Under the pieces are notes generated by a model. It was given only the letters and a program-made list of their open reading frames with translations, ran no database searches and was not told the DNA's origin. This document shows positions 1 through 64,000 of a stretch of DNA of 64,000 nucleotides, in pieces. The number at the start of each line of letters is the position of its first letter. Position 1 is the first letter of the stretch. The translations under genes and the position numbers were made by a program. Source of the DNA: an uncultured Akkermansia sp. GTDB taxonomy: Bacteria; Bacteroidota; Bacteroidia; B-17B0; Aurantibacillaceae. The stretch lies in contig CAZPEC010000008.1 in the NCBI GenBank assembly GCA_964585565.1, forward strand, positions 8,201 through 72,200. Direction: 5' to 3'.

Positions 1-784
1 TACTTTTTAAAACATCCGCATCACGACTTCTGGCAGTATCCACCACCTCAATTTCATTCCATGCCATGCGGGGCATTTTACAGGCTTGTAAATATTCTAT
101 GTGCTTAATAATGGTATCTACAGCCAAACACTCGCCATAATAGCTCCAATGATGACCAAATTTAGGAAACAAAGGATACGATTCTTTCTGTTTAAGTAAT
201 TCAAACCAGGAATATAAATCCAGCTGATTAACCCCATAAGCTTTACTGTGTTTTACGAATAACTGATGATTGGTTTGCTTAACCGGATGTATATATTTTT
301 GTTCTACGTAATCAATACAATATTTTCCTTTTCCGGGGGCGTATACAAACAACAAAGTTATCCCCTTTTTGTGTAAAGTATCTTGTACAAGTTTAGCCTT
401 TTTCATCAGCGAAACTACCTTTTCTTCGGGCATTACATCATCTCCCATGGCTGAAAAAATATAGCTTTCACTAAATACATAATCTTCTTTACCAATCACA
501 AAACCATTTACACGAATTTGATTAAACCAGGCATAATATAATTGATTATTAAGTCTAACCATTAATTCTTTTAAGCCCCATCGATCGTTATTGTAGTCAT
601 CTGTTTCTTGCTGATAGCTTCCATTAAACCATGTTTCGGAATTTAACTTGGGCCTTTCATCAGCCATTACCAAACCGGTTAGCGCCGGCTTTTCATGTTT
701 TTTAGCCAGCGAAAAAAACAACGGCAAGGAAATAGCAACCCAAATTACCAAAGCATGAACCGAATATGTTTTTTTTGCTCCCAC
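1..784 (-). CDS. AlgJ/AlgX-like (DHHW-type, SGNH-like) polysaccharide O-acylation accessory protein. Partial: the C-terminus lies beyond the left edge.
   Basis: Hand translation of the minus strand gives an open frame to position 1: (GTG)GAKKTYSVHALVIWVAISLPLFFSLAKKHEKP...WFNGSYQQETDDY...GITLLFVYAPGKG...FPKFGHHWSYYG. It has an N-terminal membrane anchor and a GHHW motif. The GTG start overlaps the TAG stop of the upstream MBOAT gene by 1 nt. It is not in the ORF track because it is open-ended. Confidence 0.6.
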   Translation of the reverse strand, partial: MGAKKTYSVHALVIWVAISLPLFFSLAKKHEKPALTGLVMADERPKLNSETWFNGSYQQETDDYNNDRWGLKELMVRLNNQLYYAWFNQIRVNGFVIGKEDYVFSESYIFSAMGDDVMPEEKVVSLMKKAKLVQDTLHKKGITLLFVYAPGKGKYCIDYVEQKYIHPVKQTNHQLFVKHSKAYGVNQLDLYSWFELLKQKESYPLFPKFGHHWSYYGECLAVDTIIKHIEYLQACKMPRMAWNEIEVVDTARSRDADVLKS

Positions 785-2196
785 TAAAACCTAAAATATA
801 TAAAAGGATTAAAATTAAGAGAGGTTAAAAAGCTTAATGATACGTAAAACAAGATAATACCGCCGGCAGTGATTGCCCATCTCAAACTTGCACTAAAATT
901 TTCTCCGTATAATTTATTTTGCCACTGGTCAAACTTAGGAACAAGAACAAAACACGAAACGAAAAGCGACAGAATTGCCATAAATATAAAATCATTTTGT
1001 AAGGCAAATTTTCCGTCGAAGAAGGTAAAGATGTACATTTTTTTAATAACTGATAAGGCGAAAGAGATATTTTCGTTGCGGAATAAAACCCAACCGGTTA
1101 TCACCACAATAAACGTATATGGAATAGCCAGCCACTTCCCGATTTTTTGTAATATATTTTCAAGAAAAATTCGCTCCAGTATTAAGAACAGTCCGTGCCA
1201 TAGGCCCCACAAAATAAAATTCCAACTTGCTCCATGCCAAAAACCCGAGAGTAAAAAAACAATCATAAGATTGCGATACAATTTAGCCGTACCACTTTTA
1301 TTTCCTCCAAGCGGAATGTAAAGATAATTTTTCATCCAGGCCCCAAGGGTTATGTGCCAGCGTCTCCAAAATTCCGTTATACTGGATGAAGTGTATGGGT
1401 TATTAAAATTTTCGGGGATTTTAAAGCCCATAATTTTACACAAACCAATAGCCATATCGCTGTAGCCACTAAAGTCGAAATAAATCTGAAACGTGTAGGC
1501 AATAGCTCCAACCCAAGCTGCCGTGGTATCTATTTGATTAGTTTCAAGTGAGAAAACAGCATCGGCCTGCATGCCCATGGTATTTGCCAGTATGGTTTTT
1601 TTGGCCAAGCCCAAACAAAAGATAAAAAATCCGCTTAACTTAATATCGGGGGTATAATTTTTCTCACGGTTAGTTATTTGATCGGCAATATCATGATACC
1701 GCACAATAGGTCCGGCAATTAGTTTTGGAAATAGTAAAATATAGGTCTGATAATGCCAGAAATTTTTCAAGGGTTTGTGAACGCCCCGGTATACGTCTAC
1801 CACATAAGTAACACTTTCGAAAGTGTAAAAAGATATCCCAATAGGTAAAATTACTTTTGCCAACTGCATATCCATTCCGAACAAGGTATTGAAATTAGCG
1901 ATGAAAAAATTGAAATACTTAAAATAAAAAAGCAATCCAAGATTGAGCAACAAAGAAAGTACTAACAAGTTGCGTTTTTTGGATTGGTTTTTTGATTCAT
2001 GCATCCATTTCACCAAGTGAAAATCAACAAACGTAGTTGCCAAGATGGCAAATATGAATTTAGGTCCACCCCAGGAGTAAAAAAATATACTAAATAATAA
2101 AACAAAGGCATTTTTTAGCTTATGAGGAAAAAGGTGATAAACCAATAAAAAAATTGGTAACACATAAACCAAAAATGTAATGCTCGCAAATATCAA
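784..2196 (-). CDS. MBOAT family membrane-bound O-acyltransferase (AlgI/DltB-like)
   Basis: 470 aa and polytopic. AlgI-like N-terminus FLVYVLPIFLLVYHL...FFYSWGG. Conserved block WRRWHITLGAWMKNYLYIPLGGN...GFWHGASW containing the MBOAT His. Confidence 0.85.
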   Translation of the reverse strand: MIFASITFLVYVLPIFLLVYHLFPHKLKNAFVLLFSIFFYSWGGPKFIFAILATTFVDFHLVKWMHESKNQSKKRNLLVLSLLLNLGLLFYFKYFNFFIANFNTLFGMDMQLAKVILPIGISFYTFESVTYVVDVYRGVHKPLKNFWHYQTYILLFPKLIAGPIVRYHDIADQITNREKNYTPDIKLSGFFIFCLGLAKKTILANTMGMQADAVFSLETNQIDTTAAWVGAIAYTFQIYFDFSGYSDMAIGLCKIMGFKIPENFNNPYTSSSITEFWRRWHITLGAWMKNYLYIPLGGNKSGTAKLYRNLMIVFLLSGFWHGASWNFILWGLWHGLFLILERIFLENILQKIGKWLAIPYTFIVVITGWVLFRNENISFALSVIKKMYIFTFFDGKFALQNDFIFMAILSLFVSCFVLVPKFDQWQNKLYGENFSASLRWAITAGGIILFYVSLSFLTSLNFNPFIYFRF

Positions 2197-2248
2197 AATG
2201 CCAAATTAGGAGGTAAAAATAAACATTTAGAAATGATTAAAAAAGCCC

Positions 2249-2671
2249 TTAATGTGCTGTAAATAAGGGAGTTTTTCCGTTACTGTATTTTAATATCAAT
2301 TGGTTGTATAAATTAACCTGGTTGCTTCTGAGCGATACCTCTATCTCTTCCGGGGTCATTCCGGGACCTATATCAATAAAGTCAGATCGGTTTAATTGGT
2401 ACTGTAAAGATAATTTGTCAAAATACTCTTTTGAAAGACTTATGGACGCCTTCAAGTTTTCTACATCTTTTGAAAGTAAAATAAGCTTATTAATCTCCGA
2501 CTCTATTTCTTTTACATTGAGTTTAACAGAGTCATTTTTCGAAAAAATTTTATTCAATTCTTGTTCCCTCCAGGCCAATTCATTTTTAAAATACGACTCC
2601 GTTTCTCTCTGTCGTTTGTTATCGGAACAAGAAAATAGTACGAAAGCAATTATGCAAACAAAAAATCTCAA
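2249..2671 (-). CDS. Small lipoprotein, coiled-coil-like, unknown function
   Basis: 140 aa with a lipobox (VLFSC). Its start overlaps the ftsE stop by 4 nt, suggesting translational coupling. Confidence 0.6.
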   Translation of the reverse strand: MRFFVCIIAFVLFSCSDNKRQRETESYFKNELAWREQELNKIFSKNDSVKLNVKEIESEINKLILLSKDVENLKASISLSKEYFDKLSLQYQLNRSDFIDIGPGMTPEEIEVSLRSNQVNLYNQLILKYSNGKTPLFTAH

Positions 2672-3345
2672 CTTAGTTCTGTTACCCGCCCGTTTTCAAA
2701 GAGCAAAGTCCGGCTTTTGTACTTTTGATATACCATCATATCGTGTGTTGCAAACAAAACACTACGCCCGCCATCCGTTAGCGATCTCAAAAGTTTAACA
2801 ATTTCCTCGGAAGTTTCCGGATCCAAATTTCCGGTAGGTTCATCGGCAATTATAAGCTCCGGATTATTTACCAAGGCCCTGGCAATACCAACTCTTTGCT
2901 GTTCTCCTCCGGATAACTCGTGAGGCATGCTTGTTTCCTTATTTTCCATACCTACCATTTTCAATACTTCCAAAATGCGATTTTTTATTTTTGACTCCTC
3001 TTTCCAACCGGTTGCTTTCATCACAAAACTTAAGTTGTCGTAAACAGTTCTATCTCCCAAAAGCTGAAAGTCTTGGAAAACAATACCCAGTTTTCTCCTC
3101 AAATAAGGAATTTCTGAGGATTTAATTTTTGAGATATCAAACCCGGCAACCTTTACCGTTCCGGTTCCCGGAGGTACGTCGGCATACAATGTTTTTAAAA
3201 AAGTAGATTTACCGCTACCCGTTTTTCCGAGTAAATACACAAACTCTCCCTTTCCGGCTTTAAAATCAAGAGAACTGGCAATGGGCCTGTTTTCTTGCAG
3301 GAGTGTTAGTTTTTCGCAATAAATTAAATCTTCCATGGTTAACAA
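2668..3345 (-). CDS. ftsE: FtsE-like ABC transporter ATP-binding protein
   Basis: 225 aa. Walker A GKTGSGKST, signature LSGGEQQRVGIARAL, Walker B IIADEPTGNLD. Confidence 0.85.
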   Translation of the reverse strand: MLTMEDLIYCEKLTLLQENRPIASSLDFKAGKGEFVYLLGKTGSGKSTFLKTLYADVPPGTGTVKVAGFDISKIKSSEIPYLRRKLGIVFQDFQLLGDRTVYDNLSFVMKATGWKEESKIKNRILEVLKMVGMENKETSMPHELSGGEQQRVGIARALVNNPELIIADEPTGNLDPETSEEIVKLLRSLTDGGRSVLFATHDMMVYQKYKSRTLLFENGRVTELS

Positions 3346-3495
3346 AGCATAAAATTAGGTATAAGCTTATCCTTGGGTGAAAATACCTTGTAACAATATG
3401 AACATTATTGCGTTAATAATTGAAATCAACGTAGCGGTATACGCACACTTTAGCAAAGTACATTTATTGAGATAAATCTACCTGTTTATTTTTCA

Positions 3496-6400
3496 GTGAA
3501 AATTCTAGAAAAACATCTCTTTTTATGTTGCCTATTGGCAGGCGTAGTCAGTTTACATGCTCAAAAAACGGCCATACTGCTCGATAAAGATAACTTATAT
3601 AAAGTTGGCATTGAGTTATACGACAAAGCACAATATACCCAGGCTCAAAAGTCTTTTGAAGAATATATTAAAGTCGCTTCCCCATCGCTTTTGAGAACTG
3701 ATGCGGAATTTTATGCGGCTGCTTGCGCCGTAGAATTATTTCATAAAGATGGAGAGTGGCGCTTGAGAGAGTTTATTGCCAAACATCCGGAAAGTACCCG
3801 CTTAAATCTCGCTTATTTTTATTTGGGAAAATCAAATTTTAGAAAGAAGAAGTATAAGGAAAGTTTGGATTTTTTTAATCAGGTAGATCATTTCCAATTA
3901 ACCGAATCAGATTTACACGAGTGGTATTTTAAGAGGGGTTACAGCTACTTCAGCACAGGTGATATGAATAAAGCCAAAGAAGATTTTTACGAAATAAAGG
4001 AAAAAGACAATAAATATCAGCAGCCTGCTTTGTATTATTACAGCCACATTTGCTATCTCGAAAAAAAATACGAAACAGCTCTTCAGGGATTTATGAAGTT
4101 AACCGCAAGCGAAACCTTCAAATCTGTGGTACCCTATTACATCACACAAATCTATTTTATTGAAGGAAAATACGAAACCGTTACTTCCACCGCCCTAAGC
4201 TTGTTAAATGACAGCGCCAATGTTCAAAAAGAAAATGAAATATATAGGATGGTTGGCGAAAGCTACTATCACTTAAAAGATTTTAAAAATGCTCTAACCT
4301 ATTTGAGTAAAACCGATTTAGCTTCGGGATATAACCATAACGGGAACTATGCCTTGGGGTACTGCTACTACAAAACCGGCGACTGTCCAAATGCCTTAAA
4401 ACAATTTGAAAAAGTTACCGAAAAAAAAGATTCCCTCTCTCAAAATGCCTGGTACCACATGGGAGATTGTTACCTAAAACAAGGAGAGAAACTAAAAGCT
4501 AAAAATGCTTTTTATAGCGCCTACCAGCTAAACTTCGAAAAAAAAATTACGGAAGACGCGCTCTTTAGCTTTGCTAAGCTCAGCTATGAATTAGATTTTA
4601 GCCCCTTCAATGAAGCTGTAAAAGCATTTAGCAAATACCTGCGCGAATATCCAAACTCTCCTAGAAAAGAAGAATGCTACAACTTTCTATTAAACGTATA
4701 TGCTACTACCAGAAATTACGATGCGGCCATAAAAAGTATTGAAAGCATGGGAAGTATAGACCCTATTTTAAAAGTTACCTATCAAAAACTAATATACTTT
4801 AAAGGCGTTGACGCTTTCAATAACGGAAAACTGGACGAAGCCGAAAAAAGCTTTAAAAAGTCGCAGGAACAAAATGCCGACCTCTTGTTAAACTGCCTTA
4901 CGCAATACTGGATGGGCGAAATTGCTTATCTGAAAAAAGACTATTCTACCGCCATTGAACGCTGGAAAAAATTTCAGTTGATGGAGGGAGCAGCCTCTTT
5001 GCCCGAGTATGAAACCGTAAACTATAATTTAGGATATGCTCATCTGCAAAGAAAAGAAAAAGACGACTATACCAATGCCAACATTGCCTTCAGAAAATAC
5101 CTGCTTTCCAAAAACATAGAGGATGCTTATAAAAAAGCTGATGCCAATGCCCGTGCTGCCGATTGTTATTTCATGAACTATAGCTACACCCAAGCTGCCG
5201 AGTATTACACGGAAGCCATAAACCAAAACAAGGTAGATGTTGATTATTCCTATTACCAAAGAGGCATGTGCTATGGCTTGCTGAAAAAGTATAAAGAAAA
5301 AATAAATGATTTACAGTTTATAGAAAGCAAATTCCCAGGAAGTATTTACCTAAGCCAGTCCATAAGCGAAATAGCCGACACCTATTACGAAAATTTACGC
5401 GACGAAACCAATGCCATAAACTATTACAACAAAATATTAAATAACTATCCCAACTCACGCTCTACACTCAACTGCTACAGTAAACTGGGGAACATTTATT
5501 ACGGACGCAAAGAAGATGATAAAGCCTTGGAATACTTTACCAAATATCTGAAAAGCGACAGCAAAAGCGAAGAAGCTAAAAACATAATGGAACAGGTTAA
5601 AACCATTTTCAAAGAAAAAGGGCAAATAGAAGAGATGGAAAAGTATTTTGCCTCGCTCGGAAATCCGCTTAACATTAACCAAATTGAAGTTGCAACTTAC
5701 GAAACGGCCAAAGATGCTCATTATAATCAAAAAAATTATGATTTGGCAATGGAAAAATGGGCGGCTTATATTTCCCGTTTCCCCGACGGAAAATATATCC
5801 TGGAAGCACAATTTAACTATGCGGAATGTGCCTACGGAAAAAACCAGTTCGAAAAAGCCTTGCCGGGATATAATTTTGTACTTTCAAAAAGTAGAAGCCT
5901 ATATACCGAAACAGCCCTTGCCAAAGCTTCTTACATAAACTACAAAGCAAAAGATTATGCCGCAGCACTCCCTCAGTATATCTTGCTAAAAGACCTTGCC
6001 GAAAGCGCCGTAAACCGAAGTAACTCGAGATTTGGGATTATGCGTTGCGCTTACTACCTCAATAAATTTGATACTGCACTTAACGCATGCAATGATTTAT
6101 TGGCCAACGAAAAACTTTTTCCGCAACAAACCAGCGAAATCAAATACATAAAGGCAAAATGCCTCTACGAAACCGGAAGATATAACGATGCGCTCACTGA
6201 ATTTATAGCCATGAGCAAAACAGCCAACAATATAACCGGGGCGGAGGCATTGTATTATATAGCCTTAATTCACTTTAAGAAAGCAGATTATAAGGAAACT
6301 GAAAAAACCATTAATAAACTCATTGGCTATTCATACAGCAATGATGATTGGAATACAAAAGGAATGTTGCTGTTAGCCGATAAATATATAATAACCGGAG

Positions 6401-6567
6401 AAAACGCTAATGCCGAAGTAATTTTACAGACTGTAATAGACAGCAAACCAAAACAAGAATACCTGGATGAAGCACTCGATAAGCTCAATAAAATAAAAGA
6501 AAAACAAGGGCAACGAGGGAATCAGGGTAAAGAAACGGATGAGTTTAACATAGAGTTTAAAGAATAA
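3496..6567 (+). CDS. Large secreted tetratricopeptide-repeat (TPR) protein
   Basis: 1023 aa. Signal peptide ...VVSLHAQ. Recurring TPR-type Y/A/L-rich 34-aa units throughout. GTG start, with no in-frame ATG in the signal region. Confidence 0.75.
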   Translation: MKILEKHLFLCCLLAGVVSLHAQKTAILLDKDNLYKVGIELYDKAQYTQAQKSFEEYIKVASPSLLRTDAEFYAAACAVELFHKDGEWRLREFIAKHPESTRLNLAYFYLGKSNFRKKKYKESLDFFNQVDHFQLTESDLHEWYFKRGYSYFSTGDMNKAKEDFYEIKEKDNKYQQPALYYYSHICYLEKKYETALQGFMKLTASETFKSVVPYYITQIYFIEGKYETVTSTALSLLNDSANVQKENEIYRMVGESYYHLKDFKNALTYLSKTDLASGYNHNGNYALGYCYYKTGDCPNALKQFEKVTEKKDSLSQNAWYHMGDCYLKQGEKLKAKNAFYSAYQLNFEKKITEDALFSFAKLSYELDFSPFNEAVKAFSKYLREYPNSPRKEECYNFLLNVYATTRNYDAAIKSIESMGSIDPILKVTYQKLIYFKGVDAFNNGKLDEAEKSFKKSQEQNADLLLNCLTQYWMGEIAYLKKDYSTAIERWKKFQLMEGAASLPEYETVNYNLGYAHLQRKEKDDYTNANIAFRKYLLSKNIEDAYKKADANARAADCYFMNYSYTQAAEYYTEAINQNKVDVDYSYYQRGMCYGLLKKYKEKINDLQFIESKFPGSIYLSQSISEIADTYYENLRDETNAINYYNKILNNYPNSRSTLNCYSKLGNIYYGRKEDDKALEYFTKYLKSDSKSEEAKNIMEQVKTIFKEKGQIEEMEKYFASLGNPLNINQIEVATYETAKDAHYNQKNYDLAMEKWAAYISRFPDGKYILEAQFNYAECAYGKNQFEKALPGYNFVLSKSRSLYTETALAKASYINYKAKDYAAALPQYILLKDLAESAVNRSNSRFGIMRCAYYLNKFDTALNACNDLLANEKLFPQQTSEIKYIKAKCLYETGRYNDALTEFIAMSKTANNITGAEALYYIALIHFKKADYKETEKTINKLIGYSYSNDDWNTKGMLLLADKYIITGENANAEVILQTVIDSKPKQEYLDEALDKLNKIKEKQGQRGNQGKETDEFNIEFKE

Positions 6568-6577
6568 CTAAAATTCC

Positions 6578-8323
6578 ATGCAAAAAAATATTCATATATC
6601 AATACCTCAAAAGAACTCTAGGTTTGCTTTAAGCAAAAATCACAAACGTAACTTGCAGGTAATTTTAATTATTCTGCTGGTACTGCTGCATGCTTATGTT
6701 TGTTTATCCCAAAATAACCCCAACAGTAATAATACTTTTATCGCCAAAAGTGATTTTAAGCCTGAAATAAAAGAGTCTATCCGATTTGCCGATATACCGG
6801 AAATTAAAGACAGTGTTAAACGAATAACAAATATTTCGTACGGCATAGTAAGTAATCCTCTTTTTCCTAAGTATGAGGTACAAAAAATTGATGCTGCTAA
6901 AATGAGAAATGAACCAAATAAAAAACTTTATCATGCACTTCTAAAAGCCGGCTACGCTCCACTATATAATATGCCCTACGGAGAATTTTTATTTGGCAAT
7001 TTACGTGCTCGGGAAGTCGTTTACGGAGCTCGGTTAAAACATTTTTCAAGCACTACCCACCTGGAAGAAAAAGGATACGGAGGCTTTAGCGATAACCTGG
7101 TAAACATACACGGAAAAAAATTCTATAAAAAACATACCCTTATTGGAAATTTCGACTATGAAAGAAATGTAGTGCATTACTACGGCTATGACTCCTCTCT
7201 TCATAAAATCACCAATCGAAATTTTATCCGACAACGATACCAGCTCATAGAACCTACTATCAGCCTGCAGAGCCATTATACCGACAGTACCAAAATAAAC
7301 CACTTCATAAAAGGAGGTTTTTACAATTTACAAGGGCTACCCATGAACTCCGAAACAAACGTAAATGTTTTTGCTCAGGGAAATATGTTCTTAAACAAGG
7401 AAAAACTAAATGTTGATTTTTCTACGGACTTCTATAATCATCAATGGAGACAAGATACCTTAAACAACCTCATTGTTTCTCTGGCACCCTCGTTTGAAGC
7501 AAACGGCAAAAAGTGGAAGGCTGCCATGGGGCTAAAAGCCACGCTGGACTATTTTGATAAAAATACCAAATTTTATTTTTATCCGAATTTATACGCTGCC
7601 TGTGATATTTATGAAGGATTTATTATACCCTATGCCGGAGCAAGCGGTGGACTTCAAAAGAATAGTCTCAGAAGCCTAAGCAGAGAAAATCCATTTATTG
7701 ATTCAACTTTTACCTATGCAAATACCAACAATAGATATAACTTTTTTGCAGGTATTAAAGGAAAACTAAGCAGCAATACTGCCTATGAGCTAAAAGGAGT
7801 TTACAGCAATGTAGAGAACATGCACTTTTTTGTAATCAATTACAATCCTGCCTCACCCCTCTATAACCGCTTTAATGTGTTGTATGCAAACGCCACACAA
7901 ATTACCGTACATGGCCAACTAAAATATCAAATGAACGAAAAAATTCATTTGTTGGGAACAGCCAATTATTATATATACCAAGTTAAGGGATTAGACAGAG
8001 CCTATCACAAACCCGATTACGATTTAACAGCTTCTGCCATTTACAACCTGCAAAGCAAAATCATTATCAGAGGAGACCTTTTTGTAATAGGTAAGCAATG
8101 GGCCCTTACACAAAAAGCAGATGAAAAAGGCGCTCTTTTTATGAGTAACGAACAGCTAAAGGGATTAGTAGACGCAAATTTGGAAGCGGAATACCGCTAT
8201 TCCAAAATGTTAAGCTTTTTTGCCCGATTCAACAATATTGCCAACCAACGCTATTACCGTTGGGAGCGATACCCAACCCAGCGTTTTAACTTTATGCTGG
8301 GACTCACATTTGTTCCCTTTTAA
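6578..8323 (+). CDS. Putative outer-membrane beta-barrel (porin-like) protein
   Basis: 581 aa, starting 10 nt after the TPR gene. Hydrophobic N-terminus, alternating beta-strand-like pattern, and a C-terminal ...GLTFVPF with terminal Phe typical of OMPs. Confidence 0.55.
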   Translation: MQKNIHISIPQKNSRFALSKNHKRNLQVILIILLVLLHAYVCLSQNNPNSNNTFIAKSDFKPEIKESIRFADIPEIKDSVKRITNISYGIVSNPLFPKYEVQKIDAAKMRNEPNKKLYHALLKAGYAPLYNMPYGEFLFGNLRAREVVYGARLKHFSSTTHLEEKGYGGFSDNLVNIHGKKFYKKHTLIGNFDYERNVVHYYGYDSSLHKITNRNFIRQRYQLIEPTISLQSHYTDSTKINHFIKGGFYNLQGLPMNSETNVNVFAQGNMFLNKEKLNVDFSTDFYNHQWRQDTLNNLIVSLAPSFEANGKKWKAAMGLKATLDYFDKNTKFYFYPNLYAACDIYEGFIIPYAGASGGLQKNSLRSLSRENPFIDSTFTYANTNNRYNFFAGIKGKLSSNTAYELKGVYSNVENMHFFVINYNPASPLYNRFNVLYANATQITVHGQLKYQMNEKIHLLGTANYYIYQVKGLDRAYHKPDYDLTASAIYNLQSKIIIRGDLFVIGKQWALTQKADEKGALFMSNEQLKGLVDANLEAEYRYSKMLSFFARFNNIANQRYYRWERYPTQRFNFMLGLTFVPF

Positions 8324-8334
8324 GGAAGTAAAAA

Positions 8335-9732
8335 TTATTTCAGGCTTCCTATCATGTCCTCCGGACGAACCCATTGATCAAATTGCTCATTGGTAAGCAG
8401 CCCCAAATCTATCGCAGCCTCTCTAAGTGTCTTTCCTTCTTTATGAGCAGTTTTAGCGATTTTTGCGGCATTTTCGTAACCAATATGAGGATTCAGCGCA
8501 GTTACGAGCATCAGGCTGTTTTCCAAGTGTTGCTTAATAACCGGTAAATTGGGTTCAATACCTTCTGCGCACTTATCATTAAAACTCACACAGGCATCTC
8601 CGATTAAGCGGGCACTTTGCAATACATTCGCTGCTATCAGAGGTTTAAACACGTTCAGTTCAAAGTGACCGGTGGCTCCTCCAACGGCAACCGCCATATC
8701 ATTTCCAATAACCTGAGCACAAACCATCGTTAATGCCTCGGGTTGTGTAGGATTAACCTTGCCGGGCATAATGGAAGAACCCGGTTCATTATCCGGTATA
8801 ATTATTTCTCCTATTCCGCAACGAGGACCGGAGGAAAGCATTCGTATATCATTGGCTATTTTCATTAAAGCCACGGCGCTTCGTTTTAATGCCCCGCTTA
8901 ATTCAACCATGGCATCGTGCGCAGCCAAAGCCTCAAATTTATTTGGTGCCGTTACAAAGGGTAATCCTGTTAACTCGGCAATTTTTTTAGCTACCAACAC
9001 GTCGTAACCTTTAGGAGTATTCAAACCGGTACCAACAGCTGTTCCGCCCAATGCCAATTCTTTTACCGCTTCCAATGCATTTTTAAGCGCTCGTATGCTC
9101 ATATTAATTTGTTGAACATATCCGCTAAACTCCTGCCCTAAAGATAAGGGTGTGGCGTCCATAAAATGCGTGCGGCCGGTTTTAATGATAGAATTGAATT
9201 TCTCAGCTTTTTTCTGCAAGGTATTTCTAAGTTTCTCCATACCCGGAATGGTTATTTCAACCACCTGCTTATAAGCTGCTATATGCATGGCTGTAGGGTA
9301 CGTATCGTTGCTGGATTGTGATTTGTTTACATCGTCGTTCGGATGTAGCACCTTTTTTTCATCACTCAGTTTCCCCCCCTGCATTACATGAGCCCTATAA
9401 GCAATTACTTCATTGGCGTTCATATTGCTTTGTGTACCGGAACCTGTTTGCCAAATTACCAATGGAAATTGGTCATCTAATTTTCCGGCAATAATCTCGT
9501 CGCAAGCTTTGCTTATGAGTTCACATTTCTCCTTACTTAAAACACCTAGCTCGTGGTTGGCCATTGCAGCCGCTTTTTTAAGATAACCAAAAGCATATAT
9601 AATTTCTTTGGGCATACTGCCTTCGGGTCCAATTTTAAAATTATTGCGCGAGCGCTCTGTTTGTGCACCCCAATATACATGAGCGGGAACTTTTACCTCG
9701 CCCATCGTGTCTTTTTCGATACGGAAATCCAT
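8335..9732 (-). CDS. fumC: Class II fumarate hydratase
   Basis: Fumarate-lyase signature [14 protein letters not shown]-terminus [16 protein letters not shown]. The ORF-track start at 9789 is a TTG extension, so I trimmed to the ATG at 9732. Confidence 0.93.
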
Positions 9733-9883
9733 AACAATTTTTTTAGGTACACAAATGTACGTTTTGGGAATGAAAAAATCCAATCCCAAAAAACCTGCTG
9801 TAACGACATTTAAATACTCGCTCTATATAAATATAATACGCTATCTTCACCTTTCCATATTACCCGTCGTCATTGGCAAAACA

Positions 9884-12343
9884 ATGGATTTACCCATTAA
9901 AAATATCCTAAAAGATGTTGAATCGACGCTAAAAAGCCATAATAGGCTTATCATTACTGCTCCACCGGGTAGTGGAAAAAGTACCGTATTACCGCTATAC
10001 TTATTAAACTCAAGCCTTTTATCCGAAAAAAAAATCATACTGCTGGAGCCTCGCAGGCTGGCTGTAAAAAGTATAGCCGGACGCATGGCACAACTGATAA
10101 GCCAGGAACCCGGGCAAGATATCGGATACCGAATCAGGCTTGAGAAAAAAATAAGTCCACAAACACGTTTGGAAGTAGTTACCGAAGGTATTTTAACACG
10201 AATGATACAGGAGGATAATGCACTGGAAAAAATTGGCCTGATAATTTTTGATGAATTTCATGAACGAAATTTACAGGCCGATCTAGCTTTGGCCCTTTGT
10301 TTACAGATACAACAGGTTCTTCGTCCCGATTTAAAAATAATCGTTATGTCGGCTACTATCGATACAAACGCTTTATCAAAAACACTAAAGGCTCCTGTTG
10401 TAAGCTGTGAAGGTAAAATGCATCCGGTTGAAATTTCTTACGGTGAAGATAACGATCTTCATACACTCAGCGAACAATGCGCCCGTATCATAAAAAAGGC
10501 CGTTGAAAACCATCCGGGTGATTGTCTGGCATTTCTGCCCGGAGAGGGAGAAATAAAAAAATGCGAAGAAATTCTTTTGGAACTGCTTCCTGATTTTTCC
10601 ATCCATCCGCTTTACGGTATGCTTAGCATGAAGGAACAACAGCTGGCCATTCTTCCAAACAAAAATAAAAGAAAAATTGTATTGGCCACTTCTATTGCCG
10701 AAACCAGCCTTACCATCGAAGGTGTTACTATTGTCGTAGACTCCGGATACACCAGAAGAAACCGGTTCGATAACCGATCTGGGATGAACCGATTGGAAAC
10801 GCTGAGAATCAGTAAAGACTCTGCCGATCAGAGAAGCGGCCGGGCCGGGAGGCTGCAAAATGGAGTTTGTTACCGTATGTGGAGCCTGGCTACTCATCAG
10901 CGATTAACAGAGCAGCGTATCCCCGAAATAGCGGAAAGCGATTTATGTGTACTTGCGCTCGAACTATTGAAGTGGGGCGTTGTAAATCCAAACGAACTTA
11001 GCTGGATAGACAAGCCACCGGCAAGTAACTATCAGGCGGCTGTTCAAACATTAGTCGGTTTAGAAGCTATACAGGAAGACAAAATTACCTTACATGGAAA
11101 AAACATGCACCGCTTAGGTTGCCACCCCCGCATTGCGCACATGCTTTTATCTGCTCAAAATAAGGAAGAAAAATCACTTGCCTGCGATATATCCGCTGTT
11201 TTAGAAAACAGAGACCCTTTCTACAGAACAGCAAATACAGATATCACCATACGCATTGAAGAACTCAGAAAGAGAAGAAAAGAAAAACAAACAGGCGGGA
11301 GTTGGGGCATAATTCTCCAAACAGCCTCATATTATCATACCCTTATTCAAGCGGAAGAAAGTACGCAAATAGCGGACCATTACCGTTGTGGTCTTCTCAT
11401 TTCTACAGCTTACCCCGAAAGAACTGCCAGAAAAAAGGAAAATAGTATCGGTAAATTTCAGCTTGCTAACGGTAAAACAGCCTCAATGGAAAAAAATGAT
11501 AATTTGGCTCATGAAGAATGGCTAGGCATTGCTCAGGTTGATTTAAGAGACACCGAAGGGAAAATATTTTTAGCCGCGCCGATTGAACCTCAACAAATCA
11601 AATCAAAACTATCCGAACAAGAAAAAATATTTTGGAACAATAAGGAAGGTGTATTACAGGCATCCATGGAACTAAAGCTCGGGAATCTTGTGGTGGAAAG
11701 TAAGCCTCTGCCTAATCCTAATCCGGAAGAGGTAAAAAAAGTTATTTATACACTCATAAAGAACGACTGGGAACAACTTTTACATCTTTCCGACCGTTTT
11801 TTGAATCTTCAAAATAGAATTTTATCTCTTTCCTTATGGAATCCGGAAGAATTATGGCCTGATTGTTCGTCTGAAAAACTTTTCAAAAATCCCGAAAAAT
11901 GGCTGGCTCCCTACCTGAACAGTATAAAACGAAAAGAAGATTTTAAAGCCGTAGATTTATACACCTGTTTATTTTTCTCTTTAAGTCCACTTCAGCAACA
12001 GCTACTTGACGAAAAAGCGCCGGAAAAAATAAAAGTTCCCAGTGGCTCCTTTATTTCGCTGAGATACTACTCAGATGGCAAAGCGCCGGTATTATCGGTA
12101 AGACTTCAGGAAGTATTTGGCTTGTTGAATACCCCGCTTGTTAATGGCGGAAAAATAAAGGTTATTCTACACCTTTTATCTCCCGGCTACAAACCCGTTC
12201 AGGTTACTTCTGATTTAAAAAGCTTTTGGAATGGATTGTATTTTGAAGTTAAAAAAGAACTCCAACGGCGATATCCCAAGCATTCCTGGCCCGAAAACCC
12301 CATGGATGCCAAAGCCATTGCAAAAGGTAAATCAACGAAATAA
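9884..12343 (+). CDS. hrpB: ATP-dependent RNA helicase HrpB (DEAH-box family)
   Basis: Motifs APPGSGKST, DEFHER, MSATID, TSIAETSLTIEGV and QRSGRAGR, plus a long HrpB-type C-terminal domain. The ORF-track start at 9707 overlaps fumC, so I trimmed to the ATG at 9884 (MDLPIKNIL...). Confidence 0.88.
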   Translation: MDLPIKNILKDVESTLKSHNRLIITAPPGSGKSTVLPLYLLNSSLLSEKKIILLEPRRLAVKSIAGRMAQLISQEPGQDIGYRIRLEKKISPQTRLEVVTEGILTRMIQEDNALEKIGLIIFDEFHERNLQADLALALCLQIQQVLRPDLKIIVMSATIDTNALSKTLKAPVVSCEGKMHPVEISYGEDNDLHTLSEQCARIIKKAVENHPGDCLAFLPGEGEIKKCEEILLELLPDFSIHPLYGMLSMKEQQLAILPNKNKRKIVLATSIAETSLTIEGVTIVVDSGYTRRNRFDNRSGMNRLETLRISKDSADQRSGRAGRLQNGVCYRMWSLATHQRLTEQRIPEIAESDLCVLALELLKWGVVNPNELSWIDKPPASNYQAAVQTLVGLEAIQEDKITLHGKNMHRLGCHPRIAHMLLSAQNKEEKSLACDISAVLENRDPFYRTANTDITIRIEELRKRRKEKQTGGSWGIILQTASYYHTLIQAEESTQIADHYRCGLLISTAYPERTARKKENSIGKFQLANGKTASMEKNDNLAHEEWLGIAQVDLRDTEGKIFLAAPIEPQQIKSKLSEQEKIFWNNKEGVLQASMELKLGNLVVESKPLPNPNPEEVKKVIYTLIKNDWEQLLHLSDRFLNLQNRILSLSLWNPEELWPDCSSEKLFKNPEKWLAPYLNSIKRKEDFKAVDLYTCLFFSLSPLQQQLLDEKAPEKIKVPSGSFISLRYYSDGKAPVLSVRLQEVFGLLNTPLVNGGKIKVILHLLSPGYKPVQVTSDLKSFWNGLYFEVKKELQRRYPKHSWPENPMDAKAIAKGKSTK

Positions 12344-12356
12344 ACTCTCTTATATA

Positions 12357-13691
12357 TTAAAATTTTTCCCCTTCCAACCTGGCAACCACGGCACTGGCTA
12401 CGGCATTTCCAACCACATTAGTTGCACTTCTGCCCATATCTAACAATTGATCAACGGCAAGTAATAACAATAAGCCTTCCTGCGGTATATGAAACATGGC
12501 CAACATACCCGCTATAACTACCAAAGACGCTCTTGGAACACCCGCCATTCCCTTACTGGTAACCAGCAAAATAAGCATCATGTTAATTTGATCGCCGGCG
12601 GTTAAGGTTATATTATAGCTCTGGGCAATGAATAGTGTAGCAAAGGTCATGTACATGATAGAGCCATCCAAATTAAAAGAATAACCAAGAGGCAATACAA
12701 AACTTACTATTCGTTTACTTATACCATGATTTTCAAGCGCTTCAATGGTTTTAGGCATGGCACTCTCGCTACTGGCTGTACTAAAAGCCAGCAAAATCGG
12801 CTCTTTAATATCACGAAGTAAGCGTAAAAAATTAATACGAAACAGTTGGCATATTACAAATAATACCACGAATACAAAAAACAGCAAGCCTCCAAAAAAG
12901 CAAACAATAAGATATAAGTAACCGGTAAGTAAGTCTAACCCTTGCTGTATAACCACTGCCGTAATAGCACCAAAAATACCTACAGGAGCAAAATTCATTA
13001 CGTAGTTGGTAACTTTAAACATCACATGAGCCAAACTGTCGCAAGCATGAACAATACTTTTGCCCTGCTCTTTTATAGAGGCAGCGGCTACTCCAAAAAA
13101 AAGTGCAAAAATAACTATCGGCAATATTTCATTTTTAGCCATGGAACCAATAACGCTCTCCGGAATCACATGCTGAATGAAATTTTTAGCACTTTGTGCA
13201 TTTGCTCTTACCGGAGAGGTATCTCCGCCTGCAGGCAATTCAAGATGCATAATTTTACCCGGTTCAAAAATATTTACAATTACAAGTCCCAGAGCCAAGG
13301 CAATTAACGTAGCTCCTGTAAAATAAATTAATGTTTTTAACCCAATTCGGCCCACACTCTTAAAATCACCTAATTTTGCCACGCCCACTACCAATACGGC
13401 AAAAACAAGGGGGGCAATTATCATTTTTATCAGACGCAAAAAAATATCACTCAATATAGAAAACTTATCTGCCACACTTTTTTTTGCCTCTCTGAAGTAA
13501 TAATCGCGAGTTGATTGAATTAGTTTTTCTGCCTTCTTTCGTACGTCCTTATTTTTAATAAAATGTAAATCTGCTTCGTTAGCTTTCGGGAAATTAGATT
13601 GAACAGAGGTGTTGATAATATGTCCGGTAACAATTCCCAGCAACATGGAAACTACAATCCAAAGAATAAGACTATTTTTTTTAAATTTCAT
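12357..13691 (-). CDS. Dicarboxylate/amino acid:cation symporter (DAACS, GltP/DctA-like)
   Basis: 444 aa and polytopic. Family-typical segments TASSESAMP and VTSKGMAGVPRASLVV. Confidence 0.8.
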   Translation of the reverse strand: MKFKKNSLILWIVVSMLLGIVTGHIINTSVQSNFPKANEADLHFIKNKDVRKKAEKLIQSTRDYYFREAKKSVADKFSILSDIFLRLIKMIIAPLVFAVLVVGVAKLGDFKSVGRIGLKTLIYFTGATLIALALGLVIVNIFEPGKIMHLELPAGGDTSPVRANAQSAKNFIQHVIPESVIGSMAKNEILPIVIFALFFGVAAASIKEQGKSIVHACDSLAHVMFKVTNYVMNFAPVGIFGAITAVVIQQGLDLLTGYLYLIVCFFGGLLFFVFVVLFVICQLFRINFLRLLRDIKEPILLAFSTASSESAMPKTIEALENHGISKRIVSFVLPLGYSFNLDGSIMYMTFATLFIAQSYNITLTAGDQINMMLILLVTSKGMAGVPRASLVVIAGMLAMFHIPQEGLLLLLAVDQLLDMGRSATNVVGNAVASAVVARLEGEKF

Positions 13692-13696
13692 GGCAA

Positions 13697-15016
13697 CTAC
13701 AATATAGTAATCAGAGACTCCATTTTCATACCTCTGGAGCCTTTAATGAGGATAAGCGTATGTGTTATTTTATTATTTTGTAGATACTTACTGCAAGTGT
13801 CTGTGTCCGGAAATTTCAGATAATTATGGCCATTTGTTTTTTCAAATTCTTTGCCAACAAGTATTACTTTGCTGAAAGTATACTTAGCAATTAATTCCGT
13901 AATAAGTTGATGTTCTTTTACGCTTTCTTCTCCCAACTCAAACATATCACCCAGCAACAAACATTTTTCCTGACCGGGTATAGAGGCAAAATTTTCGATG
14001 GCTGCCTTCATGCTACTAGGATTGGCATTGTAAGCATCCAAAATAATTTTGTTTGCCTCCGTCTGAACAAGCTGAGAACGGTTCATGGAGGGTACATACT
14101 CTGAAAGCGCTTGATTAATTAATGCATCTTCTACTTTAAAGTAATTTGCCACACATACCGCTGCCAAACAGTTAATAAAATTGTACCTACCGGTAATTTG
14201 GGTTTTCACCAACGGGAGTTTAGACCAGTTTTTTTCTCCGTAGCGGGTTGTCCATTTAAAAACTACTGTTTCGTAATTCGACTCATCTTTCCCTATTACA
14301 TCATACAACTTTTTAACGCCGTACGAAATTTTATCATTTCCTTTTGCCAATTCCTGCAGCACCTCATCGTCTCCGCATATAAATACCTTGCCACTCTTGC
14401 TTGCAATATACCTGTATAATTCACTCTTTCCTTTTTTTACACCTTCTATACCGCCAAAACCTTCCAAATGGGCTTTTCCTATGTTGGTAATAATTCCATA
14501 ATCGGGTTCTGCAATTCTACACAATTGGTCTATTTCACCCTGGTGATTAGCGCCCATTTCAATAATCGCGAATTCATGTTCTTTATTCAGGCAAAGTAAA
14601 GTTAAAGGAACACCTATATGATTATTTAAGTTTCCTACCGTTGCCAAACATTTATATTTTTTTCCAAGGGCAGTGGAAATAAGTTCTTTATGGGTTGTTT
14701 TTGCATTGCTTCCGGTAATGGCCAGTACAGGAATACTAAATTTTTTTCGGTGATGATTGGCCAAATTTTGTAAGGTGGTTAGGGTATTTTCTACATAAAA
14801 TATGGTGCTTCCGTCCGCATACTTTTCCTCGTCTACCAAGGCAAACTTACAGCCTTTATTAATAGCCTCCCGAGCAAATTCATTGGCATTAAAATTAGCG
14901 CCTCGTAAGCTAATAAAAAGAGAGCCGGATTCAATTTTACGGGTATCAGTACAAACCTTTGCATTTGCCTGTAGAAATAACTCATATAACTTTTCCGTAT
15001 CCATGTATTGCTTCAA
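13697..15016 (-). CDS. murF: UDP-N-acetylmuramoyl-tripeptide--D-alanyl-D-alanine ligase
   Basis: 439 aa. Mur-ligase P-loop ITGSNAKTT, plus DAYNANPSSM and LGDMFELG motifs. Confidence 0.9.
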   Translation of the reverse strand: MKQYMDTEKLYELFLQANAKVCTDTRKIESGSLFISLRGANFNANEFAREAINKGCKFALVDEEKYADGSTIFYVENTLTTLQNLANHHRKKFSIPVLAITGSNAKTTHKELISTALGKKYKCLATVGNLNNHIGVPLTLLCLNKEHEFAIIEMGANHQGEIDQLCRIAEPDYGIITNIGKAHLEGFGGIEGVKKGKSELYRYIASKSGKVFICGDDEVLQELAKGNDKISYGVKKLYDVIGKDESNYETVVFKWTTRYGEKNWSKLPLVKTQITGRYNFINCLAAVCVANYFKVEDALINQALSEYVPSMNRSQLVQTEANKIILDAYNANPSSMKAAIENFASIPGQEKCLLLGDMFELGEESVKEHQLITELIAKYTFSKVILVGKEFEKTNGHNYLKFPDTDTCSKYLQNNKITHTLILIKGSRGMKMESLITIL

Positions 15017-15027
15017 ATTTCTTAAAA

Positions 15028-15060
15028 GTAAAAAACCCTTAAGTTTTTCACTTAAGGGTT
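15028..15060 (-). terminator. Intrinsic terminator downstream of gldJ
   Basis: Perfect 10-bp inverted repeat ACCCTTAAGT (15035-15044) / ACTTAAGGGT (15050-15059) with a 5-nt loop, followed on the minus strand by a U6 tract. Confidence 0.75.
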
Positions 15061-15081
15061 CTCACGCATTTATCAACAAAA

Positions 15082-16752
15082 TTATTTTCCGAGACCTACC
15101 GGACTACCCACACGCGTCATAGCACAGCGGAATCCGAGCCATGAAGTGGATTGGCGTTGATCTAAAAATCTCCTTGTTCCTGGATTCATAAAATAGGCTC
15201 GATCTCTCCAACTGCCTCCTTTAATTACACGAGCCTTATCATTTACCAACGAGGTTCTGGCATACTCATACATCATTTTATCAGATTTATCGGTATAAGC
15301 ATCTTCGCCCTCCGTATAGTATATACTAGACATCACATCTCCGTCGAGATAATTGATATAATCGGCGGTTTTATAGTTTCTGCGCTCATCCAAATTATCG
15401 GTAGATACAGCGATAGAAACCTCGCGCCACTGTACGCGCCCGGGTATATCAGATTTACCTTCGGGTGAAGCATTGTTATTACCGTTGGGGTCGGTTGTCA
15501 TGATGGTTAAAACACTGTCCACCACATCGGCGGTTTCTCCGCTGGCGCCGTGTGCTGTGGGAGGGTTAACCTTGTGCGTAAATTTCTGATAAATGGGGCC
15601 GTCAACATTGGTTAGTATTTCCCCGCCTAAACCGCCGATAAGCGTTGTACTATCTCTTTTTTGAGTGGTAAAAATATTACCGCGGAAAGGACGGAACTCA
15701 TCAGCATCCTGAATAGTGTTAGGACGATACACATCCATTACCCACTCGGTAACATTACCTGCCATGTTATACAAACCATAATCATTAGGCCAGTAAGAAT
15801 ATACAGGAGCTGTTACGTCGGCATTATCATTCAAATAACCGGCAGTACCCATGTAATCACCGGCTCCACGAACAAAGTTTGCATTCATTTGGCCAATAAA
15901 CTGGTCGGTGGCATTACGAACACCATGCCCATTCCATGGATAGATACGACGGTCGGTAATACGCTCTCCTATTGTATTGCCTATTAAACCATAGGCGGCG
16001 TATTCCCATTCGGCTTCAGTGGGCAAGCGGTATTTGGGTAAAAATATCCCATCTTCCATACGCACATCGCGCTCAGGATTTTGATCATCAAAAGAAGGTA
16101 ATTTTTGCTTAAGCTGTCCTTGCCACTTACCGGCCAAGTAGGCTTCAGTACTAAAATAATCCTGGTCAGAGGGGCTTGGTGTGTGCTCCAACAAACCTTC
16201 ACGAATAAGGATAAATTCATTTACCCTGTCGGTACGCCAGGCACAAAAATCGTTAGCTTGCAACCAGTTAACACCAACCACCGGATAATCGCGATAGGCA
16301 GGATGGCGTAAATAATACTCAACATAGGGTTCATTGTATGCTAGCTTTTCTCTCCAAACTAAAGTATCGGGAAGTGCTTTGTAATACACATCCGGAAAAG
16401 TAGGGCCAAATACCCTTGCCGTCCAATAAAGATATTCGCAGTACCCTATGTTGCTCACCTCTGTTTCATCCATATAAAATGAAGAAACAGTAACCTTTCT
16501 TGGAACATTATGCCACTCATAGGTAACATCATGTTCCGTTCTACCCATGGTAAACTGACCACCCTCAATAAGCACCAAGCCGGGACCGGTTTCTTGTTCC
16601 TCGTAGGGAACTTTTTCAAATCCGCCATTGGTTGGATCATTATACGCCCAACCGGTAACCGGAGAGCGCTCCTGAGAACAGGAAACCATCATTAAAAGGG
16701 CTATGGCCCCCAGGGTTTTTGTTTTCGTATTATTTATCCAGTTCATTTTCAT
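15082..16752 (-). CDS. gldJ: Gliding motility lipoprotein GldJ (FGE/SUMF1-like fold)
   Basis: Lipobox LLMMVSC. GWAYNDPTNGGFEKVPYEEQETGPGLVLIEGGQFTMGR near the N-terminus and GGSWRD near the C-terminus. About 556 aa. The ATG at 16752 is preferred over the TTG at 16767. Confidence 0.88.
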   Translation of the reverse strand: MKMNWINNTKTKTLGAIALLMMVSCSQERSPVTGWAYNDPTNGGFEKVPYEEQETGPGLVLIEGGQFTMGRTEHDVTYEWHNVPRKVTVSSFYMDETEVSNIGYCEYLYWTARVFGPTFPDVYYKALPDTLVWREKLAYNEPYVEYYLRHPAYRDYPVVGVNWLQANDFCAWRTDRVNEFILIREGLLEHTPSPSDQDYFSTEAYLAGKWQGQLKQKLPSFDDQNPERDVRMEDGIFLPKYRLPTEAEWEYAAYGLIGNTIGERITDRRIYPWNGHGVRNATDQFIGQMNANFVRGAGDYMGTAGYLNDNADVTAPVYSYWPNDYGLYNMAGNVTEWVMDVYRPNTIQDADEFRPFRGNIFTTQKRDSTTLIGGLGGEILTNVDGPIYQKFTHKVNPPTAHGASGETADVVDSVLTIMTTDPNGNNNASPEGKSDIPGRVQWREVSIAVSTDNLDERRNYKTADYINYLDGDVMSSIYYTEGEDAYTDKSDKMMYEYARTSLVNDKARVIKGGSWRDRAYFMNPGTRRFLDQRQSTSWLGFRCAMTRVGSPVGLGK

Positions 16753-16800
16753 ATAGTTTACTTGCAACTTGATTTTTTACCTATAACCAAGTTTTGGTGC

Positions 16801-16808
16801 CAAAGTTA
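16801..16808 (-). promoter_or_regulatory. Candidate Bacteroidota sigma-A -7 box (TAACTTTG) for gldJ
   Basis: Perfect TAnnTTTG on the minus strand, about 49 nt upstream of the 16752 ATG. Confidence 0.4.
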
Positions 16809-16881
16809 CAGTATTTATCAAAAAAAGAACACACTTTATATAGAACGCTATAACGTAATAAAAATTAAAAGGTTACATTTG

Positions 16882-17832
16882 TTAAAAAGAAGGGCAGCTA
16901 ATCGTTCTGTATTTCTTCTTTTTGGGTTTACACTCAAACTGAATCTGCAACGATACTTCGTGCGAACCGGCGGTATTTCCGCTTAATTTTGAAACAGTTA
17001 TATCGTAGCTGTACCCAAATTTAAAATTGTTGTTTTGAACACCTACTAAGGCTATAACGGCATCTTTATTTCTGTACCACAACCCGGCAACGAAAGGGCC
17101 TCTTACATAGTAAAGACCTAAATTAAGCTGACGAAACTTTTGTTGAGCCTGAAAAAGTACATTGGGAGAAAGGTAGCTTTCATTACTGCGATCACTGAGA
17201 GGTATAATAATTCCTCCGTGCCCGGTAAACTTAGCAGGCATACGAGACTGCCCCAAAAGTCCTTCATCAGGTTGAGTAATATGGTGGGCGGCAAAACCAA
17301 AAAAGTAATTTTTGCTGTATCCCAACACACCGGCCGAGAAATCGGCATTTGCTCTTTTAGCCTGGGGTACCGTTTCGGAAGTGTTCCAGACAAATCCGCG
17401 GCGAGCGTCTATCATGTCACCAAAATTAAGGCGTCCGCGGTCAAGTACTTTCTGAAAATAAGTAGCCTGTATTCCAAATTTTAAGGAAAACTCTCTGTTG
17501 ATGGCAGCATGGTACGAATAAACCAAACTGGCGTTGGTGGTTCTTAAGGTTCCTCTTGCTTGGTCATCATTCATTACAATAACCCCAAGGCCACCGGAAA
17601 GAAAATCAAAGTGTTGGTCGTATGAGGCGGAATAAGTAACGTAAGTTCCTGAAAGATTGGGCCATTGGTTACGATAATTTAAGCATACTCTGGCGCACCT
17701 GGCAGTTCCGGCAAAGGCAGGATTTAGATAAACCGGGTTTGCATAAAACTGGGTAAATTGCGGATCCTGAGCCTCCACGTTGCAGAGCATTGCCGCAAAA
17801 GCAAGCAATACAAATAAAATTCGTTTAGTCAT
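16882..17832 (-). CDS. PorP/SprF family type IX secretion system membrane protein
   Basis: Signal peptide followed by AQDPQFTQFYANPVYLNPAFAG, the family hallmark. About 316 aa and beta-barrel-like. The ORF-track start at 17892 was trimmed to the ATG at 17832 (MTKRILFVLL...). Confidence 0.85.
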   Translation of the reverse strand: MTKRILFVLLAFAAMLCNVEAQDPQFTQFYANPVYLNPAFAGTARCARVCLNYRNQWPNLSGTYVTYSASYDQHFDFLSGGLGVIVMNDDQARGTLRTTNASLVYSYHAAINREFSLKFGIQATYFQKVLDRGRLNFGDMIDARRGFVWNTSETVPQAKRANADFSAGVLGYSKNYFFGFAAHHITQPDEGLLGQSRMPAKFTGHGGIIIPLSDRSNESYLSPNVLFQAQQKFRQLNLGLYYVRGPFVAGLWYRNKDAVIALVGVQNNNFKFGYSYDITVSKLSGNTAGSHEVSLQIQFECKPKKKKYRTISCPSF

Positions 17833-17857
17833 ATAAAAATGTACCAATCCTATCTTA

Positions 17858-17865
17858 CAAATATA
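17858..17865 (-). promoter_or_regulatory. Candidate -7 box (TATATTTG) for the porP/sprF-like gene
   Basis: Perfect TAnnTTTG on the minus strand, 26 nt upstream of the ATG at 17832. Confidence 0.4.
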
Positions 17866-17871
17866 ATAATG

Positions 17872-17879
17872 TATTTTTG
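17872..17879 (+). promoter_or_regulatory. Candidate -7 box (TATTTTTG) for porU-porV
   Basis: Perfect TAnnTTTG on the plus strand, about 76 nt upstream of the porU ATG and back-to-back with the minus-strand box. Confidence 0.35.
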
Positions 17880-17954
17880 AATAGAAAAACATTTTCTTAA
17901 CAATATTTTACTTAAGTAAGCGTTTTTAATTTGTTAATATTACGTCCTTTAGCC

Positions 17955-20900
17955 ATGAAAAGAGTCCTCCTTATAGGAATAGTTCTGTTTTGCGTTCAAT
18001 TAAGGGCTCAAAGAACCGCTTTTAACAATTCTGTAACCTCAAACAAATCCGGAAAAAGCAATATAATTCAGATTAACCGTAAAGGTTACGAAAAAATTAT
18101 ACTAAAAAATGCGCACTATAATCCGGAGAAAAAAAATTTTCCATTTTTTCTGGAAACTAAATCAAGTGCTCAAAACCAACGCTGGAAGGCTGAGCTCAAA
18201 ATACTGGCTACTCGCCCTGTATCTGTTGAAGAACGAGAGGTTATTCAAAGCGAGCTGGGCAATTTTTTAAAGAGTAATTTTGAAACTACACAGTTTTACG
18301 CAACTGCCGGAACAGAGGAAATAAGCTATTGTCAAATTTACCCCTTCCGACTTAATGGAAACATACTGGAAGAACTGACCAATTACGAAATAAACTGGGT
18401 TCCGACAAGCTACCAACCTACCGCTTCAAAAGTAAAAAGTAGCTCGTTTAAAAACAATTCCGTACTGGCAAGTGGTAATTGGTACAAAATAGCTGTTCCA
18501 AGAAGCGGGATGTACCGTATCAACAGATCATTTTTAATTTCTGCGGGTATTAATCCGGCTAATATAAATCCTAAAAACATTCGTATTTACGGTAATGGGG
18601 GTAAAGAATTACCTCATCGGAACTCTGATTTCAGATACGACGACCTGGAAGAGAATGCCATTTTCGTAGCAGGAGAGGCAGATAATAGTTTTGATGCCGA
18701 AGACTACATCCTTTTCTACGCACAGGGTACTGTTTCCTGGCAAAAAATCAACTCCAACAGCGGACTTATTTTTAACTACTCCAGAAACACCTACAGCGAT
18801 ACCGCCTATTATTTTTTAACCACCGACTTGGGTCCGGGTAAGCGCATAAACACAGTTAACTCCCTTGGTGCAACACCCAACCACATTACCAACACTTACG
18901 ATTATTATAACTTTCATGAATCCGATCAAGTAAACTTTGTAAAAAGCGGACGTAACTTTTACGGCGAGTACTTCGACAATACCACTTCTTATTCCTTTCC
19001 CTTTAATGACAATAATTTTGTAACCGGCGATACTATTCGTGTAGAGTGTGTTATTGCCGGCAGAAGCTTTGTAAACAATGTTTACTCTGTTACAGGAAAC
19101 GGAATTAACTTTAACATAACCTGCACAGGTTTTGATATAAGCAATTACTTATCTGACTATGCACATGTTCAAAAAGGGTTCAGTAAAACACTTAACACCA
19201 ACTCGTCTAACATTGTTATCAGTGTTACAAAACAAACTGCCAACGCCGTAGCGTATTTAGACAAAGTAGCTGTTAACGCCAGAAGAGAACTTGTTTTTAA
19301 TAACACTTCTTTTTCTTTTCGCGACAGCAGAGTGTGTGCTCCCGGAAATATTACCGAATACCGAATTTCCGCATCCAATCCTTCTTCCCTCATGGTTTGG
19401 AATGTTAGTGATTTTATTAACCCTTTCCGTCAACAAACTAATATTACAGGAAATGAATTAAATTACGTAGCCACCGCCGACTCACTTCAGGAATATGTGG
19501 TTTTTAATCCATCTTTTCTCCCTCCACCCATTGCATACGGAAAAGTGAATAATCAGAACCTACATGCTATTGAACAAGCTGATTATGTTATCGTAACTCA
19601 TCCGCTGTTTTTATCCCAGGCAAATCGGCTGGGTCTTTTACATCAGCAGGAAGAGGGGCTCAGCTATGTGGTAGTTACCACACAACAAGTATATAATGAA
19701 TTTGGAAGCGGTATTGCTGATGCAGGAGCTATTCGAGACTTTACGCGCATGCTTTACTGGAGAGGGAAGAACTTAACAAATCCCCGGCCGGTTAAATATC
19801 TGCTGTTGATGGGAAGAGGCTCTTACCATAATAAAAACGGCAGGCCCGGAAATTCTAATTTTATACCTACTTATCAAACAGAAAATTCTGTTTCGTACAT
19901 AAGCAGCGTAGCAACCGACGATTTTTATGGACTAATGGATCCTAACGAAGGTTTTGTTCCCGAAAACTTTGGCGCTATGGACGTAGGGGTTGGACGCATA
20001 GTTGTTTCAAACCCTTTGCAGGCCGACGATGTAGTTAGAAAAATTGAAAACTATTATCGCAAAGGCGGACTTCCTCCGTTAACCTTTGATAATTGCAGCC
20101 CTGATAATAATACCTCCATAATGGGGGACTGGAGAAACTACATCATGTTTAGTGCCGACGACGGAGACTGGGCCCTGCACATGCAACAAGCCGACGATTT
20201 AGCAAACAAAGTAAAACAAATTGCACCTTCTTACAATATCGATAAGGTATACATAGATGCCTATAAGGGCCTGAGTACGCCAGGTGGAAAGCGTTATCCG
20301 GATATGCAAGCAGCCTTTAATAACCGTGTAAAAAAAGGGTGTTTGGTTATGAACTACACCGGACATGGAGGTGAAGTAGGGCTTGCCGCCGAGCGTGTGG
20401 TTGATATTCCAACCATTAATAGTTGGAACAACATTAATAACCTGCCGCTTTTTATTACCGCTACCTGTGAGTTTAGCCGTTATGACGACCCGGACCGTGT
20501 TTCTGCCGGAGAACTTTGTCTCCTAAATCCAAAAGGAGGATCGGTAGCCATGCTCACAACCTGCCGCTTAGCTTTTTCCAACTTTAATAAAACGCTTAAC
20601 GAACGCATTTTTGATTATCTTTTTCCAACCGAAAAAGGTTCTCCCTACCCCGCTTTAGGTGATGTAATCAGAAGAACAAAAGCTAATCTTACGCAATTCT
20701 TGTACTATGCCAACTTCCACCTGTTAGGCGACCCCGCCTTAACACTGGCTTATCCTCGAAATAAAGTCATAATGAGCGAAATTAACGGCAAACCCATCAG
20801 TCCAAGCTCTGCCGATACTATTAAAGCATTATCAAAAGTTACCGTAAAAGGATTCATAGCCGACACATCGGGTAATAAACTCAGTTCGTTTAACGGCTTA

Positions 20901-21863
20901 ATTTACCCCATGGTGTTTGACAAAAAAGAATTAATTGTATGTCAGCTTAACGACCCCGGTTCTTCTGTAAGTACTTCCAGTCAGGTTCCTTTTAAATTTT
21001 ATACCCAGCAAAATATCATATATAAAGGCAAATCAGAAGTAAAAAACGGCGACTTTCAATTCACCTTTATGGTGCCAAAAGATGTTTCATTTGCCTACGG
21101 AAATGCTCGTTTCAGCTTCTACGCAACTAATGGAAACATAGATGCCGGAGGAAATTATGATAGCGTAAAGGTGGGTGGAATAAACCCAAATGCCATTCCC
21201 GACAATGTGGGGCCGCAAATCAAAATGTTCCTGAATAGCAAAAGTTTTGTAAACGGAGGAACCACCAATCAAAACCCCATATTAATGGCAGAAGTTACCG
21301 ACTCCAGCGGCATAAATACCGTAGGAACCGGTTTTGGACACGATATTACCGCCATTTTGGATGAAAATACCAACCGCCCCTACGTTTTAAACGATTTTTA
21401 CGAAGCCAATTTAAACAGCTATCAAAGCGGTACTATTCGTTATCAATTTAAGGATATTCCGGAAGGCCCTCATACCATGAGTCTCAAGGTATGGGATGTA
21501 CAAAACAATTCCAGCACGGCCTATACCGATTTTATTGTTGCCCGAAACGAAGAATTAGCTCTTAATATGGTTTTAAATTACCCCAATCCGTTTACAACAC
21601 AAACCAAGTTTTTCTTTGAACATAACAGAAATTGCGAAGATTTAAAAGTTCTCATCCAGATATTTACCATCAGCGGGAAAATGGCCAAAAGTATTATAAA
21701 AACTGTTAATTGTGAGGGATTCAGGAATGAGGGGATTAGCTGGGACGGACGAGATGATTATGGCGATAAGCTTGGAAGAGGGGTATACTTGTACAAGGTT
21801 ACTGTCTCAGATAAGGACAATAAAAAAGCAGAAAAAATTGAAAAATTGGTAATACTAAATTAG
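17955..21863 (+). CDS. porU: Type IX secretion system sortase/C-terminal signal peptidase PorU (peptidase C25-like)
   Basis: About 1302 aa. Signal peptide MKRVLLIGIVLFCVQLRAQ. C25-like segments YLLLMGRGSYH, NYTGHGGEVGLA and FITATCEFSRYD (Cys). C-terminal beta-sandwich LNYPNPFTTQTKFFFEHN...KLVILN. Confidence 0.88.
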   Translation: MKRVLLIGIVLFCVQLRAQRTAFNNSVTSNKSGKSNIIQINRKGYEKIILKNAHYNPEKKNFPFFLETKSSAQNQRWKAELKILATRPVSVEEREVIQSELGNFLKSNFETTQFYATAGTEEISYCQIYPFRLNGNILEELTNYEINWVPTSYQPTASKVKSSSFKNNSVLASGNWYKIAVPRSGMYRINRSFLISAGINPANINPKNIRIYGNGGKELPHRNSDFRYDDLEENAIFVAGEADNSFDAEDYILFYAQGTVSWQKINSNSGLIFNYSRNTYSDTAYYFLTTDLGPGKRINTVNSLGATPNHITNTYDYYNFHESDQVNFVKSGRNFYGEYFDNTTSYSFPFNDNNFVTGDTIRVECVIAGRSFVNNVYSVTGNGINFNITCTGFDISNYLSDYAHVQKGFSKTLNTNSSNIVISVTKQTANAVAYLDKVAVNARRELVFNNTSFSFRDSRVCAPGNITEYRISASNPSSLMVWNVSDFINPFRQQTNITGNELNYVATADSLQEYVVFNPSFLPPPIAYGKVNNQNLHAIEQADYVIVTHPLFLSQANRLGLLHQQEEGLSYVVVTTQQVYNEFGSGIADAGAIRDFTRMLYWRGKNLTNPRPVKYLLLMGRGSYHNKNGRPGNSNFIPTYQTENSVSYISSVATDDFYGLMDPNEGFVPENFGAMDVGVGRIVVSNPLQADDVVRKIENYYRKGGLPPLTFDNCSPDNNTSIMGDWRNYIMFSADDGDWALHMQQADDLANKVKQIAPSYNIDKVYIDAYKGLSTPGGKRYPDMQAAFNNRVKKGCLVMNYTGHGGEVGLAAERVVDIPTINSWNNINNLPLFITATCEFSRYDDPDRVSAGELCLLNPKGGSVAMLTTCRLAFSNFNKTLNERIFDYLFPTEKGSPYPALGDVIRRTKANLTQFLYYANFHLLGDPALTLAYPRNKVIMSEINGKPISPSSADTIKALSKVTVKGFIADTSGNKLSSFNGLIYPMVFDKKELIVCQLNDPGSSVSTSSQVPFKFYTQQNIIYKGKSEVKNGDFQFTFMVPKDVSFAYGNARFSFYATNGNIDAGGNYDSVKVGGINPNAIPDNVGPQIKMFLNSKSFVNGGTTNQNPILMAEVTDSSGINTVGTGFGHDITAILDENTNRPYVLNDFYEANLNSYQSGTIRYQFKDIPEGPHTMSLKVWDVQNNSSTAYTDFIVARNEELALNMVLNYPNPFTTQTKFFFEHNRNCEDLKVLIQIFTISGKMAKSIIKTVNCEGFRNEGISWDGRDDYGDKLGRGVYLYKVTVSDKDNKKAEKIEKLVILN

Positions 21864-21898
21864 TATCTTTAGCGTTCCTTTGTGGACTTTAAATTAAG

Positions 21899-23137
21899 AT
21901 GAGGAAGTTTCTGTTGATAATACCGGCATTTTTCATTTGCCGTTTTTCGACTGCTCAAATAAGCAGCCAAACACTCAGGGGTACTACGCTAAACCCTATC
22001 ACCACAGCCGTACCCTTTCTACTTATAGGCCCCGACAGCAAGCAAGGCGCCATGGGTGATGTGGGTGTGGCTACAGACCCCGATGCTAACTCTACACACT
22101 GGAATGGCAGTAAACTGGCCTTTACCGAAAAGAAATTTGGCGTTGGGTTAACCGCTACTCCTTGGTTGAGAACTTTGGTTCCTGATATTTATCTATACTA
22201 TCTTACCGGATATTCGAAAATTAATGACAAACAGGCCATTAGCGCCTCCCTGCGTTATTTCACCCTGGGAAATATTCAGCTCACCGATGCGCAAGGAAAC
22301 AACACCGGAGATTTTAAACCCAACGAATTTGCTATCGACTTAGGTTTTTCACAAAAACTATCCAAAAATTTCTCCTTGGGTGTAGCTACGCGCTTTATCA
22401 ACTCCAGTATAAGCCGCGTATTTTTTAATGGACAGCAGGGAAATGCTGCCAGTACGGTAGCAGTAGATTTGAGCATGTTTTACCGAAGTGAGCAATTTAA
22501 ACTGGGTGACAAAAAAGCCTATGCAACATGGGGAGCCGCATTTACTAATTTGGGTGCCAAGATTAAATACAGCACCGAAAAAAATTACATCCCCATGAAT
22601 ATGCGAACAGGTGGAGGTTTAAAGATGAATTTGGACGACTATAACACTTTTGGTTTCTACCTCGACTTTAACAAACTGCTTGTTCCAACGCCTCCTATCT
22701 ACGAATATGCAAAAGATAGTTTAGGCAACACTACACCGAATATTGCCATTGACCCGGTTACCGGAGCCAAGGTAATAAAGAAAGGGAAAGACCCCAACGT
22801 ACCTGTAGCCCAAGGCATATTTCAATCTTTTAGCGATGCCCCCGGAGGGATGAAGGAGGAACTGAAAGAGGTAAACATCAGTTTTGGTATGGAATACGAG
22901 TACAATAAAGTATTTGCCGTACGTGCCGGATATTTTCATGAACCCATCAGTAAAGGTGCCCGACAATTTTTCACTTTGGGAGTTGGCTTTAAATACAGTG
23001 TGGGCAGTGTAGATATTTCATATCTGATTCCTCGAACTATTAACAACCCCTTGCAAAACACTTTCCGTATCTCCCTCTCTTTTTATTTTGATGCAGATAA
23101 GAAAAAAGAAGAGGGACAAACATTGGTTCAACCTTAG
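21899..23137 (+). CDS. porV: Type IX secretion system outer-membrane shuttle protein PorV (LptO)
   Basis: 412 aa. N-terminal TTAVPFLLIGPDSKQGAMGDVGVATDPDANSTHWN is the PorV hallmark. Lies immediately downstream of porU. Confidence 0.88.
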   Translation: MRKFLLIIPAFFICRFSTAQISSQTLRGTTLNPITTAVPFLLIGPDSKQGAMGDVGVATDPDANSTHWNGSKLAFTEKKFGVGLTATPWLRTLVPDIYLYYLTGYSKINDKQAISASLRYFTLGNIQLTDAQGNNTGDFKPNEFAIDLGFSQKLSKNFSLGVATRFINSSISRVFFNGQQGNAASTVAVDLSMFYRSEQFKLGDKKAYATWGAAFTNLGAKIKYSTEKNYIPMNMRTGGGLKMNLDDYNTFGFYLDFNKLLVPTPPIYEYAKDSLGNTTPNIAIDPVTGAKVIKKGKDPNVPVAQGIFQSFSDAPGGMKEELKEVNISFGMEYEYNKVFAVRAGYFHEPISKGARQFFTLGVGFKYSVGSVDISYLIPRTINNPLQNTFRISLSFYFDADKKKEEGQTLVQP

Positions 23138-24588
23138 TAATCGTTGGCCCATTTTGTGTATAAGGCCCAAACTGCCAAAGAATCTGTAAGACAATAGCTC
23201 ATTAAATTCTCTTTTATAAATTGTTTTTCTATTTCGTTATCTTCATTTTTAAACTGTTCAAATGCCTGCATGGCCTCCAGGCCGGTTGAAATATTTTGAT
23301 TTTCAAAAATATTCTTATTCAATACTGCTTCCGATACTGCTTTTAAAGAATAGTTTCCTCTAAAGTCAGGTTGATAGTAATTATCTTGCTGAACAGGGAT
23401 TGATATATCTACCAATTTGTTGGCAACATTGCTTAGTTCGCTTACAAGGTTTGGAAACTCGTTGATAAGCTCATTAATTACCTGTAGTTCCAGGGATTTA
23501 TCATACACCAACAGCGAAGAAAAACTTTTGGTACTTTCAATCAGTGCGGTTGCAAAGTTTATTCTGTCATCGGTATCATAAGCAAAGAAGAAACTTGTTT
23601 GTTCCTCCCTTGAAACCAATGAAAATAAAAAAGGAATTTTTTGAAAAGGTCTGGTGCCTTTTATTTGAGGAAAAGAGGGACCCCATACTTCCATATCTAT
23701 TGCCGCACAGGGAAGTTTTATGTTGTGAATAAAACTTTGCATGGCCGTTTGGTTAACTACCGTTTTATTATGTTTAAACGCTTCTACCTGAACGGCAATG
23801 TGTTTTGGTAGTGTTTTTTTGAGTGGTACTTCCTGTATTTCTGTTATTCCTTCCCGGTACCATTCAAACATTTCTTGTCGAGAAGTTTTTCCTAAAAGAA
23901 AGATACTCCTCTCTCCTATTTTATTCTTCCAACAGGTTTCAAAAAAGTCGCAGGTATACGGGCTAAAACAGTGCAAGCCTATGTCTTTTTCCGGAATGGC
24001 TCCCTTTTCGTCAAGCATGCTTGCATGAAGCAGTCTCTCCTGTATATAGCGATAATTTTTTTCGGCTATTTTACTTATGTTGTTTCGTTTGAAATATGCT
24101 TGAATATTTGGCTCATCACCCAATACATACTCGCTGTTTATTGTCAGTAAAAAAATATCCCTGATGGGGATGATATTTTTTGCTACGTAGTACTGCATAC
24201 AGGCATCTTTCAGGTATATTTCAGAAATTTTTACGGAACTTTTCACTTCATATAGGTCGTACCCGTTTTGGTTATAAACAAGTATGTCTGCCATTATCAA
24301 GGTGTTTTCGTACACCAAAGTAGCCTCATATAAAACAGGGAATTTTTCGCTAATCAGTTTTTGCGTGAGCTTTATTGCCTGTTCTTTCGTATTGCCGGCA
24401 GATACATCTATTCCTCCAGGAAATAATTCTCTGGCTAAAAATCCCACATGGTGACCACGCTGAAAGGTAATGCGTGTATCTACACCCGGTCGATCTCTCA
24501 AATGGTAAAAGTGCCGATAAAAATAATACGCCTTATCACACTGTTCCAGTTTAAGAAAGGCTGTTTTGCTAAGATACCCGGAGGCCAC
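23134..24588 (-). CDS. DUF2779-like protein: Cas4/RecB-type PD-(D/E)xK nuclease domain with a 4-Cys cluster, plus a C-terminal exonuclease-like domain
   Basis: 484 aa. N-terminal LSKTAFLKLEQCDKAYYF. D...E-x-K in ADILVYNQNGYDLYEVKSS. Cys triad HCFSPYTCDFFETCW. GTG start 2 nt after the rpe stop. Its stop overlaps the porV stop (convergent). Confidence 0.6.
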   Translation of the reverse strand: MASGYLSKTAFLKLEQCDKAYYFYRHFYHLRDRPGVDTRITFQRGHHVGFLARELFPGGIDVSAGNTKEQAIKLTQKLISEKFPVLYEATLVYENTLIMADILVYNQNGYDLYEVKSSVKISEIYLKDACMQYYVAKNIIPIRDIFLLTINSEYVLGDEPNIQAYFKRNNISKIAEKNYRYIQERLLHASMLDEKGAIPEKDIGLHCFSPYTCDFFETCWKNKIGERSIFLLGKTSRQEMFEWYREGITEIQEVPLKKTLPKHIAVQVEAFKHNKTVVNQTAMQSFIHNIKLPCAAIDMEVWGPSFPQIKGTRPFQKIPFLFSLVSREEQTSFFFAYDTDDRINFATALIESTKSFSSLLVYDKSLELQVINELINEFPNLVSELSNVANKLVDISIPVQQDNYYQPDFRGNYSLKAVSEAVLNKNIFENQNISTGLEAMQAFEQFKNEDNEIEKQFIKENLMSYCLTDSLAVWALYTKWANDY

Positions 24589-24589
24589 T

Positions 24590-25237
24590 TTAGGATTTTA
24601 ATTGGCTTATTGTTTCAAGCGGATTAGCGGAAGCAAAAACCGTATTTCCGGCAACCAATACATTTGCTCCATGCTCAATCAATTTTCGGTAATTTTTTAA
24701 ATCAACCCCACCATCAATCTCTATCAATAAATCGGGATTTAATTGCCTTTTCATTTCATTGAGTTGTTTCACTCTGGAGTAGGTGTTCTCAATGAATTTT
24801 TGTCCTCCAAAACCGGGATTCACGCTCATCACACAAACCAAATCAATATCACCAATAATATTTTCCAGTAAACTTACCGATGTGTGAGGGTTAATGGCTA
24901 CTCCGGCTTTCATACCACTGTTTTTTATATATTGAATGCTTCTATGCAAATGGTTGCAAGCCTCGTAATGAACAGTTAATACGGCGGCGCCGGCATCTTT
25001 GAACTGCTGCACATACCGGTCAGGATCCACTATCATAAGGTGCACATCCAGAGGTTTTTTTGCGTGTTTTTGTATGGCTTTTAGCACCGGAAAACCAAAG
25101 GAAATATTAGGAACAAAAACGCCATCCATGATATCAATGTGAAACCAATCGGCTTGGCTGTTATTTACCATTTCACAATCACGCTGTAAGTTTCCAAAAT
25201 CAGCCGATAAAATAGAAGGGGCTAGCAAATGACTCAT
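24590..25237 (-). CDS. rpe: Ribulose-phosphate 3-epimerase
   Basis: 215 aa. Motifs HIDIMDGVFVPN, HLM and SVNPGFGGQKF. Confidence 0.93.
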   Translation of the reverse strand: MSHLLAPSILSADFGNLQRDCEMVNNSQADWFHIDIMDGVFVPNISFGFPVLKAIQKHAKKPLDVHLMIVDPDRYVQQFKDAGAAVLTVHYEACNHLHRSIQYIKNSGMKAGVAINPHTSVSLLENIIGDIDLVCVMSVNPGFGGQKFIENTYSRVKQLNEMKRQLNPDLLIEIDGGVDLKNYRKLIEHGANVLVAGNTVFASANPLETISQLKS

Positions 25238-25425
25238 AAAATAAGCGCTAAGGTACGAATTTGTGAAATTTAGCCTGTTTTGAAATGAACAAGAAGTTTT
25301 ACGAAATCATAACCTGCTGATAATCAATTTTATTGATGATTAAATCTTTTTTAGTACATTTATTGCTGCCAAGCATTAAACTTTATTCTTTAATTACCAT
25401 CAAAGAAGCAAAACAACTCAACCCC

Positions 25426-26400
25426 ATGAAAACAAACAAAATTATTTTAAGCCTGGGTTTACTCGCAATAACCGGGCTGATGCTGTTTAGTTCTTGCAAA
25501 AAAAGAAGAGCATTTAAAAACGAGGACGGACAAGTTTCTATAGATAACAGAGCCGCACAAAGTGAAAATGATGCTGCTATAAGCGACGTAAACGATGTAA
25601 TTAGTAATACCCCTTTAATGAAAGGAAAATCTGCCAATGAAAATGCCGTTGCCGGCACCAACGGAATTTTAGGAAATATTTGTGGATTACAAGTAGATAC
25701 CAACGGAGCCTACATGGGAACCATAAAGCTTAACTATACCGGAGTTACCTGCAATAATCGAACCAGAACCGGATCCATTAAACTAACCATACTGGATTAT
25801 GCTTCCGGTAAACGCTGGAAACAAGCCGGTACCATTTTAAAGGTGGATTACTTGGATTATAAAGTTACACGCGCTTCTGACGGAAAAAGCGTAAAATTAA
25901 ACGGAACACAAAATGTTACCAATATAAGCGGCGGCACCTGGTTTGAGTTATTATTTCTTGGCCAGGCAGAACTGGTTCACTCCGTTACTGGAAACAACCT
26001 CAGCGTTACCTTTGACGATAACAAAACTGCCACCTACAACATTCACCGAAAATTTACCTACACCTGGGCTAACTCTGTTCTTACCGCCAAAGGTGAAGGA
26101 ATTGGAAGCCATGATAACCTAAGTAATTTAGAAAATTGGGGGACTACTCGCGATGGTGATTCTTTTACCAGCCAAGTGTTAAAGCCTGTAATTTGGAATA
26201 CAACCTGCGGTGCTTGGGCACCCATTCAAGGAGAAGTTGAAATTAAAGTTTCTAGTAAAGAATTTACCTTAAAGGGAACCTTTGGAGTTGATAAAGACGG
26301 AAACCCCGTTTCGGTTAACGCCAACTCCTGCCCCTACGGCTGGAAATTGGAGTGGACCAGAAAAAATAAAACCAACAAAAAAATATACGGTTATAAATAG
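25426..26400 (+). CDS. Lipoprotein of unknown function
   Basis: ATG at 25426 gives MKTNKIILSLGLLAITGLMLFSSC (lipobox). The ORF-track start at 25333 is an unsupported extension. A terminator follows. Confidence 0.6.
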   Translation: MKTNKIILSLGLLAITGLMLFSSCKKRRAFKNEDGQVSIDNRAAQSENDAAISDVNDVISNTPLMKGKSANENAVAGTNGILGNICGLQVDTNGAYMGTIKLNYTGVTCNNRTRTGSIKLTILDYASGKRWKQAGTILKVDYLDYKVTRASDGKSVKLNGTQNVTNISGGTWFELLFLGQAELVHSVTGNNLSVTFDDNKTATYNIHRKFTYTWANSVLTAKGEGIGSHDNLSNLENWGTTRDGDSFTSQVLKPVIWNTTCGAWAPIQGEVEIKVSSKEFTLKGTFGVDKDGNPVSVNANSCPYGWKLEWTRKNKTNKKIYGYK

Positions 26401-26421
26401 TCGTTAAATTACCTATTCCAG

Positions 26422-26460
26422 GCCTTGTTTTTCTTAGCAGAAAAACAGGGCTTTTTTGTT
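26422..26460 (+). terminator. Intrinsic terminator
   Basis: GCCTTGTTTTTC / GAAAAACAGGGC stem (one G-U pair in RNA) with a 6-nt loop, followed by TTTTTTGTT. Confidence 0.7.
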
Positions 26461-26519
26461 AAATTATTTTTTTTTACTAACTTGGTATAAGGTTTGTATT
26501 ATCTACAAAAAATAACAAC

Positions 26520-27302
26520 ATGAAAATATTTTACCTCATTAGTTTTTTGGCAACAGTGTCTCTTGTTTCCAATGCGCAGACGTCACAAACTAAAAATGCC
26601 TCTGCTGCCACAAACTGTGGGTGTCCGGGTGAGGTATGGAACACCTCAAATGTTTCCAAACCAAATGTTGCTTTCTCTGCCCCGGGTGTTTCTAAAAGAG
26701 TTATGTTTACCGATTTTGGATTCTCCATTCCCCATAACGCAAGCATAACCGGTGTAGAAGTGAACTTCTCTTATTCAACGACTGCAAGTGGTATTGATTT
26801 AGACGACCAGGCAGTTATGCTCCTTTATTGGGGCAATTTATCAGGAAGCGATAAATCGAGTTTAACGGGCAATTATACCGGTACGGGCAGTGTAACCCTT
26901 GGCGGGGCCTCAGATACCTGGGGAATAGGGCTTTTTCCATCCGATGTTAATTCCAGCAGCTTTGGTTTTAACTTTAAATTAAACAGTGCCCAAACAGGTA
27001 TTCTATTTTCTTTTTTGAATGGAGTGTCTATGACGGTGTATTATACCACCCCTACCGGAATAAAAAAATCGCAAACATCAATGGCCGGCAACCGAGTTTT
27101 TTTGAACGAAGGAAAGCTCCATTTTTCACATCAACCGGAAGAAGGAACCGAGCTTACCATTCATAATCTACTGGGGGAAAAGGTTATTTCTACTTCAAAT
27201 ATTAAAGACGGGGTAGATATAGGACAACTCCCCGGTGGTGTGTATGTTTACACACTTCAAAAAGGAAATCAAAAGCAGAGTTCTAAATTTATTATTGAAT
27301 AG
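26520..27302 (+). CDS. Secreted protein with a T9SS C-terminal sorting domain and an uncharacterised N-terminal domain
   Basis: Signal peptide ...LVSNAQ. The C-terminal ~70 aa (LTIHNLLGEKV...LPGGVYVYTLQKGNQKQSSKFIIE) matches the Por secretion tail pattern. Confidence 0.7.
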   Translation: MKIFYLISFLATVSLVSNAQTSQTKNASAATNCGCPGEVWNTSNVSKPNVAFSAPGVSKRVMFTDFGFSIPHNASITGVEVNFSYSTTASGIDLDDQAVMLLYWGNLSGSDKSSLTGNYTGTGSVTLGGASDTWGIGLFPSDVNSSSFGFNFKLNSAQTGILFSFLNGVSMTVYYTTPTGIKKSQTSMAGNRVFLNEGKLHFSHQPEEGTELTIHNLLGEKVISTSNIKDGVDIGQLPGGVYVYTLQKGNQKQSSKFIIE

Positions 27303-27314
27303 TACCCTCTCTTC

Positions 27315-28130
27315 TTAGTACTGCTCTTTTTCGTTAGGAAAGTCGCAGCTTTTTACATCCTTTATGTATTGCTTGAATGCATTTCCCATGATTTCGTATA
27401 AATTCAAATAACGACGTAAAAAGCGGGGATTAAATTCATGGGTCATTCCTAACATATCATGGGTAACAAGTACTTGCCCATCTACACCTCTTCCTGCTCC
27501 AATACCTATAACGGGTATTTTGAGTTTTTTGGCTACCTTTTCGGCAAGTGCTGCCGGAATTTTTTCCAAAACCAAAGCAAAACAGCCGTATGCCTGCAAT
27601 AACTCCGCATCTTCGATCAATCTTTCTGCTTCGTCTTTTTCCTGGGCTCTTACGGCATAAGTCCCAAATTTATAGATACTTTGTGGTGTTAATCCCAGGT
27701 GACCCATTACCGGAATGCCCGCCGTCAGAATCCTTTCGATAGATTCTTTTATTTCTTTTCCTCCCTCTAATTTTACGCTATGTGCACCGCTTTCTTTCAT
27801 TATGCGGATGGCGGAGTTTAGTGCTTCCTTAGAATTTGCCTGATAGGCTCCAAAAGGTAAATCAACCACTACCAGTGCTCTGTCAATAGCTCTTATTACG
27901 CTGCTGGCATGATAAATCATTTGGTCTAATGTAATAGGCAGCGTGGTTTCGTGTCCGGCCATTACGTTACTTGCGCTATCGCCCACCAATATCACATCTA
28001 TGCCGGCATGGTCAATTATCTTGGCCATAGTGTAATCATAGGCCGTAAGCATGGATATTTTCTCTCCATTTTGCTTCATTTCCTGAAGCGTGTGAGTGGT
28101 TATTTTTTTGTACTCTTTGTAATGTGACAT
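27315..28130 (-). CDS. panB: 3-methyl-2-oxobutanoate hydroxymethyltransferase
   Basis: 271 aa. Motifs MLTAYDY, VGDS, VVDLPFG and GHLGLTPQS. Confidence 0.92.
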
Positions 28131-28141
28131 GGAACCTTTTT

Positions 28142-28178
28142 TAAAAATAAAACCCCAATCTTTTAACTGAGATTAGGG
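28142..28178 (-). terminator. Intrinsic terminator after the 28203-28685 gene
   Basis: On the minus strand, a CCCTAATCT / AGATTGGGG stem of 9 bp (one G-U) followed by TTTTATTTTT. Confidence 0.6.
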
Positions 28179-28202
28179 TTTTGAATGGTTATGCAATATA
28201 CA

Positions 28203-28685
28203 TTAGTATGCCGAAAAACCTTGCTTTTCGGTTACTTTATTTTCAATTAACAAGCCAACACAAGCCGCATCAGCCGCTTTATGCTTATCTTTCTCGGTAG
28301 CTCCCTGAGGAACCATTACCTCAATAACCAATTGGCGGGTGCTTACACTTTGAAACTCAAATTGCTGGGTATTATCTGCCGAGGCATTATCAAAAAGCAA
28401 TTCGTTGGTTCTTCCATCAAATATTTTGAAATTAACCTTATCGCCCAAAACGGTTTCGCAGCATACAGAGATACGGTAATCCATACCCTTGTATATAACG
28501 CAACGCAATTTGCAAGCCATACCTTGGCTAAATAAACCGCTTCGGCTTTGTGCATTATAAGTCCATTTTTCCTTTGACTTTTCAAACACACAGTATTTTT
28601 TATGAAACTGACCGCAAACGCCTGCCTGAGAAAAAGAAGCGTGAGCTAAGAATAAGAATATGATGGTTAAAAAAATGTTTTTCAT
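28203..28685 (-). CDS. Secreted Cys-rich protein of unknown function
   Basis: 160 aa with signal peptide ...AHASFSQA, eight Cys residues, and a terminator downstream. Confidence 0.55.
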   Translation of the reverse strand: MKNIFLTIIFLFLAHASFSQAGVCGQFHKKYCVFEKSKEKWTYNAQSRSGLFSQGMACKLRCVIYKGMDYRISVCCETVLGDKVNFKIFDGRTNELLFDNASADNTQQFEFQSVSTRQLVIEVMVPQGATEKDKHKAADAACVGLLIENKVTEKQGFSAY

Positions 28686-28694
28686 AGCAATATT

Positions 28695-29585
28695 TTATTT
28701 AATTTGGGTATACGAGTTCCTCATGGTTTTAACTTTTTCCACAATTTCTTTGTAAACGGCCTCGCTCATCATGAGCTGAGAACCTCCGCCAATTAACTTG
28801 GCATTTTTTCCATCTTTAGCTTCCACTTCTTTTTCGGTAATTTTTCCATATACAGCCAATAGCTCTTCAAAATCTTTTTTTACCGCAGCAACATTTGCAT
28901 CAGATTCATGTTTTTTCAAAAACTCAATCAAATTTTCGAGCGTATACTTTTGATCTGCCAAACGCTCCATTACGGGGCTGTTGGCTTCATATTTTGCCAA
29001 TTGTGTGGCTATAAATAAACTTTCAATCCATCCTCCGGCAACAACCAAGGCTAAGGTGGGGCCTTGCTTGCTGTCTTCCAAGGTTTCAAATGAAGAGAAA
29101 TAAATATCATCGGTAATTACTGCCAACGAATCTGGTGAACCTACGTTAGACTCCAAACGCTTTAAAATTTCAGGCTTAATGGCTGTGGAAACACCAATTT
29201 GATCGCCCATCATCTTAACCACTTTAAAATATTTAAGGGCTTCTGAACCGATTTCAAAAATACTGCAGTAACTCAAATCGCAGCTATATACACCAAAATT
29301 AAGTGCTTTACTGCGGTTATCATTATAATTTTTATGGTTATCGGGCGGGTTAAGGAACGTAGTGTTTTTAGACTTTCCTCCAACCATTTTGATGAATGTC
29401 AGCATCTCACCCGGAGAGGGGACCTGAAAAAAGGTTTCAGATACCGGCGACTCAATGTTGGTTTCTGTTTTAACGGAGTCAAGCGCCATGTTATCGTCTG
29501 ACTTACCGTCTTTCTCTCCGCAGGATGTAAGAAGTGCCGAAGCCAGCACCAGCGAAGTAAAGTAGTTTATCTTTTTCATATTCAA
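28695..29585 (-). CDS. Lipoprotein of unknown function
   Basis: 296 aa with lipobox LLTSC. Lies 9 nt upstream of the 160-aa gene on the same strand. Confidence 0.6.
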   Translation of the reverse strand: MNMKKINYFTSLVLASALLTSCGEKDGKSDDNMALDSVKTETNIESPVSETFFQVPSPGEMLTFIKMVGGKSKNTTFLNPPDNHKNYNDNRSKALNFGVYSCDLSYCSIFEIGSEALKYFKVVKMMGDQIGVSTAIKPEILKRLESNVGSPDSLAVITDDIYFSSFETLEDSKQGPTLALVVAGGWIESLFIATQLAKYEANSPVMERLADQKYTLENLIEFLKKHESDANVAAVKKDFEELLAVYGKITEKEVEAKDGKNAKLIGGGSQLMMSEAVYKEIVEKVKTMRNSYTQIK

Positions 29586-29675
29586 TTGTTGTGTTTAACG
29601 TAAACCGCCTTGGCGAGTTACAAATCAAAAATAAAATTAAGGTTTTTTTTTGTTTTACAGAAATACCGGTTGCTG

Positions 29676-30866
29676 TTATTTAATGAGTTTGTTTACCAAG
29701 GCAGCCGCTTCATGGAATTCTATGGCCGAGTATACTTTAAGACCACTTTCATCTATTAACTTTTTAGCTGCTTCGGCATTGGTTCCCTGCAAACGAACAA
29801 TAATGGGCACTTCTATATTTCCCATATTCTTATAAGCATCAACCACGCCTTGTGCTACACGGTCGCAGCGAACAATTCCTCCAAATATGTTTACCAATAT
29901 GGCTTTTACTTTTTTGTCGCGAAGTATTATTTTGAAGGCTTTTTCAACCCTTTCAGCGTTTGCTGTTCCGCCTACGTCTAAAAAATTAGCGGGCTCTCCG
30001 CCACTTAGTTTTATAAGGTCCATAGTAGCCATTGCCAAACCTGCCCCATTAACCATACAACCAACGTTACCATCCAACTGTACGTAGTTGAGGTCGGCTT
30101 CTCTTGCCTCAACATCCACAGGATTTTCCTCGGTTATATCGCGCATTTTTTCATACTCCGGATGACGGAACAAGCCGTTTCCGTCGAAAGTTACCTTACT
30201 ATCTACGGCTATAATTCTATCGTCGCTGGTTTTGAGCACGGGGTTTATTTCAAATAAAGAAGCATCTATACTGTCGTAGGCTTTGTATAAGGCGGTAACA
30301 AATTTTACCATTTCTTTAAAGGCATTACCACTTAATCCTAAATTAAAAGCTATTTTCCGGGCTTGAAAAGGCTGTAGACCAACACGCGGGTCTATCTCCT
30401 CTTTCCATATTTTATCCGGAGTATGCTCGGCAACTGCTTCAATATCCATTCCTCCTTCGGTACTATAAACAATCGTATTTCTGCTTTTTGCCCTGTCCAG
30501 GAGTACGCTCATATAAAATTCCTTGGTTTGGCTTGGACCGGGATAATATACATCCTGCGCTATAAGAACCTTATTTACCTTTTTACCGGCAGGTCCTGTT
30601 TGAGGTGTAATAAGCTGCATACCAATTATTTGTCCGGCTTTTTCTTTTACCTCATCCAAGTTCTTAGCTAATTTAACGCCCCCTCCTTTTCCTCTTCCTC
30701 CGGCATGTATTTGTGCTTTTACAACCACCCAATCGCTATTATACTTGTCCTTCATTTCTTTAGCAGCAGCTACAGCCTGCTCTACGTTTTCGGCAACAAT
30801 TCCTTCCTGAATAGCTACCCCAAAACTTTTGAGGATGCTTTTACCTTGGTATTCATGTATATTCAT
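29676..30866 (-). CDS. sucC: Succinate--CoA ligase (ADP-forming) beta subunit
   Basis: 396 aa. Motifs MNIHEYQGK, KAQIHAGGRGKGGGVK and NIFGGIVRCD. Confidence 0.93.
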   Translation of the reverse strand: MNIHEYQGKSILKSFGVAIQEGIVAENVEQAVAAAKEMKDKYNSDWVVVKAQIHAGGRGKGGGVKLAKNLDEVKEKAGQIIGMQLITPQTGPAGKKVNKVLIAQDVYYPGPSQTKEFYMSVLLDRAKSRNTIVYSTEGGMDIEAVAEHTPDKIWKEEIDPRVGLQPFQARKIAFNLGLSGNAFKEMVKFVTALYKAYDSIDASLFEINPVLKTSDDRIIAVDSKVTFDGNGLFRHPEYEKMRDITEENPVDVEAREADLNYVQLDGNVGCMVNGAGLAMATMDLIKLSGGEPANFLDVGGTANAERVEKAFKIILRDKKVKAILVNIFGGIVRCDRVAQGVVDAYKNMGNIEVPIIVRLQGTNAEAAKKLIDESGLKVYSAIEFHEAAALVNKLIK

Positions 30867-30983
30867 AAATAAGCTTTAATCCGTCCAAATATAAGGTTTT
30901 TTGATAAAATGCATTGTTTTTTTTAAGAACATAAAGCTATGTTAAAGTAGCCTTTTGCATACTTTTTGTTATACCTAAATGAT

Positions 30984-32117
30984 ATGTACGTGTTAAGAAA
31001 ACCTTTTTGCAATATTTTGCTATTTGTTGGATTGGGCTCTGAGTTTTTCGCCCAACAAATTTTACCGGAAACTAAAATTGATTTGGGAGAAATAAGCGAT
31101 GTGTACGAAATACGTGCAGATTTGGTATTAAATAATCCCGAGGCCAAAACCGTACACTTGTTAAGAGCAGATTCGGAAAAAGGAATAAGAGTTTTTACCA
31201 GCAAAAAAAGCATTGCAGTAAATGATACTGCCTTGCTGGTTATATCATTTATACCCGAACAAGAAGGCCGCTTCAATAAAACAGTTTTGTTGCACATGGG
31301 CCACCTGAATAAACCCATAGAAATTGCCCTTTTTGGTGCAGTGCATAAAATAAAAAAAGATGATAAAACAGCTTGTTACTATTTTAAAAAACAAAATAAA
31401 CCTACTCAATCTGTTGTTGTAAGCGGACTACCAACAGAGAAAAATAACACAAACCAACCTGTAACGATCGAAAAAACGGAAGAAAAAAATGACCCGGAAA
31501 GGTTAAACAACATAACAAGTACCTCTCCAAAAACCAAAAACGAAAGCGAACAATTACCGGAATCTTTATTTAAACCTAACAATATTTTATTTCTGGTAGA
31601 TGTGAGCAACTCCATGAAAGATTCGCTTAAACTCCCCTTAATGAAAGTGGCTTTACATAAGTTGATTGATGCCTTAAGAGAGGTAGACAAAGTATCCTTT
31701 TTAACATACGCCGACAGCGTACGCATATTAGCCGAAAGCATTAGCGGAAAGGATAAAGAGGCGCTGCACCTGCTGGTGGATAATATTAAGGCTCGCGGAC
31801 TTACCAAAGGTCGCCAGGCTATTTTAAAGAGTACTGATGTTTTACTGCGAAATTATATAGAAGGGGGCAATAATCAGATTTTAATGGCTACCGACGGAGA
31901 GTTTAATTTTTACCCGAAGGACGAGCAACAATTCAAAGAAAAACAAAAAGACAAAACACTTGTACTTACCACGCTGGCGTTTGGAAACGATAAAAAGGCG
32001 ATGCAAAATTTAAAAGACATTGCCAAAAAAGGAAACGGTAGTTTTTTGCACATCAAAAATCGTAAGCAAAGCGAAAATATTTTACTGGAAGAAATAAAAG
32101 AAAGAAGCCGGAAATGA
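30984..32117 (+). CDS. Secreted von Willebrand factor A (vWA) domain protein
   Basis: Signal peptide from the ATG at 30984 (the ORF-track start at 30966 is TTG). MIDAS motif ILFLVDVSNSM, plus MATDGEFN. Confidence 0.7.
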   Translation: MYVLRKPFCNILLFVGLGSEFFAQQILPETKIDLGEISDVYEIRADLVLNNPEAKTVHLLRADSEKGIRVFTSKKSIAVNDTALLVISFIPEQEGRFNKTVLLHMGHLNKPIEIALFGAVHKIKKDDKTACYYFKKQNKPTQSVVVSGLPTEKNNTNQPVTIEKTEEKNDPERLNNITSTSPKTKNESEQLPESLFKPNNILFLVDVSNSMKDSLKLPLMKVALHKLIDALREVDKVSFLTYADSVRILAESISGKDKEALHLLVDNIKARGLTKGRQAILKSTDVLLRNYIEGGNNQILMATDGEFNFYPKDEQQFKEKQKDKTLVLTTLAFGNDKKAMQNLKDIAKKGNGSFLHIKNRKQSENILLEEIKERSRK

Positions 32118-32172
32118 TTTAAATATTGTGAAAGCAAAAACTAAATGCCTTACGAATTACGTATATTTGTTT

Positions 32173-32682
32173 ATGCAAAAAATTGTTTTTGTTATACTAG
32201 CTGTCGGATGCATAAATTTTAACGTTTCGTGCCAAAACTCCGGCAACAAACAACCCCAAAAAACTACTATGGAAACCAGCTACCAAAAAACAGATGAGGA
32301 GTGGAAAAAAGAATTAAGTCCTGAAAAATATCATATTCTGCGTGAAAAAGGCACCGAGCGCCCCTTTACCGGAAAATACAACATGCATTTTGAAAAAGGA
32401 GTTTATACCTGCGGGGGCTGTGGGCAGGAATTGTTTACCAGTGAGCAAAAATTTGAAAGCCACTGCGGTTGGCCAAGTTTTGATAACGAAATGGGTAATG
32501 GCGAGCGCATAAGAAAAGTAAAAGATTTTTCGCATGGTATGATTAGAACGGAGATAGTTTGCGCCCGTTGCGGAGGACATTTGGGACATGTTTTTGACGA
32601 CGGCCCCACCAAAACCGGCCTGCGTTATTGCGTAAACAGCTTAAGTATTGAATTTACGCCGGGAGAGGAACAGAAGAAGTAA
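32173..32682 (+). CDS. msrB: Peptide-methionine (R)-S-oxide reductase MsrB, possibly exported
   Basis: Motifs CGGCGQELF, CARCGGHLGHVF and GLRYCVNS. The ATG at 32173 yields the lipoprotein-like signal IVFVILAVGCINFNVSC. An alternative internal ATG at 32269 (METSYQKTDEEW) would give a cytoplasmic form. Confidence 0.85.
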   Translation: MQKIVFVILAVGCINFNVSCQNSGNKQPQKTTMETSYQKTDEEWKKELSPEKYHILREKGTERPFTGKYNMHFEKGVYTCGGCGQELFTSEQKFESHCGWPSFDNEMGNGERIRKVKDFSHGMIRTEIVCARCGGHLGHVFDDGPTKTGLRYCVNSLSIEFTPGEEQKK

Positions 32683-32715
32683 CGAATTTAGCGTGCTTGC
32701 CTTATATTTCTCTTT

Positions 32716-34812
32716 TCAGCATTTGATGCCTATTATACACACGTCATCTACTTGTTCCAGGTTTCCGCGCCAATTTTCAAATTCAGTCTCTAATATTTGT
32801 TTTTGCTCCGGTAGCGGCTTATGGTAATTAGATAAAAGCAGTTCGTTTAGCTTTTTGTACTTAAACTTTTTTCCATTTGGTCCGCCAAACTGATCGGCAT
32901 AGCCATCGGTATATAAATACAACATATCTCCTTGCTGAATATTTATCTCAAACAAACTAAAAGAAGCCGTCTTTTCTCCAATTCCCACGGGCATTTTATT
33001 GGTTTCCAGTTCCTTTAATTTTCCTCCCGATACTATGACAGGAGCATTATTTGCAGCAGCATAAAAATATTGATTATTTGCCGGCACATAAGCAAGAAGA
33101 ATTCCGTCAAAACCATCTTGCTGGCCATCTTTACTTACGCTGCTGATTAAACGTTGCCTTACATAATCAAATACTTTATCGGGATCAAAAATTCCTTTCT
33201 CGTTTACTGCTTCGGTTAAAAAACCCATATTAAGCAAACTCATAAAAGCTCCGGGAACTCCATGACCTGTACTGTCGCAAACAGCTAAAAAGTAAATTTC
33301 CTTATTATCTTTTAAAGTGGCTTTGGAAGTCCAATAAAAATCTCCACTAACAATATCTTTCGGTTTAAATAGAATAAAATTTTGAGGAAATATCTCGGTA
33401 ATCATCTTTTCATTTGCCAAGATGGTATCCTGAATGCGCTTGGCATAATTAATGGAATCCAAAATTTCTTTCTGTTTATGCTCAACCAAGTTTTTTTGCT
33501 CTTGTATTATTTGTTTTTGCTTATCGGTAATTTTAAAACGCTTATATAATAATACAGAAAAAATAATGGTGATAAGCAAAACAAGCAGGCTGGCAAAGGT
33601 AAGGTAGCGCTGCTTTTGTTTCTCTGCTTCCTTTACGGCCAACTCCTTCTCTCTGATTAAATTTAGCTCATACTCCTTTTCTTTAACTTCTCTTTCTTTC
33701 TGTAATTGATTTACCGTAGATATGTTTTTTGCCTTATTTATACTATCCGAAAGGTTTTTGTGTAAAATAATATTATTATAAGCATCTTTGTATTTTCTTT
33801 CTTTTGCACAAACCCCGGCCAGCAAGTATCTCGTGTAAACTTCTAAAACCGTAAGCTTATATTCCGATTCTATTTTAAGCGCTTGATGCAGAACCTCAAG
33901 AGCTTTTTTTGTATTATTCAACTTATAATATAAAGCAGCCATGTTGTTCAAGGTTTGTACAAGCCCGTCGTAAACAGCAATTTTTTCGTATGCATTCAAT
34001 GCTTCCTCATAATACATGAGCGCTTTTTCATGCTCTCCCTTTAGTTGATAAATTCCTGCCATATTATTTTTAACGAGTGCCAGCAACTTATCATTTTCAA
34101 TAATTTGAGCTCGTTGCAGGGCTTTGGTATAATATTGAAGGGCTTTTTCAGGATTATTCATTTTTTCATAAGCCAAACCAATGTTAATATAATTTTCTAC
34201 CTTACCCTGATTGTCTCCTAATTCGGAACATATACTCAGCGATTTTAAAAAGTTTTCCAGAGCCGATTTATAATCGGTCATGTCATTATAAATCAGGCCA
34301 ATATTTGTATATGCCGATGCCTGCCCTTCTTTATTCCCTGTTTTTATATTTAACTCAAGGGCTGTGAAATACAACTCCAGGGCTTTGGAGTGTTCAGATT
34401 TATTCCAGTAAACCAAACCCAGGTTATTATAAATCTGAGATAGTCTTTTTAAATCTCCTGATGCTCTGGAGATAGAAATTCCCAAAGAGTACTGTTCTAT
34501 GGCTTTATCATAATTTCCCTTATTCCAATAAGAAACTCCAAGTGTATTGTAATAGTAAATTTGTTTTCGCGTGTTTTTAAGAGCAGTTGCTTTTGTTAAT
34601 CCTACCTGCGAATATTTCATCATGGAATCATATTCTCCTGCTCTAGCGTAATACTGAACAATGTCTTTAAGAATCTCAAAACTTACCGAGTCGGATGTTG
34701 AATTTTGATAATACCTACTTTTGAGTGAGTCTACGTAACTGTCTTTCTGGGAAAACAAGCTAGTCGCCATGTAAACACAAACAATGAGATATTTAAGCCG
34801 ATTAGTAGACAC
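32716..34812 (-). CDS. TPR-repeat / transmembrane / PP2C-type (SpoIIE, RsbU-like) serine phosphatase
   Basis: 698 aa. N-terminal signal, about 8 TPR units, a coiled coil, a TM helix (LTFASLLVLLITIIFSVLLY), and a C-terminal PP2C-like domain (DFYW...AVCDSTGHGVPGA...LYTDGYADQFG...QVDDVCIIGIK). GTG start. Confidence 0.8.
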   Translation of the reverse strand: MSTNRLKYLIVCVYMATSLFSQKDSYVDSLKSRYYQNSTSDSVSFEILKDIVQYYARAGEYDSMMKYSQVGLTKATALKNTRKQIYYYNTLGVSYWNKGNYDKAIEQYSLGISISRASGDLKRLSQIYNNLGLVYWNKSEHSKALELYFTALELNIKTGNKEGQASAYTNIGLIYNDMTDYKSALENFLKSLSICSELGDNQGKVENYINIGLAYEKMNNPEKALQYYTKALQRAQIIENDKLLALVKNNMAGIYQLKGEHEKALMYYEEALNAYEKIAVYDGLVQTLNNMAALYYKLNNTKKALEVLHQALKIESEYKLTVLEVYTRYLLAGVCAKERKYKDAYNNIILHKNLSDSINKAKNISTVNQLQKEREVKEKEYELNLIREKELAVKEAEKQKQRYLTFASLLVLLITIIFSVLLYKRFKITDKQKQIIQEQKNLVEHKQKEILDSINYAKRIQDTILANEKMITEIFPQNFILFKPKDIVSGDFYWTSKATLKDNKEIYFLAVCDSTGHGVPGAFMSLLNMGFLTEAVNEKGIFDPDKVFDYVRQRLISSVSKDGQQDGFDGILLAYVPANNQYFYAAANNAPVIVSGGKLKELETNKMPVGIGEKTASFSLFEINIQQGDMLYLYTDGYADQFGGPNGKKFKYKKLNELLLSNYHKPLPEQKQILETEFENWRGNLEQVDDVCIIGIKC

Positions 34813-34861
34813 CTAGTAAAGTATAAAGTTAAGTAAATAACGTATCGAAAAAATCTTTTTT

Positions 34862-35872
34862 CTACCGCCTGTTTGTTTGAATGGTGTCAAAAAGAGCGTA
34901 TTTTAACTTGATGATTCGAATGCTTTGGTTTACAAAATCTCGAATAACCAAGGAGTTTACCATGTTGGCTTTATAATCATTTACATAGCCGGTTTCAGTA
35001 AGCAGTTCATCATTTTTATACTGTCTGGCATTTAATAACCAGCCGGAAGTATCGTACTCGTAAGTTATTTTATTTACAAAACTACTGTTAGCATTACTCA
35101 TATACGTTGCAGAGATTAATCGTCTTTTATCGTCGTACTCAAATTTCTGAACTTGTTGTATCCAGGCTGCAGCCGTATAATGTTCAGTAATTTCAGTTAC
35201 CAGCCCATCGTTACTTAAGATTATTTTTTCCTTATAAGGCCGGCCTTCGTTGTTAAAGTATATTACTTTGGTTTGATTAGGGCTATACACTATCCAATTC
35301 ATACTGTCGGCACTAATAAGTACCTGATTTCCTAAAACAAATTCACTTTTTCCGGGTCCTACATTAGTTTCCCGATAACGGCATTCCTTAACCGAATTTC
35401 CTGAAGAATCGCAGGTATAATATCTGGCTTCGTAAAACTGGTTACCGTCGTGAAAACGACGAACCAATAAATTTTCGTTAGGGCCATATAAAAAAACGGT
35501 GCCAATGGTATCATACACATACTGGTTTACGCTGCTTACATAAGCAGGCCTAACCAGTTTTCTTCCTTTATAAATGGGCTGAACTTGTATTTGTTTCTCG
35601 TATGTTTTAGCTACATCCGTATAGTAATAGCGTGCCAGATAGCCTTGGCGATTAAATTCGTAGTATTCAACCAGGCTCTTATCTACAGCAACCTGATAGT
35701 CTTTTTTATCTATTATTTCAAAAATTATTTTCCGTATCTGATTGTCTTTAATAAAAGCCTTATTAAAGGCAAACTCCTTATTAAACGCATTTTGATAATC
35801 GGGAACAAACAGCTGAGCTCTGACAAACGCTTGCCAAAGTATTAAAAACAGAGATATATTACGTGTACTCAA
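34862..35872 (-). CDS. Secreted protein of unknown function
   Basis: 336 aa with signal peptide [16 protein letters not shown] start overlapping the stop of the upstream gene by 14 nt. Confidence 0.5.
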
Positions 35873-37880
35873 TTTGTTTAAGGGCCGCTTTTACATCCTC
35901 TACCGGCTTTAAACAGGTATTGTTTCGGCAAACATAAATAAGTGTTTTACCTTCCCGATACCGATTTTTTAGCAGGCTCACGTTGGATTCTTCCCGGCTA
36001 ACAGCTAAAATCGAGTTTGTTAAGTAATGTTTTCCGAGTTCCTTCAATTTTTCATCAACATCTTTACCAACAATGGCTAATTCGTAAAAGGGTTTTGCCA
36101 AAAAAAGTGTCAACATACCCCAGTTGCTGTAAGAGTATGGATTTTTAGCAATTTCCGAAACAAAAAGTTTTAACATATTTTCTGCCCTTTTTATGTAAGA
36201 GGGTTCTCCCATATAATGGCCTAATAAGAATAAATTGATGGCCATCTGAGAATTGGAGGAAGGAATTACATTATCAGATGTTTCGCTTTGTCGGCAAACA
36301 AGACTATGATAATCTTTGTTTGTATAGTAAAACAATACCTCATCGGGATGACTGAATTTTTGAACTACATAATCGCATAGTTTAGTTGCCTGATTCAAAT
36401 AATACTCCTTACCGGTTATTCCAAAAACTTCGAGTAATGCCTGAATAGTAAATGCATAATCATCTAAAAAGGCCGGGATAAATTTCGGATACAGCCTGCT
36501 CATGCCATCTTTTGAATTAATTCCGAAGTGAGTTAATAGAAAATCGATATGGATAATGGCTCGTTTCTTATATTCATCATTACCAAAAGCTAACCACGCA
36601 TCACAATAAGCTTTAATGGCAAGTGAATTCCAGGAGGCTATCATTTTGTTATCAAGTGCCGGTTTTATTCTTTCTGAAGTACCACTTCTTAATTTTTCTT
36701 TACTTTTTTCAATTCGTTCATTTAACTCTTCTATGCTAATTCCATACTTAAGAGATATTTCGGCAGGATTTTCGTGTCTCATTAAGATATAATTTCCATC
36801 TTCCCAATATCCTTTGTCGTTAACCGAATAATAATCAAAAAATAAGTCTGCCTCAGAACTCAGTATTTCTCTGATTTCTTCTTTGGTCCACACGTAATAC
36901 TTTCCCTCCTCTCCTTCACTATCGGCATCTAATGCCGAAAAAAAACAAGGATTTTCACCTATCCACTCCTTTTCCATGAAGCGCAGAGTTTCTTCGGCAA
37001 CTTGTTTATACAAAGTATTCTTGGTATATCTATAAGCCTCCGCATATAAACTTACCAGCTGCGCATTATCGTAAAGCATTTTTTCAAAGTGAGGCAGTTT
37101 CCATACTCCATCGGTGCTGTAGCGGGCAAAGCCTCCGTGTAACTGATCATAAATTCCGCCACAAGCCATTTTGTTAAGTGTAAGTTGTACATGATTTTCT
37201 ACCATTGTATCCTGAAACAAACAGGCATATCTCAACAAAAAAACATAATTATTCGGCATAGGAAACTTAGGCACCCTGTTATTTCCTCCATGCTCTGAGT
37301 CAAAAATAGTTTTCCATTTTTCTACCCCGGAAATGAGTGAATCAGAAAAATTTTCAGTTTCCTCAATATCTCGAGTGCTAATAAGCTCAATTTGCTGAAT
37401 TCCTTGAGTCAGATTTTTAGCATAATCGTGCATTTTTTCCGGCTCCTGCTTATGTATTTTAGCCAGGTTAAGCAATACATTCTGCCATTGTTTTTTCGGG
37501 AAGTAGGTTCCGCCGTACACTGCCCTACCGTCGGGCAAGGTAAAACAATTAAGAGGCCAACCTCCGTGCCCGGTCATTAATTGAACTGCCGTCATGTATA
37601 AATTATCTACATCCGGGCGCTCTTCTCTATCTACCTTTACACACACAAAATACTCGTTCATTATTTCGGCAATCTCTTCATCTTCAAAACTCTCCTTTTC
37701 CATCACATGGCACCAATGGCAGGCGCTATAACCAATACTAATCAGTACTAACTTATTCTTTTCTGCTGCTTCTTGAAAAGCCTCCGGACCCCATGGTTTC
37801 CAGTCTACCGGATTATATGCGTGTTGAAGTAAATACGGGCTTGTTTCTTTTATCAACGAATTTGGATGGGTAGCCGACAT
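35859..37880 (-). CDS. Thioredoxin-domain protein (DUF255/YyaL family, N-acylglucosamine 2-epimerase-like C-terminal half)
   Basis: 673 aa. N-terminal [18 protein letters not shown]...[12 protein letters not shown]. Confidence 0.8.
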
Positions 37881-38021
37881 AGTATAGCTGTTATATGAGT
37901 GGTAATATATGCGTTTAAAACAGTAAAATTAACGTACGGCGAACAATATAAAAAGTTTTAAAATAAGTAATTTTAAAAACGCAATAAGAAGTATTTTACA
38001 GCATTTCAAAGTAAACATTTT

Positions 38022-39338
38022 ATGAAAAAAATATACTGGATAATTGGTAGCGGAATAGTATTGGTTGTTTTACTGATTATCTACAAGATAAGCAGCGGTT
38101 CTCAACCTACACTGGTTACCTTAGATAAAGTAGTAAGGAGAGACATTATTGAAACTGTTTCGGCTACCGGAAAAATACAGCCGGAAACTGAACTCAAAAT
38201 AACCAGCGACGTGAGTGGAGAAATAACCGAAATGCTCGTAAAAGAAGGTGACGAGATAAAAAAAGGCGACTTAATATGTCGTATACAACCCGATATGTAC
38301 CAAAGTGCCGTAGAAAGAGTTACGGCTACACTTAACACCACTAAAGCAAACCTTAAAACTGCCGAGGCCCAGCTGGAACAAGCAAAAGCTAATCTAGTAA
38401 ATGCCGAAGCTAATTTTAAAAGAAGTAAAAAATTATTGGAACAAAATGCCATTTCTCAGCAAGAATTTGAAACAAGTAAAGCTCAGTATGAAAGTGCAAA
38501 AGCCAATGTAGAAGGGTTGGAAGCATCTGTAAATGCGAGCAAATTCAACATATTAAGCAGCGAAGCAGCCTTAAAAGAAGCCGCAGCCAACCTTGAAAAA
38601 ACATATATCTATTCACCGGTAAACGGCACGGTATACAAAATGAATGTAGAAAAAGGAGAACGCGTTCAGGGCGTTCAGGGTTTTCAGGGAACTGAAATTC
38701 TGCGCTTAGCAAATTTAAATGAGATGGAAGTGAGTGTAGAAGTAAATGAAAATGACATCATTAAAGTTCACAAAGGCGATACGGCAATTGTGGAAGTAGA
38801 TGCTTATATTAATAAAAAGTTTAAGGGTATTGTAACCGAAGTAGCTAACTCTGCTAATACAACCGGAGTTTCTATCGACCAGGTTACCAACTTTATCGTA
38901 AAAATAAGATTGCTGCGTGAAAGCTATGCATATCTGGTTACCGAAAGAAATCCGGTGCCTTTTAGACCGGGAATGAGCGCCAGTGTGGAAATTCAAACAT
39001 TAAGAGTCAGTAAAGCCTTGGCCGTTCCAATACAAGCAGTGGCATCCAGAATAAAAGATTCTACCGGCGTAAAGGGTAAAGAATACAAAGAAGGAGAAGA
39101 AACTAAAAATAAGGGTATTGCAGAAACTAAAGAATTAGTTTTTATGGTTGAAAATGGAAAGGCAAAAGAAATAGAAGTAAAAAGCGGAATACAAGATGAT
39201 GAGTATATAGAAATAATATCCGGACTTAAAGAAGGTGAAGAAATTATAGTAGCTCCGTACAGCGCAGTTTCCAGAACATTAAAAAACGGAAGTAAAGTAA
39301 AGGTTGTTCCTCGAAGCGAATTATACCGTTTAAATTAA
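38022..39338 (+). CDS. Efflux periplasmic adaptor subunit (HlyD/MacA family)
   Basis: 438 aa. N-terminal TM, lipoyl-like GEITEMLVKEGDEIKKGDLI, a long alpha-hairpin (ANLKTAEAQLEQAKANL...), and IYSPVNGTV. Confidence 0.8.
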   Translation: MKKIYWIIGSGIVLVVLLIIYKISSGSQPTLVTLDKVVRRDIIETVSATGKIQPETELKITSDVSGEITEMLVKEGDEIKKGDLICRIQPDMYQSAVERVTATLNTTKANLKTAEAQLEQAKANLVNAEANFKRSKKLLEQNAISQQEFETSKAQYESAKANVEGLEASVNASKFNILSSEAALKEAAANLEKTYIYSPVNGTVYKMNVEKGERVQGVQGFQGTEILRLANLNEMEVSVEVNENDIIKVHKGDTAIVEVDAYINKKFKGIVTEVANSANTTGVSIDQVTNFIVKIRLLRESYAYLVTERNPVPFRPGMSASVEIQTLRVSKALAVPIQAVASRIKDSTGVKGKEYKEGEETKNKGIAETKELVFMVENGKAKEIEVKSGIQDDEYIEIISGLKEGEEIIVAPYSAVSRTLKNGSKVKVVPRSELYRLN

Positions 39339-40030
39339 TGGCTCTTATTCTGCATATAGAAACATCAGGAAATAATTGCTCGGTAGCTGTTTCCAATAAA
39401 GAACAACTAATTGCCTGCGTAGAAAAAAACGAGGGAATGCGGCATGCCGAAAATTTGCACCCGTTTATAAAGCAAACACTTGATACGTGCAATCTTTCAG
39501 CTAAAGAATTGCAGGCCGTTTCCGTTAGTGCCGGGCCCGGCTCTTATACCGGACTAAGGATAGGCGTAAGTGCAGCTAAAGGAATTTGTTTTGCTGCAAA
39601 TATTCCGCTTATTGCAATCGACACACTCAAAATTTTAGCGGCAAGCATTTCCGATAATCAAAAAAACGAGCATACTCTACTTTGTCCTATGTTAGATGCC
39701 AGGCGGATGGAAGTGTATATGGCACTCTATGATTATCAGTTAAAAGAAATGATACCTATACAGGCAAAAATATTTCAAGAAAACAGCTATTCCTTTTTTC
39801 CGACTAATAAAAAAATTTTATTTTTTGGAGACGGAATGCCAAAATGTCGGAATATTTTAGAAAATTTACCCATGGCCTATTTTGAAGAAAATGTATACCC
39901 CTCATCACGCAACATGATTAGCCTGGCTTATCATAAATTTATTCACTCGCAATTTGAAAACACGGTCAATTTTGAACCACTTTATCTGAAGGAATTTTTC
40001 ACACTGAAAAAAAATAATGAGAATACATAA
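39338..40030 (+). CDS. tsaB: tRNA threonylcarbamoyladenosine (t6A) biosynthesis protein TsaB
   Basis: 230 aa. ILHIETSGNNCSVAV and GPGSYTGLRIGVSAAKG. Start overlaps the adaptor stop (TAATG). Confidence 0.85.
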   Translation: MALILHIETSGNNCSVAVSNKEQLIACVEKNEGMRHAENLHPFIKQTLDTCNLSAKELQAVSVSAGPGSYTGLRIGVSAAKGICFAANIPLIAIDTLKILAASISDNQKNEHTLLCPMLDARRMEVYMALYDYQLKEMIPIQAKIFQENSYSFFPTNKKILFFGDGMPKCRNILENLPMAYFEENVYPSSRNMISLAYHKFIHSQFENTVNFEPLYLKEFFTLKKNNENT

Positions 40031-42476
40031 ATTTTTTCTTATTACGTGTTTGTGGATATCTTGTAACTATGTAGATGCACAAATAATAAACGGAAAAATA
40101 TTTGATCAAAAAAGTAAACAACCCATCCCTTTCGTATTTGTTGGTGCAGAAAACTCACATCGCGGAACAATGGCCGACGTGGACGGAAGCTTTAAGCTCT
40201 CTTTAGATAGTTCCATCAACCAACTAACCGTATTTATTACCGGATATCATAAAAAAATAATCCCTGTAAATGAAATAAATACAGAAAAACCTTTATTCAT
40301 TTATCTGGAAGCAAATAATATTTCTTTGCCCGAAATAGTTGTAAGGCCCAAGGAAAATCCGGCAAACGAATTAATTAGAAGACTAATTAAAAATAAAGAA
40401 AAATTAGACCCCAGGAATTTGAATTTTTATTACTGCGAAACCTACAGCAAAACATATTTCACTCTGAGCGACAGAAACGGTAAAGAAGATTACTATAATG
40501 TTGATACAGCTAAATACAAAGAGGAAAAAAAATTACTGGATAAACAATATCTTTTTTTTATAGAATCAGCTTCAGAAAAAAAATACCGATACAAAAATAT
40601 ACAGCAAGAAAAAATAATTGCTTCCAGAGTTTCCGGTTTTAAATCGGCACCTTTTGCTTCTTTAGCCTCACAATTACAATCATTTACTTTTTTTGACGAC
40701 AAAATATCCGTAATGGATGTAAAATATATAAACCCCCTGTTAAAAGGAACTTTTAAACGATATCAGTTTGAAATTACCGACACCATATACGAAAAAACAG
40801 ACACCACCATTCTTATTATGTTTAAACCAAGAAAAGACGCTAATTTTAAAGCCTTGCAAGGAACCATTTACCTGAATAAAAATCAATATGCGTTAGCTCG
40901 CGTAATAGCAGAACCGGCTAACAATATCAATAATGCCAATAGTGTAAAAATTCAACAATTATACGAACGGGTTGATTCTATCAAATGGTTTCCAACACAA
41001 CTAGTAACAGAAATCTTATTTAATAATGTTAACGCAAATACCGATAACGAAAAAGACAATAAACCTGCCAGAATACTTAAATGCGTTAGCAGAGTATACG
41101 TAAGTAATGTGAAGCTCGACTCAGCGCTCATTATCAAAAAGAAAAACATTGAAGTAATCAATGCCAATAATTACGAAAAACAACCGGAAAGCTTTTGGGA
41201 GCAAAAAAGGAATGACACGCTAAGCGGAAAAGAAAAATACACTTATCATATCATTGATAGTGTAGGAGAAAAAACAAAATTGGAAAAAAAACTAAAATGG
41301 GCCAAAGTACTCATGTCGGGTATGCTTCCGTTGGTTGGGCCAATTAATCTAGATCTAAAACACCTCCTAAGAGGCAATGATTATGAGGGTTTTCGATTGG
41401 GAACTGGCCTCATAACAGGGGACAAATTAAGTCCCTGGTTCTCTATAGGTGGATATACCGCATACGGCTTTAAGGATAAAGCATGGAAATACGGCGGACA
41501 AATCCAAATAAATTTTTCGGAAAGTAAAGCCGTAAACCTAAAACTGGAAGCCGCCAGAGATGTTTTTGAAACGGCAAATTTTACTTTTCTTGAATCAAAC
41601 GCCACGTTCATTTCCAATCAGAATATCCGCCCTTTTTTGGTTGGTGTAATGGATAAAAAATCTTTTGCAAAAGCCTCCTTACAATTTCCCATTTATCGCT
41701 TCATTAAAAACAGTGTTTATTTTCAAAGCAGCGAAATCATTTCTCCTTCAGGCTACGGAAATTCTGAAACACAGTTTTCAGACCTGCAAAATAATTTTAT
41801 TACTCACGAAGCAGGTTTACAAATAAAATTTTGGCCCGGCGAAAAATTTACCGAGTCGTTTTTAGGATTAATTTCTTTGGGGAGTAAAGCCCCGTGCTTT
41901 TTCGTGAATTTTTCAAAAGCATTGCCTATGGAAATATACGGACATAAAAGCAATGTTACGTATTCCAAAGTAGACATGCGTATCAATCATAAACTATTTT
42001 TTAAAGTAAGGGGCTATTTCTCGTGGAGCATTCAAACAGGAAAAGTATTTGGTGACGTGCCCTATACCTTCCAGTTCAATAACAACGGCAGCCGAATATC
42101 AGCATTAGCCCTTAGTTGCGAAAACACCTTTGAAACCATGTTTCTAAATGAATTTATAAGTACCGAATATGCGCATCTATTTTTGACATATAACACCGGC
42201 AAAATAATAAGAATCAATAAATACTTTAATCCCGAAATTGAGTTATTACATAACATCGGACACGGAAATCTAACAAACCGAGAAAAACTTACGGGTATTT
42301 TACTCAACGATCTAAGTAAAGGATATAGCGAAGCCGGCATTCGGGTTAAAAACATGTATCAAAGCGGAATCAGCAGCTTTGGCTTAGGTGTTTTTTATCG
42401 CTATGGAAATTATGCTCTCGAAAACCCAAAAAACAATATAGTCGTGAAGCTGGTTTTATCCATAAATGTTGAATAG
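40017..42476 (+). CDS. CarboxypepD_reg-like plus DUF5686-type large outer-membrane-associated protein
   Basis: 819 aa. Signal peptide, then INGKIFDQKSKQPIPFVFVG...DVDGSFKL (carboxypeptidase-regulatory-like fold). Long beta-rich C-terminus. Overlaps tsaB by 14 nt. Confidence 0.6.
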   Translation: MRIHKFFLITCLWISCNYVDAQIINGKIFDQKSKQPIPFVFVGAENSHRGTMADVDGSFKLSLDSSINQLTVFITGYHKKIIPVNEINTEKPLFIYLEANNISLPEIVVRPKENPANELIRRLIKNKEKLDPRNLNFYYCETYSKTYFTLSDRNGKEDYYNVDTAKYKEEKKLLDKQYLFFIESASEKKYRYKNIQQEKIIASRVSGFKSAPFASLASQLQSFTFFDDKISVMDVKYINPLLKGTFKRYQFEITDTIYEKTDTTILIMFKPRKDANFKALQGTIYLNKNQYALARVIAEPANNINNANSVKIQQLYERVDSIKWFPTQLVTEILFNNVNANTDNEKDNKPARILKCVSRVYVSNVKLDSALIIKKKNIEVINANNYEKQPESFWEQKRNDTLSGKEKYTYHIIDSVGEKTKLEKKLKWAKVLMSGMLPLVGPINLDLKHLLRGNDYEGFRLGTGLITGDKLSPWFSIGGYTAYGFKDKAWKYGGQIQINFSESKAVNLKLEAARDVFETANFTFLESNATFISNQNIRPFLVGVMDKKSFAKASLQFPIYRFIKNSVYFQSSEIISPSGYGNSETQFSDLQNNFITHEAGLQIKFWPGEKFTESFLGLISLGSKAPCFFVNFSKALPMEIYGHKSNVTYSKVDMRINHKLFFKVRGYFSWSIQTGKVFGDVPYTFQFNNNGSRISALALSCENTFETMFLNEFISTEYAHLFLTYNTGKIIRINKYFNPEIELLHNIGHGNLTNREKLTGILLNDLSKGYSEAGIRVKNMYQSGISSFGLGVFYRYGNYALENPKNNIVVKLVLSINVE

Positions 42477-42478
42477 AC

Positions 42479-43351
42479 ATGCTGTTTATAGTATTTGCCA
42501 TATTACTAAGTGTTCTGCTGCTGATTATTTTTAAACAATTTCATAAATGGAATATAGATACTGTTTCGGCTATCATAATAAACTACCTGGTTGCCTGCGT
42601 ATGCGGTTACTTTATCAGTAAAATTTCAATCGTAAAACTATGGGAATATAACTTACAATGGAAATACTTTACCATACCCCTTGGAATTCTTTTCATCAGT
42701 GTGTTTTATGGAATCTCACTTACTGCACAAAAAATAGGGGTATCCATTGCTTCGCTGGCCAATAAAATGAGTGTGGTAATACCTATATTATTATCTATTT
42801 TGTTGCTCAATGAAAAAATAAGTTTAATACAAACTATAGGTATTGTATCAGCCCTTGTTGGCGTTTATCTTTGTTTAAAACCTAATCAACGTAATAAAAA
42901 TAAAAAGATATTTTGGCTACCCCTATTAGTTTTCTTAGGAAGTGGTATCATTGATGCTATGGTAGGTTACAGCTCAAAAACGTTATTAAATAGCGGCAAC
43001 GAAAGTGCCATATTTACCCAATGTATATTTTTAAACGCATTTATTGCAGGGGGCATTTTTACAATCATAAAGTATCTGGTAAAAAATAATTCGTGGAATT
43101 ACCAATCTGTAGGTAAAAACCTACTTGGAGGACTCCTCATAGGTATCCCTAACTTTTTCAGTATTTATTTTATATACAAGGCGCTGGAAATTTCCGGTGT
43201 TCCAACGGCCATTTTATTTCCAATACTAAACATTTCTAATGTATTATTATCTGCACTAATCGGCTATCTATTCTATCAGGAATCATATAATTTTCTAAAT
43301 AAACTGGGGTTTGCCCTAAGCGTTATTGCTCTAGTATTGATTTCAATATAA
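42479..43351 (+). CDS. EamA/DMT-superfamily transporter
   Basis: 290 aa with about 10 predicted TM helices in two similar halves. Starts 2 nt after the previous stop. Confidence 0.6.
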   Translation: MLFIVFAILLSVLLLIIFKQFHKWNIDTVSAIIINYLVACVCGYFISKISIVKLWEYNLQWKYFTIPLGILFISVFYGISLTAQKIGVSIASLANKMSVVIPILLSILLLNEKISLIQTIGIVSALVGVYLCLKPNQRNKNKKIFWLPLLVFLGSGIIDAMVGYSSKTLLNSGNESAIFTQCIFLNAFIAGGIFTIIKYLVKNNSWNYQSVGKNLLGGLLIGIPNFFSIYFIYKALEISGVPTAILFPILNISNVLLSALIGYLFYQESYNFLNKLGFALSVIALVLISI

Positions 43352-43407
43352 AAAACTTTATTTGGAAATAACTTTACTCCGAATTATTATTGCAGGCAAT
43401 AAAAAAT

Positions 43408-44349
43408 ATGACCCTAACATCTAAAGATCTCGAATTAATTAAAACCATGTGTGCTATTCATGCGCCAAGCGGAAACGAATCGGCAATGAAAAATTTTTTA
43501 CTGGCATACATCAAAAAAAACTGTACAACATGGAAGTACAAGCCGCTGATAATTGAGGGAACAGAATGGCACGATAACATTATACTTATATTTGGGAAAC
43601 CTAAAACGGCTATTTTTTCTCACATAGACAGCATAGGCTTTACCGTAAGATACGGTAATCAACTGGTAAAAATAGGAGGACCGGTTTGTAAAAGCGGATT
43701 TGAATTAACAGGAAAAGACAAACACGGAACTCAAACCGTTAAATTACACGTAGCCGAAAAAAAGGGAATAAAAACACTTTCTTATAAAGGAAAACGACAT
43801 TTTGAAACCGGAACTGATTTGGTTTTTAAACAAACTTGGAAAGAGAATAAAGATTATATACAATCCTGCTATATAGATAATCGGTTGGGAGTTTTTAATG
43901 CATTAAAAGTAGCAGAAGATTTAAAAAACGGAGCTATTGTTTTTTCTACATACGAGGAACATGGGGGAGGCAGCGTTTCTTACATCCAAAAATATCTTCG
44001 CGAAAAATATAAGATACAACAGGCTTTAATCTCCGATATATCCTGGATATCAGATGGTGTAAAACCCGGATTAGGTCCGGTTATTTCTATGCGAGATAGT
44101 TTAATTCCCAGAAAAAGTTTTGTAGAAAAAGTTATTGGGATTGCCGATAAAAATAAGCTAAAATACCAGTTAGAAGTAGAAGGAAGCGGAGGGAGTGATG
44201 CTAAAGAACTTCAGCAGGCAGAATATTTGTGGGATTGGTGTTTTATTGGCGCCGCAGAACAGAATGTACACACACCAATGGAAAAAGTACACAAAAAAGA
44301 TATTGAGCAAATGATTTTACTCTACAAAGCGCTGATGAAACACCTGTAG
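43408..44349 (+). CDS. M42 family metallopeptidase (glutamyl aminopeptidase / CelM-like)
   Basis: Motifs APSGNE, SHIDSIGF, IDNRLGV, YEEHGGGS and NVHTPMEKV. The ATG at 43408 is preferred over the TTG at 43390. Confidence 0.72.
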   Translation: MTLTSKDLELIKTMCAIHAPSGNESAMKNFLLAYIKKNCTTWKYKPLIIEGTEWHDNIILIFGKPKTAIFSHIDSIGFTVRYGNQLVKIGGPVCKSGFELTGKDKHGTQTVKLHVAEKKGIKTLSYKGKRHFETGTDLVFKQTWKENKDYIQSCYIDNRLGVFNALKVAEDLKNGAIVFSTYEEHGGGSVSYIQKYLREKYKIQQALISDISWISDGVKPGLGPVISMRDSLIPRKSFVEKVIGIADKNKLKYQLEVEGSGGSDAKELQQAEYLWDWCFIGAAEQNVHTPMEKVHKKDIEQMILLYKALMKHL

Positions 44350-44364
44350 AAAAGAAAAGAAAAG

Positions 44365-44398
44365 AAAAAAACCGTTTCTTATTGAGAAACGGTTTTTT
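44365..44398. terminator. Bidirectional intrinsic terminator between the M42 peptidase gene and the HU gene
   Basis: Perfect 9-bp stem ACCGTTTCT / AGAAACGGT with a 5-nt loop, flanked by an A-run on the left and a T-run on the right. It can therefore terminate transcription on both strands. Confidence 0.8.
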
Positions 44399-44417
44399 AA
44401 TTAATTGCTTAATGCAA

Positions 44418-44699
44418 TTACTTGCCTTTGTTAACTGAAGAAGATAACTCAGCACCGGCTTTGAATTTCACAACTTTTTTAGCTGCGATTTTAATTTCTT
44501 TACCGGTTTGAGGGTTACGCCCGATACGAGCTGAACGCTTAGCCACCGAGAAAGAACCGAATCCAACTAGACCGATTCTGTCACCTTTTTTAAGGGCTTT
44601 GTTGATAGCTTCGATGGTAGCGTCAAGAGCGCGACCTGCATCAGCTTTGGTTAACTTTGAACCAGCTGCAATTGCGTCGATTAGTTCTGCTTTGTTCAT
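44418..44699 (-). CDS. hup: HU family DNA-binding protein
   Basis: 93 aa. [11 protein letters not shown]...[26 protein letters not shown]. Confidence 0.9.
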
Positions 44700-44740
44700 T
44701 TTGTTTTTTGTTAAGGGTTAAACAATTAATATTACGGGAA

Positions 44741-44748
44741 CAAATATA
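44741..44748 (-). promoter_or_regulatory. Candidate -7 box (TATATTTG) for the HU gene
   Basis: Perfect TAnnTTTG on the minus strand, about 42 nt upstream of the ATG at 44699. Confidence 0.4.
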
Positions 44749-44954
44749 TGCTCATAATCCTTACTTGTCAAGGGGTTTAGCCGTAAAACAGGCTGTTTTT
44801 GTTGAAAAATAGGCCTTTTGTTAATAACTAAGCCCGAAAATCAACTATACCAAGGGTTTTAAACAAGGCATAGGCTGATTCTGTTAATAGCAGGGAGTTT
44901 CGGAAGATTGGCCCCGGAAGCCTTATTTAACAAGGTTTTTGAAGTATAAAAAAC

Positions 44955-45929
44955 CTAAATAAAGTGTGTCTTTTCCGGAAAACGAAATCCGTTCAGTAAC
45001 TCCGGTACTGTCATTTTCCGTTTTCCCTGTAGTTGTAACTCTTCCAGTTGTATTTGTCCATCGGGCGTTTCTACACTTATAGATGATTTTCCTTGAATGT
45101 GTATGTACCCCGGGGCTATTTTATTTTCAATTGGTAAAATTGTTGCTTTATATATTTTTAGATGCTGCTCTTTACCCTGCTCATCCATAAAAACAGTGAA
45201 GGCGCCCGGGAAAGGAGACAAGCCTCTTATTTTATTATAGATGTTTTCGGCGGAAGAATTCCAGTTTATACGACAATCGTTTTTAAAAATCTTTGGGGCA
45301 TGACTTACATCATTCGGGTTTTGTTCAATTAATTGTAATGGCTTCTCTTCAATATAAGAAGCCTCTATTTGTTTAATGCTCTTCAACAATAGGTCTGCCC
45401 CTGTTTCCATCAGCACATCGTGCAACTCACCTGCTGTCATGTTAAAAGGAATTTCTACAGGCTGCTGCATCAGTATATTTCCGGTATCTATTTCATGGCT
45501 TAATTTAAAAGTAGTAACGCCACTTACTTTCTCTCCCTGCATGATAGCATGATTGATAGGAGCAGCCCCCCTATACTCAGGTAGTAAAGAAGCATGAAGG
45601 TTGTAGGTTCCCAATTCGGGCATATTCCATACTACTTCCGGCAACATGCGAAAAGCAACTACAATTTGTAAGTTTGCTCCAAGCTGTTTTAATTCATTTA
45701 AAAAAACGGTGTCTTTCAAATTACTTGGTTGCAAAACGGGCAGCTGGTGTTGCAGCGCAAATTCCTTAACGGCACTCTGCTGCAATTTTTGCCCCCTTCC
45801 GGCAGGCTTATCGGGTGCAGTAACTACCGCAGCTACCGAGTAGCCGTGCTCAATAATTTTTTTCAGAGAGGCAACGGCAAAAGCCGGCGTCCCCATAAAA
45901 ACTATTTTTAATTTTTTGTCTTTAACCAC
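44955..45929 (-). CDS. fmt: Methionyl-tRNA formyltransferase
   Basis: 324 aa. IVFMGTPAFAV and NLHASLLPEYRGAAPI. A GTG start is needed to keep the conserved first beta-strand. Confidence 0.9.
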   Translation of the reverse strand: MVKDKKLKIVFMGTPAFAVASLKKIIEHGYSVAAVVTAPDKPAGRGQKLQQSAVKEFALQHQLPVLQPSNLKDTVFLNELKQLGANLQIVVAFRMLPEVVWNMPELGTYNLHASLLPEYRGAAPINHAIMQGEKVSGVTTFKLSHEIDTGNILMQQPVEIPFNMTAGELHDVLMETGADLLLKSIKQIEASYIEEKPLQLIEQNPNDVSHAPKIFKNDCRINWNSSAENIYNKIRGLSPFPGAFTVFMDEQGKEQHLKIYKATILPIENKIAPGYIHIQGKSSISVETPDGQIQLEELQLQGKRKMTVPELLNGFRFPEKTHFI

Positions 45930-45935
45930 CCTATT

Positions 45936-48143
45936 CTACACATTTAGCCAGTAAACAAATTTAATTACTATTGCTCTGTTTTTTATAGAAAAATCGGTAT
46001 TGTCATAATTATCACTGTACACAATAAATAAATCACTCATAGGTTTAAAACGCCATTGTAGTCTGCCGTTAAAGTTGATATTTCTGGCCTGGGAGTTATA
46101 CTGCCAAAAGGTGGTAAGAAATACCGAACGAGAAAATGACATTTCTATTCTGGGGCTGATTAGATGCAACTGAACGGGTGTTGATAGGTAAGGAAGATAA
46201 ATTTGATCAATGTTATAAGCCACGGAAAAAATAGCATAAGGCTGCATACGATATGAAACATCAACATGCGAGGAAAACTTTGTTCCTGAAAAATAACTTC
46301 CGTAAGCTCCGGATAAACTATAGGTAAAACGCTTTCTTACATCACTCTTATACGTTACGTTGGCATTTTGATAATAATAGTCGCCCGCATCGGTTACCTC
46401 CGTTCGTCCGGTAAAAGACACATCGGTAGGGAACAATAGCTTAGTGTAATTTGCAGCTCCCTTAATAGTAAAAAAAGACGTGTTTCTAAAAAAAACATCA
46501 TACGAAGGTTGTAAAAGCCAGTCGGTAGTTTGAAAATTTTTATTACTATAATAATCAAAATATACGGCCGGCCCCATTTTATTAACCGGGCTGTTTTTAG
46601 GATATATGTAATAATGCGTCATGGGTTCCAAACGCCAATAACTAAAACGGTTAACAAAACCATTGGCATCGCGCTGAAAAATTCGGGGCGTAAATCCGGT
46701 TTCGGCATTATAATTTTTATCTACATATTCGTGATTCCACATCACCATCAAATTTCTGTCTTCATAATGCAACCAACTGGCGTGTGTAAAAGCATTAGCA
46801 TCGTTTTTTCCGGAAAAAGAGTGATGGAAAAATAATTTTCCGTTCCAGCGATTATCGGCACTGTGTAAGTTATAATCTATTCCCGCCACTCGGTTGTAAT
46901 TTACGGTAGAAAACCCGGATGTGTCTATTTGCTGACGGTTAACAAAAATGGCAGAAATATTTGATCGCTTAAACACATTGTATTGTGCAGCGGCAACAAA
47001 ATAATTTTGAGAAAAATACTTTATGCTGTTGATAGTGGCATCGGCTGTTTGAATATCCATAATCCCGATACGCCATCTTTTGCTGGGCTTGCCACTTAAT
47101 CGAGCACCGGCTATAATGGGTATAATATTCCCATCGGTTAAGCCGATACGTCTGGAAAAAAAAGGGCGGATTTGCCGGAAGCCGAAACGGTCAAATAAAT
47201 CACTGTTTTCTATAAAAAACTGCCTCTGTTCGGGAAAAAACAAATTAAATCGCGTAAGATTGATAATTTGGCGGTCTACCTCTACCTGGCTAAAATCGGG
47301 GTTAACTGTTAAATCTAAATTCAAAGAGGTTCCCAGTACCATTTTGGCATCACCTCCGGCGTTAAAATTAATTTTTCTGGAACCTGCCACCTGATAATCT
47401 TCACTAAACCTGGTAATGCCGTATGGAATAAGCGAAACGTTAGAGCCTCTTTTTTGAGGCGCTTCTTCGAAAATTAATTTTCCTGTAAAAGCCAAAGATG
47501 ATATATTAAACTGGCGAGGAACTTTAACCCAGGTACTGCTTTCATTAAAATTTAAATCATTTCTGGCAAAATTAACTCTCCACTCATTTAGGTTATCTTT
47601 AAACCGAATAGATTTAAACGGTATCTGCATTTCCAACGTCCATCTGTCGTTATAACGCTTACATTCTCCGTACCACTTGTTATCCCAAATAGTGGTAACG
47701 CCCATTCCCCCTCCATTGGATACCAAACCCTCGCGCTGTACACCAAAAGGATTTAAACCAAAAGAAAAACCATTTTGTAAGTCGCTAAAAGGATCAATAG
47801 TAATCACAAAAGCATCACTTACAGGATAAGAAAAATCGCGCCGGAGAGATTGTATTACGTATTCATGTTGTATACTATCATAACAAATAGCGGCAACGTA
47901 TAAATTATTATCGTCATAAGCCAACATGACTTCGGTATGAACAATAGCCGGCGAAGTATCGTTAGGGAAATTTTGCCAGAAGCCGGATGCGCGAGAAGCA
48001 TTTAACCAAGTTTGCTCGGAAACATCGCCATCTATCACTATTTTATCTGTAACCCGTTTAGCTGTAATTGATTTATCTGAATTTTGAGCCCTAATCGTGT
48101 TCCCAAAAAAGAAAAAAGCGAGCAATAAGCAGTAAAGCTTCAT
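45936..48143 (-). CDS. Carbohydrate-binding family 9-like / DUF5916-type secreted beta-rich protein
   Basis: 735 aa. Signal peptide ...NTIRAQ. N-terminal IVIDGDVSEQTWLNASRASGFWQNFPND and a long beta-barrel-like C-terminus. Confidence 0.55.
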   Translation of the reverse strand: MKLYCLLLAFFFFGNTIRAQNSDKSITAKRVTDKIVIDGDVSEQTWLNASRASGFWQNFPNDTSPAIVHTEVMLAYDDNNLYVAAICYDSIQHEYVIQSLRRDFSYPVSDAFVITIDPFSDLQNGFSFGLNPFGVQREGLVSNGGGMGVTTIWDNKWYGECKRYNDRWTLEMQIPFKSIRFKDNLNEWRVNFARNDLNFNESSTWVKVPRQFNISSLAFTGKLIFEEAPQKRGSNVSLIPYGITRFSEDYQVAGSRKINFNAGGDAKMVLGTSLNLDLTVNPDFSQVEVDRQIINLTRFNLFFPEQRQFFIENSDLFDRFGFRQIRPFFSRRIGLTDGNIIPIIAGARLSGKPSKRWRIGIMDIQTADATINSIKYFSQNYFVAAAQYNVFKRSNISAIFVNRQQIDTSGFSTVNYNRVAGIDYNLHSADNRWNGKLFFHHSFSGKNDANAFTHASWLHYEDRNLMVMWNHEYVDKNYNAETGFTPRIFQRDANGFVNRFSYWRLEPMTHYYIYPKNSPVNKMGPAVYFDYYSNKNFQTTDWLLQPSYDVFFRNTSFFTIKGAANYTKLLFPTDVSFTGRTEVTDAGDYYYQNANVTYKSDVRKRFTYSLSGAYGSYFSGTKFSSHVDVSYRMQPYAIFSVAYNIDQIYLPYLSTPVQLHLISPRIEMSFSRSVFLTTFWQYNSQARNINFNGRLQWRFKPMSDLFIVYSDNYDNTDFSIKNRAIVIKFVYWLNV

Positions 48144-48147
48144 ACAA

Positions 48148-48909
48148 TTACAGTATCACGAGTACGATAATAAAAAACAACACGATGAGGAATATGATAA
48201 GTGATATTATTCTGGCTGCCTTTGCTAAGGCTAAACCTTTATATTTTGTCGGTTCTTCGGTAATTGCCCTTATTGCATTATTGGCCATAATTATGGAGGG
48301 TATAAAAAATAGCGCAAAAGGTATTGCCAATATAGCAAACACAAAGGCCGAAATGGCCAAACGATGTGTTTTTTGAGGCCCCGTGTAAGGGGGCTTAGCA
48401 GCAGGATAATTAGTTTGAGAAGGAGCTGCAGGCACAGATTCAAATGTCTGAGAACTGCCATTGGCGTATTTAATGGTATTAACTTTATTAACGGAAGTTA
48501 CAATAGTGGGGCCATCTAAATTGTCACAACGTTTATACTTAATTTTTTCGTCGTTTACTTCAATTACTTTGGCTGAGACTATTCTTCCGTCGTGCATAAA
48601 AATAACATCACCGCAAGTGTCGGGATTCCATCTTACTGTTTTTTTAACCGGCAGAAGAGGATTCTTTTCTATATGAGCAGTAATTGGATTTTCTGACTGA
48701 AAAACAGTTGCTAATTCTAAAGATTCATTTTTCTGAATTTCTTCGGAAAAGTCTCGATTATTGGTATTTGTGTGATGTTTTTTAGTATAATTCCATGTAA
48801 TATGATAGCCCGGGCGATAATTTCTCTTTTGGATGGAACAAGAGAAAGTAGTTAAGAAAACTAATAAAATAGACGATATCTTTAAGCCCGAATAGAAAAA
48901 ATTCCCCAT
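48148..48909 (-). CDS. Membrane-anchored lipoprotein-like protein of unknown function
   Basis: 253 aa with lipobox TTFSC and two C-terminal TM helices (LAISAFVFAILAIPFALFFIPSII ... IISLIIFLIVLFFIIVLVIL). Confidence 0.5.
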   Translation of the reverse strand: MGNFFYSGLKISSILLVFLTTFSCSIQKRNYRPGYHITWNYTKKHHTNTNNRDFSEEIQKNESLELATVFQSENPITAHIEKNPLLPVKKTVRWNPDTCGDVIFMHDGRIVSAKVIEVNDEKIKYKRCDNLDGPTIVTSVNKVNTIKYANGSSQTFESVPAAPSQTNYPAAKPPYTGPQKTHRLAISAFVFAILAIPFALFFIPSIIMANNAIRAITEEPTKYKGLALAKAARIISLIIFLIVLFFIIVLVIL

Positions 48910-48953
48910 TTCTGCAAAGATATTGAATCTTTTTTGATTCCCCTTCTATTGCA

Positions 48954-49742
48954 TCAAAAACCTAAACCTATGGAATATCTTATATGAATTGTTGGAAAAA
49001 CGCTTGTAGCAAGTTTTTTATGTGTTTTATGATACGCCGTTAAGCTCATGGTTGGATCATGGCTCATCTTATACTCATCATATTTTAACCACTTATACCC
49101 CACACTCAATCCAATTTCATTAAACAAATTTTTCCGCTTACCGAAAAAGGATAGATGTCCAATCCCCACGGAAGCATGGTGAAAAATAAAATTAAAATTT
49201 TTCTGTTCTTCAGAGATATTATTCCTATCCAAAATGCTCTTATTTAGGGTGTAGTTAACCCCCTCAAATCTATAATCAATTTGAAAAAAAGTGTTTCTGT
49301 TTGCACTCCAATCATTAAAAAAATATTTAAATCCAACAGAGGTACTTGGCAGGGCATAAAGGAATTTTGCTCCTTTAATTAGCGTTCCCGGATTTAAGGT
49401 TTCCGCATAGTCAGTATAAGACTTAAATAATTCAACATAACTTAGTTCAAAGTTATCTCTACCAAAAATATAGCCCAAAGAAAAACTCACAAATAATTTG
49501 TCCCAAACTTTTCTGTCGTAAAATAAAATTACTCGTTGCCTTAACAAGGCAGAAGGAGATAGTTTAATTAAATTATTAATTGAATTATTTTTACCGGTTT
49601 TTTCATCTATAGAAGGAAAAAGGCAATTTTCACTGTAATTTTTTTCATAATAAAGTTTATCCTTAAGAGCAGCCGGTAATTGACCGGATGCAGTAAAGAA
49701 AAGCCATAAAAAGTATAAATGCCGAAACTTCAGAAAATACAT
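48954..49742 (-). CDS. Hypothetical outer-membrane beta-barrel-like protein
   Basis: 262 aa with an N-terminal hydrophobic signal, alternating aromatic beta pattern, and C-terminal ...YSIGLGF. Confidence 0.45.
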   Translation of the reverse strand: MYFLKFRHLYFLWLFFTASGQLPAALKDKLYYEKNYSENCLFPSIDEKTGKNNSINNLIKLSPSALLRQRVILFYDRKVWDKLFVSFSLGYIFGRDNFELSYVELFKSYTDYAETLNPGTLIKGAKFLYALPSTSVGFKYFFNDWSANRNTFFQIDYRFEGVNYTLNKSILDRNNISEEQKNFNFIFHHASVGIGHLSFFGKRKNLFNEIGLSVGYKWLKYDEYKMSHDPTMSLTAYHKTHKKLATSVFPTIHIRYSIGLGF

Positions 49743-49765
49743 TAGCTTTAATAATAAATACCAAG

Positions 49766-49773
49766 CAAATGTA
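49766..49773 (-). promoter_or_regulatory. Candidate -7 box (TACATTTG) for the 49742 gene
   Basis: Perfect TAnnTTTG on the minus strand, 24 nt upstream of the ATG at 49742, within a 132-nt intergenic gap. Confidence 0.4.
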
Positions 49774-49874
49774 TTTTTAGCGAGAAAAGGAAATAATGAT
49801 AATTATCACTCGTAAAAGTGAGAAAACACAAATACCACTAATTACAGCTGATAAAAGAAATTTTTAAAAAGGAT

Positions 49875-50504
49875 TTATTTCGCAAATTTAGATTTTACCA
49901 GATTAAGAATAATTGGTAAAACCGAAACAAAAATAATACCCAGGCAAACCAAATCAATATGCTTTCTAATCCATTCTACCTCACCCAGTAAATAACCCGC
50001 AGTAGTTAAACTGCCTATCCAAAGGGCTCCGCCCAATATATCAAACAAAAGATATCTACGGTACTGCATTTCGCCCACACCGGCGGCAAAAGGCGCAAAT
50101 GTTCGTACAAAAGGCACAAAACGAGCCATAATAATGGCCTTGGTGCCGTGCTTCTCAAAAAATTGGTGTGTTCGATCAAGATATTCTTTTTTTACCAGGG
50201 GTTTGCCTCTGAATTTGTAGGAAAATACGCGAAGGCCTATTTTTCTGCCCACCCAATAGTTAATATTGTCACCTAATACTGCTGCAACAAACAAAAGCAG
50301 CATAAGCCAAGCCATGTTTAAATACCCGGAACGGGCAAATAACCCCGCCGTGAAAAGCAAAGAATCACCCGGTAAAAAAGGCATGGCTACCAATCCGGTT
50401 TCAATAAAAATTACCAAGAACAAAATTATATAGATGCTGGTTCCGTAGTTAGCGAAAATCCAATCAAAATCTAAATGAAGAATGTGCTTAAAAAGTTCTA
50501 CCAT
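49875..50504 (-). CDS. DedA family membrane protein
   Basis: 209 aa. FIETGLVAMPFLPGDSLLF and RFVPFVRTFAPFAAG, both typical of DedA/SNARE-associated proteins. Confidence 0.82.
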   Translation of the reverse strand: MVELFKHILHLDFDWIFANYGTSIYIILFLVIFIETGLVAMPFLPGDSLLFTAGLFARSGYLNMAWLMLLLFVAAVLGDNINYWVGRKIGLRVFSYKFRGKPLVKKEYLDRTHQFFEKHGTKAIIMARFVPFVRTFAPFAAGVGEMQYRRYLLFDILGGALWIGSLTTAGYLLGEVEWIRKHIDLVCLGIIFVSVLPIILNLVKSKFAK

Positions 50505-50513
50505 ATATTTTCA

Positions 50514-50813
50514 TTATCCTATTTGTTCTCGATACGCCAAAATTCCTCCTACCAAATTGTGTAAATTATTAAAACCAAAATTGCTTTCCAAGGCTTGAAT
50601 GGCGGTAGCACTTCGTTTACCGCTTCTGCAATGAACTACTACTTTTTTATCTCTGCTTATTTCAGATTCTCTTTGAATAACTTCCCCTAATGGGATGAGT
50701 AATCCGTTTAAATTATCTTCTTCAAACTCGTGTTCTTCGCGCACGTCTATCAACTGAAAATCTTCGCCGGCATCTTGCATCTGTTTTAATTGTTGTACTG
50801 TAATTTCTTTCAT
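50514..50813 (-). CDS. Single-domain rhodanese-like sulfurtransferase
   Basis: 99 aa with active-site loop HCRSGKRS. Confidence 0.8.
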   Translation of the reverse strand: MKEITVQQLKQMQDAGEDFQLIDVREEHEFEEDNLNGLLIPLGEVIQRESEISRDKKVVVHCRSGKRSATAIQALESNFGFNNLHNLVGGILAYREQIG

Positions 50814-50835
50814 AAGAATTCTAATTTTTTAAATT

Positions 50836-51624
50836 TTATAGCGGTTGTTTTAAATCCTGAGGCAAAAAAGTAAAAAAAGTATCGCCGCGCAAGCCAAGAC
50901 GCAATGTTTCCAATGGTATTACATCATCGTAGGCTATATTACCCAGGTTAACATTGGCACCAAAAAGCTTAATGAAATATACCTGCTGACTTTTTTGGGG
51001 TGTTTCCCATATAATATTTTCGAGTTTCACTTTGTTTACAATGCGGTTAATCAACAAAATATGAGCTGCCCCGTTTTTGTGAAAAATACCTACTGTTCCA
51101 CTCTCTCTGGCCTCCGCTATTACTTTAAAAGCCCCTGCCTGCAGCTCACTTTGCATCATACTAATCCAACGAGCCGGATGTATAATAACACCTTCTTCCT
51201 TACTGCCTACTTCACTAACAACCGTAAATTCTTTTGATAAACGATTAATGATATCACACTTTTTTCCATGGTCAATGGTAATGCTCCCGTCGCTTACTTC
51301 TGCACATTGCAAACCCAGTTCGCTGATATGCCTGATGTAATCATCCAGTTTATTTCTAACAATAAATGCTTCTAATAGTGTTCCGCCTAAGTACACCTTA
51401 ATACCCGCCTGGTGGTAAAGTTTTATTTTTTCTTTTAAGTTTTTAGTAACTACCGATGTACCAAATCCCAGCTTCACAAAATCCACAAAATCACCCGAAA
51501 CCGAGATAAAATCTTCTGCCTGCCTTATAGAAAGACCCTTATCCATCACCATGGTTAAGCCGTTTTGCCTGGGTTTTGTAGAACGCGAAGGAAGATTATT
51601 CAAGTTAAAATTATAGTTACTCAT
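50836..51624 (-). CDS. comA: Phosphosulfolactate synthase (ComA family)
   Basis: 262 aa. KPRQNGLTMVMDKGLS...DFVKLGFGTS...GGTLLE. TIM-barrel ComA-like pattern recognised by eye only. Confidence 0.65.
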   Translation of the reverse strand: MSNYNFNLNNLPSRSTKPRQNGLTMVMDKGLSIRQAEDFISVSGDFVDFVKLGFGTSVVTKNLKEKIKLYHQAGIKVYLGGTLLEAFIVRNKLDDYIRHISELGLQCAEVSDGSITIDHGKKCDIINRLSKEFTVVSEVGSKEEGVIIHPARWISMMQSELQAGAFKVIAEARESGTVGIFHKNGAAHILLINRIVNKVKLENIIWETPQKSQQVYFIKLFGANVNLGNIAYDDVIPLETLRLGLRGDTFFTFLPQDLKQPL

Positions 51625-51629
51625 ATGCC

Positions 51630-53036
51630 TTACGATTTGTACTGGTTAATTAATTGCAACAACTCAGAGTAGTTTTGTAAAAACGGGGCATATTCAAAAA
51701 TGCTTTGATGATTATTATAATCCAACTGCAAGGCTCTTTCAAAAACACTTAAGGCTTCCTGCTTTTCCCCTTTTTCGAGTAATAGAGTTCCGTAACGATA
51801 ATACAAAACGGCTACGTCAGGAAAATGCTTAATTCCCTGAACCAAGGTTTCTATTGCTTCATCACGATAACCCGCCTCATGCAGCAATGCGCTGTAATCT
51901 AACCAAACATCAAACTCCGAATAATCCAATTCTATTACCCGCTGAAAAGCAAGAGCTGCTTCTTCCTGAAAGCCTAATTTTTGCTGAACTTCGGCAAACA
52001 CATACCAGTACTCCGGATCATTCGGATTTATTTCAATAGCTTTTTTTATATAATGTATCCCTTCCGTTAATCGATTCAAGTAATCTAAACAAACGCCAAT
52101 AGCTAACCAGGCATCGGCATGTGCTGCATCTAATTTTACACACTTATTGTAATATACCAAAGCTTGTTCGTACTCACCGGCTCCTTCATGGCACTCGCCA
52201 ATGTAATAACAAGTAAGAGGGTCGGGCTCTTCGTGCTTAAATGTTTCTTTATACACTTCAATAGCTTCATGATATCTTTCCAACTGAGCCAAGGCATTTG
52301 CTTTATTAAAGTAAGCAGAACTAAACTGGTCGTTAATGGCCAGGCAATAATCGTAGGCATCAATGGCTTTTTCAAACAAATACATCCTACTGTATGCCAG
52401 TCCCAAATTAAACCAAGCGTAGTAACTGTAAGGATTATTCTCTATATAATTTAAAAAGAAAGTAACTGCCTCTTCACTTTTTCCGGTAATATCAAAACAA
52501 AGCGAAATTTCATTTAAAGCACTCTCGTTCTTTGGGTTTGCTTTTATTGCTTTCTTAAAGTAGAAGAGCGCATCATCGGCCTTGTCTTCATTTAAAAACT
52601 CAATGCCCAAAGCAACGTACACTTCATCTTTAAATTCAGCCAGCGGAAGCGCTCGCTTAAAATTCTCGATAGCCTGCTCTCCCAACCCCATTTGGCTGTA
52701 TATGTACCCCCTGGCCATAAATAAATCGAAGCTGTTTTGCTCTATTTGCTCTACTTCATTCAATAAACTCAGCGCTTCGTGGGTAAAATGCTGGCTGGAA
52801 AGGTACTGTGCTTTCTTTATCTTAAGGCCTGTAGAATAAGGATAATGGCTTAAACCATAATCAATGGCTTTTTTGGCCATATCATAGTTTAGCCACTGCA
52901 TGTAATACTCCACAATCTCTTCCAATTCATCAGCATCAAAAAAAGACTTCTCTCCCCCCGACATCATGGTTTCAAACCTCTTCAAAATATCCTCAAACTC
53001 CTCGTCATTCAATCCATCATCATCGTACTCTCTCAT
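51630..53036 (-). CDS. Cytoplasmic TPR-repeat protein
   Basis: 468 aa, no signal peptide, acidic N-terminus, and more than 8 TPR-like units (AW.NLG.AY...A...Y..AL). Confidence 0.7.
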   Translation of the reverse strand: MREYDDDGLNDEEFEDILKRFETMMSGGEKSFFDADELEEIVEYYMQWLNYDMAKKAIDYGLSHYPYSTGLKIKKAQYLSSQHFTHEALSLLNEVEQIEQNSFDLFMARGYIYSQMGLGEQAIENFKRALPLAEFKDEVYVALGIEFLNEDKADDALFYFKKAIKANPKNESALNEISLCFDITGKSEEAVTFFLNYIENNPYSYYAWFNLGLAYSRMYLFEKAIDAYDYCLAINDQFSSAYFNKANALAQLERYHEAIEVYKETFKHEEPDPLTCYYIGECHEGAGEYEQALVYYNKCVKLDAAHADAWLAIGVCLDYLNRLTEGIHYIKKAIEINPNDPEYWYVFAEVQQKLGFQEEAALAFQRVIELDYSEFDVWLDYSALLHEAGYRDEAIETLVQGIKHFPDVAVLYYRYGTLLLEKGEKQEALSVFERALQLDYNNHQSIFEYAPFLQNYSELLQLINQYKS

Positions 53037-53251
53037 CGTAAAAATTCTAAAATTAATAATCCATAAAGATATTGCTTTTTAAGGAAAAGCGGAAGCTTTG
53101 AGTAATTATAATTAACTGGTTAGCAGTTGTTTAAAAATATAAAAAAGTTGCATATCCGTTAGCAAAATGCTACTTTGAGGTTCACAAAAAACTTTCTTAC
53201 ACACCCTTATTTGCGCAAGGTAACAGAACATAAACGCAGTTTTAATTTGAT

Positions 53252-54250
53252 ATGGTAAAGTATTTGTTCCGAAAAATTATTTTCCCCCTTCTTCTCTTTT
53301 TAAAAACAGACCGATTTCTGCTTCTTTTTAAAAGCAAGAGGTGTGTTATCTTAAATTTTCACGGAGTGAGTGCTATTAAGGGAAATCGTTTTAATAACCG
53401 CCATATAGATGTATCGGAATTTGAAAAACTGATTTCTTACCTCCGGAAAAATTTTACCATTGTTGCTTTATCGGAATTGTTTGAAATATATCGAGAGAAA
53501 AAAATGGTTCAGAAAAAAACCATTGCCATTACTTTTGACGACGGCTACTTAAATAACTTTACCGAAGCTCTACCGATACTAAAAAAATACCAAGTCCCGG
53601 CCACTTTCTATATCATATCAGAAAGCTTAGTAAAGAACGATTTTATAGTATGGCCCGATATGATAGATTTAATTCAAGTGCATGCTACGGAAGATTTGAC
53701 ACTAAGCTTTGGCAAGTTTAATAAGCCTCACTTTCAATCATACGAACTTAAAACTTCACTTAGCGATTTTTTAAAACAAGCAGGAGAAAAAAGAGATGAT
53801 TATCTGAATGAAATTAACTCTCGCTATCCTTACTGGCAATCGGCGGCAAAGAAATATCCGGAATTTACTAAGCTGATTGACTCTGAAAAAATTAGCAACT
53901 ATAAAAATGAGTCGCTGATAGAATTTGGTTCGCACACGCACTTGCATTATAATTTAGAGTTCCTATCTGATGAAAAATGTTTGGAAGAGCTGGAAAAATC
54001 AAAAAAAATTATTGAGGAAAAAACGGGCAGACCAGTTATTTCCATCGCTTTTCCGGACGGAAGCTATAACTTAAACACGCTAGCTCTCTGCAAAAAAGCA
54101 GGATACAAAAATGCAGTGGCAGTTAATTACAAACTCAACGAAAAAAACAACAACCCGTTTTTATTATCACGGTTTACGGTGAGTAACTCTACCACTGCCG
54201 AGTCGAACACATTAAGACTGGCCAGGGATTTTGACAAATACGGATTTTAA
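53252..54250 (+). CDS. Polysaccharide deacetylase (NodB/CE4 family)
   Basis: 332 aa. NodB motif ITFDDGY, FYII and GSHTHLH. Confidence 0.8.
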   Translation: MVKYLFRKIIFPLLLFLKTDRFLLLFKSKRCVILNFHGVSAIKGNRFNNRHIDVSEFEKLISYLRKNFTIVALSELFEIYREKKMVQKKTIAITFDDGYLNNFTEALPILKKYQVPATFYIISESLVKNDFIVWPDMIDLIQVHATEDLTLSFGKFNKPHFQSYELKTSLSDFLKQAGEKRDDYLNEINSRYPYWQSAAKKYPEFTKLIDSEKISNYKNESLIEFGSHTHLHYNLEFLSDEKCLEELEKSKKIIEEKTGRPVISIAFPDGSYNLNTLALCKKAGYKNAVAVNYKLNEKNNNPFLLSRFTVSNSTTAESNTLRLARDFDKYGF

Positions 54251-54283
54251 AGTTATTGCTTGGCTTCTTTCTTGCTGTAGGTT

Positions 54284-55198
54284 TTACTTACAACCTATTT
54301 TCTCCATTTCAGACTTAGATTTGGAGTATCCTAAAGCATCTGCCTTCTTCAAATCATTGCAAGCACCGGTTTTGTCTCCTTTATAATTTTTTGATAGTCC
54401 GCGGAAATGATATGCCTGAGGGTCATTCGAATTTAATTCCAGAGCTTTGTTAAAATCGTTAATGGCATTGTCGTCTTTTGCATTGGCAAAGTAGCAACTT
54501 CCCCTCCAGGTATAAGAGAGAGAATGGTTGGGATTAAGCCCTATCGACATGGAAAAGTCAGATAATCCTCCGTTGTAGTCTTTCTTCTGATACTTGCTTA
54601 AACCACGCTGGTAGTAGAAAAGATGTTTATCGGAAGTTAATGATATAGCCTTATCACAATCGGCAATAGCACCATCGTCGTCGGCCTCCGCATAACGAAC
54701 CAGGGCTCTGTAGTAGTAACTCCAAGAATAGTTTTGATCTAATCCAATGGCCATGGTTAAATCTTTTTTTGCCTCACTGTCTTTTTGAAGATAGTAGTTG
54801 CAGGCACCTCTGTAGCAATAAGCCTTGGCATAATCTGATTTTATACTTAGGGCTATATTAAAATCTACAGTTGCCATTTTGTAATCTCCCTTCCAAAAAT
54901 AACACAACCCACGGTTATAGTGCACATCGTACATACCGGGCTTTAGTTCTATAGATTTATTGTAATCCAATATAGCATCGTCATCTCTTTTTAGGGCATA
55001 CTTGGCCATGCCCCTGTTATAATAAGCATCCGCATTTTTGGGATCTTTTTCAATGCATTTATCATAATCTTTAATGGCTCCTTCATAATTTCCGGCTTCG
55101 TATTTTTTGAATCCGGAATCATAAAAATCATTTGCGGTGGTTTGTGCAAAACCAAAACTTGTTATGGCTATGCAGAGGATGCTTGCTATTTTTTTCAT
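54284..55198 (-). CDS. Secreted TPR-repeat protein
   Basis: 304 aa. Signal peptide ...SFGFAQ and about 8 tandem TPR units (A..DY.KAI.L.P..A.AYY.RG). Confidence 0.7.
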   Translation of the reverse strand: MKKIASILCIAITSFGFAQTTANDFYDSGFKKYEAGNYEGAIKDYDKCIEKDPKNADAYYNRGMAKYALKRDDDAILDYNKSIELKPGMYDVHYNRGLCYFWKGDYKMATVDFNIALSIKSDYAKAYCYRGACNYYLQKDSEAKKDLTMAIGLDQNYSWSYYYRALVRYAEADDDGAIADCDKAISLTSDKHLFYYQRGLSKYQKKDYNGGLSDFSMSIGLNPNHSLSYTWRGSCYFANAKDDNAINDFNKALELNSNDPQAYHFRGLSKNYKGDKTGACNDLKKADALGYSKSKSEMEKIGCK

Positions 55199-55208
55199 AT
55201 TAGATTAT

Positions 55209-57878
55209 TTAGGTGTTTAAAATTATTTTTTTTGCTTTTTCTATTGCCTGGGGTAATCCTTCCGGCTTACTGCCTCCTGCTTGGGCGTAAAATGCCTGAC
55301 CGCCACCACCTCCTCCTATTTCCTTTGCAAGTTCTCTTACCAAATTACCTGCGTTTAAATTTTTCTCTTTTACCAAATTATCGCTTATGATAACAGAAAT
55401 ACTGGGTTTACCGCTTATCTCGGCTCCTAAAACAATTAAACAATTATCTATTTCGTTTTTTAGTTCAAATAAAATATTTTTAATCTCTTCTGCACTGTTA
55501 AAACTCACACAAGTGGCTAAAAAGTTGTACCCGTTGAGTGCTTGAATTTGGTTTTTAAGCTGTTTTTTCAGTTCCTGTGCTTTTTCATGATTTAATTGTT
55601 GTAGTTGTTTTTGCAAACGATGGTTTTCTTCGAGCAACTGCTCTAGGCTTTTCAATAAATCTTTGCTTCCCTTTAATTTTTCTTTGATATCCTCCACCAG
55701 CTTTAATCGCTGCTGTATATATTCCTCTGCACGAGATGAAGTGATAGCCTCAATCCTTCTTATTCCTGCAGCCACGGCTCCTTCCGAAATAATTTTAAAA
55801 TATCCTATCTGTCCGCTGGCCTTTACATGAGAGCCTCCGCATAGCTCAACGGAATAAGTTTTGTCGAATGTAACCACACGTACCACATCTCCATATTTTT
55901 CACCAAACAGGGCCATGGCTCCTGTTTTTTTTGCCTCTTCCAAGGGCATCAGTTCAATTTGAGCAGGATGATTTTCTCTGATTTTTTGATTTACCATCTG
56001 CTCTATGGCATGAATTTCTTCATCCGTAACCTTACTGAAATGCGAAAAATCAAACCGTAAGTAATCCTCATTCACCAAGCTGCCCTTTTGCTCTACATGG
56101 GTACCCAATATTTTGCGTAAAGCTGCATGAAGCAGGTGGGTTGCCGTATGGTTTCCGGTAATTTCTTGTCTCCTCTTTTTATCAATGGTTGCCGTAAAAA
56201 CAGCCTCTATGTTTTGAGGTAACTTGTCGGTAAAATGAATAATCACTCCATTTTCCTTTTTGGTGTCAAAAATGGCTGTTTTATTATCACCATCCGCCAG
56301 CCATCCTTTATCACCTACCTGACCTCCGCTTTCCGAGTAAAAAGGAGTTCTATCCAACACCAGGTGATATATTTCTTTATTTTTTTGTTTTACTTTTCTG
56401 TATCGGATTATTCTTGCCTTACAATCATACTCATCATATCCCACAAATTCGGTTTCTGTTTCGGTGTTTCTCTCCTTTCCAAAATCGGTAAACACCCAAT
56501 CGTCGGTATCAACATTCGTGGCGGCTCTGGAGCGATCTTTTTGTTCTTGAAGATATTTATTAAAGCCTTCCTCGTCAATACTTAAATTATATCCTCGGGC
56601 AATCAGCGACGTCAAATCTACCGGAAAGCCAAAGGTGTCGTAGAGTTCAAAAACTATTTTCCCGTCAATTACTTTTTCTTTTTTGGCATTGGCCTCAATA
56701 CAAACTTGGTCAATCCGTTTCAAACCAAATTCCAATGTTTTGTAAAATGACTGTTCTTCTTCCTTTAATACTTTTTCAATCAATAGCTTTTGAGAAATAA
56801 GTTCCGGAAAAGCTTGTCCCATTTGGTTTGACAAGGTTGGAACCAGGCGGTACAAAAAGGGCTCTTTTAAGTTAAGCGTTTGGTAGCCATAGCGGATTGC
56901 GCGTCGCAAAATACGCCTGATAACATATCCGGCCCCCGTATTTCCGGGAAGCTGACCATCGGCAATACTGAAAGAGATTGTTCTGATATGGTCGGCAATT
57001 ACACGGATGGCAATGTTAATATTCCGCTGCTGCTTGTGCGAATCCTCTGCTTCCGGCTTGTAACGGTGTCCGGAAAGTTCTTCTATTTTGTTTATAAGCG
57101 GCAAAAAAACATCCGTATCGTAATTACTTTGCTTTCCTTGAAGTACACGCACCAACCTTTCAAAGCCCATTCCGGTATCTACGTGTTGTTTGGGTAATTT
57201 AACTAAGGAACCATCAGCCCTGCGCTCAAACTCCATGAATACATTGTTCCATATTTCAATTACCTGCGGATGATCTTTATTTACCAATTGAGCACCGGGC
57301 ACTTTACTTCTTTCTTCGTCGCTTCTTCCATCATAGTGTATCTCGCTGCAGGGGCCGCAAGGACCGGTGTCTCCCATTTCCCAAAAGTTGTCTTTTTTGG
57401 TTCCGTTTAATATTCGGTCTTCAGCAATCCACTGTTTCCAAGCATCGTAGGCTTCCTTGTCAAAGGCCAATCCTTCTTCTTTGCTTCCCTCAAAAACAGT
57501 TACGTATAATCTGGATTTATCTATTTTGTATACCTCCGTAAGCAACTCCCATGCCCACGCAATGGCCTCTTTCTTAAAGTAATCTCCAAAACTCCAATTC
57601 CCCAGCATTTCAAACATGGTGTGGTGGTAGGTATCTACTCCCACTTCTTCTAAATCATTGTGTTTACCGCTTACGCGAAGACATTTTTGCGTATCGGCTA
57701 CTCGGGGATATTTAATGGGTGCATTTCCTAAAAAAATATCTTTAAACGGAGCCATTCCGCTATTGTTGAACATGAGCGTAGGGTCATTTTTAACAACCAT
57801 GGGGGCGCTTGGAACAATATGGTGCCCCTTTTCCTTAAAAAAATCTAAAAAAGTTTGACGTACCTTGTTGGCTTCCAT
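55209..57878 (-). CDS. alaS: Alanine--tRNA ligase
   Basis: Motifs [44 protein letters not shown] and a C-terminal GGGGGQ. The ORF-track start at 57932 was trimmed to the ATG at 57878 ([14 protein letters not shown]). Confidence 0.95.
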
Positions 57879-58006
57879 AGCTTGAAAAGCTGCCAAATAT
57901 AGCAATAAATGCAGCATAAAATGCCTTTGCAATCAGGGCTTTTTTGCTTTTTTTTCAGCAATTTTCAGCATATTTATTTCGTATCTTAGGGGGTTCATTT
58001 TTTGCC

Positions 58007-58981
58007 ATGAGTAAGGTAAAATACCGCTTTAATACCAAAAGCCTTACCTACGAAAAGGTTAAGGTAAGCTTCCGACAAAAGCTGTGGTATGTTATTTCCT
58101 ACCTGGCTACAGGCCTGGTGTTTGCTACCTTAACTATTTTTCTGTCCAATAAATTTTTGCCCTCTCCGTCGGATAAAAAACGCGACCGTGAACTGGAAGC
58201 GCTTACGTTGCAATATGAATTGTTGCAGAAAAAAATGAGCACGATTGAAAAAGTTTTGTCTGATATGGAAGATAGGGACGACAATATTTATCGTGCCATT
58301 TTTGAGGCCGAACCTGTTCCAAAATCCATCAGACAAGCAGGCTTTGGAGGCAGCGATCGTTATTCGGAATTTGACTCCTACGACAACGGAGAATTAATGA
58401 AAAGTACGGCCACCCGCCTGGATCAGATTGCCAAACGCCTGTATATTCAAAGTAAATCGTTTGATGAAGTGGTAAAACTGGCAAAAAGCAAAGAACAGTT
58501 ACTCTCTTCCATACCTGCCATAATGCCCATCAATAAAAAAGACCTTACCCATGCAGTAACCAGCGGTTTTGGTTGGAGAACACATCCTATATATAAAACT
58601 CCCGAATTTCACCCCGGGATGGATTTTACCGCCGTTACCGGAACCCGTATTTATGCAACCGGCGATGGTGTTGTTGAACGTGCCGATAATACTGCCCAAG
58701 GATACGGAAACCATGTGGTGATAGACCACGGATTTGGTTACCAAACGCTTTACGCTCACATGAGTAAAATAGCCTGCAAGGTGGGGCAAAAAGTAAAACG
58801 AGGGCAACTGATAGGCTACGTTGGCAGTACCGGACTGAGTACTGCCCCACACGTTCATTACGAAGTAATAAAGAACGGACAAAAAACCAATCCCATCAAT
58901 TACTACTATAACGATTTATCGCCACAACAATACCAGGCTTTAGTAGAAGAAAGTAAAAAATTAACCCAGTCGTTCGACTAA
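58007..58981 (+). CDS. M23 family metallopeptidase (LytM/peptidoglycan DD-endopeptidase-like) with an N-terminal membrane anchor
   Basis: Motifs HPGMDF, YGNHVVIDHG and GSTGLSTAPHVHYEV. ATG at 58007 (MSKVKYRFNTK). Confidence 0.85.
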   Translation: MSKVKYRFNTKSLTYEKVKVSFRQKLWYVISYLATGLVFATLTIFLSNKFLPSPSDKKRDRELEALTLQYELLQKKMSTIEKVLSDMEDRDDNIYRAIFEAEPVPKSIRQAGFGGSDRYSEFDSYDNGELMKSTATRLDQIAKRLYIQSKSFDEVVKLAKSKEQLLSSIPAIMPINKKDLTHAVTSGFGWRTHPIYKTPEFHPGMDFTAVTGTRIYATGDGVVERADNTAQGYGNHVVIDHGFGYQTLYAHMSKIACKVGQKVKRGQLIGYVGSTGLSTAPHVHYEVIKNGQKTNPINYYYNDLSPQQYQALVEESKKLTQSFD

Positions 58982-58984
58982 AGC

Positions 58985-60277
58985 ATGAACTCCAAAAAAA
59001 TTGGTTTTTATACCGCCATTTCCGTTGTAATTGCTAATATGATTGGCACAGGCGTTTTTACCAGCCTAGGCTTTCAGGTATTAGGTATGCAAAATGGCTT
59101 TGCCTTGCTGGCACTTTGGGTGGTGGGCGGAATACTGGCCTTGTGCGGGGCACTTACCTACGGCGAATTAGGTTCGGCCTTTCCCGAAAATGGTGGAGAG
59201 TATAATTACCTGAGTAAACTCTTTCATCCGGCGCTTGGTTTTTTAAGCGGCTGGGTTAGTGTAACTGTTGGTTTTGCCGCTCCTATAGCCGCCGCTTCTA
59301 TGGCTCTGGCAGGTTATGTGAATACTATTTTTCCGCAGCTTCATCCTATATGGCTGGCCATTGGGGTTATTGTTTTCATCACAACCGTACACTCATTCAG
59401 TTTACAAAAGGGCGGAGCTTTTCAGCGTATTTTTACCATCCTTAAAATTGGTTTTATAACCTTATTTGTACTGGCCGGATTGTTTTGTAGTGAAAGCTCT
59501 GCTATTAGCTTTATCCCTAACCAAGATTCCATAAATGAATTGTTTTCGCCGGCATTTGCGGCCTCGCTGGTTTATGTAACCTACGCCTATAGCGGATGGA
59601 ACGCCGCCTCATACCTAGCCGGAGAAATTAAAGACGTAAACAAAAACCTGCCCCGCTCACTGTTTATGGGCACACTAATTGTATTACTGATTTACACACT
59701 CCTTAATTTTGTTTTTCTTAAAACTACTCCCATTAGTGAGTTAAAAGGGCAGGTAGAAATAGGCTACCTGAGTGCCAATCATATTTTTGGTGAACATACG
59801 GGCAAATACATGAGCCTGGTAATTGCTGTATTGCTTGTTTCTACCATTAGTGCCATGGTTTTAGCCGGCCCTAGGGTTATGCAACAGATGGGAAAGGAAA
59901 TTCCGGCACTTAAACTATTAGCTACCTCCAACAAAAACAATGTGCCATGGCTGGCTATCTCCATTCAATCGGTTATTTCCATAAGCCTGGTATTAACAGC
60001 TGCTTTTGACTCGTTAATAAACTACGTGGGATTTACCTTAAACCTGTTTACTTTTCTTACCGTTTTAGGTATTTTTGTACTCCGCTTCCGTTTTAAAGAA
60101 ATTAAAGCGCCTTTCCAAACCCCGCTTTTTCCATTACCTCCCCTGCTTTTTTTGCTGATTACAGGTTGGGTGCTGGTAAGCGTGTTTAGGGAAAAAACTG
60201 CCGAGTCGCTTTGGGGACTTACTACGGTTGCCGGAGGACTTGTATTTTATTATCTATCGCAGAAATCAAAAAAATAA
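58985..60277 (+). CDS. APC-superfamily amino acid permease
   Basis: 430 aa with about 12 TM helices. N-terminal VIANMIGTGVFTSLG and a GGEYNYL motif. Confidence 0.8.
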   Translation: MNSKKIGFYTAISVVIANMIGTGVFTSLGFQVLGMQNGFALLALWVVGGILALCGALTYGELGSAFPENGGEYNYLSKLFHPALGFLSGWVSVTVGFAAPIAAASMALAGYVNTIFPQLHPIWLAIGVIVFITTVHSFSLQKGGAFQRIFTILKIGFITLFVLAGLFCSESSAISFIPNQDSINELFSPAFAASLVYVTYAYSGWNAASYLAGEIKDVNKNLPRSLFMGTLIVLLIYTLLNFVFLKTTPISELKGQVEIGYLSANHIFGEHTGKYMSLVIAVLLVSTISAMVLAGPRVMQQMGKEIPALKLLATSNKNNVPWLAISIQSVISISLVLTAAFDSLINYVGFTLNLFTFLTVLGIFVLRFRFKEIKAPFQTPLFPLPPLLFLLITGWVLVSVFREKTAESLWGLTTVAGGLVFYYLSQKSKK

Positions 60278-60281
60278 TTTT

Positions 60282-61514
60282 ATGACACTCGCCGCTAAAA
60301 ACATCATCTTTTCTGTTATTACTTTGTATATCATGGCATGCCATTCGGGCGGTAATGAGAAGAAAGAAAACACAAGCACCGCTTCTAATCAGACTGAAAA
60401 TACTGCCGAAAAACAAAATAATAATGCTCTAAAAAACAACGCTACTGTTCCTGTTAATGATACTTTAAATGATTTGGCCAATTTTATTGCCGGACAAACA
60501 AAACATTCTTACAAAACACTGGAAAAATTCAGAAAAGAAAAAAGTTTTCTTTCTTTCTCGGAAAATTTTTCCAAAAAATGGAAAAAGTTCGACTCCACTA
60601 AATTAGCCGGAATCCGAAATTTTACCCAACAAGATTTCAAACCCTACACGCAAACAAAAAATATTTTCTATCCTTTTTCCGGACCCGATGTGCTGTTTGC
60701 TTCCACCTTTTTTCCGGAGGCAAATAATTTTACACTCATAGGCCTGGAGCCGGTAGGAACCTTGCCTATTATTGATGATAAAGATTTAATCCCGGATTCT
60801 ATTCATCATTACTTCAATAAAATTAACACCTCGTTGTATGCCATTCTTAACTTCAGCTTTTTTAGAACCGTTGCCATGAAAGAAGATTTACGCAATACCG
60901 AAGTAGATGGCACCATTCATTTAATACTGCTTTTTTTAAATAAAACCGGCCACAACATTTGCAGTATAAAACCATTTTACATCGATAGTCTGGGGAATAA
61001 AAACTATGTAAAAAATACACTGGTACTTAAAAACAAAAATTACCGAAACAGCAGTATAGAAATTATTGTTAGCGATGCTGCCGGTAATACAAAAAATTAT
61101 ACCTACACCTCTACCGATTTGAGCGACGGTGGTCTTTTAAAAAACAAAGGGCTAATTACCTATCTCAAAAATCTGAATATGGAAACTACCTACCTGAAAG
61201 GTGCTTCTTACCTGATGCATAAACCCGGCTTTAAACAAATTCGGAATCTTATTTTGGACCTGAGCAACACCGTGGTGCAAGATGACAGCGGCATTGCCAT
61301 GCAATACATCAGCTCACATAAAGATAAATGGGAATACCATTTGTTTGGCGAATATCACAAGCCTATTCCCATGTTTTCTCAACATTATCAAAAAGATTTA
61401 GACTCGCTGTACAAAACACAAGGTTCCAAAAAGCTGGGCTTTGGTTTGGGGTATAACTACCGCGACAAAAACAGCAACTTTATGGTTATTAAAAAAACAG
61501 GAAAAACTTCTTGA
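60282..61514 (+). CDS. Lipoprotein of unknown function
   Basis: ATG at 60282 gives MTLAAKNIIFSVITLYIMAC (lipobox), followed by a low-complexity N/T/E linker and then a globular domain containing IFYPFSGPD. The ORF-track start at 60228 overlaps the permease and was rejected. Confidence 0.55.
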   Translation: MTLAAKNIIFSVITLYIMACHSGGNEKKENTSTASNQTENTAEKQNNNALKNNATVPVNDTLNDLANFIAGQTKHSYKTLEKFRKEKSFLSFSENFSKKWKKFDSTKLAGIRNFTQQDFKPYTQTKNIFYPFSGPDVLFASTFFPEANNFTLIGLEPVGTLPIIDDKDLIPDSIHHYFNKINTSLYAILNFSFFRTVAMKEDLRNTEVDGTIHLILLFLNKTGHNICSIKPFYIDSLGNKNYVKNTLVLKNKNYRNSSIEIIVSDAAGNTKNYTYTSTDLSDGGLLKNKGLITYLKNLNMETTYLKGASYLMHKPGFKQIRNLILDLSNTVVQDDSGIAMQYISSHKDKWEYHLFGEYHKPIPMFSQHYQKDLDSLYKTQGSKKLGFGLGYNYRDKNSNFMVIKKTGKTS

Positions 61515-62758
61515 TAAAATACCTATATAGCTGCTTGCTGTTACTCCCTCTGATTTTTCGCTCACAGGAAAACTCTAAATTGTTGCAGCAGGTTATTGAG
61601 AGCAAACCTAACCTAAATAAAATAATTCAACAACAGGAAGTTTATCAACCTCAAATTATTTATACTCAAATAAACCGCGATGCCAATAACAAACCATCCT
61701 TTACTCACCATTATTATTTAGTTGACAGCAGCCGCTACTTTTACTGCGCCAGCCTGGTTAAATTGCCCTGCTCCATCATGGCCCTGGAAAAGTTAAACGA
61801 ACTAAATATTCCGGGCTTAAACGAAAACAGTATTATGTTTACCAATGGCGTTTATCCCTGCAAAAACACCTGCGAGAAAGATAGCGCCACCGAAAACGGT
61901 TTTCCGAGTATAGCCGGATACATAAAAAAAATGCTGCTGGTAAGTGATAACTTCAGCTACAGCCGCGTATTTGAATTTTTAAATCCGGATTACATACAAG
62001 AAAGCCTGAAGAAAAAAGGTTATCCCCATGCCCGCATTATACATCGTTTTGATGCTCTTTGTAGGGAAGCGCCGGGCTATAAAATAAACCCCATTGATTT
62101 TTATGACGAAAAAATGAACCTGCTTTACCGCATAAAAGAGTATACAGCCAAACAAGGATACAAACATCCCTTTCATGAGCAAGTGATTTTGGGAAAAGAT
62201 GTGTACAATACAAAAGGCAAAAAAGTTTCAGAAAAAAAAGATTTTACTTTCTCCAATTTTATTTCGTTGGAAAACTTTCACAGCATGCTGCTAAGACTCT
62301 TATTTCACAAGCACCTGAACGAAAAAATGAAATATAATATTACCGAATACCAACGCAATTTTTTGGTAAAACACTTGGGCATGTACCCCTCCGAAAGCCA
62401 GTACCCTAAATACAACCCCGAGAATTTTAACGACTCCTTTAAAAAATATTTTATTTACGGAGGTGCCGAAAAAAAAATAAACTCCGACACCCTTCGGGTA
62501 TTTAACATGATAGGTTACTCCTACGGTTTTATAATGGATTGTGCCTACATAGTAAATTACAAAACCGGTGTTGAGTTTATGCTAAGCGCCGTATTATATA
62601 CCAACGCCCGAAACAGCTTTGGCAGCGGCGCTTACGAATACAAAGGTATAGCCATACCCTTTTTAAAAGAATTAAGCCTGGAGCTTTATAAACTGGAAAG
62701 CAAACGCGAAAAAAAATACAAACCCAATTTAAAAGAGTTTGCCTTGTTTGAAAAATAA
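61511..62758 (+). CDS. Secreted class A beta-lactamase-like serine hydrolase
   Basis: 415 aa with a signal peptide. S-x-x-K (CASLVKL), then an S-D-N triad (LLVSDNF) about 60 residues downstream, matching class A spacing. TTG start overlaps the upstream TGA. Confidence 0.6.
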   Translation: MIKYLYSCLLLLPLIFRSQENSKLLQQVIESKPNLNKIIQQQEVYQPQIIYTQINRDANNKPSFTHHYYLVDSSRYFYCASLVKLPCSIMALEKLNELNIPGLNENSIMFTNGVYPCKNTCEKDSATENGFPSIAGYIKKMLLVSDNFSYSRVFEFLNPDYIQESLKKKGYPHARIIHRFDALCREAPGYKINPIDFYDEKMNLLYRIKEYTAKQGYKHPFHEQVILGKDVYNTKGKKVSEKKDFTFSNFISLENFHSMLLRLLFHKHLNEKMKYNITEYQRNFLVKHLGMYPSESQYPKYNPENFNDSFKKYFIYGGAEKKINSDTLRVFNMIGYSYGFIMDCAYIVNYKTGVEFMLSAVLYTNARNSFGSGAYEYKGIAIPFLKELSLELYKLESKREKKYKPNLKEFALFEK

Positions 62759-62887
62759 CAATACAGCCTCCTTTTTTGTTCCCTAGCCATCCTCCTAAAT
62801 TCCTATAAATCAAGCCTAAGAACTTTATAAAGCATATTTTTTTTTTGAAATTAAAAATTTGCTTGGTAATTTGGGGTAACGAGAAAG

Positions 62888-62912
62888 AAAAAACCCCACG
62901 CAAGGCGCAGGG
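62888..62912 (-). terminator. Terminator-like hairpin plus U6, folding well only on the minus strand, 29 nt upstream of cas9
   Basis: Minus-strand RNA CCCUGCGC-CUU-GCGUGGGG forms 8 contiguous pairs (two are G-U), followed by UUUUUUC. On the plus strand the two G-U pairs become C-A mismatches. Confidence 0.45.
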
Positions 62913-62940
62913 TTTGTTTAATAAGAACATTATATACTTT

Positions 62941-64000
62941 ATGAATATGAGAAAGATTTTAGGTCTTGATTTAGGTGTGAGTTCAATTGGTTGGTCTCTC
63001 GTAAAAGAGGAAGGAGATAAACCATCGGAAATAATCGGAATGGGGGTAAGAATCATTCCATTAGACAAAGATGAGAGTGATGAATTTTCAACAGGAAATA
63101 AAATCACTAAAAATCAAAAAAGAACAACTAAACGTACGATGCGTAAAGGCTACTATCGATATACACTCAGACGCAAAGCCCTAACAATCGAGTTGAAAAA
63201 ACATAATATGTTTGACGAAAATCTTTTTCATATACCTCAGCTTAAATTATGGGGATTACGAGCAAAAGCCGTTACAGAAAAAATTAGTTTAAACGAATTA
63301 GGCAGAGTATTATATCATTTAAATCAAAAACGTGGCTACAAATCATCAAGAAGCGAAGAAAATGCGGATAAAAAAGATACAGAATATGTAGCAGATGTAA
63401 AAAACAGACATCAAAAATTAAAAGAAGAAGGAAGAACTATTGGCCAGAAATTTTTTGAGGAATTATCAAAAAATCAATACTACCGAACTAAACAACAAGT
63501 ATTTCCTCGTGAAGCATACATTGAAGAATATGATGCAATTATGCAAAAACAACAAGAGTATTATCCTGATATTCTAACAGATAATTTTATTAATTATCTT
63601 AAATATGATGTCATATATTTTCAACGAAAATTAAAATCACAGAAAGGCTTGGTAAGCATCTGTGAATTCGAAGGTTTTCATATGAAGAACAAAGAAGGAA
63701 AAGAAGTTTTTACAGGGCCTAAAGTAGCTCATAGAAGCAACCCATTATTTCAGGTTGAGAAAATTTGGGAAACCATAAACAATATTTCAATTAAGGATAA
63801 ACGAAATAGTGAATACTCAATAACAAATGAGCAAAAACAAATAATTTTTAAACATCTCGATAATCAGGAAAAGTTAAGTCAAAGCGAATTATTTAAAATT
63901 CTTCAGATAAAAGATAAAAGCGGTTGGTTTGGAAATAAAATGCTGAGTAAAGGTCTGCAAGGAAATCTTACAAAAGTTGCTATAAAAAATGCTATTGATA
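62941..64000 (+). CDS. cas9: Cas9 (type II-C-like), N-terminal 353 codons only; the ORF continues past the right edge
   Basis: Hand translation: MNMRKILGLDLGVSSIGWSLVKEEG... (RuvC-I). Arg-rich bridge helix KRTTKRTMRKGYYRYTLRRKAL. Also LYHLNQKRGY and IYFQRKLKSQKGLVSICEFE. No stop through 63999. Absent from the supplied ORF track. Confidence 0.9.
   Translation, partial: MNMRKILGLDLGVSSIGWSLVKEEGDKPSEIIGMGVRIIPLDKDESDEFSTGNKITKNQKRTTKRTMRKGYYRYTLRRKALTIELKKHNMFDENLFHIPQLKLWGLRAKAVTEKISLNELGRVLYHLNQKRGYKSSRSEENADKKDTEYVADVKNRHQKLKEEGRTIGQKFFEELSKNQYYRTKQQVFPREAYIEEYDAIMQKQQEYYPDILTDNFINYLKYDVIYFQRKLKSQKGLVSICEFEGFHMKNKEGKEVFTGPKVAHRSNPLFQVEKIWETINNISIKDKRNSEYSITNEQKQIIFKHLDNQEKLSQSELFKILQIKDKSGWFGNKMLSKGLQGNLTKVAIKNAID

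What the first reader, a model, noticed from the sequence alone, without database searches (positions are those of the whole stretch)
62941..64000. Truncated type II-C-like cas9 at the right edge, missing from the ORF track and A+T-rich relative to its flank
The frame starting at ATG 62941 (or 62947) is open to the last base of the window. It encodes the RuvC-I motif (ILGLDLGVSSIGWSLV), an arginine-rich bridge helix, and REC-lobe blocks typical of compact Bacteroidota Cas9s. Hand counts on a few 60-nt lines give about 28-33% G+C inside cas9, against about 37% or more in the genes immediately upstream. That is consistent with horizontal acquisition into an otherwise housekeeping region. The HNH and PI domains, cas1/cas2 and any CRISPR array must lie beyond the window, so the subtype and completeness cannot be judged here.
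Basis: partly seen in the sequence, partly recalled or inferred. Interest (0 to 1): 0.7.

Follow-up and report, generated by a model that had tools for sequence, protein, structure and literature searches.

The report
Intact type II-C cas9, mosaic locus
The window ends inside a real, intact cas9 gene of a complete type II-C CRISPR-Cas system in a hot-spring Bacteroidota chromosome; it is an ordinary kind of system, but its cas9-tracrRNA part and its cas1-cas2-array part clearly have different evolutionary histories.

Summary
The frame from ATG 62941 is open to base 64000, passes the curated Cas9 model (TIGR01865, 184.9 bits against a cutoff of 100), and has the lowest GC3 of any long ORF in the window.

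An identical public contig (L014, 0 mismatches over 11,573 nt) supplies the missing part. It holds an intact 1,250-aa Cas9 with all RuvC and HNH motifs, a conserved antisense tracrRNA just after the stop codon, a Y1/RAYT-like ORF, a type II cas1, cas2, and the first 30 nt of a high-copy repeat at the contig end.

Three related genomes keep the flanking gene order but lack the locus, so it was acquired horizontally or lost in the relatives.

The locus is a mosaic:
- Cas9 is 81% identical to L001's, with the same tracrRNA, but Cas1 is only 53% identical.
- Cas1 and Cas2 are 78% and 89% identical to L086's, with nearly the same repeat, but Cas9 is only 33% identical.

A+T-richness alone is weak evidence, because unrelated cas9 genes in similar loci show the same bias.

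Verdict: a new member of a known kind, of modest interest.

The parts
62941..64000 (+). cas9, codons 1-353 of 1250: RuvC-I, Arg-rich (bridge-helix-like) stretch, start of the REC lobe. The alternative start at ATG 62947 aligns with the orthologues' start.

The rest of the system lies BEYOND THE WINDOW on the identical contig L014 (L014 position = window position - 52427):
- cas9 continues to L014:14266 (this would be window 66693), with RuvC-II IELARE 546, HNH DVEHIIP 631, RuvC-III HHAIDA 809 and a mosaic C-terminal PAM-interacting region.
- Predicted tracrRNA on the minus strand, L014 about 14264-14332, with a -7 box TATATTTG at 14337-14344.
- Y1/RAYT-like ORF203, L014:14416-15027, with hairpins at 14637-14672 and 15038-15089.
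- cas1, L014:15107-16015.
- cas2, L014:16122-16466.
- First 30 nt of a CRISPR repeat, L014:16583-16612. In the sense orientation (minus strand) it reads AATTGTATCTTTGACTTATTGATAAACACC.
   Evidence: - Open frame; TIGR01865 184.9 bits; PDB hits all Cas9, best CbCas9 8iyq; start-codon alignment.
- L014 identical to the window over 11,573 nt; ORF of 1,250 aa.
- Full-length TIGR01865 457.5 bits, HNH_4, RuvC_III, cas1 TIGR03639 290.5 bits, cas2 TIGR01573 73.6 bits, ORF203 NF047646 67.6 bits, below its cutoff of 80.
- Catalytic motifs.
- tracrRNA block conserved in 9 loci, with 2 compensatory pairs.
- Repeat start at about 15-fold higher depth with alternative preceding sequences, matching the 47-nt repeats of L086, L088 and L019.
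62759..62940 (.). Intergenic spacer between the beta-lactamase-like gene (61511-62758) and cas9. This is the left edge of the lineage-specific CRISPR-Cas insertion. It is not conserved in related cas9 loci.
   Evidence: Upstream regions are unrelated among 8 loci. In three syntenic relatives a convergent Peptidase_M24 gene follows the beta-lactamase-like gene closely: abutting in L081, 7 nt away in L083, 152 nt away in L084. No anti-repeat is present here.
62891..62915 (.). G+C-rich hairpin with T-runs on both strands (terminator-like, probably bidirectional). It insulates cas9 from the upstream gene.
   Evidence: Terminator scan: 11-pair stem, 6 G-C pairs. The sequence reads AAACCCCACGCAAGGCGCAGGGTTTGTTT on the + strand.

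Best explanation
Window 62941-64000 is the first 28% of an intact 1,250-aa cas9. [quoted passage not shown] The host's AlaS is at most 80% identical to anything public, and the nearest named relatives are 'Sphingobacteriaceae' MAGs.

**Gene order:** cas9, then a convergent antisense tracrRNA, a Y1/RAYT-like ORF, cas1, cas2, and a CRISPR array read towards cas2.

**How it works.** The Cas protein identities are shown here; the tracrRNA is a prediction from conservation and fold; the RNA and cleavage steps are inferred from established Cas9 biology.
1. Each array unit yields a crRNA whose repeat-derived part begins GUUGUGAUUUGCUUU.
2. That part pairs with the tracrRNA anti-repeat.
3. Cas9 loaded with the duplex cleaves PAM-flanked DNA with its RuvC and HNH centres.
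4. Cas1-Cas2 insert new spacers of about 30 nt.

**Origin.** The locus lies right after a beta-lactamase-like gene, at a spot where three related genomes have nothing, so it was gained horizontally or lost in the relatives. It is a mosaic. The cas9-tracrRNA cassette belongs to a clade shared at 74-83% identity by Cytophagia, Flavobacteriia and Chitinophagia genomes and MAGs. The (Y1-like)-cas1-cas2-repeat module belongs to a different family, which elsewhere partners with Cas9s only 33-41% identical to this one.
For: **Identity and completeness**
- the fragment is Cas9.
- public contigs run past the window's end; L014 matches the window with 0 mismatches over 11,573 nt, and the ORF is intact.
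- curated Cas9, Cas1 (type II) and Cas2 models are all passed; no csn2 or cas4 was found.
- all catalytic motifs are present.

**tracrRNA**
- a conserved block with a -7 box, anti-repeat, hairpins and 2 compensatory pairs.
- every related array shares the 17-nt repeat 5' end that pairs with the anti-repeat.

**Array**
- high-copy, branching sequence at the contig end.
- that sequence matches the 47-nt repeats of L086 and L088.

**Acquisition**
- three genomes keep alaS-M23-permease-orf410-beta-lactamase-like (flanking proteins 58-88% identical) but have no cas gene, repeat or tracrRNA.

**Mosaic**
- Cas9 74-83% identical but Cas1 48-56% across lineages. Within a lineage Cas1 (85%) is at least as conserved as Cas9 (78-81%).
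- the closest Cas1s (76-80%) and Cas2s (82-89%) sit beside Cas9s of 1,211, 1,320 and 1,464 aa. The two that could be read are 41% and 33% identical to this Cas9, and their tracrRNAs lie upstream of cas9.
- the cas1-cas2-array unit occurs in both orientations relative to cas9-tracrRNA.
Against: - The array itself was not read. Only 30 nt of one repeat, plus depth and branching evidence, are available.
- No transcription or activity data exist, so function is inferred.
- The contrast between cas9 and cas1 G+C also appears in loci with unrelated cas9 genes, so composition does not support the mosaic model.
- Absence from three relatives could reflect loss in them instead of gain here.
- The identity matrices come from about a dozen loci, with no formal tree-incongruence test.
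- The host labels of several relatives are MAG bin names. One is 'Patescibacteria', probably a binning error.
Confidence: 0.88

Rival explanations
1. Degenerate or orphan cas9: a pseudogene or a lone cas9 without an adaptation module, tracrRNA or array.
For: From the window alone this could not be excluded. The Y1-like ORF separates cas9 from cas1, which might have suggested disruption.
Against: The ORF is an intact 1,250 aa with all catalytic motifs. cas1 and cas2 pass curated cutoffs. A conserved tracrRNA is present. The start of a repeat appears at high copy number at the contig end.
Confidence: 0.02
2. Vertically inherited locus. The CRISPR-Cas locus is ancestral at this site and was deleted in the three relatives. 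cas9 is A+T-rich for intrinsic reasons, such as a Lys/Asn/Ile-rich protein or selection for low expression.
For: cas9 is A+T-rich relative to cas1 in all loci, including unrelated cas9 lineages, which points to a gene-intrinsic bias. CRISPR loci are often lost. The relatives' own G+C is 0.33-0.36, not far from cas9's 0.31.
Against: In two of the three relatives (L081, L083) the convergent genes at the site lie within a few bases of each other; in L084 they are 152 nt apart. No repeat, tracrRNA or cas remnant is present in any of them. This Cas9 is 81% identical to one in a Cyclobacteriaceae MAG, while none of the 120 best AlaS hits (74-80% identical to the host's) that carry a name is labelled Cyclobacteriaceae or Flavobacteriales. 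The upstream genomic context differs in every locus aligned.
Confidence: 0.1
3. Single-donor locus. The whole cas9-tracrRNA-Y1-cas1-cas2-array block came from one donor as it stands, and the Cas9/Cas1 discordance only reflects uneven evolutionary rates.
For: No donor carrying both halves has been ruled out. Only about a dozen loci were compared. The Y1-like ORF also lies between cas9 and cas1 in L088, so that junction is not unique to this locus.
Against: The discordance is reciprocal and large: Cas9 81% / Cas1 53% against L001, and Cas9 33% / Cas1 78% / Cas2 89% against L086. Within-lineage pairs show Cas1 evolving no faster than Cas9. The tracrRNA moves with cas9: downstream in this clade, upstream in L086, L088, L009 and L010. 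This does not exclude the mosaic having formed in a donor before transfer.
Confidence: 0.07
4. The Cas9 mainly serves a non-defence role, such as regulating host genes, as reported for some Cas9 systems.
For: Nothing specific. It cannot be excluded without knowing the spacers.
Against: A complete adaptation module and a multi-copy repeat are present. The one readable spacer does not match the window or any held locus with up to 4 mismatches.
Confidence: 0.03

Closest known systems
Bacteroidetes long-repeat subcluster of type II-C Cas9 (Chylinski et al. 2013, PMC3737331)
   Same: Minimal cas9-cas1-cas2 operon; Bacteroidota host; unusually long repeats (46-47 nt in the relatives; 'up to 48 nt' in the paper); repeats starting GTTGTG.
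   Different: Here the tracrRNA lies between cas9 and cas1, antisense and convergent with cas9. The paper reports it mostly upstream of cas9 in II-C systems. An extra Y1-like ORF sits in the operon. Two close relatives (L001, L006) use 36-nt repeats.
Flavobacterium psychrophilum type II-C locus, with Fp2Cas9 replacing Fp1Cas9 (PMC10309648)
   Same: A Bacteroidota II-C locus in which cas9 alone was exchanged by horizontal transfer while cas1-cas2-array stayed. TAnnTTTG promoters are present and transposases are inserted in the locus.
   Different: That case lies within one genus, at one chromosomal site. Here the same cas9-tracrRNA cassette occurs across four NCBI classes, with unrelated flanks, beside several adaptation-module families and in both orientations. 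The tracrRNA position also changes with the cassette.
CbCas9 (Chryseobacterium, PDB 8iyq and related entries)
   Same: Best solved-structure match: 201.9 bits for the full-length protein and 112.4 bits for the window fragment. The N-terminal RuvC-I and Arg-rich (bridge-helix-like) segment aligns closely.
   Different: CbCas9 is 1,442 aa against 1,250 aa here. The fragment alignment breaks into four separate stretches across the REC region, and the C-terminal region is not matched. The relationship is distant.
Characterised II-C Cas9s in the PDB at about 1,055-1,095 aa (I recall 6jdq as Nme1Cas9 and 8uza/8uzb as GeoCas9; these names are from memory)
   Same: Same domain order and catalytic motifs, with hits of 120-170 bits. 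Thermophilic II-C Cas9s are a known group, and this one comes from a hot spring.
   Different: This protein is about 160-190 aa longer, and only the RuvC/HNH core aligns well. The repeat and tracrRNA are of the Bacteroidota type.

Membership tests
Type II CRISPR-Cas effector Cas9 | A single large protein with a split RuvC domain (motifs I, II, III), an inserted HNH nuclease and an Arg-rich bridge helix | tested here: met
   TIGR01865: 184.9 bits for the fragment and 457.5 bits full length, cutoff 100. Pfam HNH_4 and RuvC_III. Motifs GLDLG 8, IELARE 546, DVEHIIP 631, HHAIDA 809.
Type II-C CRISPR-Cas | cas1 and cas2 adjacent to cas9 | tested here: met
   cas1 TIGR03639 290.5 bits (cutoff 120) and cas2 TIGR01573 73.6 bits (cutoff 24.5), lying 0.8-2.2 kb downstream of cas9 on the identical contig L014.
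Type II-C CRISPR-Cas | No csn2 (II-A) and no cas4 (II-B) in the locus | tested here: met
   The only extra ORF is Y1/RAYT-like and has no PADLOC hit. Upstream genes are housekeeping. DNA beyond the array was not seen.
Type II-C CRISPR-Cas | A tracrRNA with an anti-repeat complementary to the CRISPR repeat | tested here: met
   Predicted only. A conserved 80-nt block holds a -7 box, an anti-repeat pairing over 15 bp with the invariant repeat 5' end, a nexus-like hairpin and a terminator with 2 compensatory pairs. No Rfam family matched inside the window, which does not contain this block. Transcription was not tested.
Type II-C CRISPR-Cas | A CRISPR array | tested here: inconclusive
   Only the first 30 nt of one repeat lie on the contig. 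Depth of 208.5 against 14 and alternative preceding 30-mers indicate many copies. The 30 nt match the 47-nt repeats of L086 and L088. The array itself was not read.
Type II-C CRISPR-Cas | RNA-guided, PAM-dependent DNA cleavage | not testable with these tools
   Needs biochemistry or an interference assay.
REP-associated tyrosine transposase (RAYT) / IS200-type Y1 transposase (for ORF203) | A curated family model is passed | tested here: not met
   NF047646 scores 67.6 bits, below its cutoff of 80. Pfam Y1_Tnp scores 20.6 bits, below its cutoff of 23. The protein is related but is not a certified member.
REP-associated tyrosine transposase (RAYT) / IS200-type Y1 transposase (for ORF203) | An HUH motif and a catalytic Tyr block | tested here: met
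   PNHFH and LYIHNNPVHHG are conserved between ORF203 and its L088 homologue and align with E. coli TnpA-REP, 4er8.
REP-associated tyrosine transposase (RAYT) / IS200-type Y1 transposase (for ORF203) | Cognate REP hairpins dispersed through the genome | tested here: not met
   The palindrome ACCTTCAAGGT occurs at 5 sites within 850 nt around ORF203 but nowhere in the 64-kb window. The L088 homologue has no flanking hairpins.

The most novel reading that the evidence does not exclude
In Bacteroidota, cas9 and its tracrRNA travel together as a self-contained cassette of about 3.9 kb. The cassette is exchanged between classes independently of the cas1-cas2-array module.

The exchange is possible because all these arrays keep an invariant 17-nt repeat 5' end, GTTGTGATTTGCTTTCA. 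Any cassette's anti-repeat can therefore read any resident array, even when repeat length (36 against 46-47 nt), spacer length (24-30 against 28-30 nt) and orientation differ.

A further, weaker reading: the Y1/HUH (RAYT-like) gene found just upstream of cas1 in two loci that have different cas9 types is a genuine accessory of this adaptation module. It could also mark the recombination junction.
Probability: 0.5. Interest if true: 0.5.

Novelty: new member of a known kind. Interest (0 to 1): 0.33.

Why it matters
In itself this is one more type II-C Cas9, 81% identical to the nearest public sequence. It comes from a hot spring, so it is of some interest as a possibly heat-tolerant nuclease with a short predicted tracrRNA of about 70 nt.

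The broader point is evolutionary. This locus and its relatives give an unusually clean, reciprocal example of the effector module (cas9 plus tracrRNA) and the adaptation module (cas1-cas2-array) being swapped across bacterial classes. A shared repeat 5' end keeps the modules compatible. That extends a replacement so far documented within Flavobacterium.

It also cautions against reading low G+C of cas9 as proof of recent transfer.

Tried and rejected
- **Rfam, whole window at gathering thresholds:** no hits. The tracrRNA lies outside the window.
- **tRNAs and arrays inside the window:** none.
- **tracrRNA upstream of cas9:** I first suspected one in 62759-62940. No anti-repeat is there, and the hairpin at 62891-62915 is just a terminator.
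- **Protein search with the fragment:** it returned only fragments and no identical protein. The metagenome scan found only 75-77% relatives. The extension was obtained instead by looking up the neighbouring permease.
- **Reading the array:** Read laying showed only 30-nt loose ends. The contig carrying the identical Cas1 was no longer than L014.
- **Protospacer search with the one readable spacer:** no match in IMG/VR, nor in the window or any held locus.
- **G+C contrast as evidence of a module swap:** rejected after L086 and L088 showed the same contrast with unrelated cas9 genes. The correlation between host G+C and cas9 G+C (r = 0.85, n = 7) is suggestive only.
- **REP elements:** the ORF203 palindrome is absent from the window.
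- **Viral single-repeat tally:** my first count was too generous. L055's repeat follows a full cas9-cas1-cas2 set, L053's is at a contig end, and several 17-mer hits look like chance matches in coding sequence.
- **Literature:** searches for a RAYT-like gene in type II operons and for a statement on Cas9/Cas1 tree congruence found nothing usable.
- **ORF203 in plasmids:** the only homologue (Aureibacter) is not next to cas genes.
- **First submission:** Those features are now described in the text of the first part.

Full report
**1. The observation**

The frame that starts at ATG 62941 (second ATG at 62947) is open for 353 codons to the last base of the window. It contains the quoted RuvC-I motif and an arginine-rich helix. 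The fragment scores 184.9 bits (E 2.7e-54) on the curated Cas9 model TIGR01865, whose cutoff is 100. All 17 PDB matches are Cas9 proteins, and the best is CbCas9.

The composition claim holds:
- The cas9 part has G+C 0.306 and GC3 0.215.
- The 42 long ORFs of the window average G+C 0.383 +/- 0.028 and GC3 0.364 +/- 0.036. None is below GC3 0.270.

The gene was missing from an ORF track only because ORF listers skip frames that run off the sequence end.

**2. What lies beyond the window**

Two hot-spring metagenome runs hold this exact sequence, and their contigs continue past base 64000. I looked up the neighbouring permease by exact protein sequence. That returned contig L014 (16,612 nt), which matches the window with no mismatch over 11,573 nt; L014 position = window position - 52427. 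On L014:

| Feature | L014 coordinates | Evidence |
|---|---|---|
| cas9, 1,250 aa, no interruption | 10514-14266 | TIGR01865 457.5 bits; Pfam HNH_4 and RuvC_III; motifs GLDLG, IELARE, DVEHIIP, HHAIDA |
| ORF203, Y1/RAYT-like, 203 aa | 14416-15027 | |
| cas1 | 15107-16015 | TIGR03639 type II/NMENI, 290.5 bits |
| cas2 | 16122-16466 | TIGR01573, 73.6 bits |

No csn2 or cas4 is present, so the subtype is II-C.

The contig ends 146 nt after cas2. Its last 30 nt are shared with other contigs at about 15-fold higher depth and are preceded there by different 30-mers. That is the behaviour expected at the edge of a CRISPR array. The caveat is that the array itself was not read.

**3. The tracrRNA**

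An 80-nt block immediately after the cas9 stop codon is almost invariant in nine loci, although the adjacent cas9 3' coding sequence differs between them. On the minus strand it reads, in order:
- a Bacteroidota -7 promoter box (TAnnTTTG; TATATTTG here);
- the anti-repeat GAAGCAAAUCACAAU a few bases later;
- a nexus-like hairpin, GGUC...GACC;
- a G+C-rich terminator hairpin whose U-tract overlaps the cas9 stop codon.

The terminator stem shows two compensatory changes (GGGCG/CGCCC to GGGUG/CACCC, and to GAGCG/CGCUC). The single sequence folds better than its shuffles (z = -3.96). The anti-repeat pairs over 15 bp with GUUGUGAUUUGCUUU, the 5' end shared by every array in the related loci. Transcription is inferred, not shown.

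The visible repeat part also contains an exact TAnnTTTG match, TATCTTTG. That would fit repeat-internal crRNA promoters, as proposed for Flavobacterium. This is an inference.

**4. Context and acquisition**

The window is ordinary Bacteroidota chromosome. It carries alaS, fumarase, sucC, fmt, HU, and type IX secretion genes (PorV, PorP/SprF, a 1,310-aa C25 peptidase). The host's AlaS is at most 80% identical to public sequences. The nearest named ones are 'Sphingobacteriaceae bacterium' MAGs and Aurantibacillus (Sphingobacteriia).

Three of those relatives keep the order alaS, M23 peptidase, permease, orf410, beta-lactamase-like gene, with proteins 58-88% identical. After that comes a convergent Peptidase_M24 gene: abutting in L081, 7 nt away in L083 and 152 nt away in L084. 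None of them has a cas gene, repeat or tracrRNA. The CRISPR-Cas locus is therefore lineage-specific at this site. Gain is the simpler reading, but loss in the relatives is not excluded.

**5. The locus is a mosaic**

Genome and metagenome scans found Cas9 proteins 67-81% identical over the full length. They occur in Cyclobacteriaceae (Cytophagia), Thermaurantimonas (Flavobacteriia), Chitinophagales and unclassified MAGs, always in different genomic contexts.

Within the core clade:
- Cas9 identity is 74-83%, whatever the host.
- Cas1 identity is only 48-56% between lineages.
- Within a lineage (L001/L006 and L002/L004), Cas1 (85%) is at least as conserved as Cas9 (78-81%).

The reciprocal test used my last protein search. 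The closest Cas1 proteins (75-81% identical) are many. Where their context could be read:

| Locus | Cas1 identity | Cas2 identity | Cas9 identity | Cas9 length | Notes |
|---|---|---|---|---|---|
| L086 | 78% | 89% | 33% | 1,320 aa | near-identical repeat and cas2-to-repeat spacer region |
| L088 | 77% | 82% | 41% | 1,211 aa | 47-nt repeat GTTGTGATTTGCTTTCAAAATGTATCTTTGACTTATTGATAAACAAC |
| Third locus (no DNA held) | 76% | not measured | not measured | 1,464 aa | context from gene calls only |

In L086 and L088 the tracrRNA lies upstream of cas9, as it does in L009 and L010.

The cas1-cas2-array unit also occurs in both orientations relative to cas9-tracrRNA. The same Cas9/tracrRNA type works beside 46-47-nt repeats with 28-30-nt spacers, and beside 36-nt repeats with 24-30-nt spacers.

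The simplest account is that cas9 plus tracrRNA and cas1-cas2-array are two units that recombine, kept compatible by the invariant 17-nt repeat 5' end. Replacement of cas9 alone inside a II-C locus is documented within Flavobacterium psychrophilum (PMC10309648). What is seen here is the same phenomenon at a much wider phylogenetic scale. From memory, Chylinski et al. 2014 reported largely congruent Cas9 and Cas1 trees for type II systems. I could not retrieve that text.

**6. Composition, reconsidered**

In every locus examined, cas9 is A+T-rich relative to its flanks and to the adjacent cas1. Examples are L001 (0.37 against 0.52) and L009 (GC3 0.20 against 0.60). The same holds for L086 and L088, whose cas9 genes are unrelated to this one.

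It cannot by itself date or prove a transfer. Whether it reflects a persistently low-G+C gene pool or selection on cas9 remains unexplained.

**7. Other anatomy**

The last 100-150 residues of Cas9 (the PAM-interacting region) are mosaic. They are 68% identical to L001 and 59% to L007, but only 30-38% identical to otherwise close relatives. PAM preference probably differs within the clade.

ORF203 has the HUH motif and the Tyr block of REP-associated Y1 transposases, but it scores below the curated cutoffs. It carries a perfect hairpin inside it and another just after it, built on a motif that is absent from the 64-kb window. A 46%-identical homologue occupies the same position in L088, packed tightly between cas9 and cas1. 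A plasmid homologue in Aureibacter is not cas-linked.

**8. Verdict**

This is a genuine, intact and apparently complete type II-C CRISPR-Cas9 system, and a new member of a known kind. The most interesting aspect is the clean evidence for exchange of a cas9-tracrRNA cassette between classes. That is a matter of degree, not of kind.

Noticed in passing
L019:5365-5465 (IMGVR_UViG_3300045051_001472): A viral contig with no cas genes and no array carries one complete 47-nt II-C repeat. In the sense orientation it reads GTTGTGATTTGTTTTCAAATTGTATCTTTGACTTATTGATAAACAGC, and its 3' part matches the repeat at the end of the window's contig. It is preceded by a 33-nt G+C-rich spacer-like segment, which is the layout of a type II crRNA. 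The whole unit is bracketed by the inverted repeat AAAAGCGCAGC/GCTGCGCTTTT. It looks like a phage solitary repeat unit or mini-array (an RNA anti-CRISPR candidate, compare PMC10651486). The spacer-like 33-mer matches nothing else in IMG/VR or in the held loci.
   Followed up: partly
L020, L024, L032, L047, L050, L051, L067, L071, L073, L075 (group A); L021, L035, L044, L066 (group B): Two recurrent groups of IMG/VR contigs carry only the first 23 nt of the Bacteroidota II-C repeat (GTTGTGATTTGCTTTCAAATTGT or ...AAATTAG). That is about the part a mature crRNA keeps. In each group it is preceded by the same conserved sequence. These may be phage-encoded crRNA-like genes. Other single 17-mer hits look like chance matches.
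   Followed up: partly
L014:14416-15027 (would be window 66843-67454, beyond the window); L088:7320-7991: A Y1/HUH (RAYT-like) ORF lies between cas9 and cas1 in two loci that share the adaptation module (Cas1 77% identical) but have different cas9 genes (41% identical). The two ORFs are 46% identical. It is unclear whether this is a cas-associated accessory gene, a marker of the recombination junction, or a repeated insertion. I found no description of it in the held literature.
   Followed up: partly
L014:14637-14672, 15038-15089 and 15474-15484: The palindromic motif ACCTTCAAGGT forms a perfect 15-nt hairpin inside ORF203 (in frame), a perfect 16-nt hairpin between ORF203 and cas1, and a single copy inside cas1. 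It is absent from the whole 64-kb window.
   Followed up: partly
L006:15378-18830 (Cyclobacteriaceae MAG KatS3mg032); L001:15284: The array has 56 repeats of only 36 nt and unusually variable spacers (24-30 nt, mode 25-26). It sits next to a Cas9 and tracrRNA nearly the same as those that elsewhere use 46-47-nt repeats with 28-30-nt spacers. The Cas1 ORF found in L006 is only 204 aa, so it may be truncated.
   Followed up: partly
L002:13947-16166 (Thermaurantimonas aggregans): Between a lone repeat just after the tracrRNA and the main array lie two ORFs. One has a Mu-like portal domain. The other has a Mu F-like domain plus a CdiA C-terminal toxin domain. This appears to be phage-derived DNA inserted into the CRISPR locus. 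In this genus cas1-cas2 lie inverted on the far side of the array.
   Followed up: partly
all cas9 loci examined (L001-L013, L086, L088): cas9 is consistently much more A+T-rich than the adjacent cas1 and the host flanks (for example L009, GC3 0.20 against 0.60). This holds across unrelated cas9 lineages and is unexplained.
   Followed up: partly
window 62863-62940: The public gene call for cas9 starts at TTG 62863 (1,276 aa) and runs through the terminator-like hairpin at 62891-62915. The orthologues support ATG 62941 or 62947 instead. A 176-aa minus-strand ORF at 62577-63107 overlaps the cas9 start and is probably spurious.
   Followed up: yes
L014 about 14165-14180 (beyond the window): In run X1 the 72-kb contig stops about 100 nt before the cas9 stop codon, and the next contig starts 15 nt later. 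In run X2 the assembly is continuous. This suggests strain variation near the mosaic C-terminal end of cas9.
   Followed up: no
L086:9385-9431: This locus appears to have a single repeat after cas2, directly followed by an arginase gene. It is a full cas9-cas1-cas2 set with a one-repeat 'array'.
   Followed up: no
window 16882-23137: A type IX secretion cluster: PorP/SprF (16882-17892, minus strand), a 1,310-aa C25 (gingipain-family) peptidase (17931-21863) and PorV (21899-23137).
   Followed up: no
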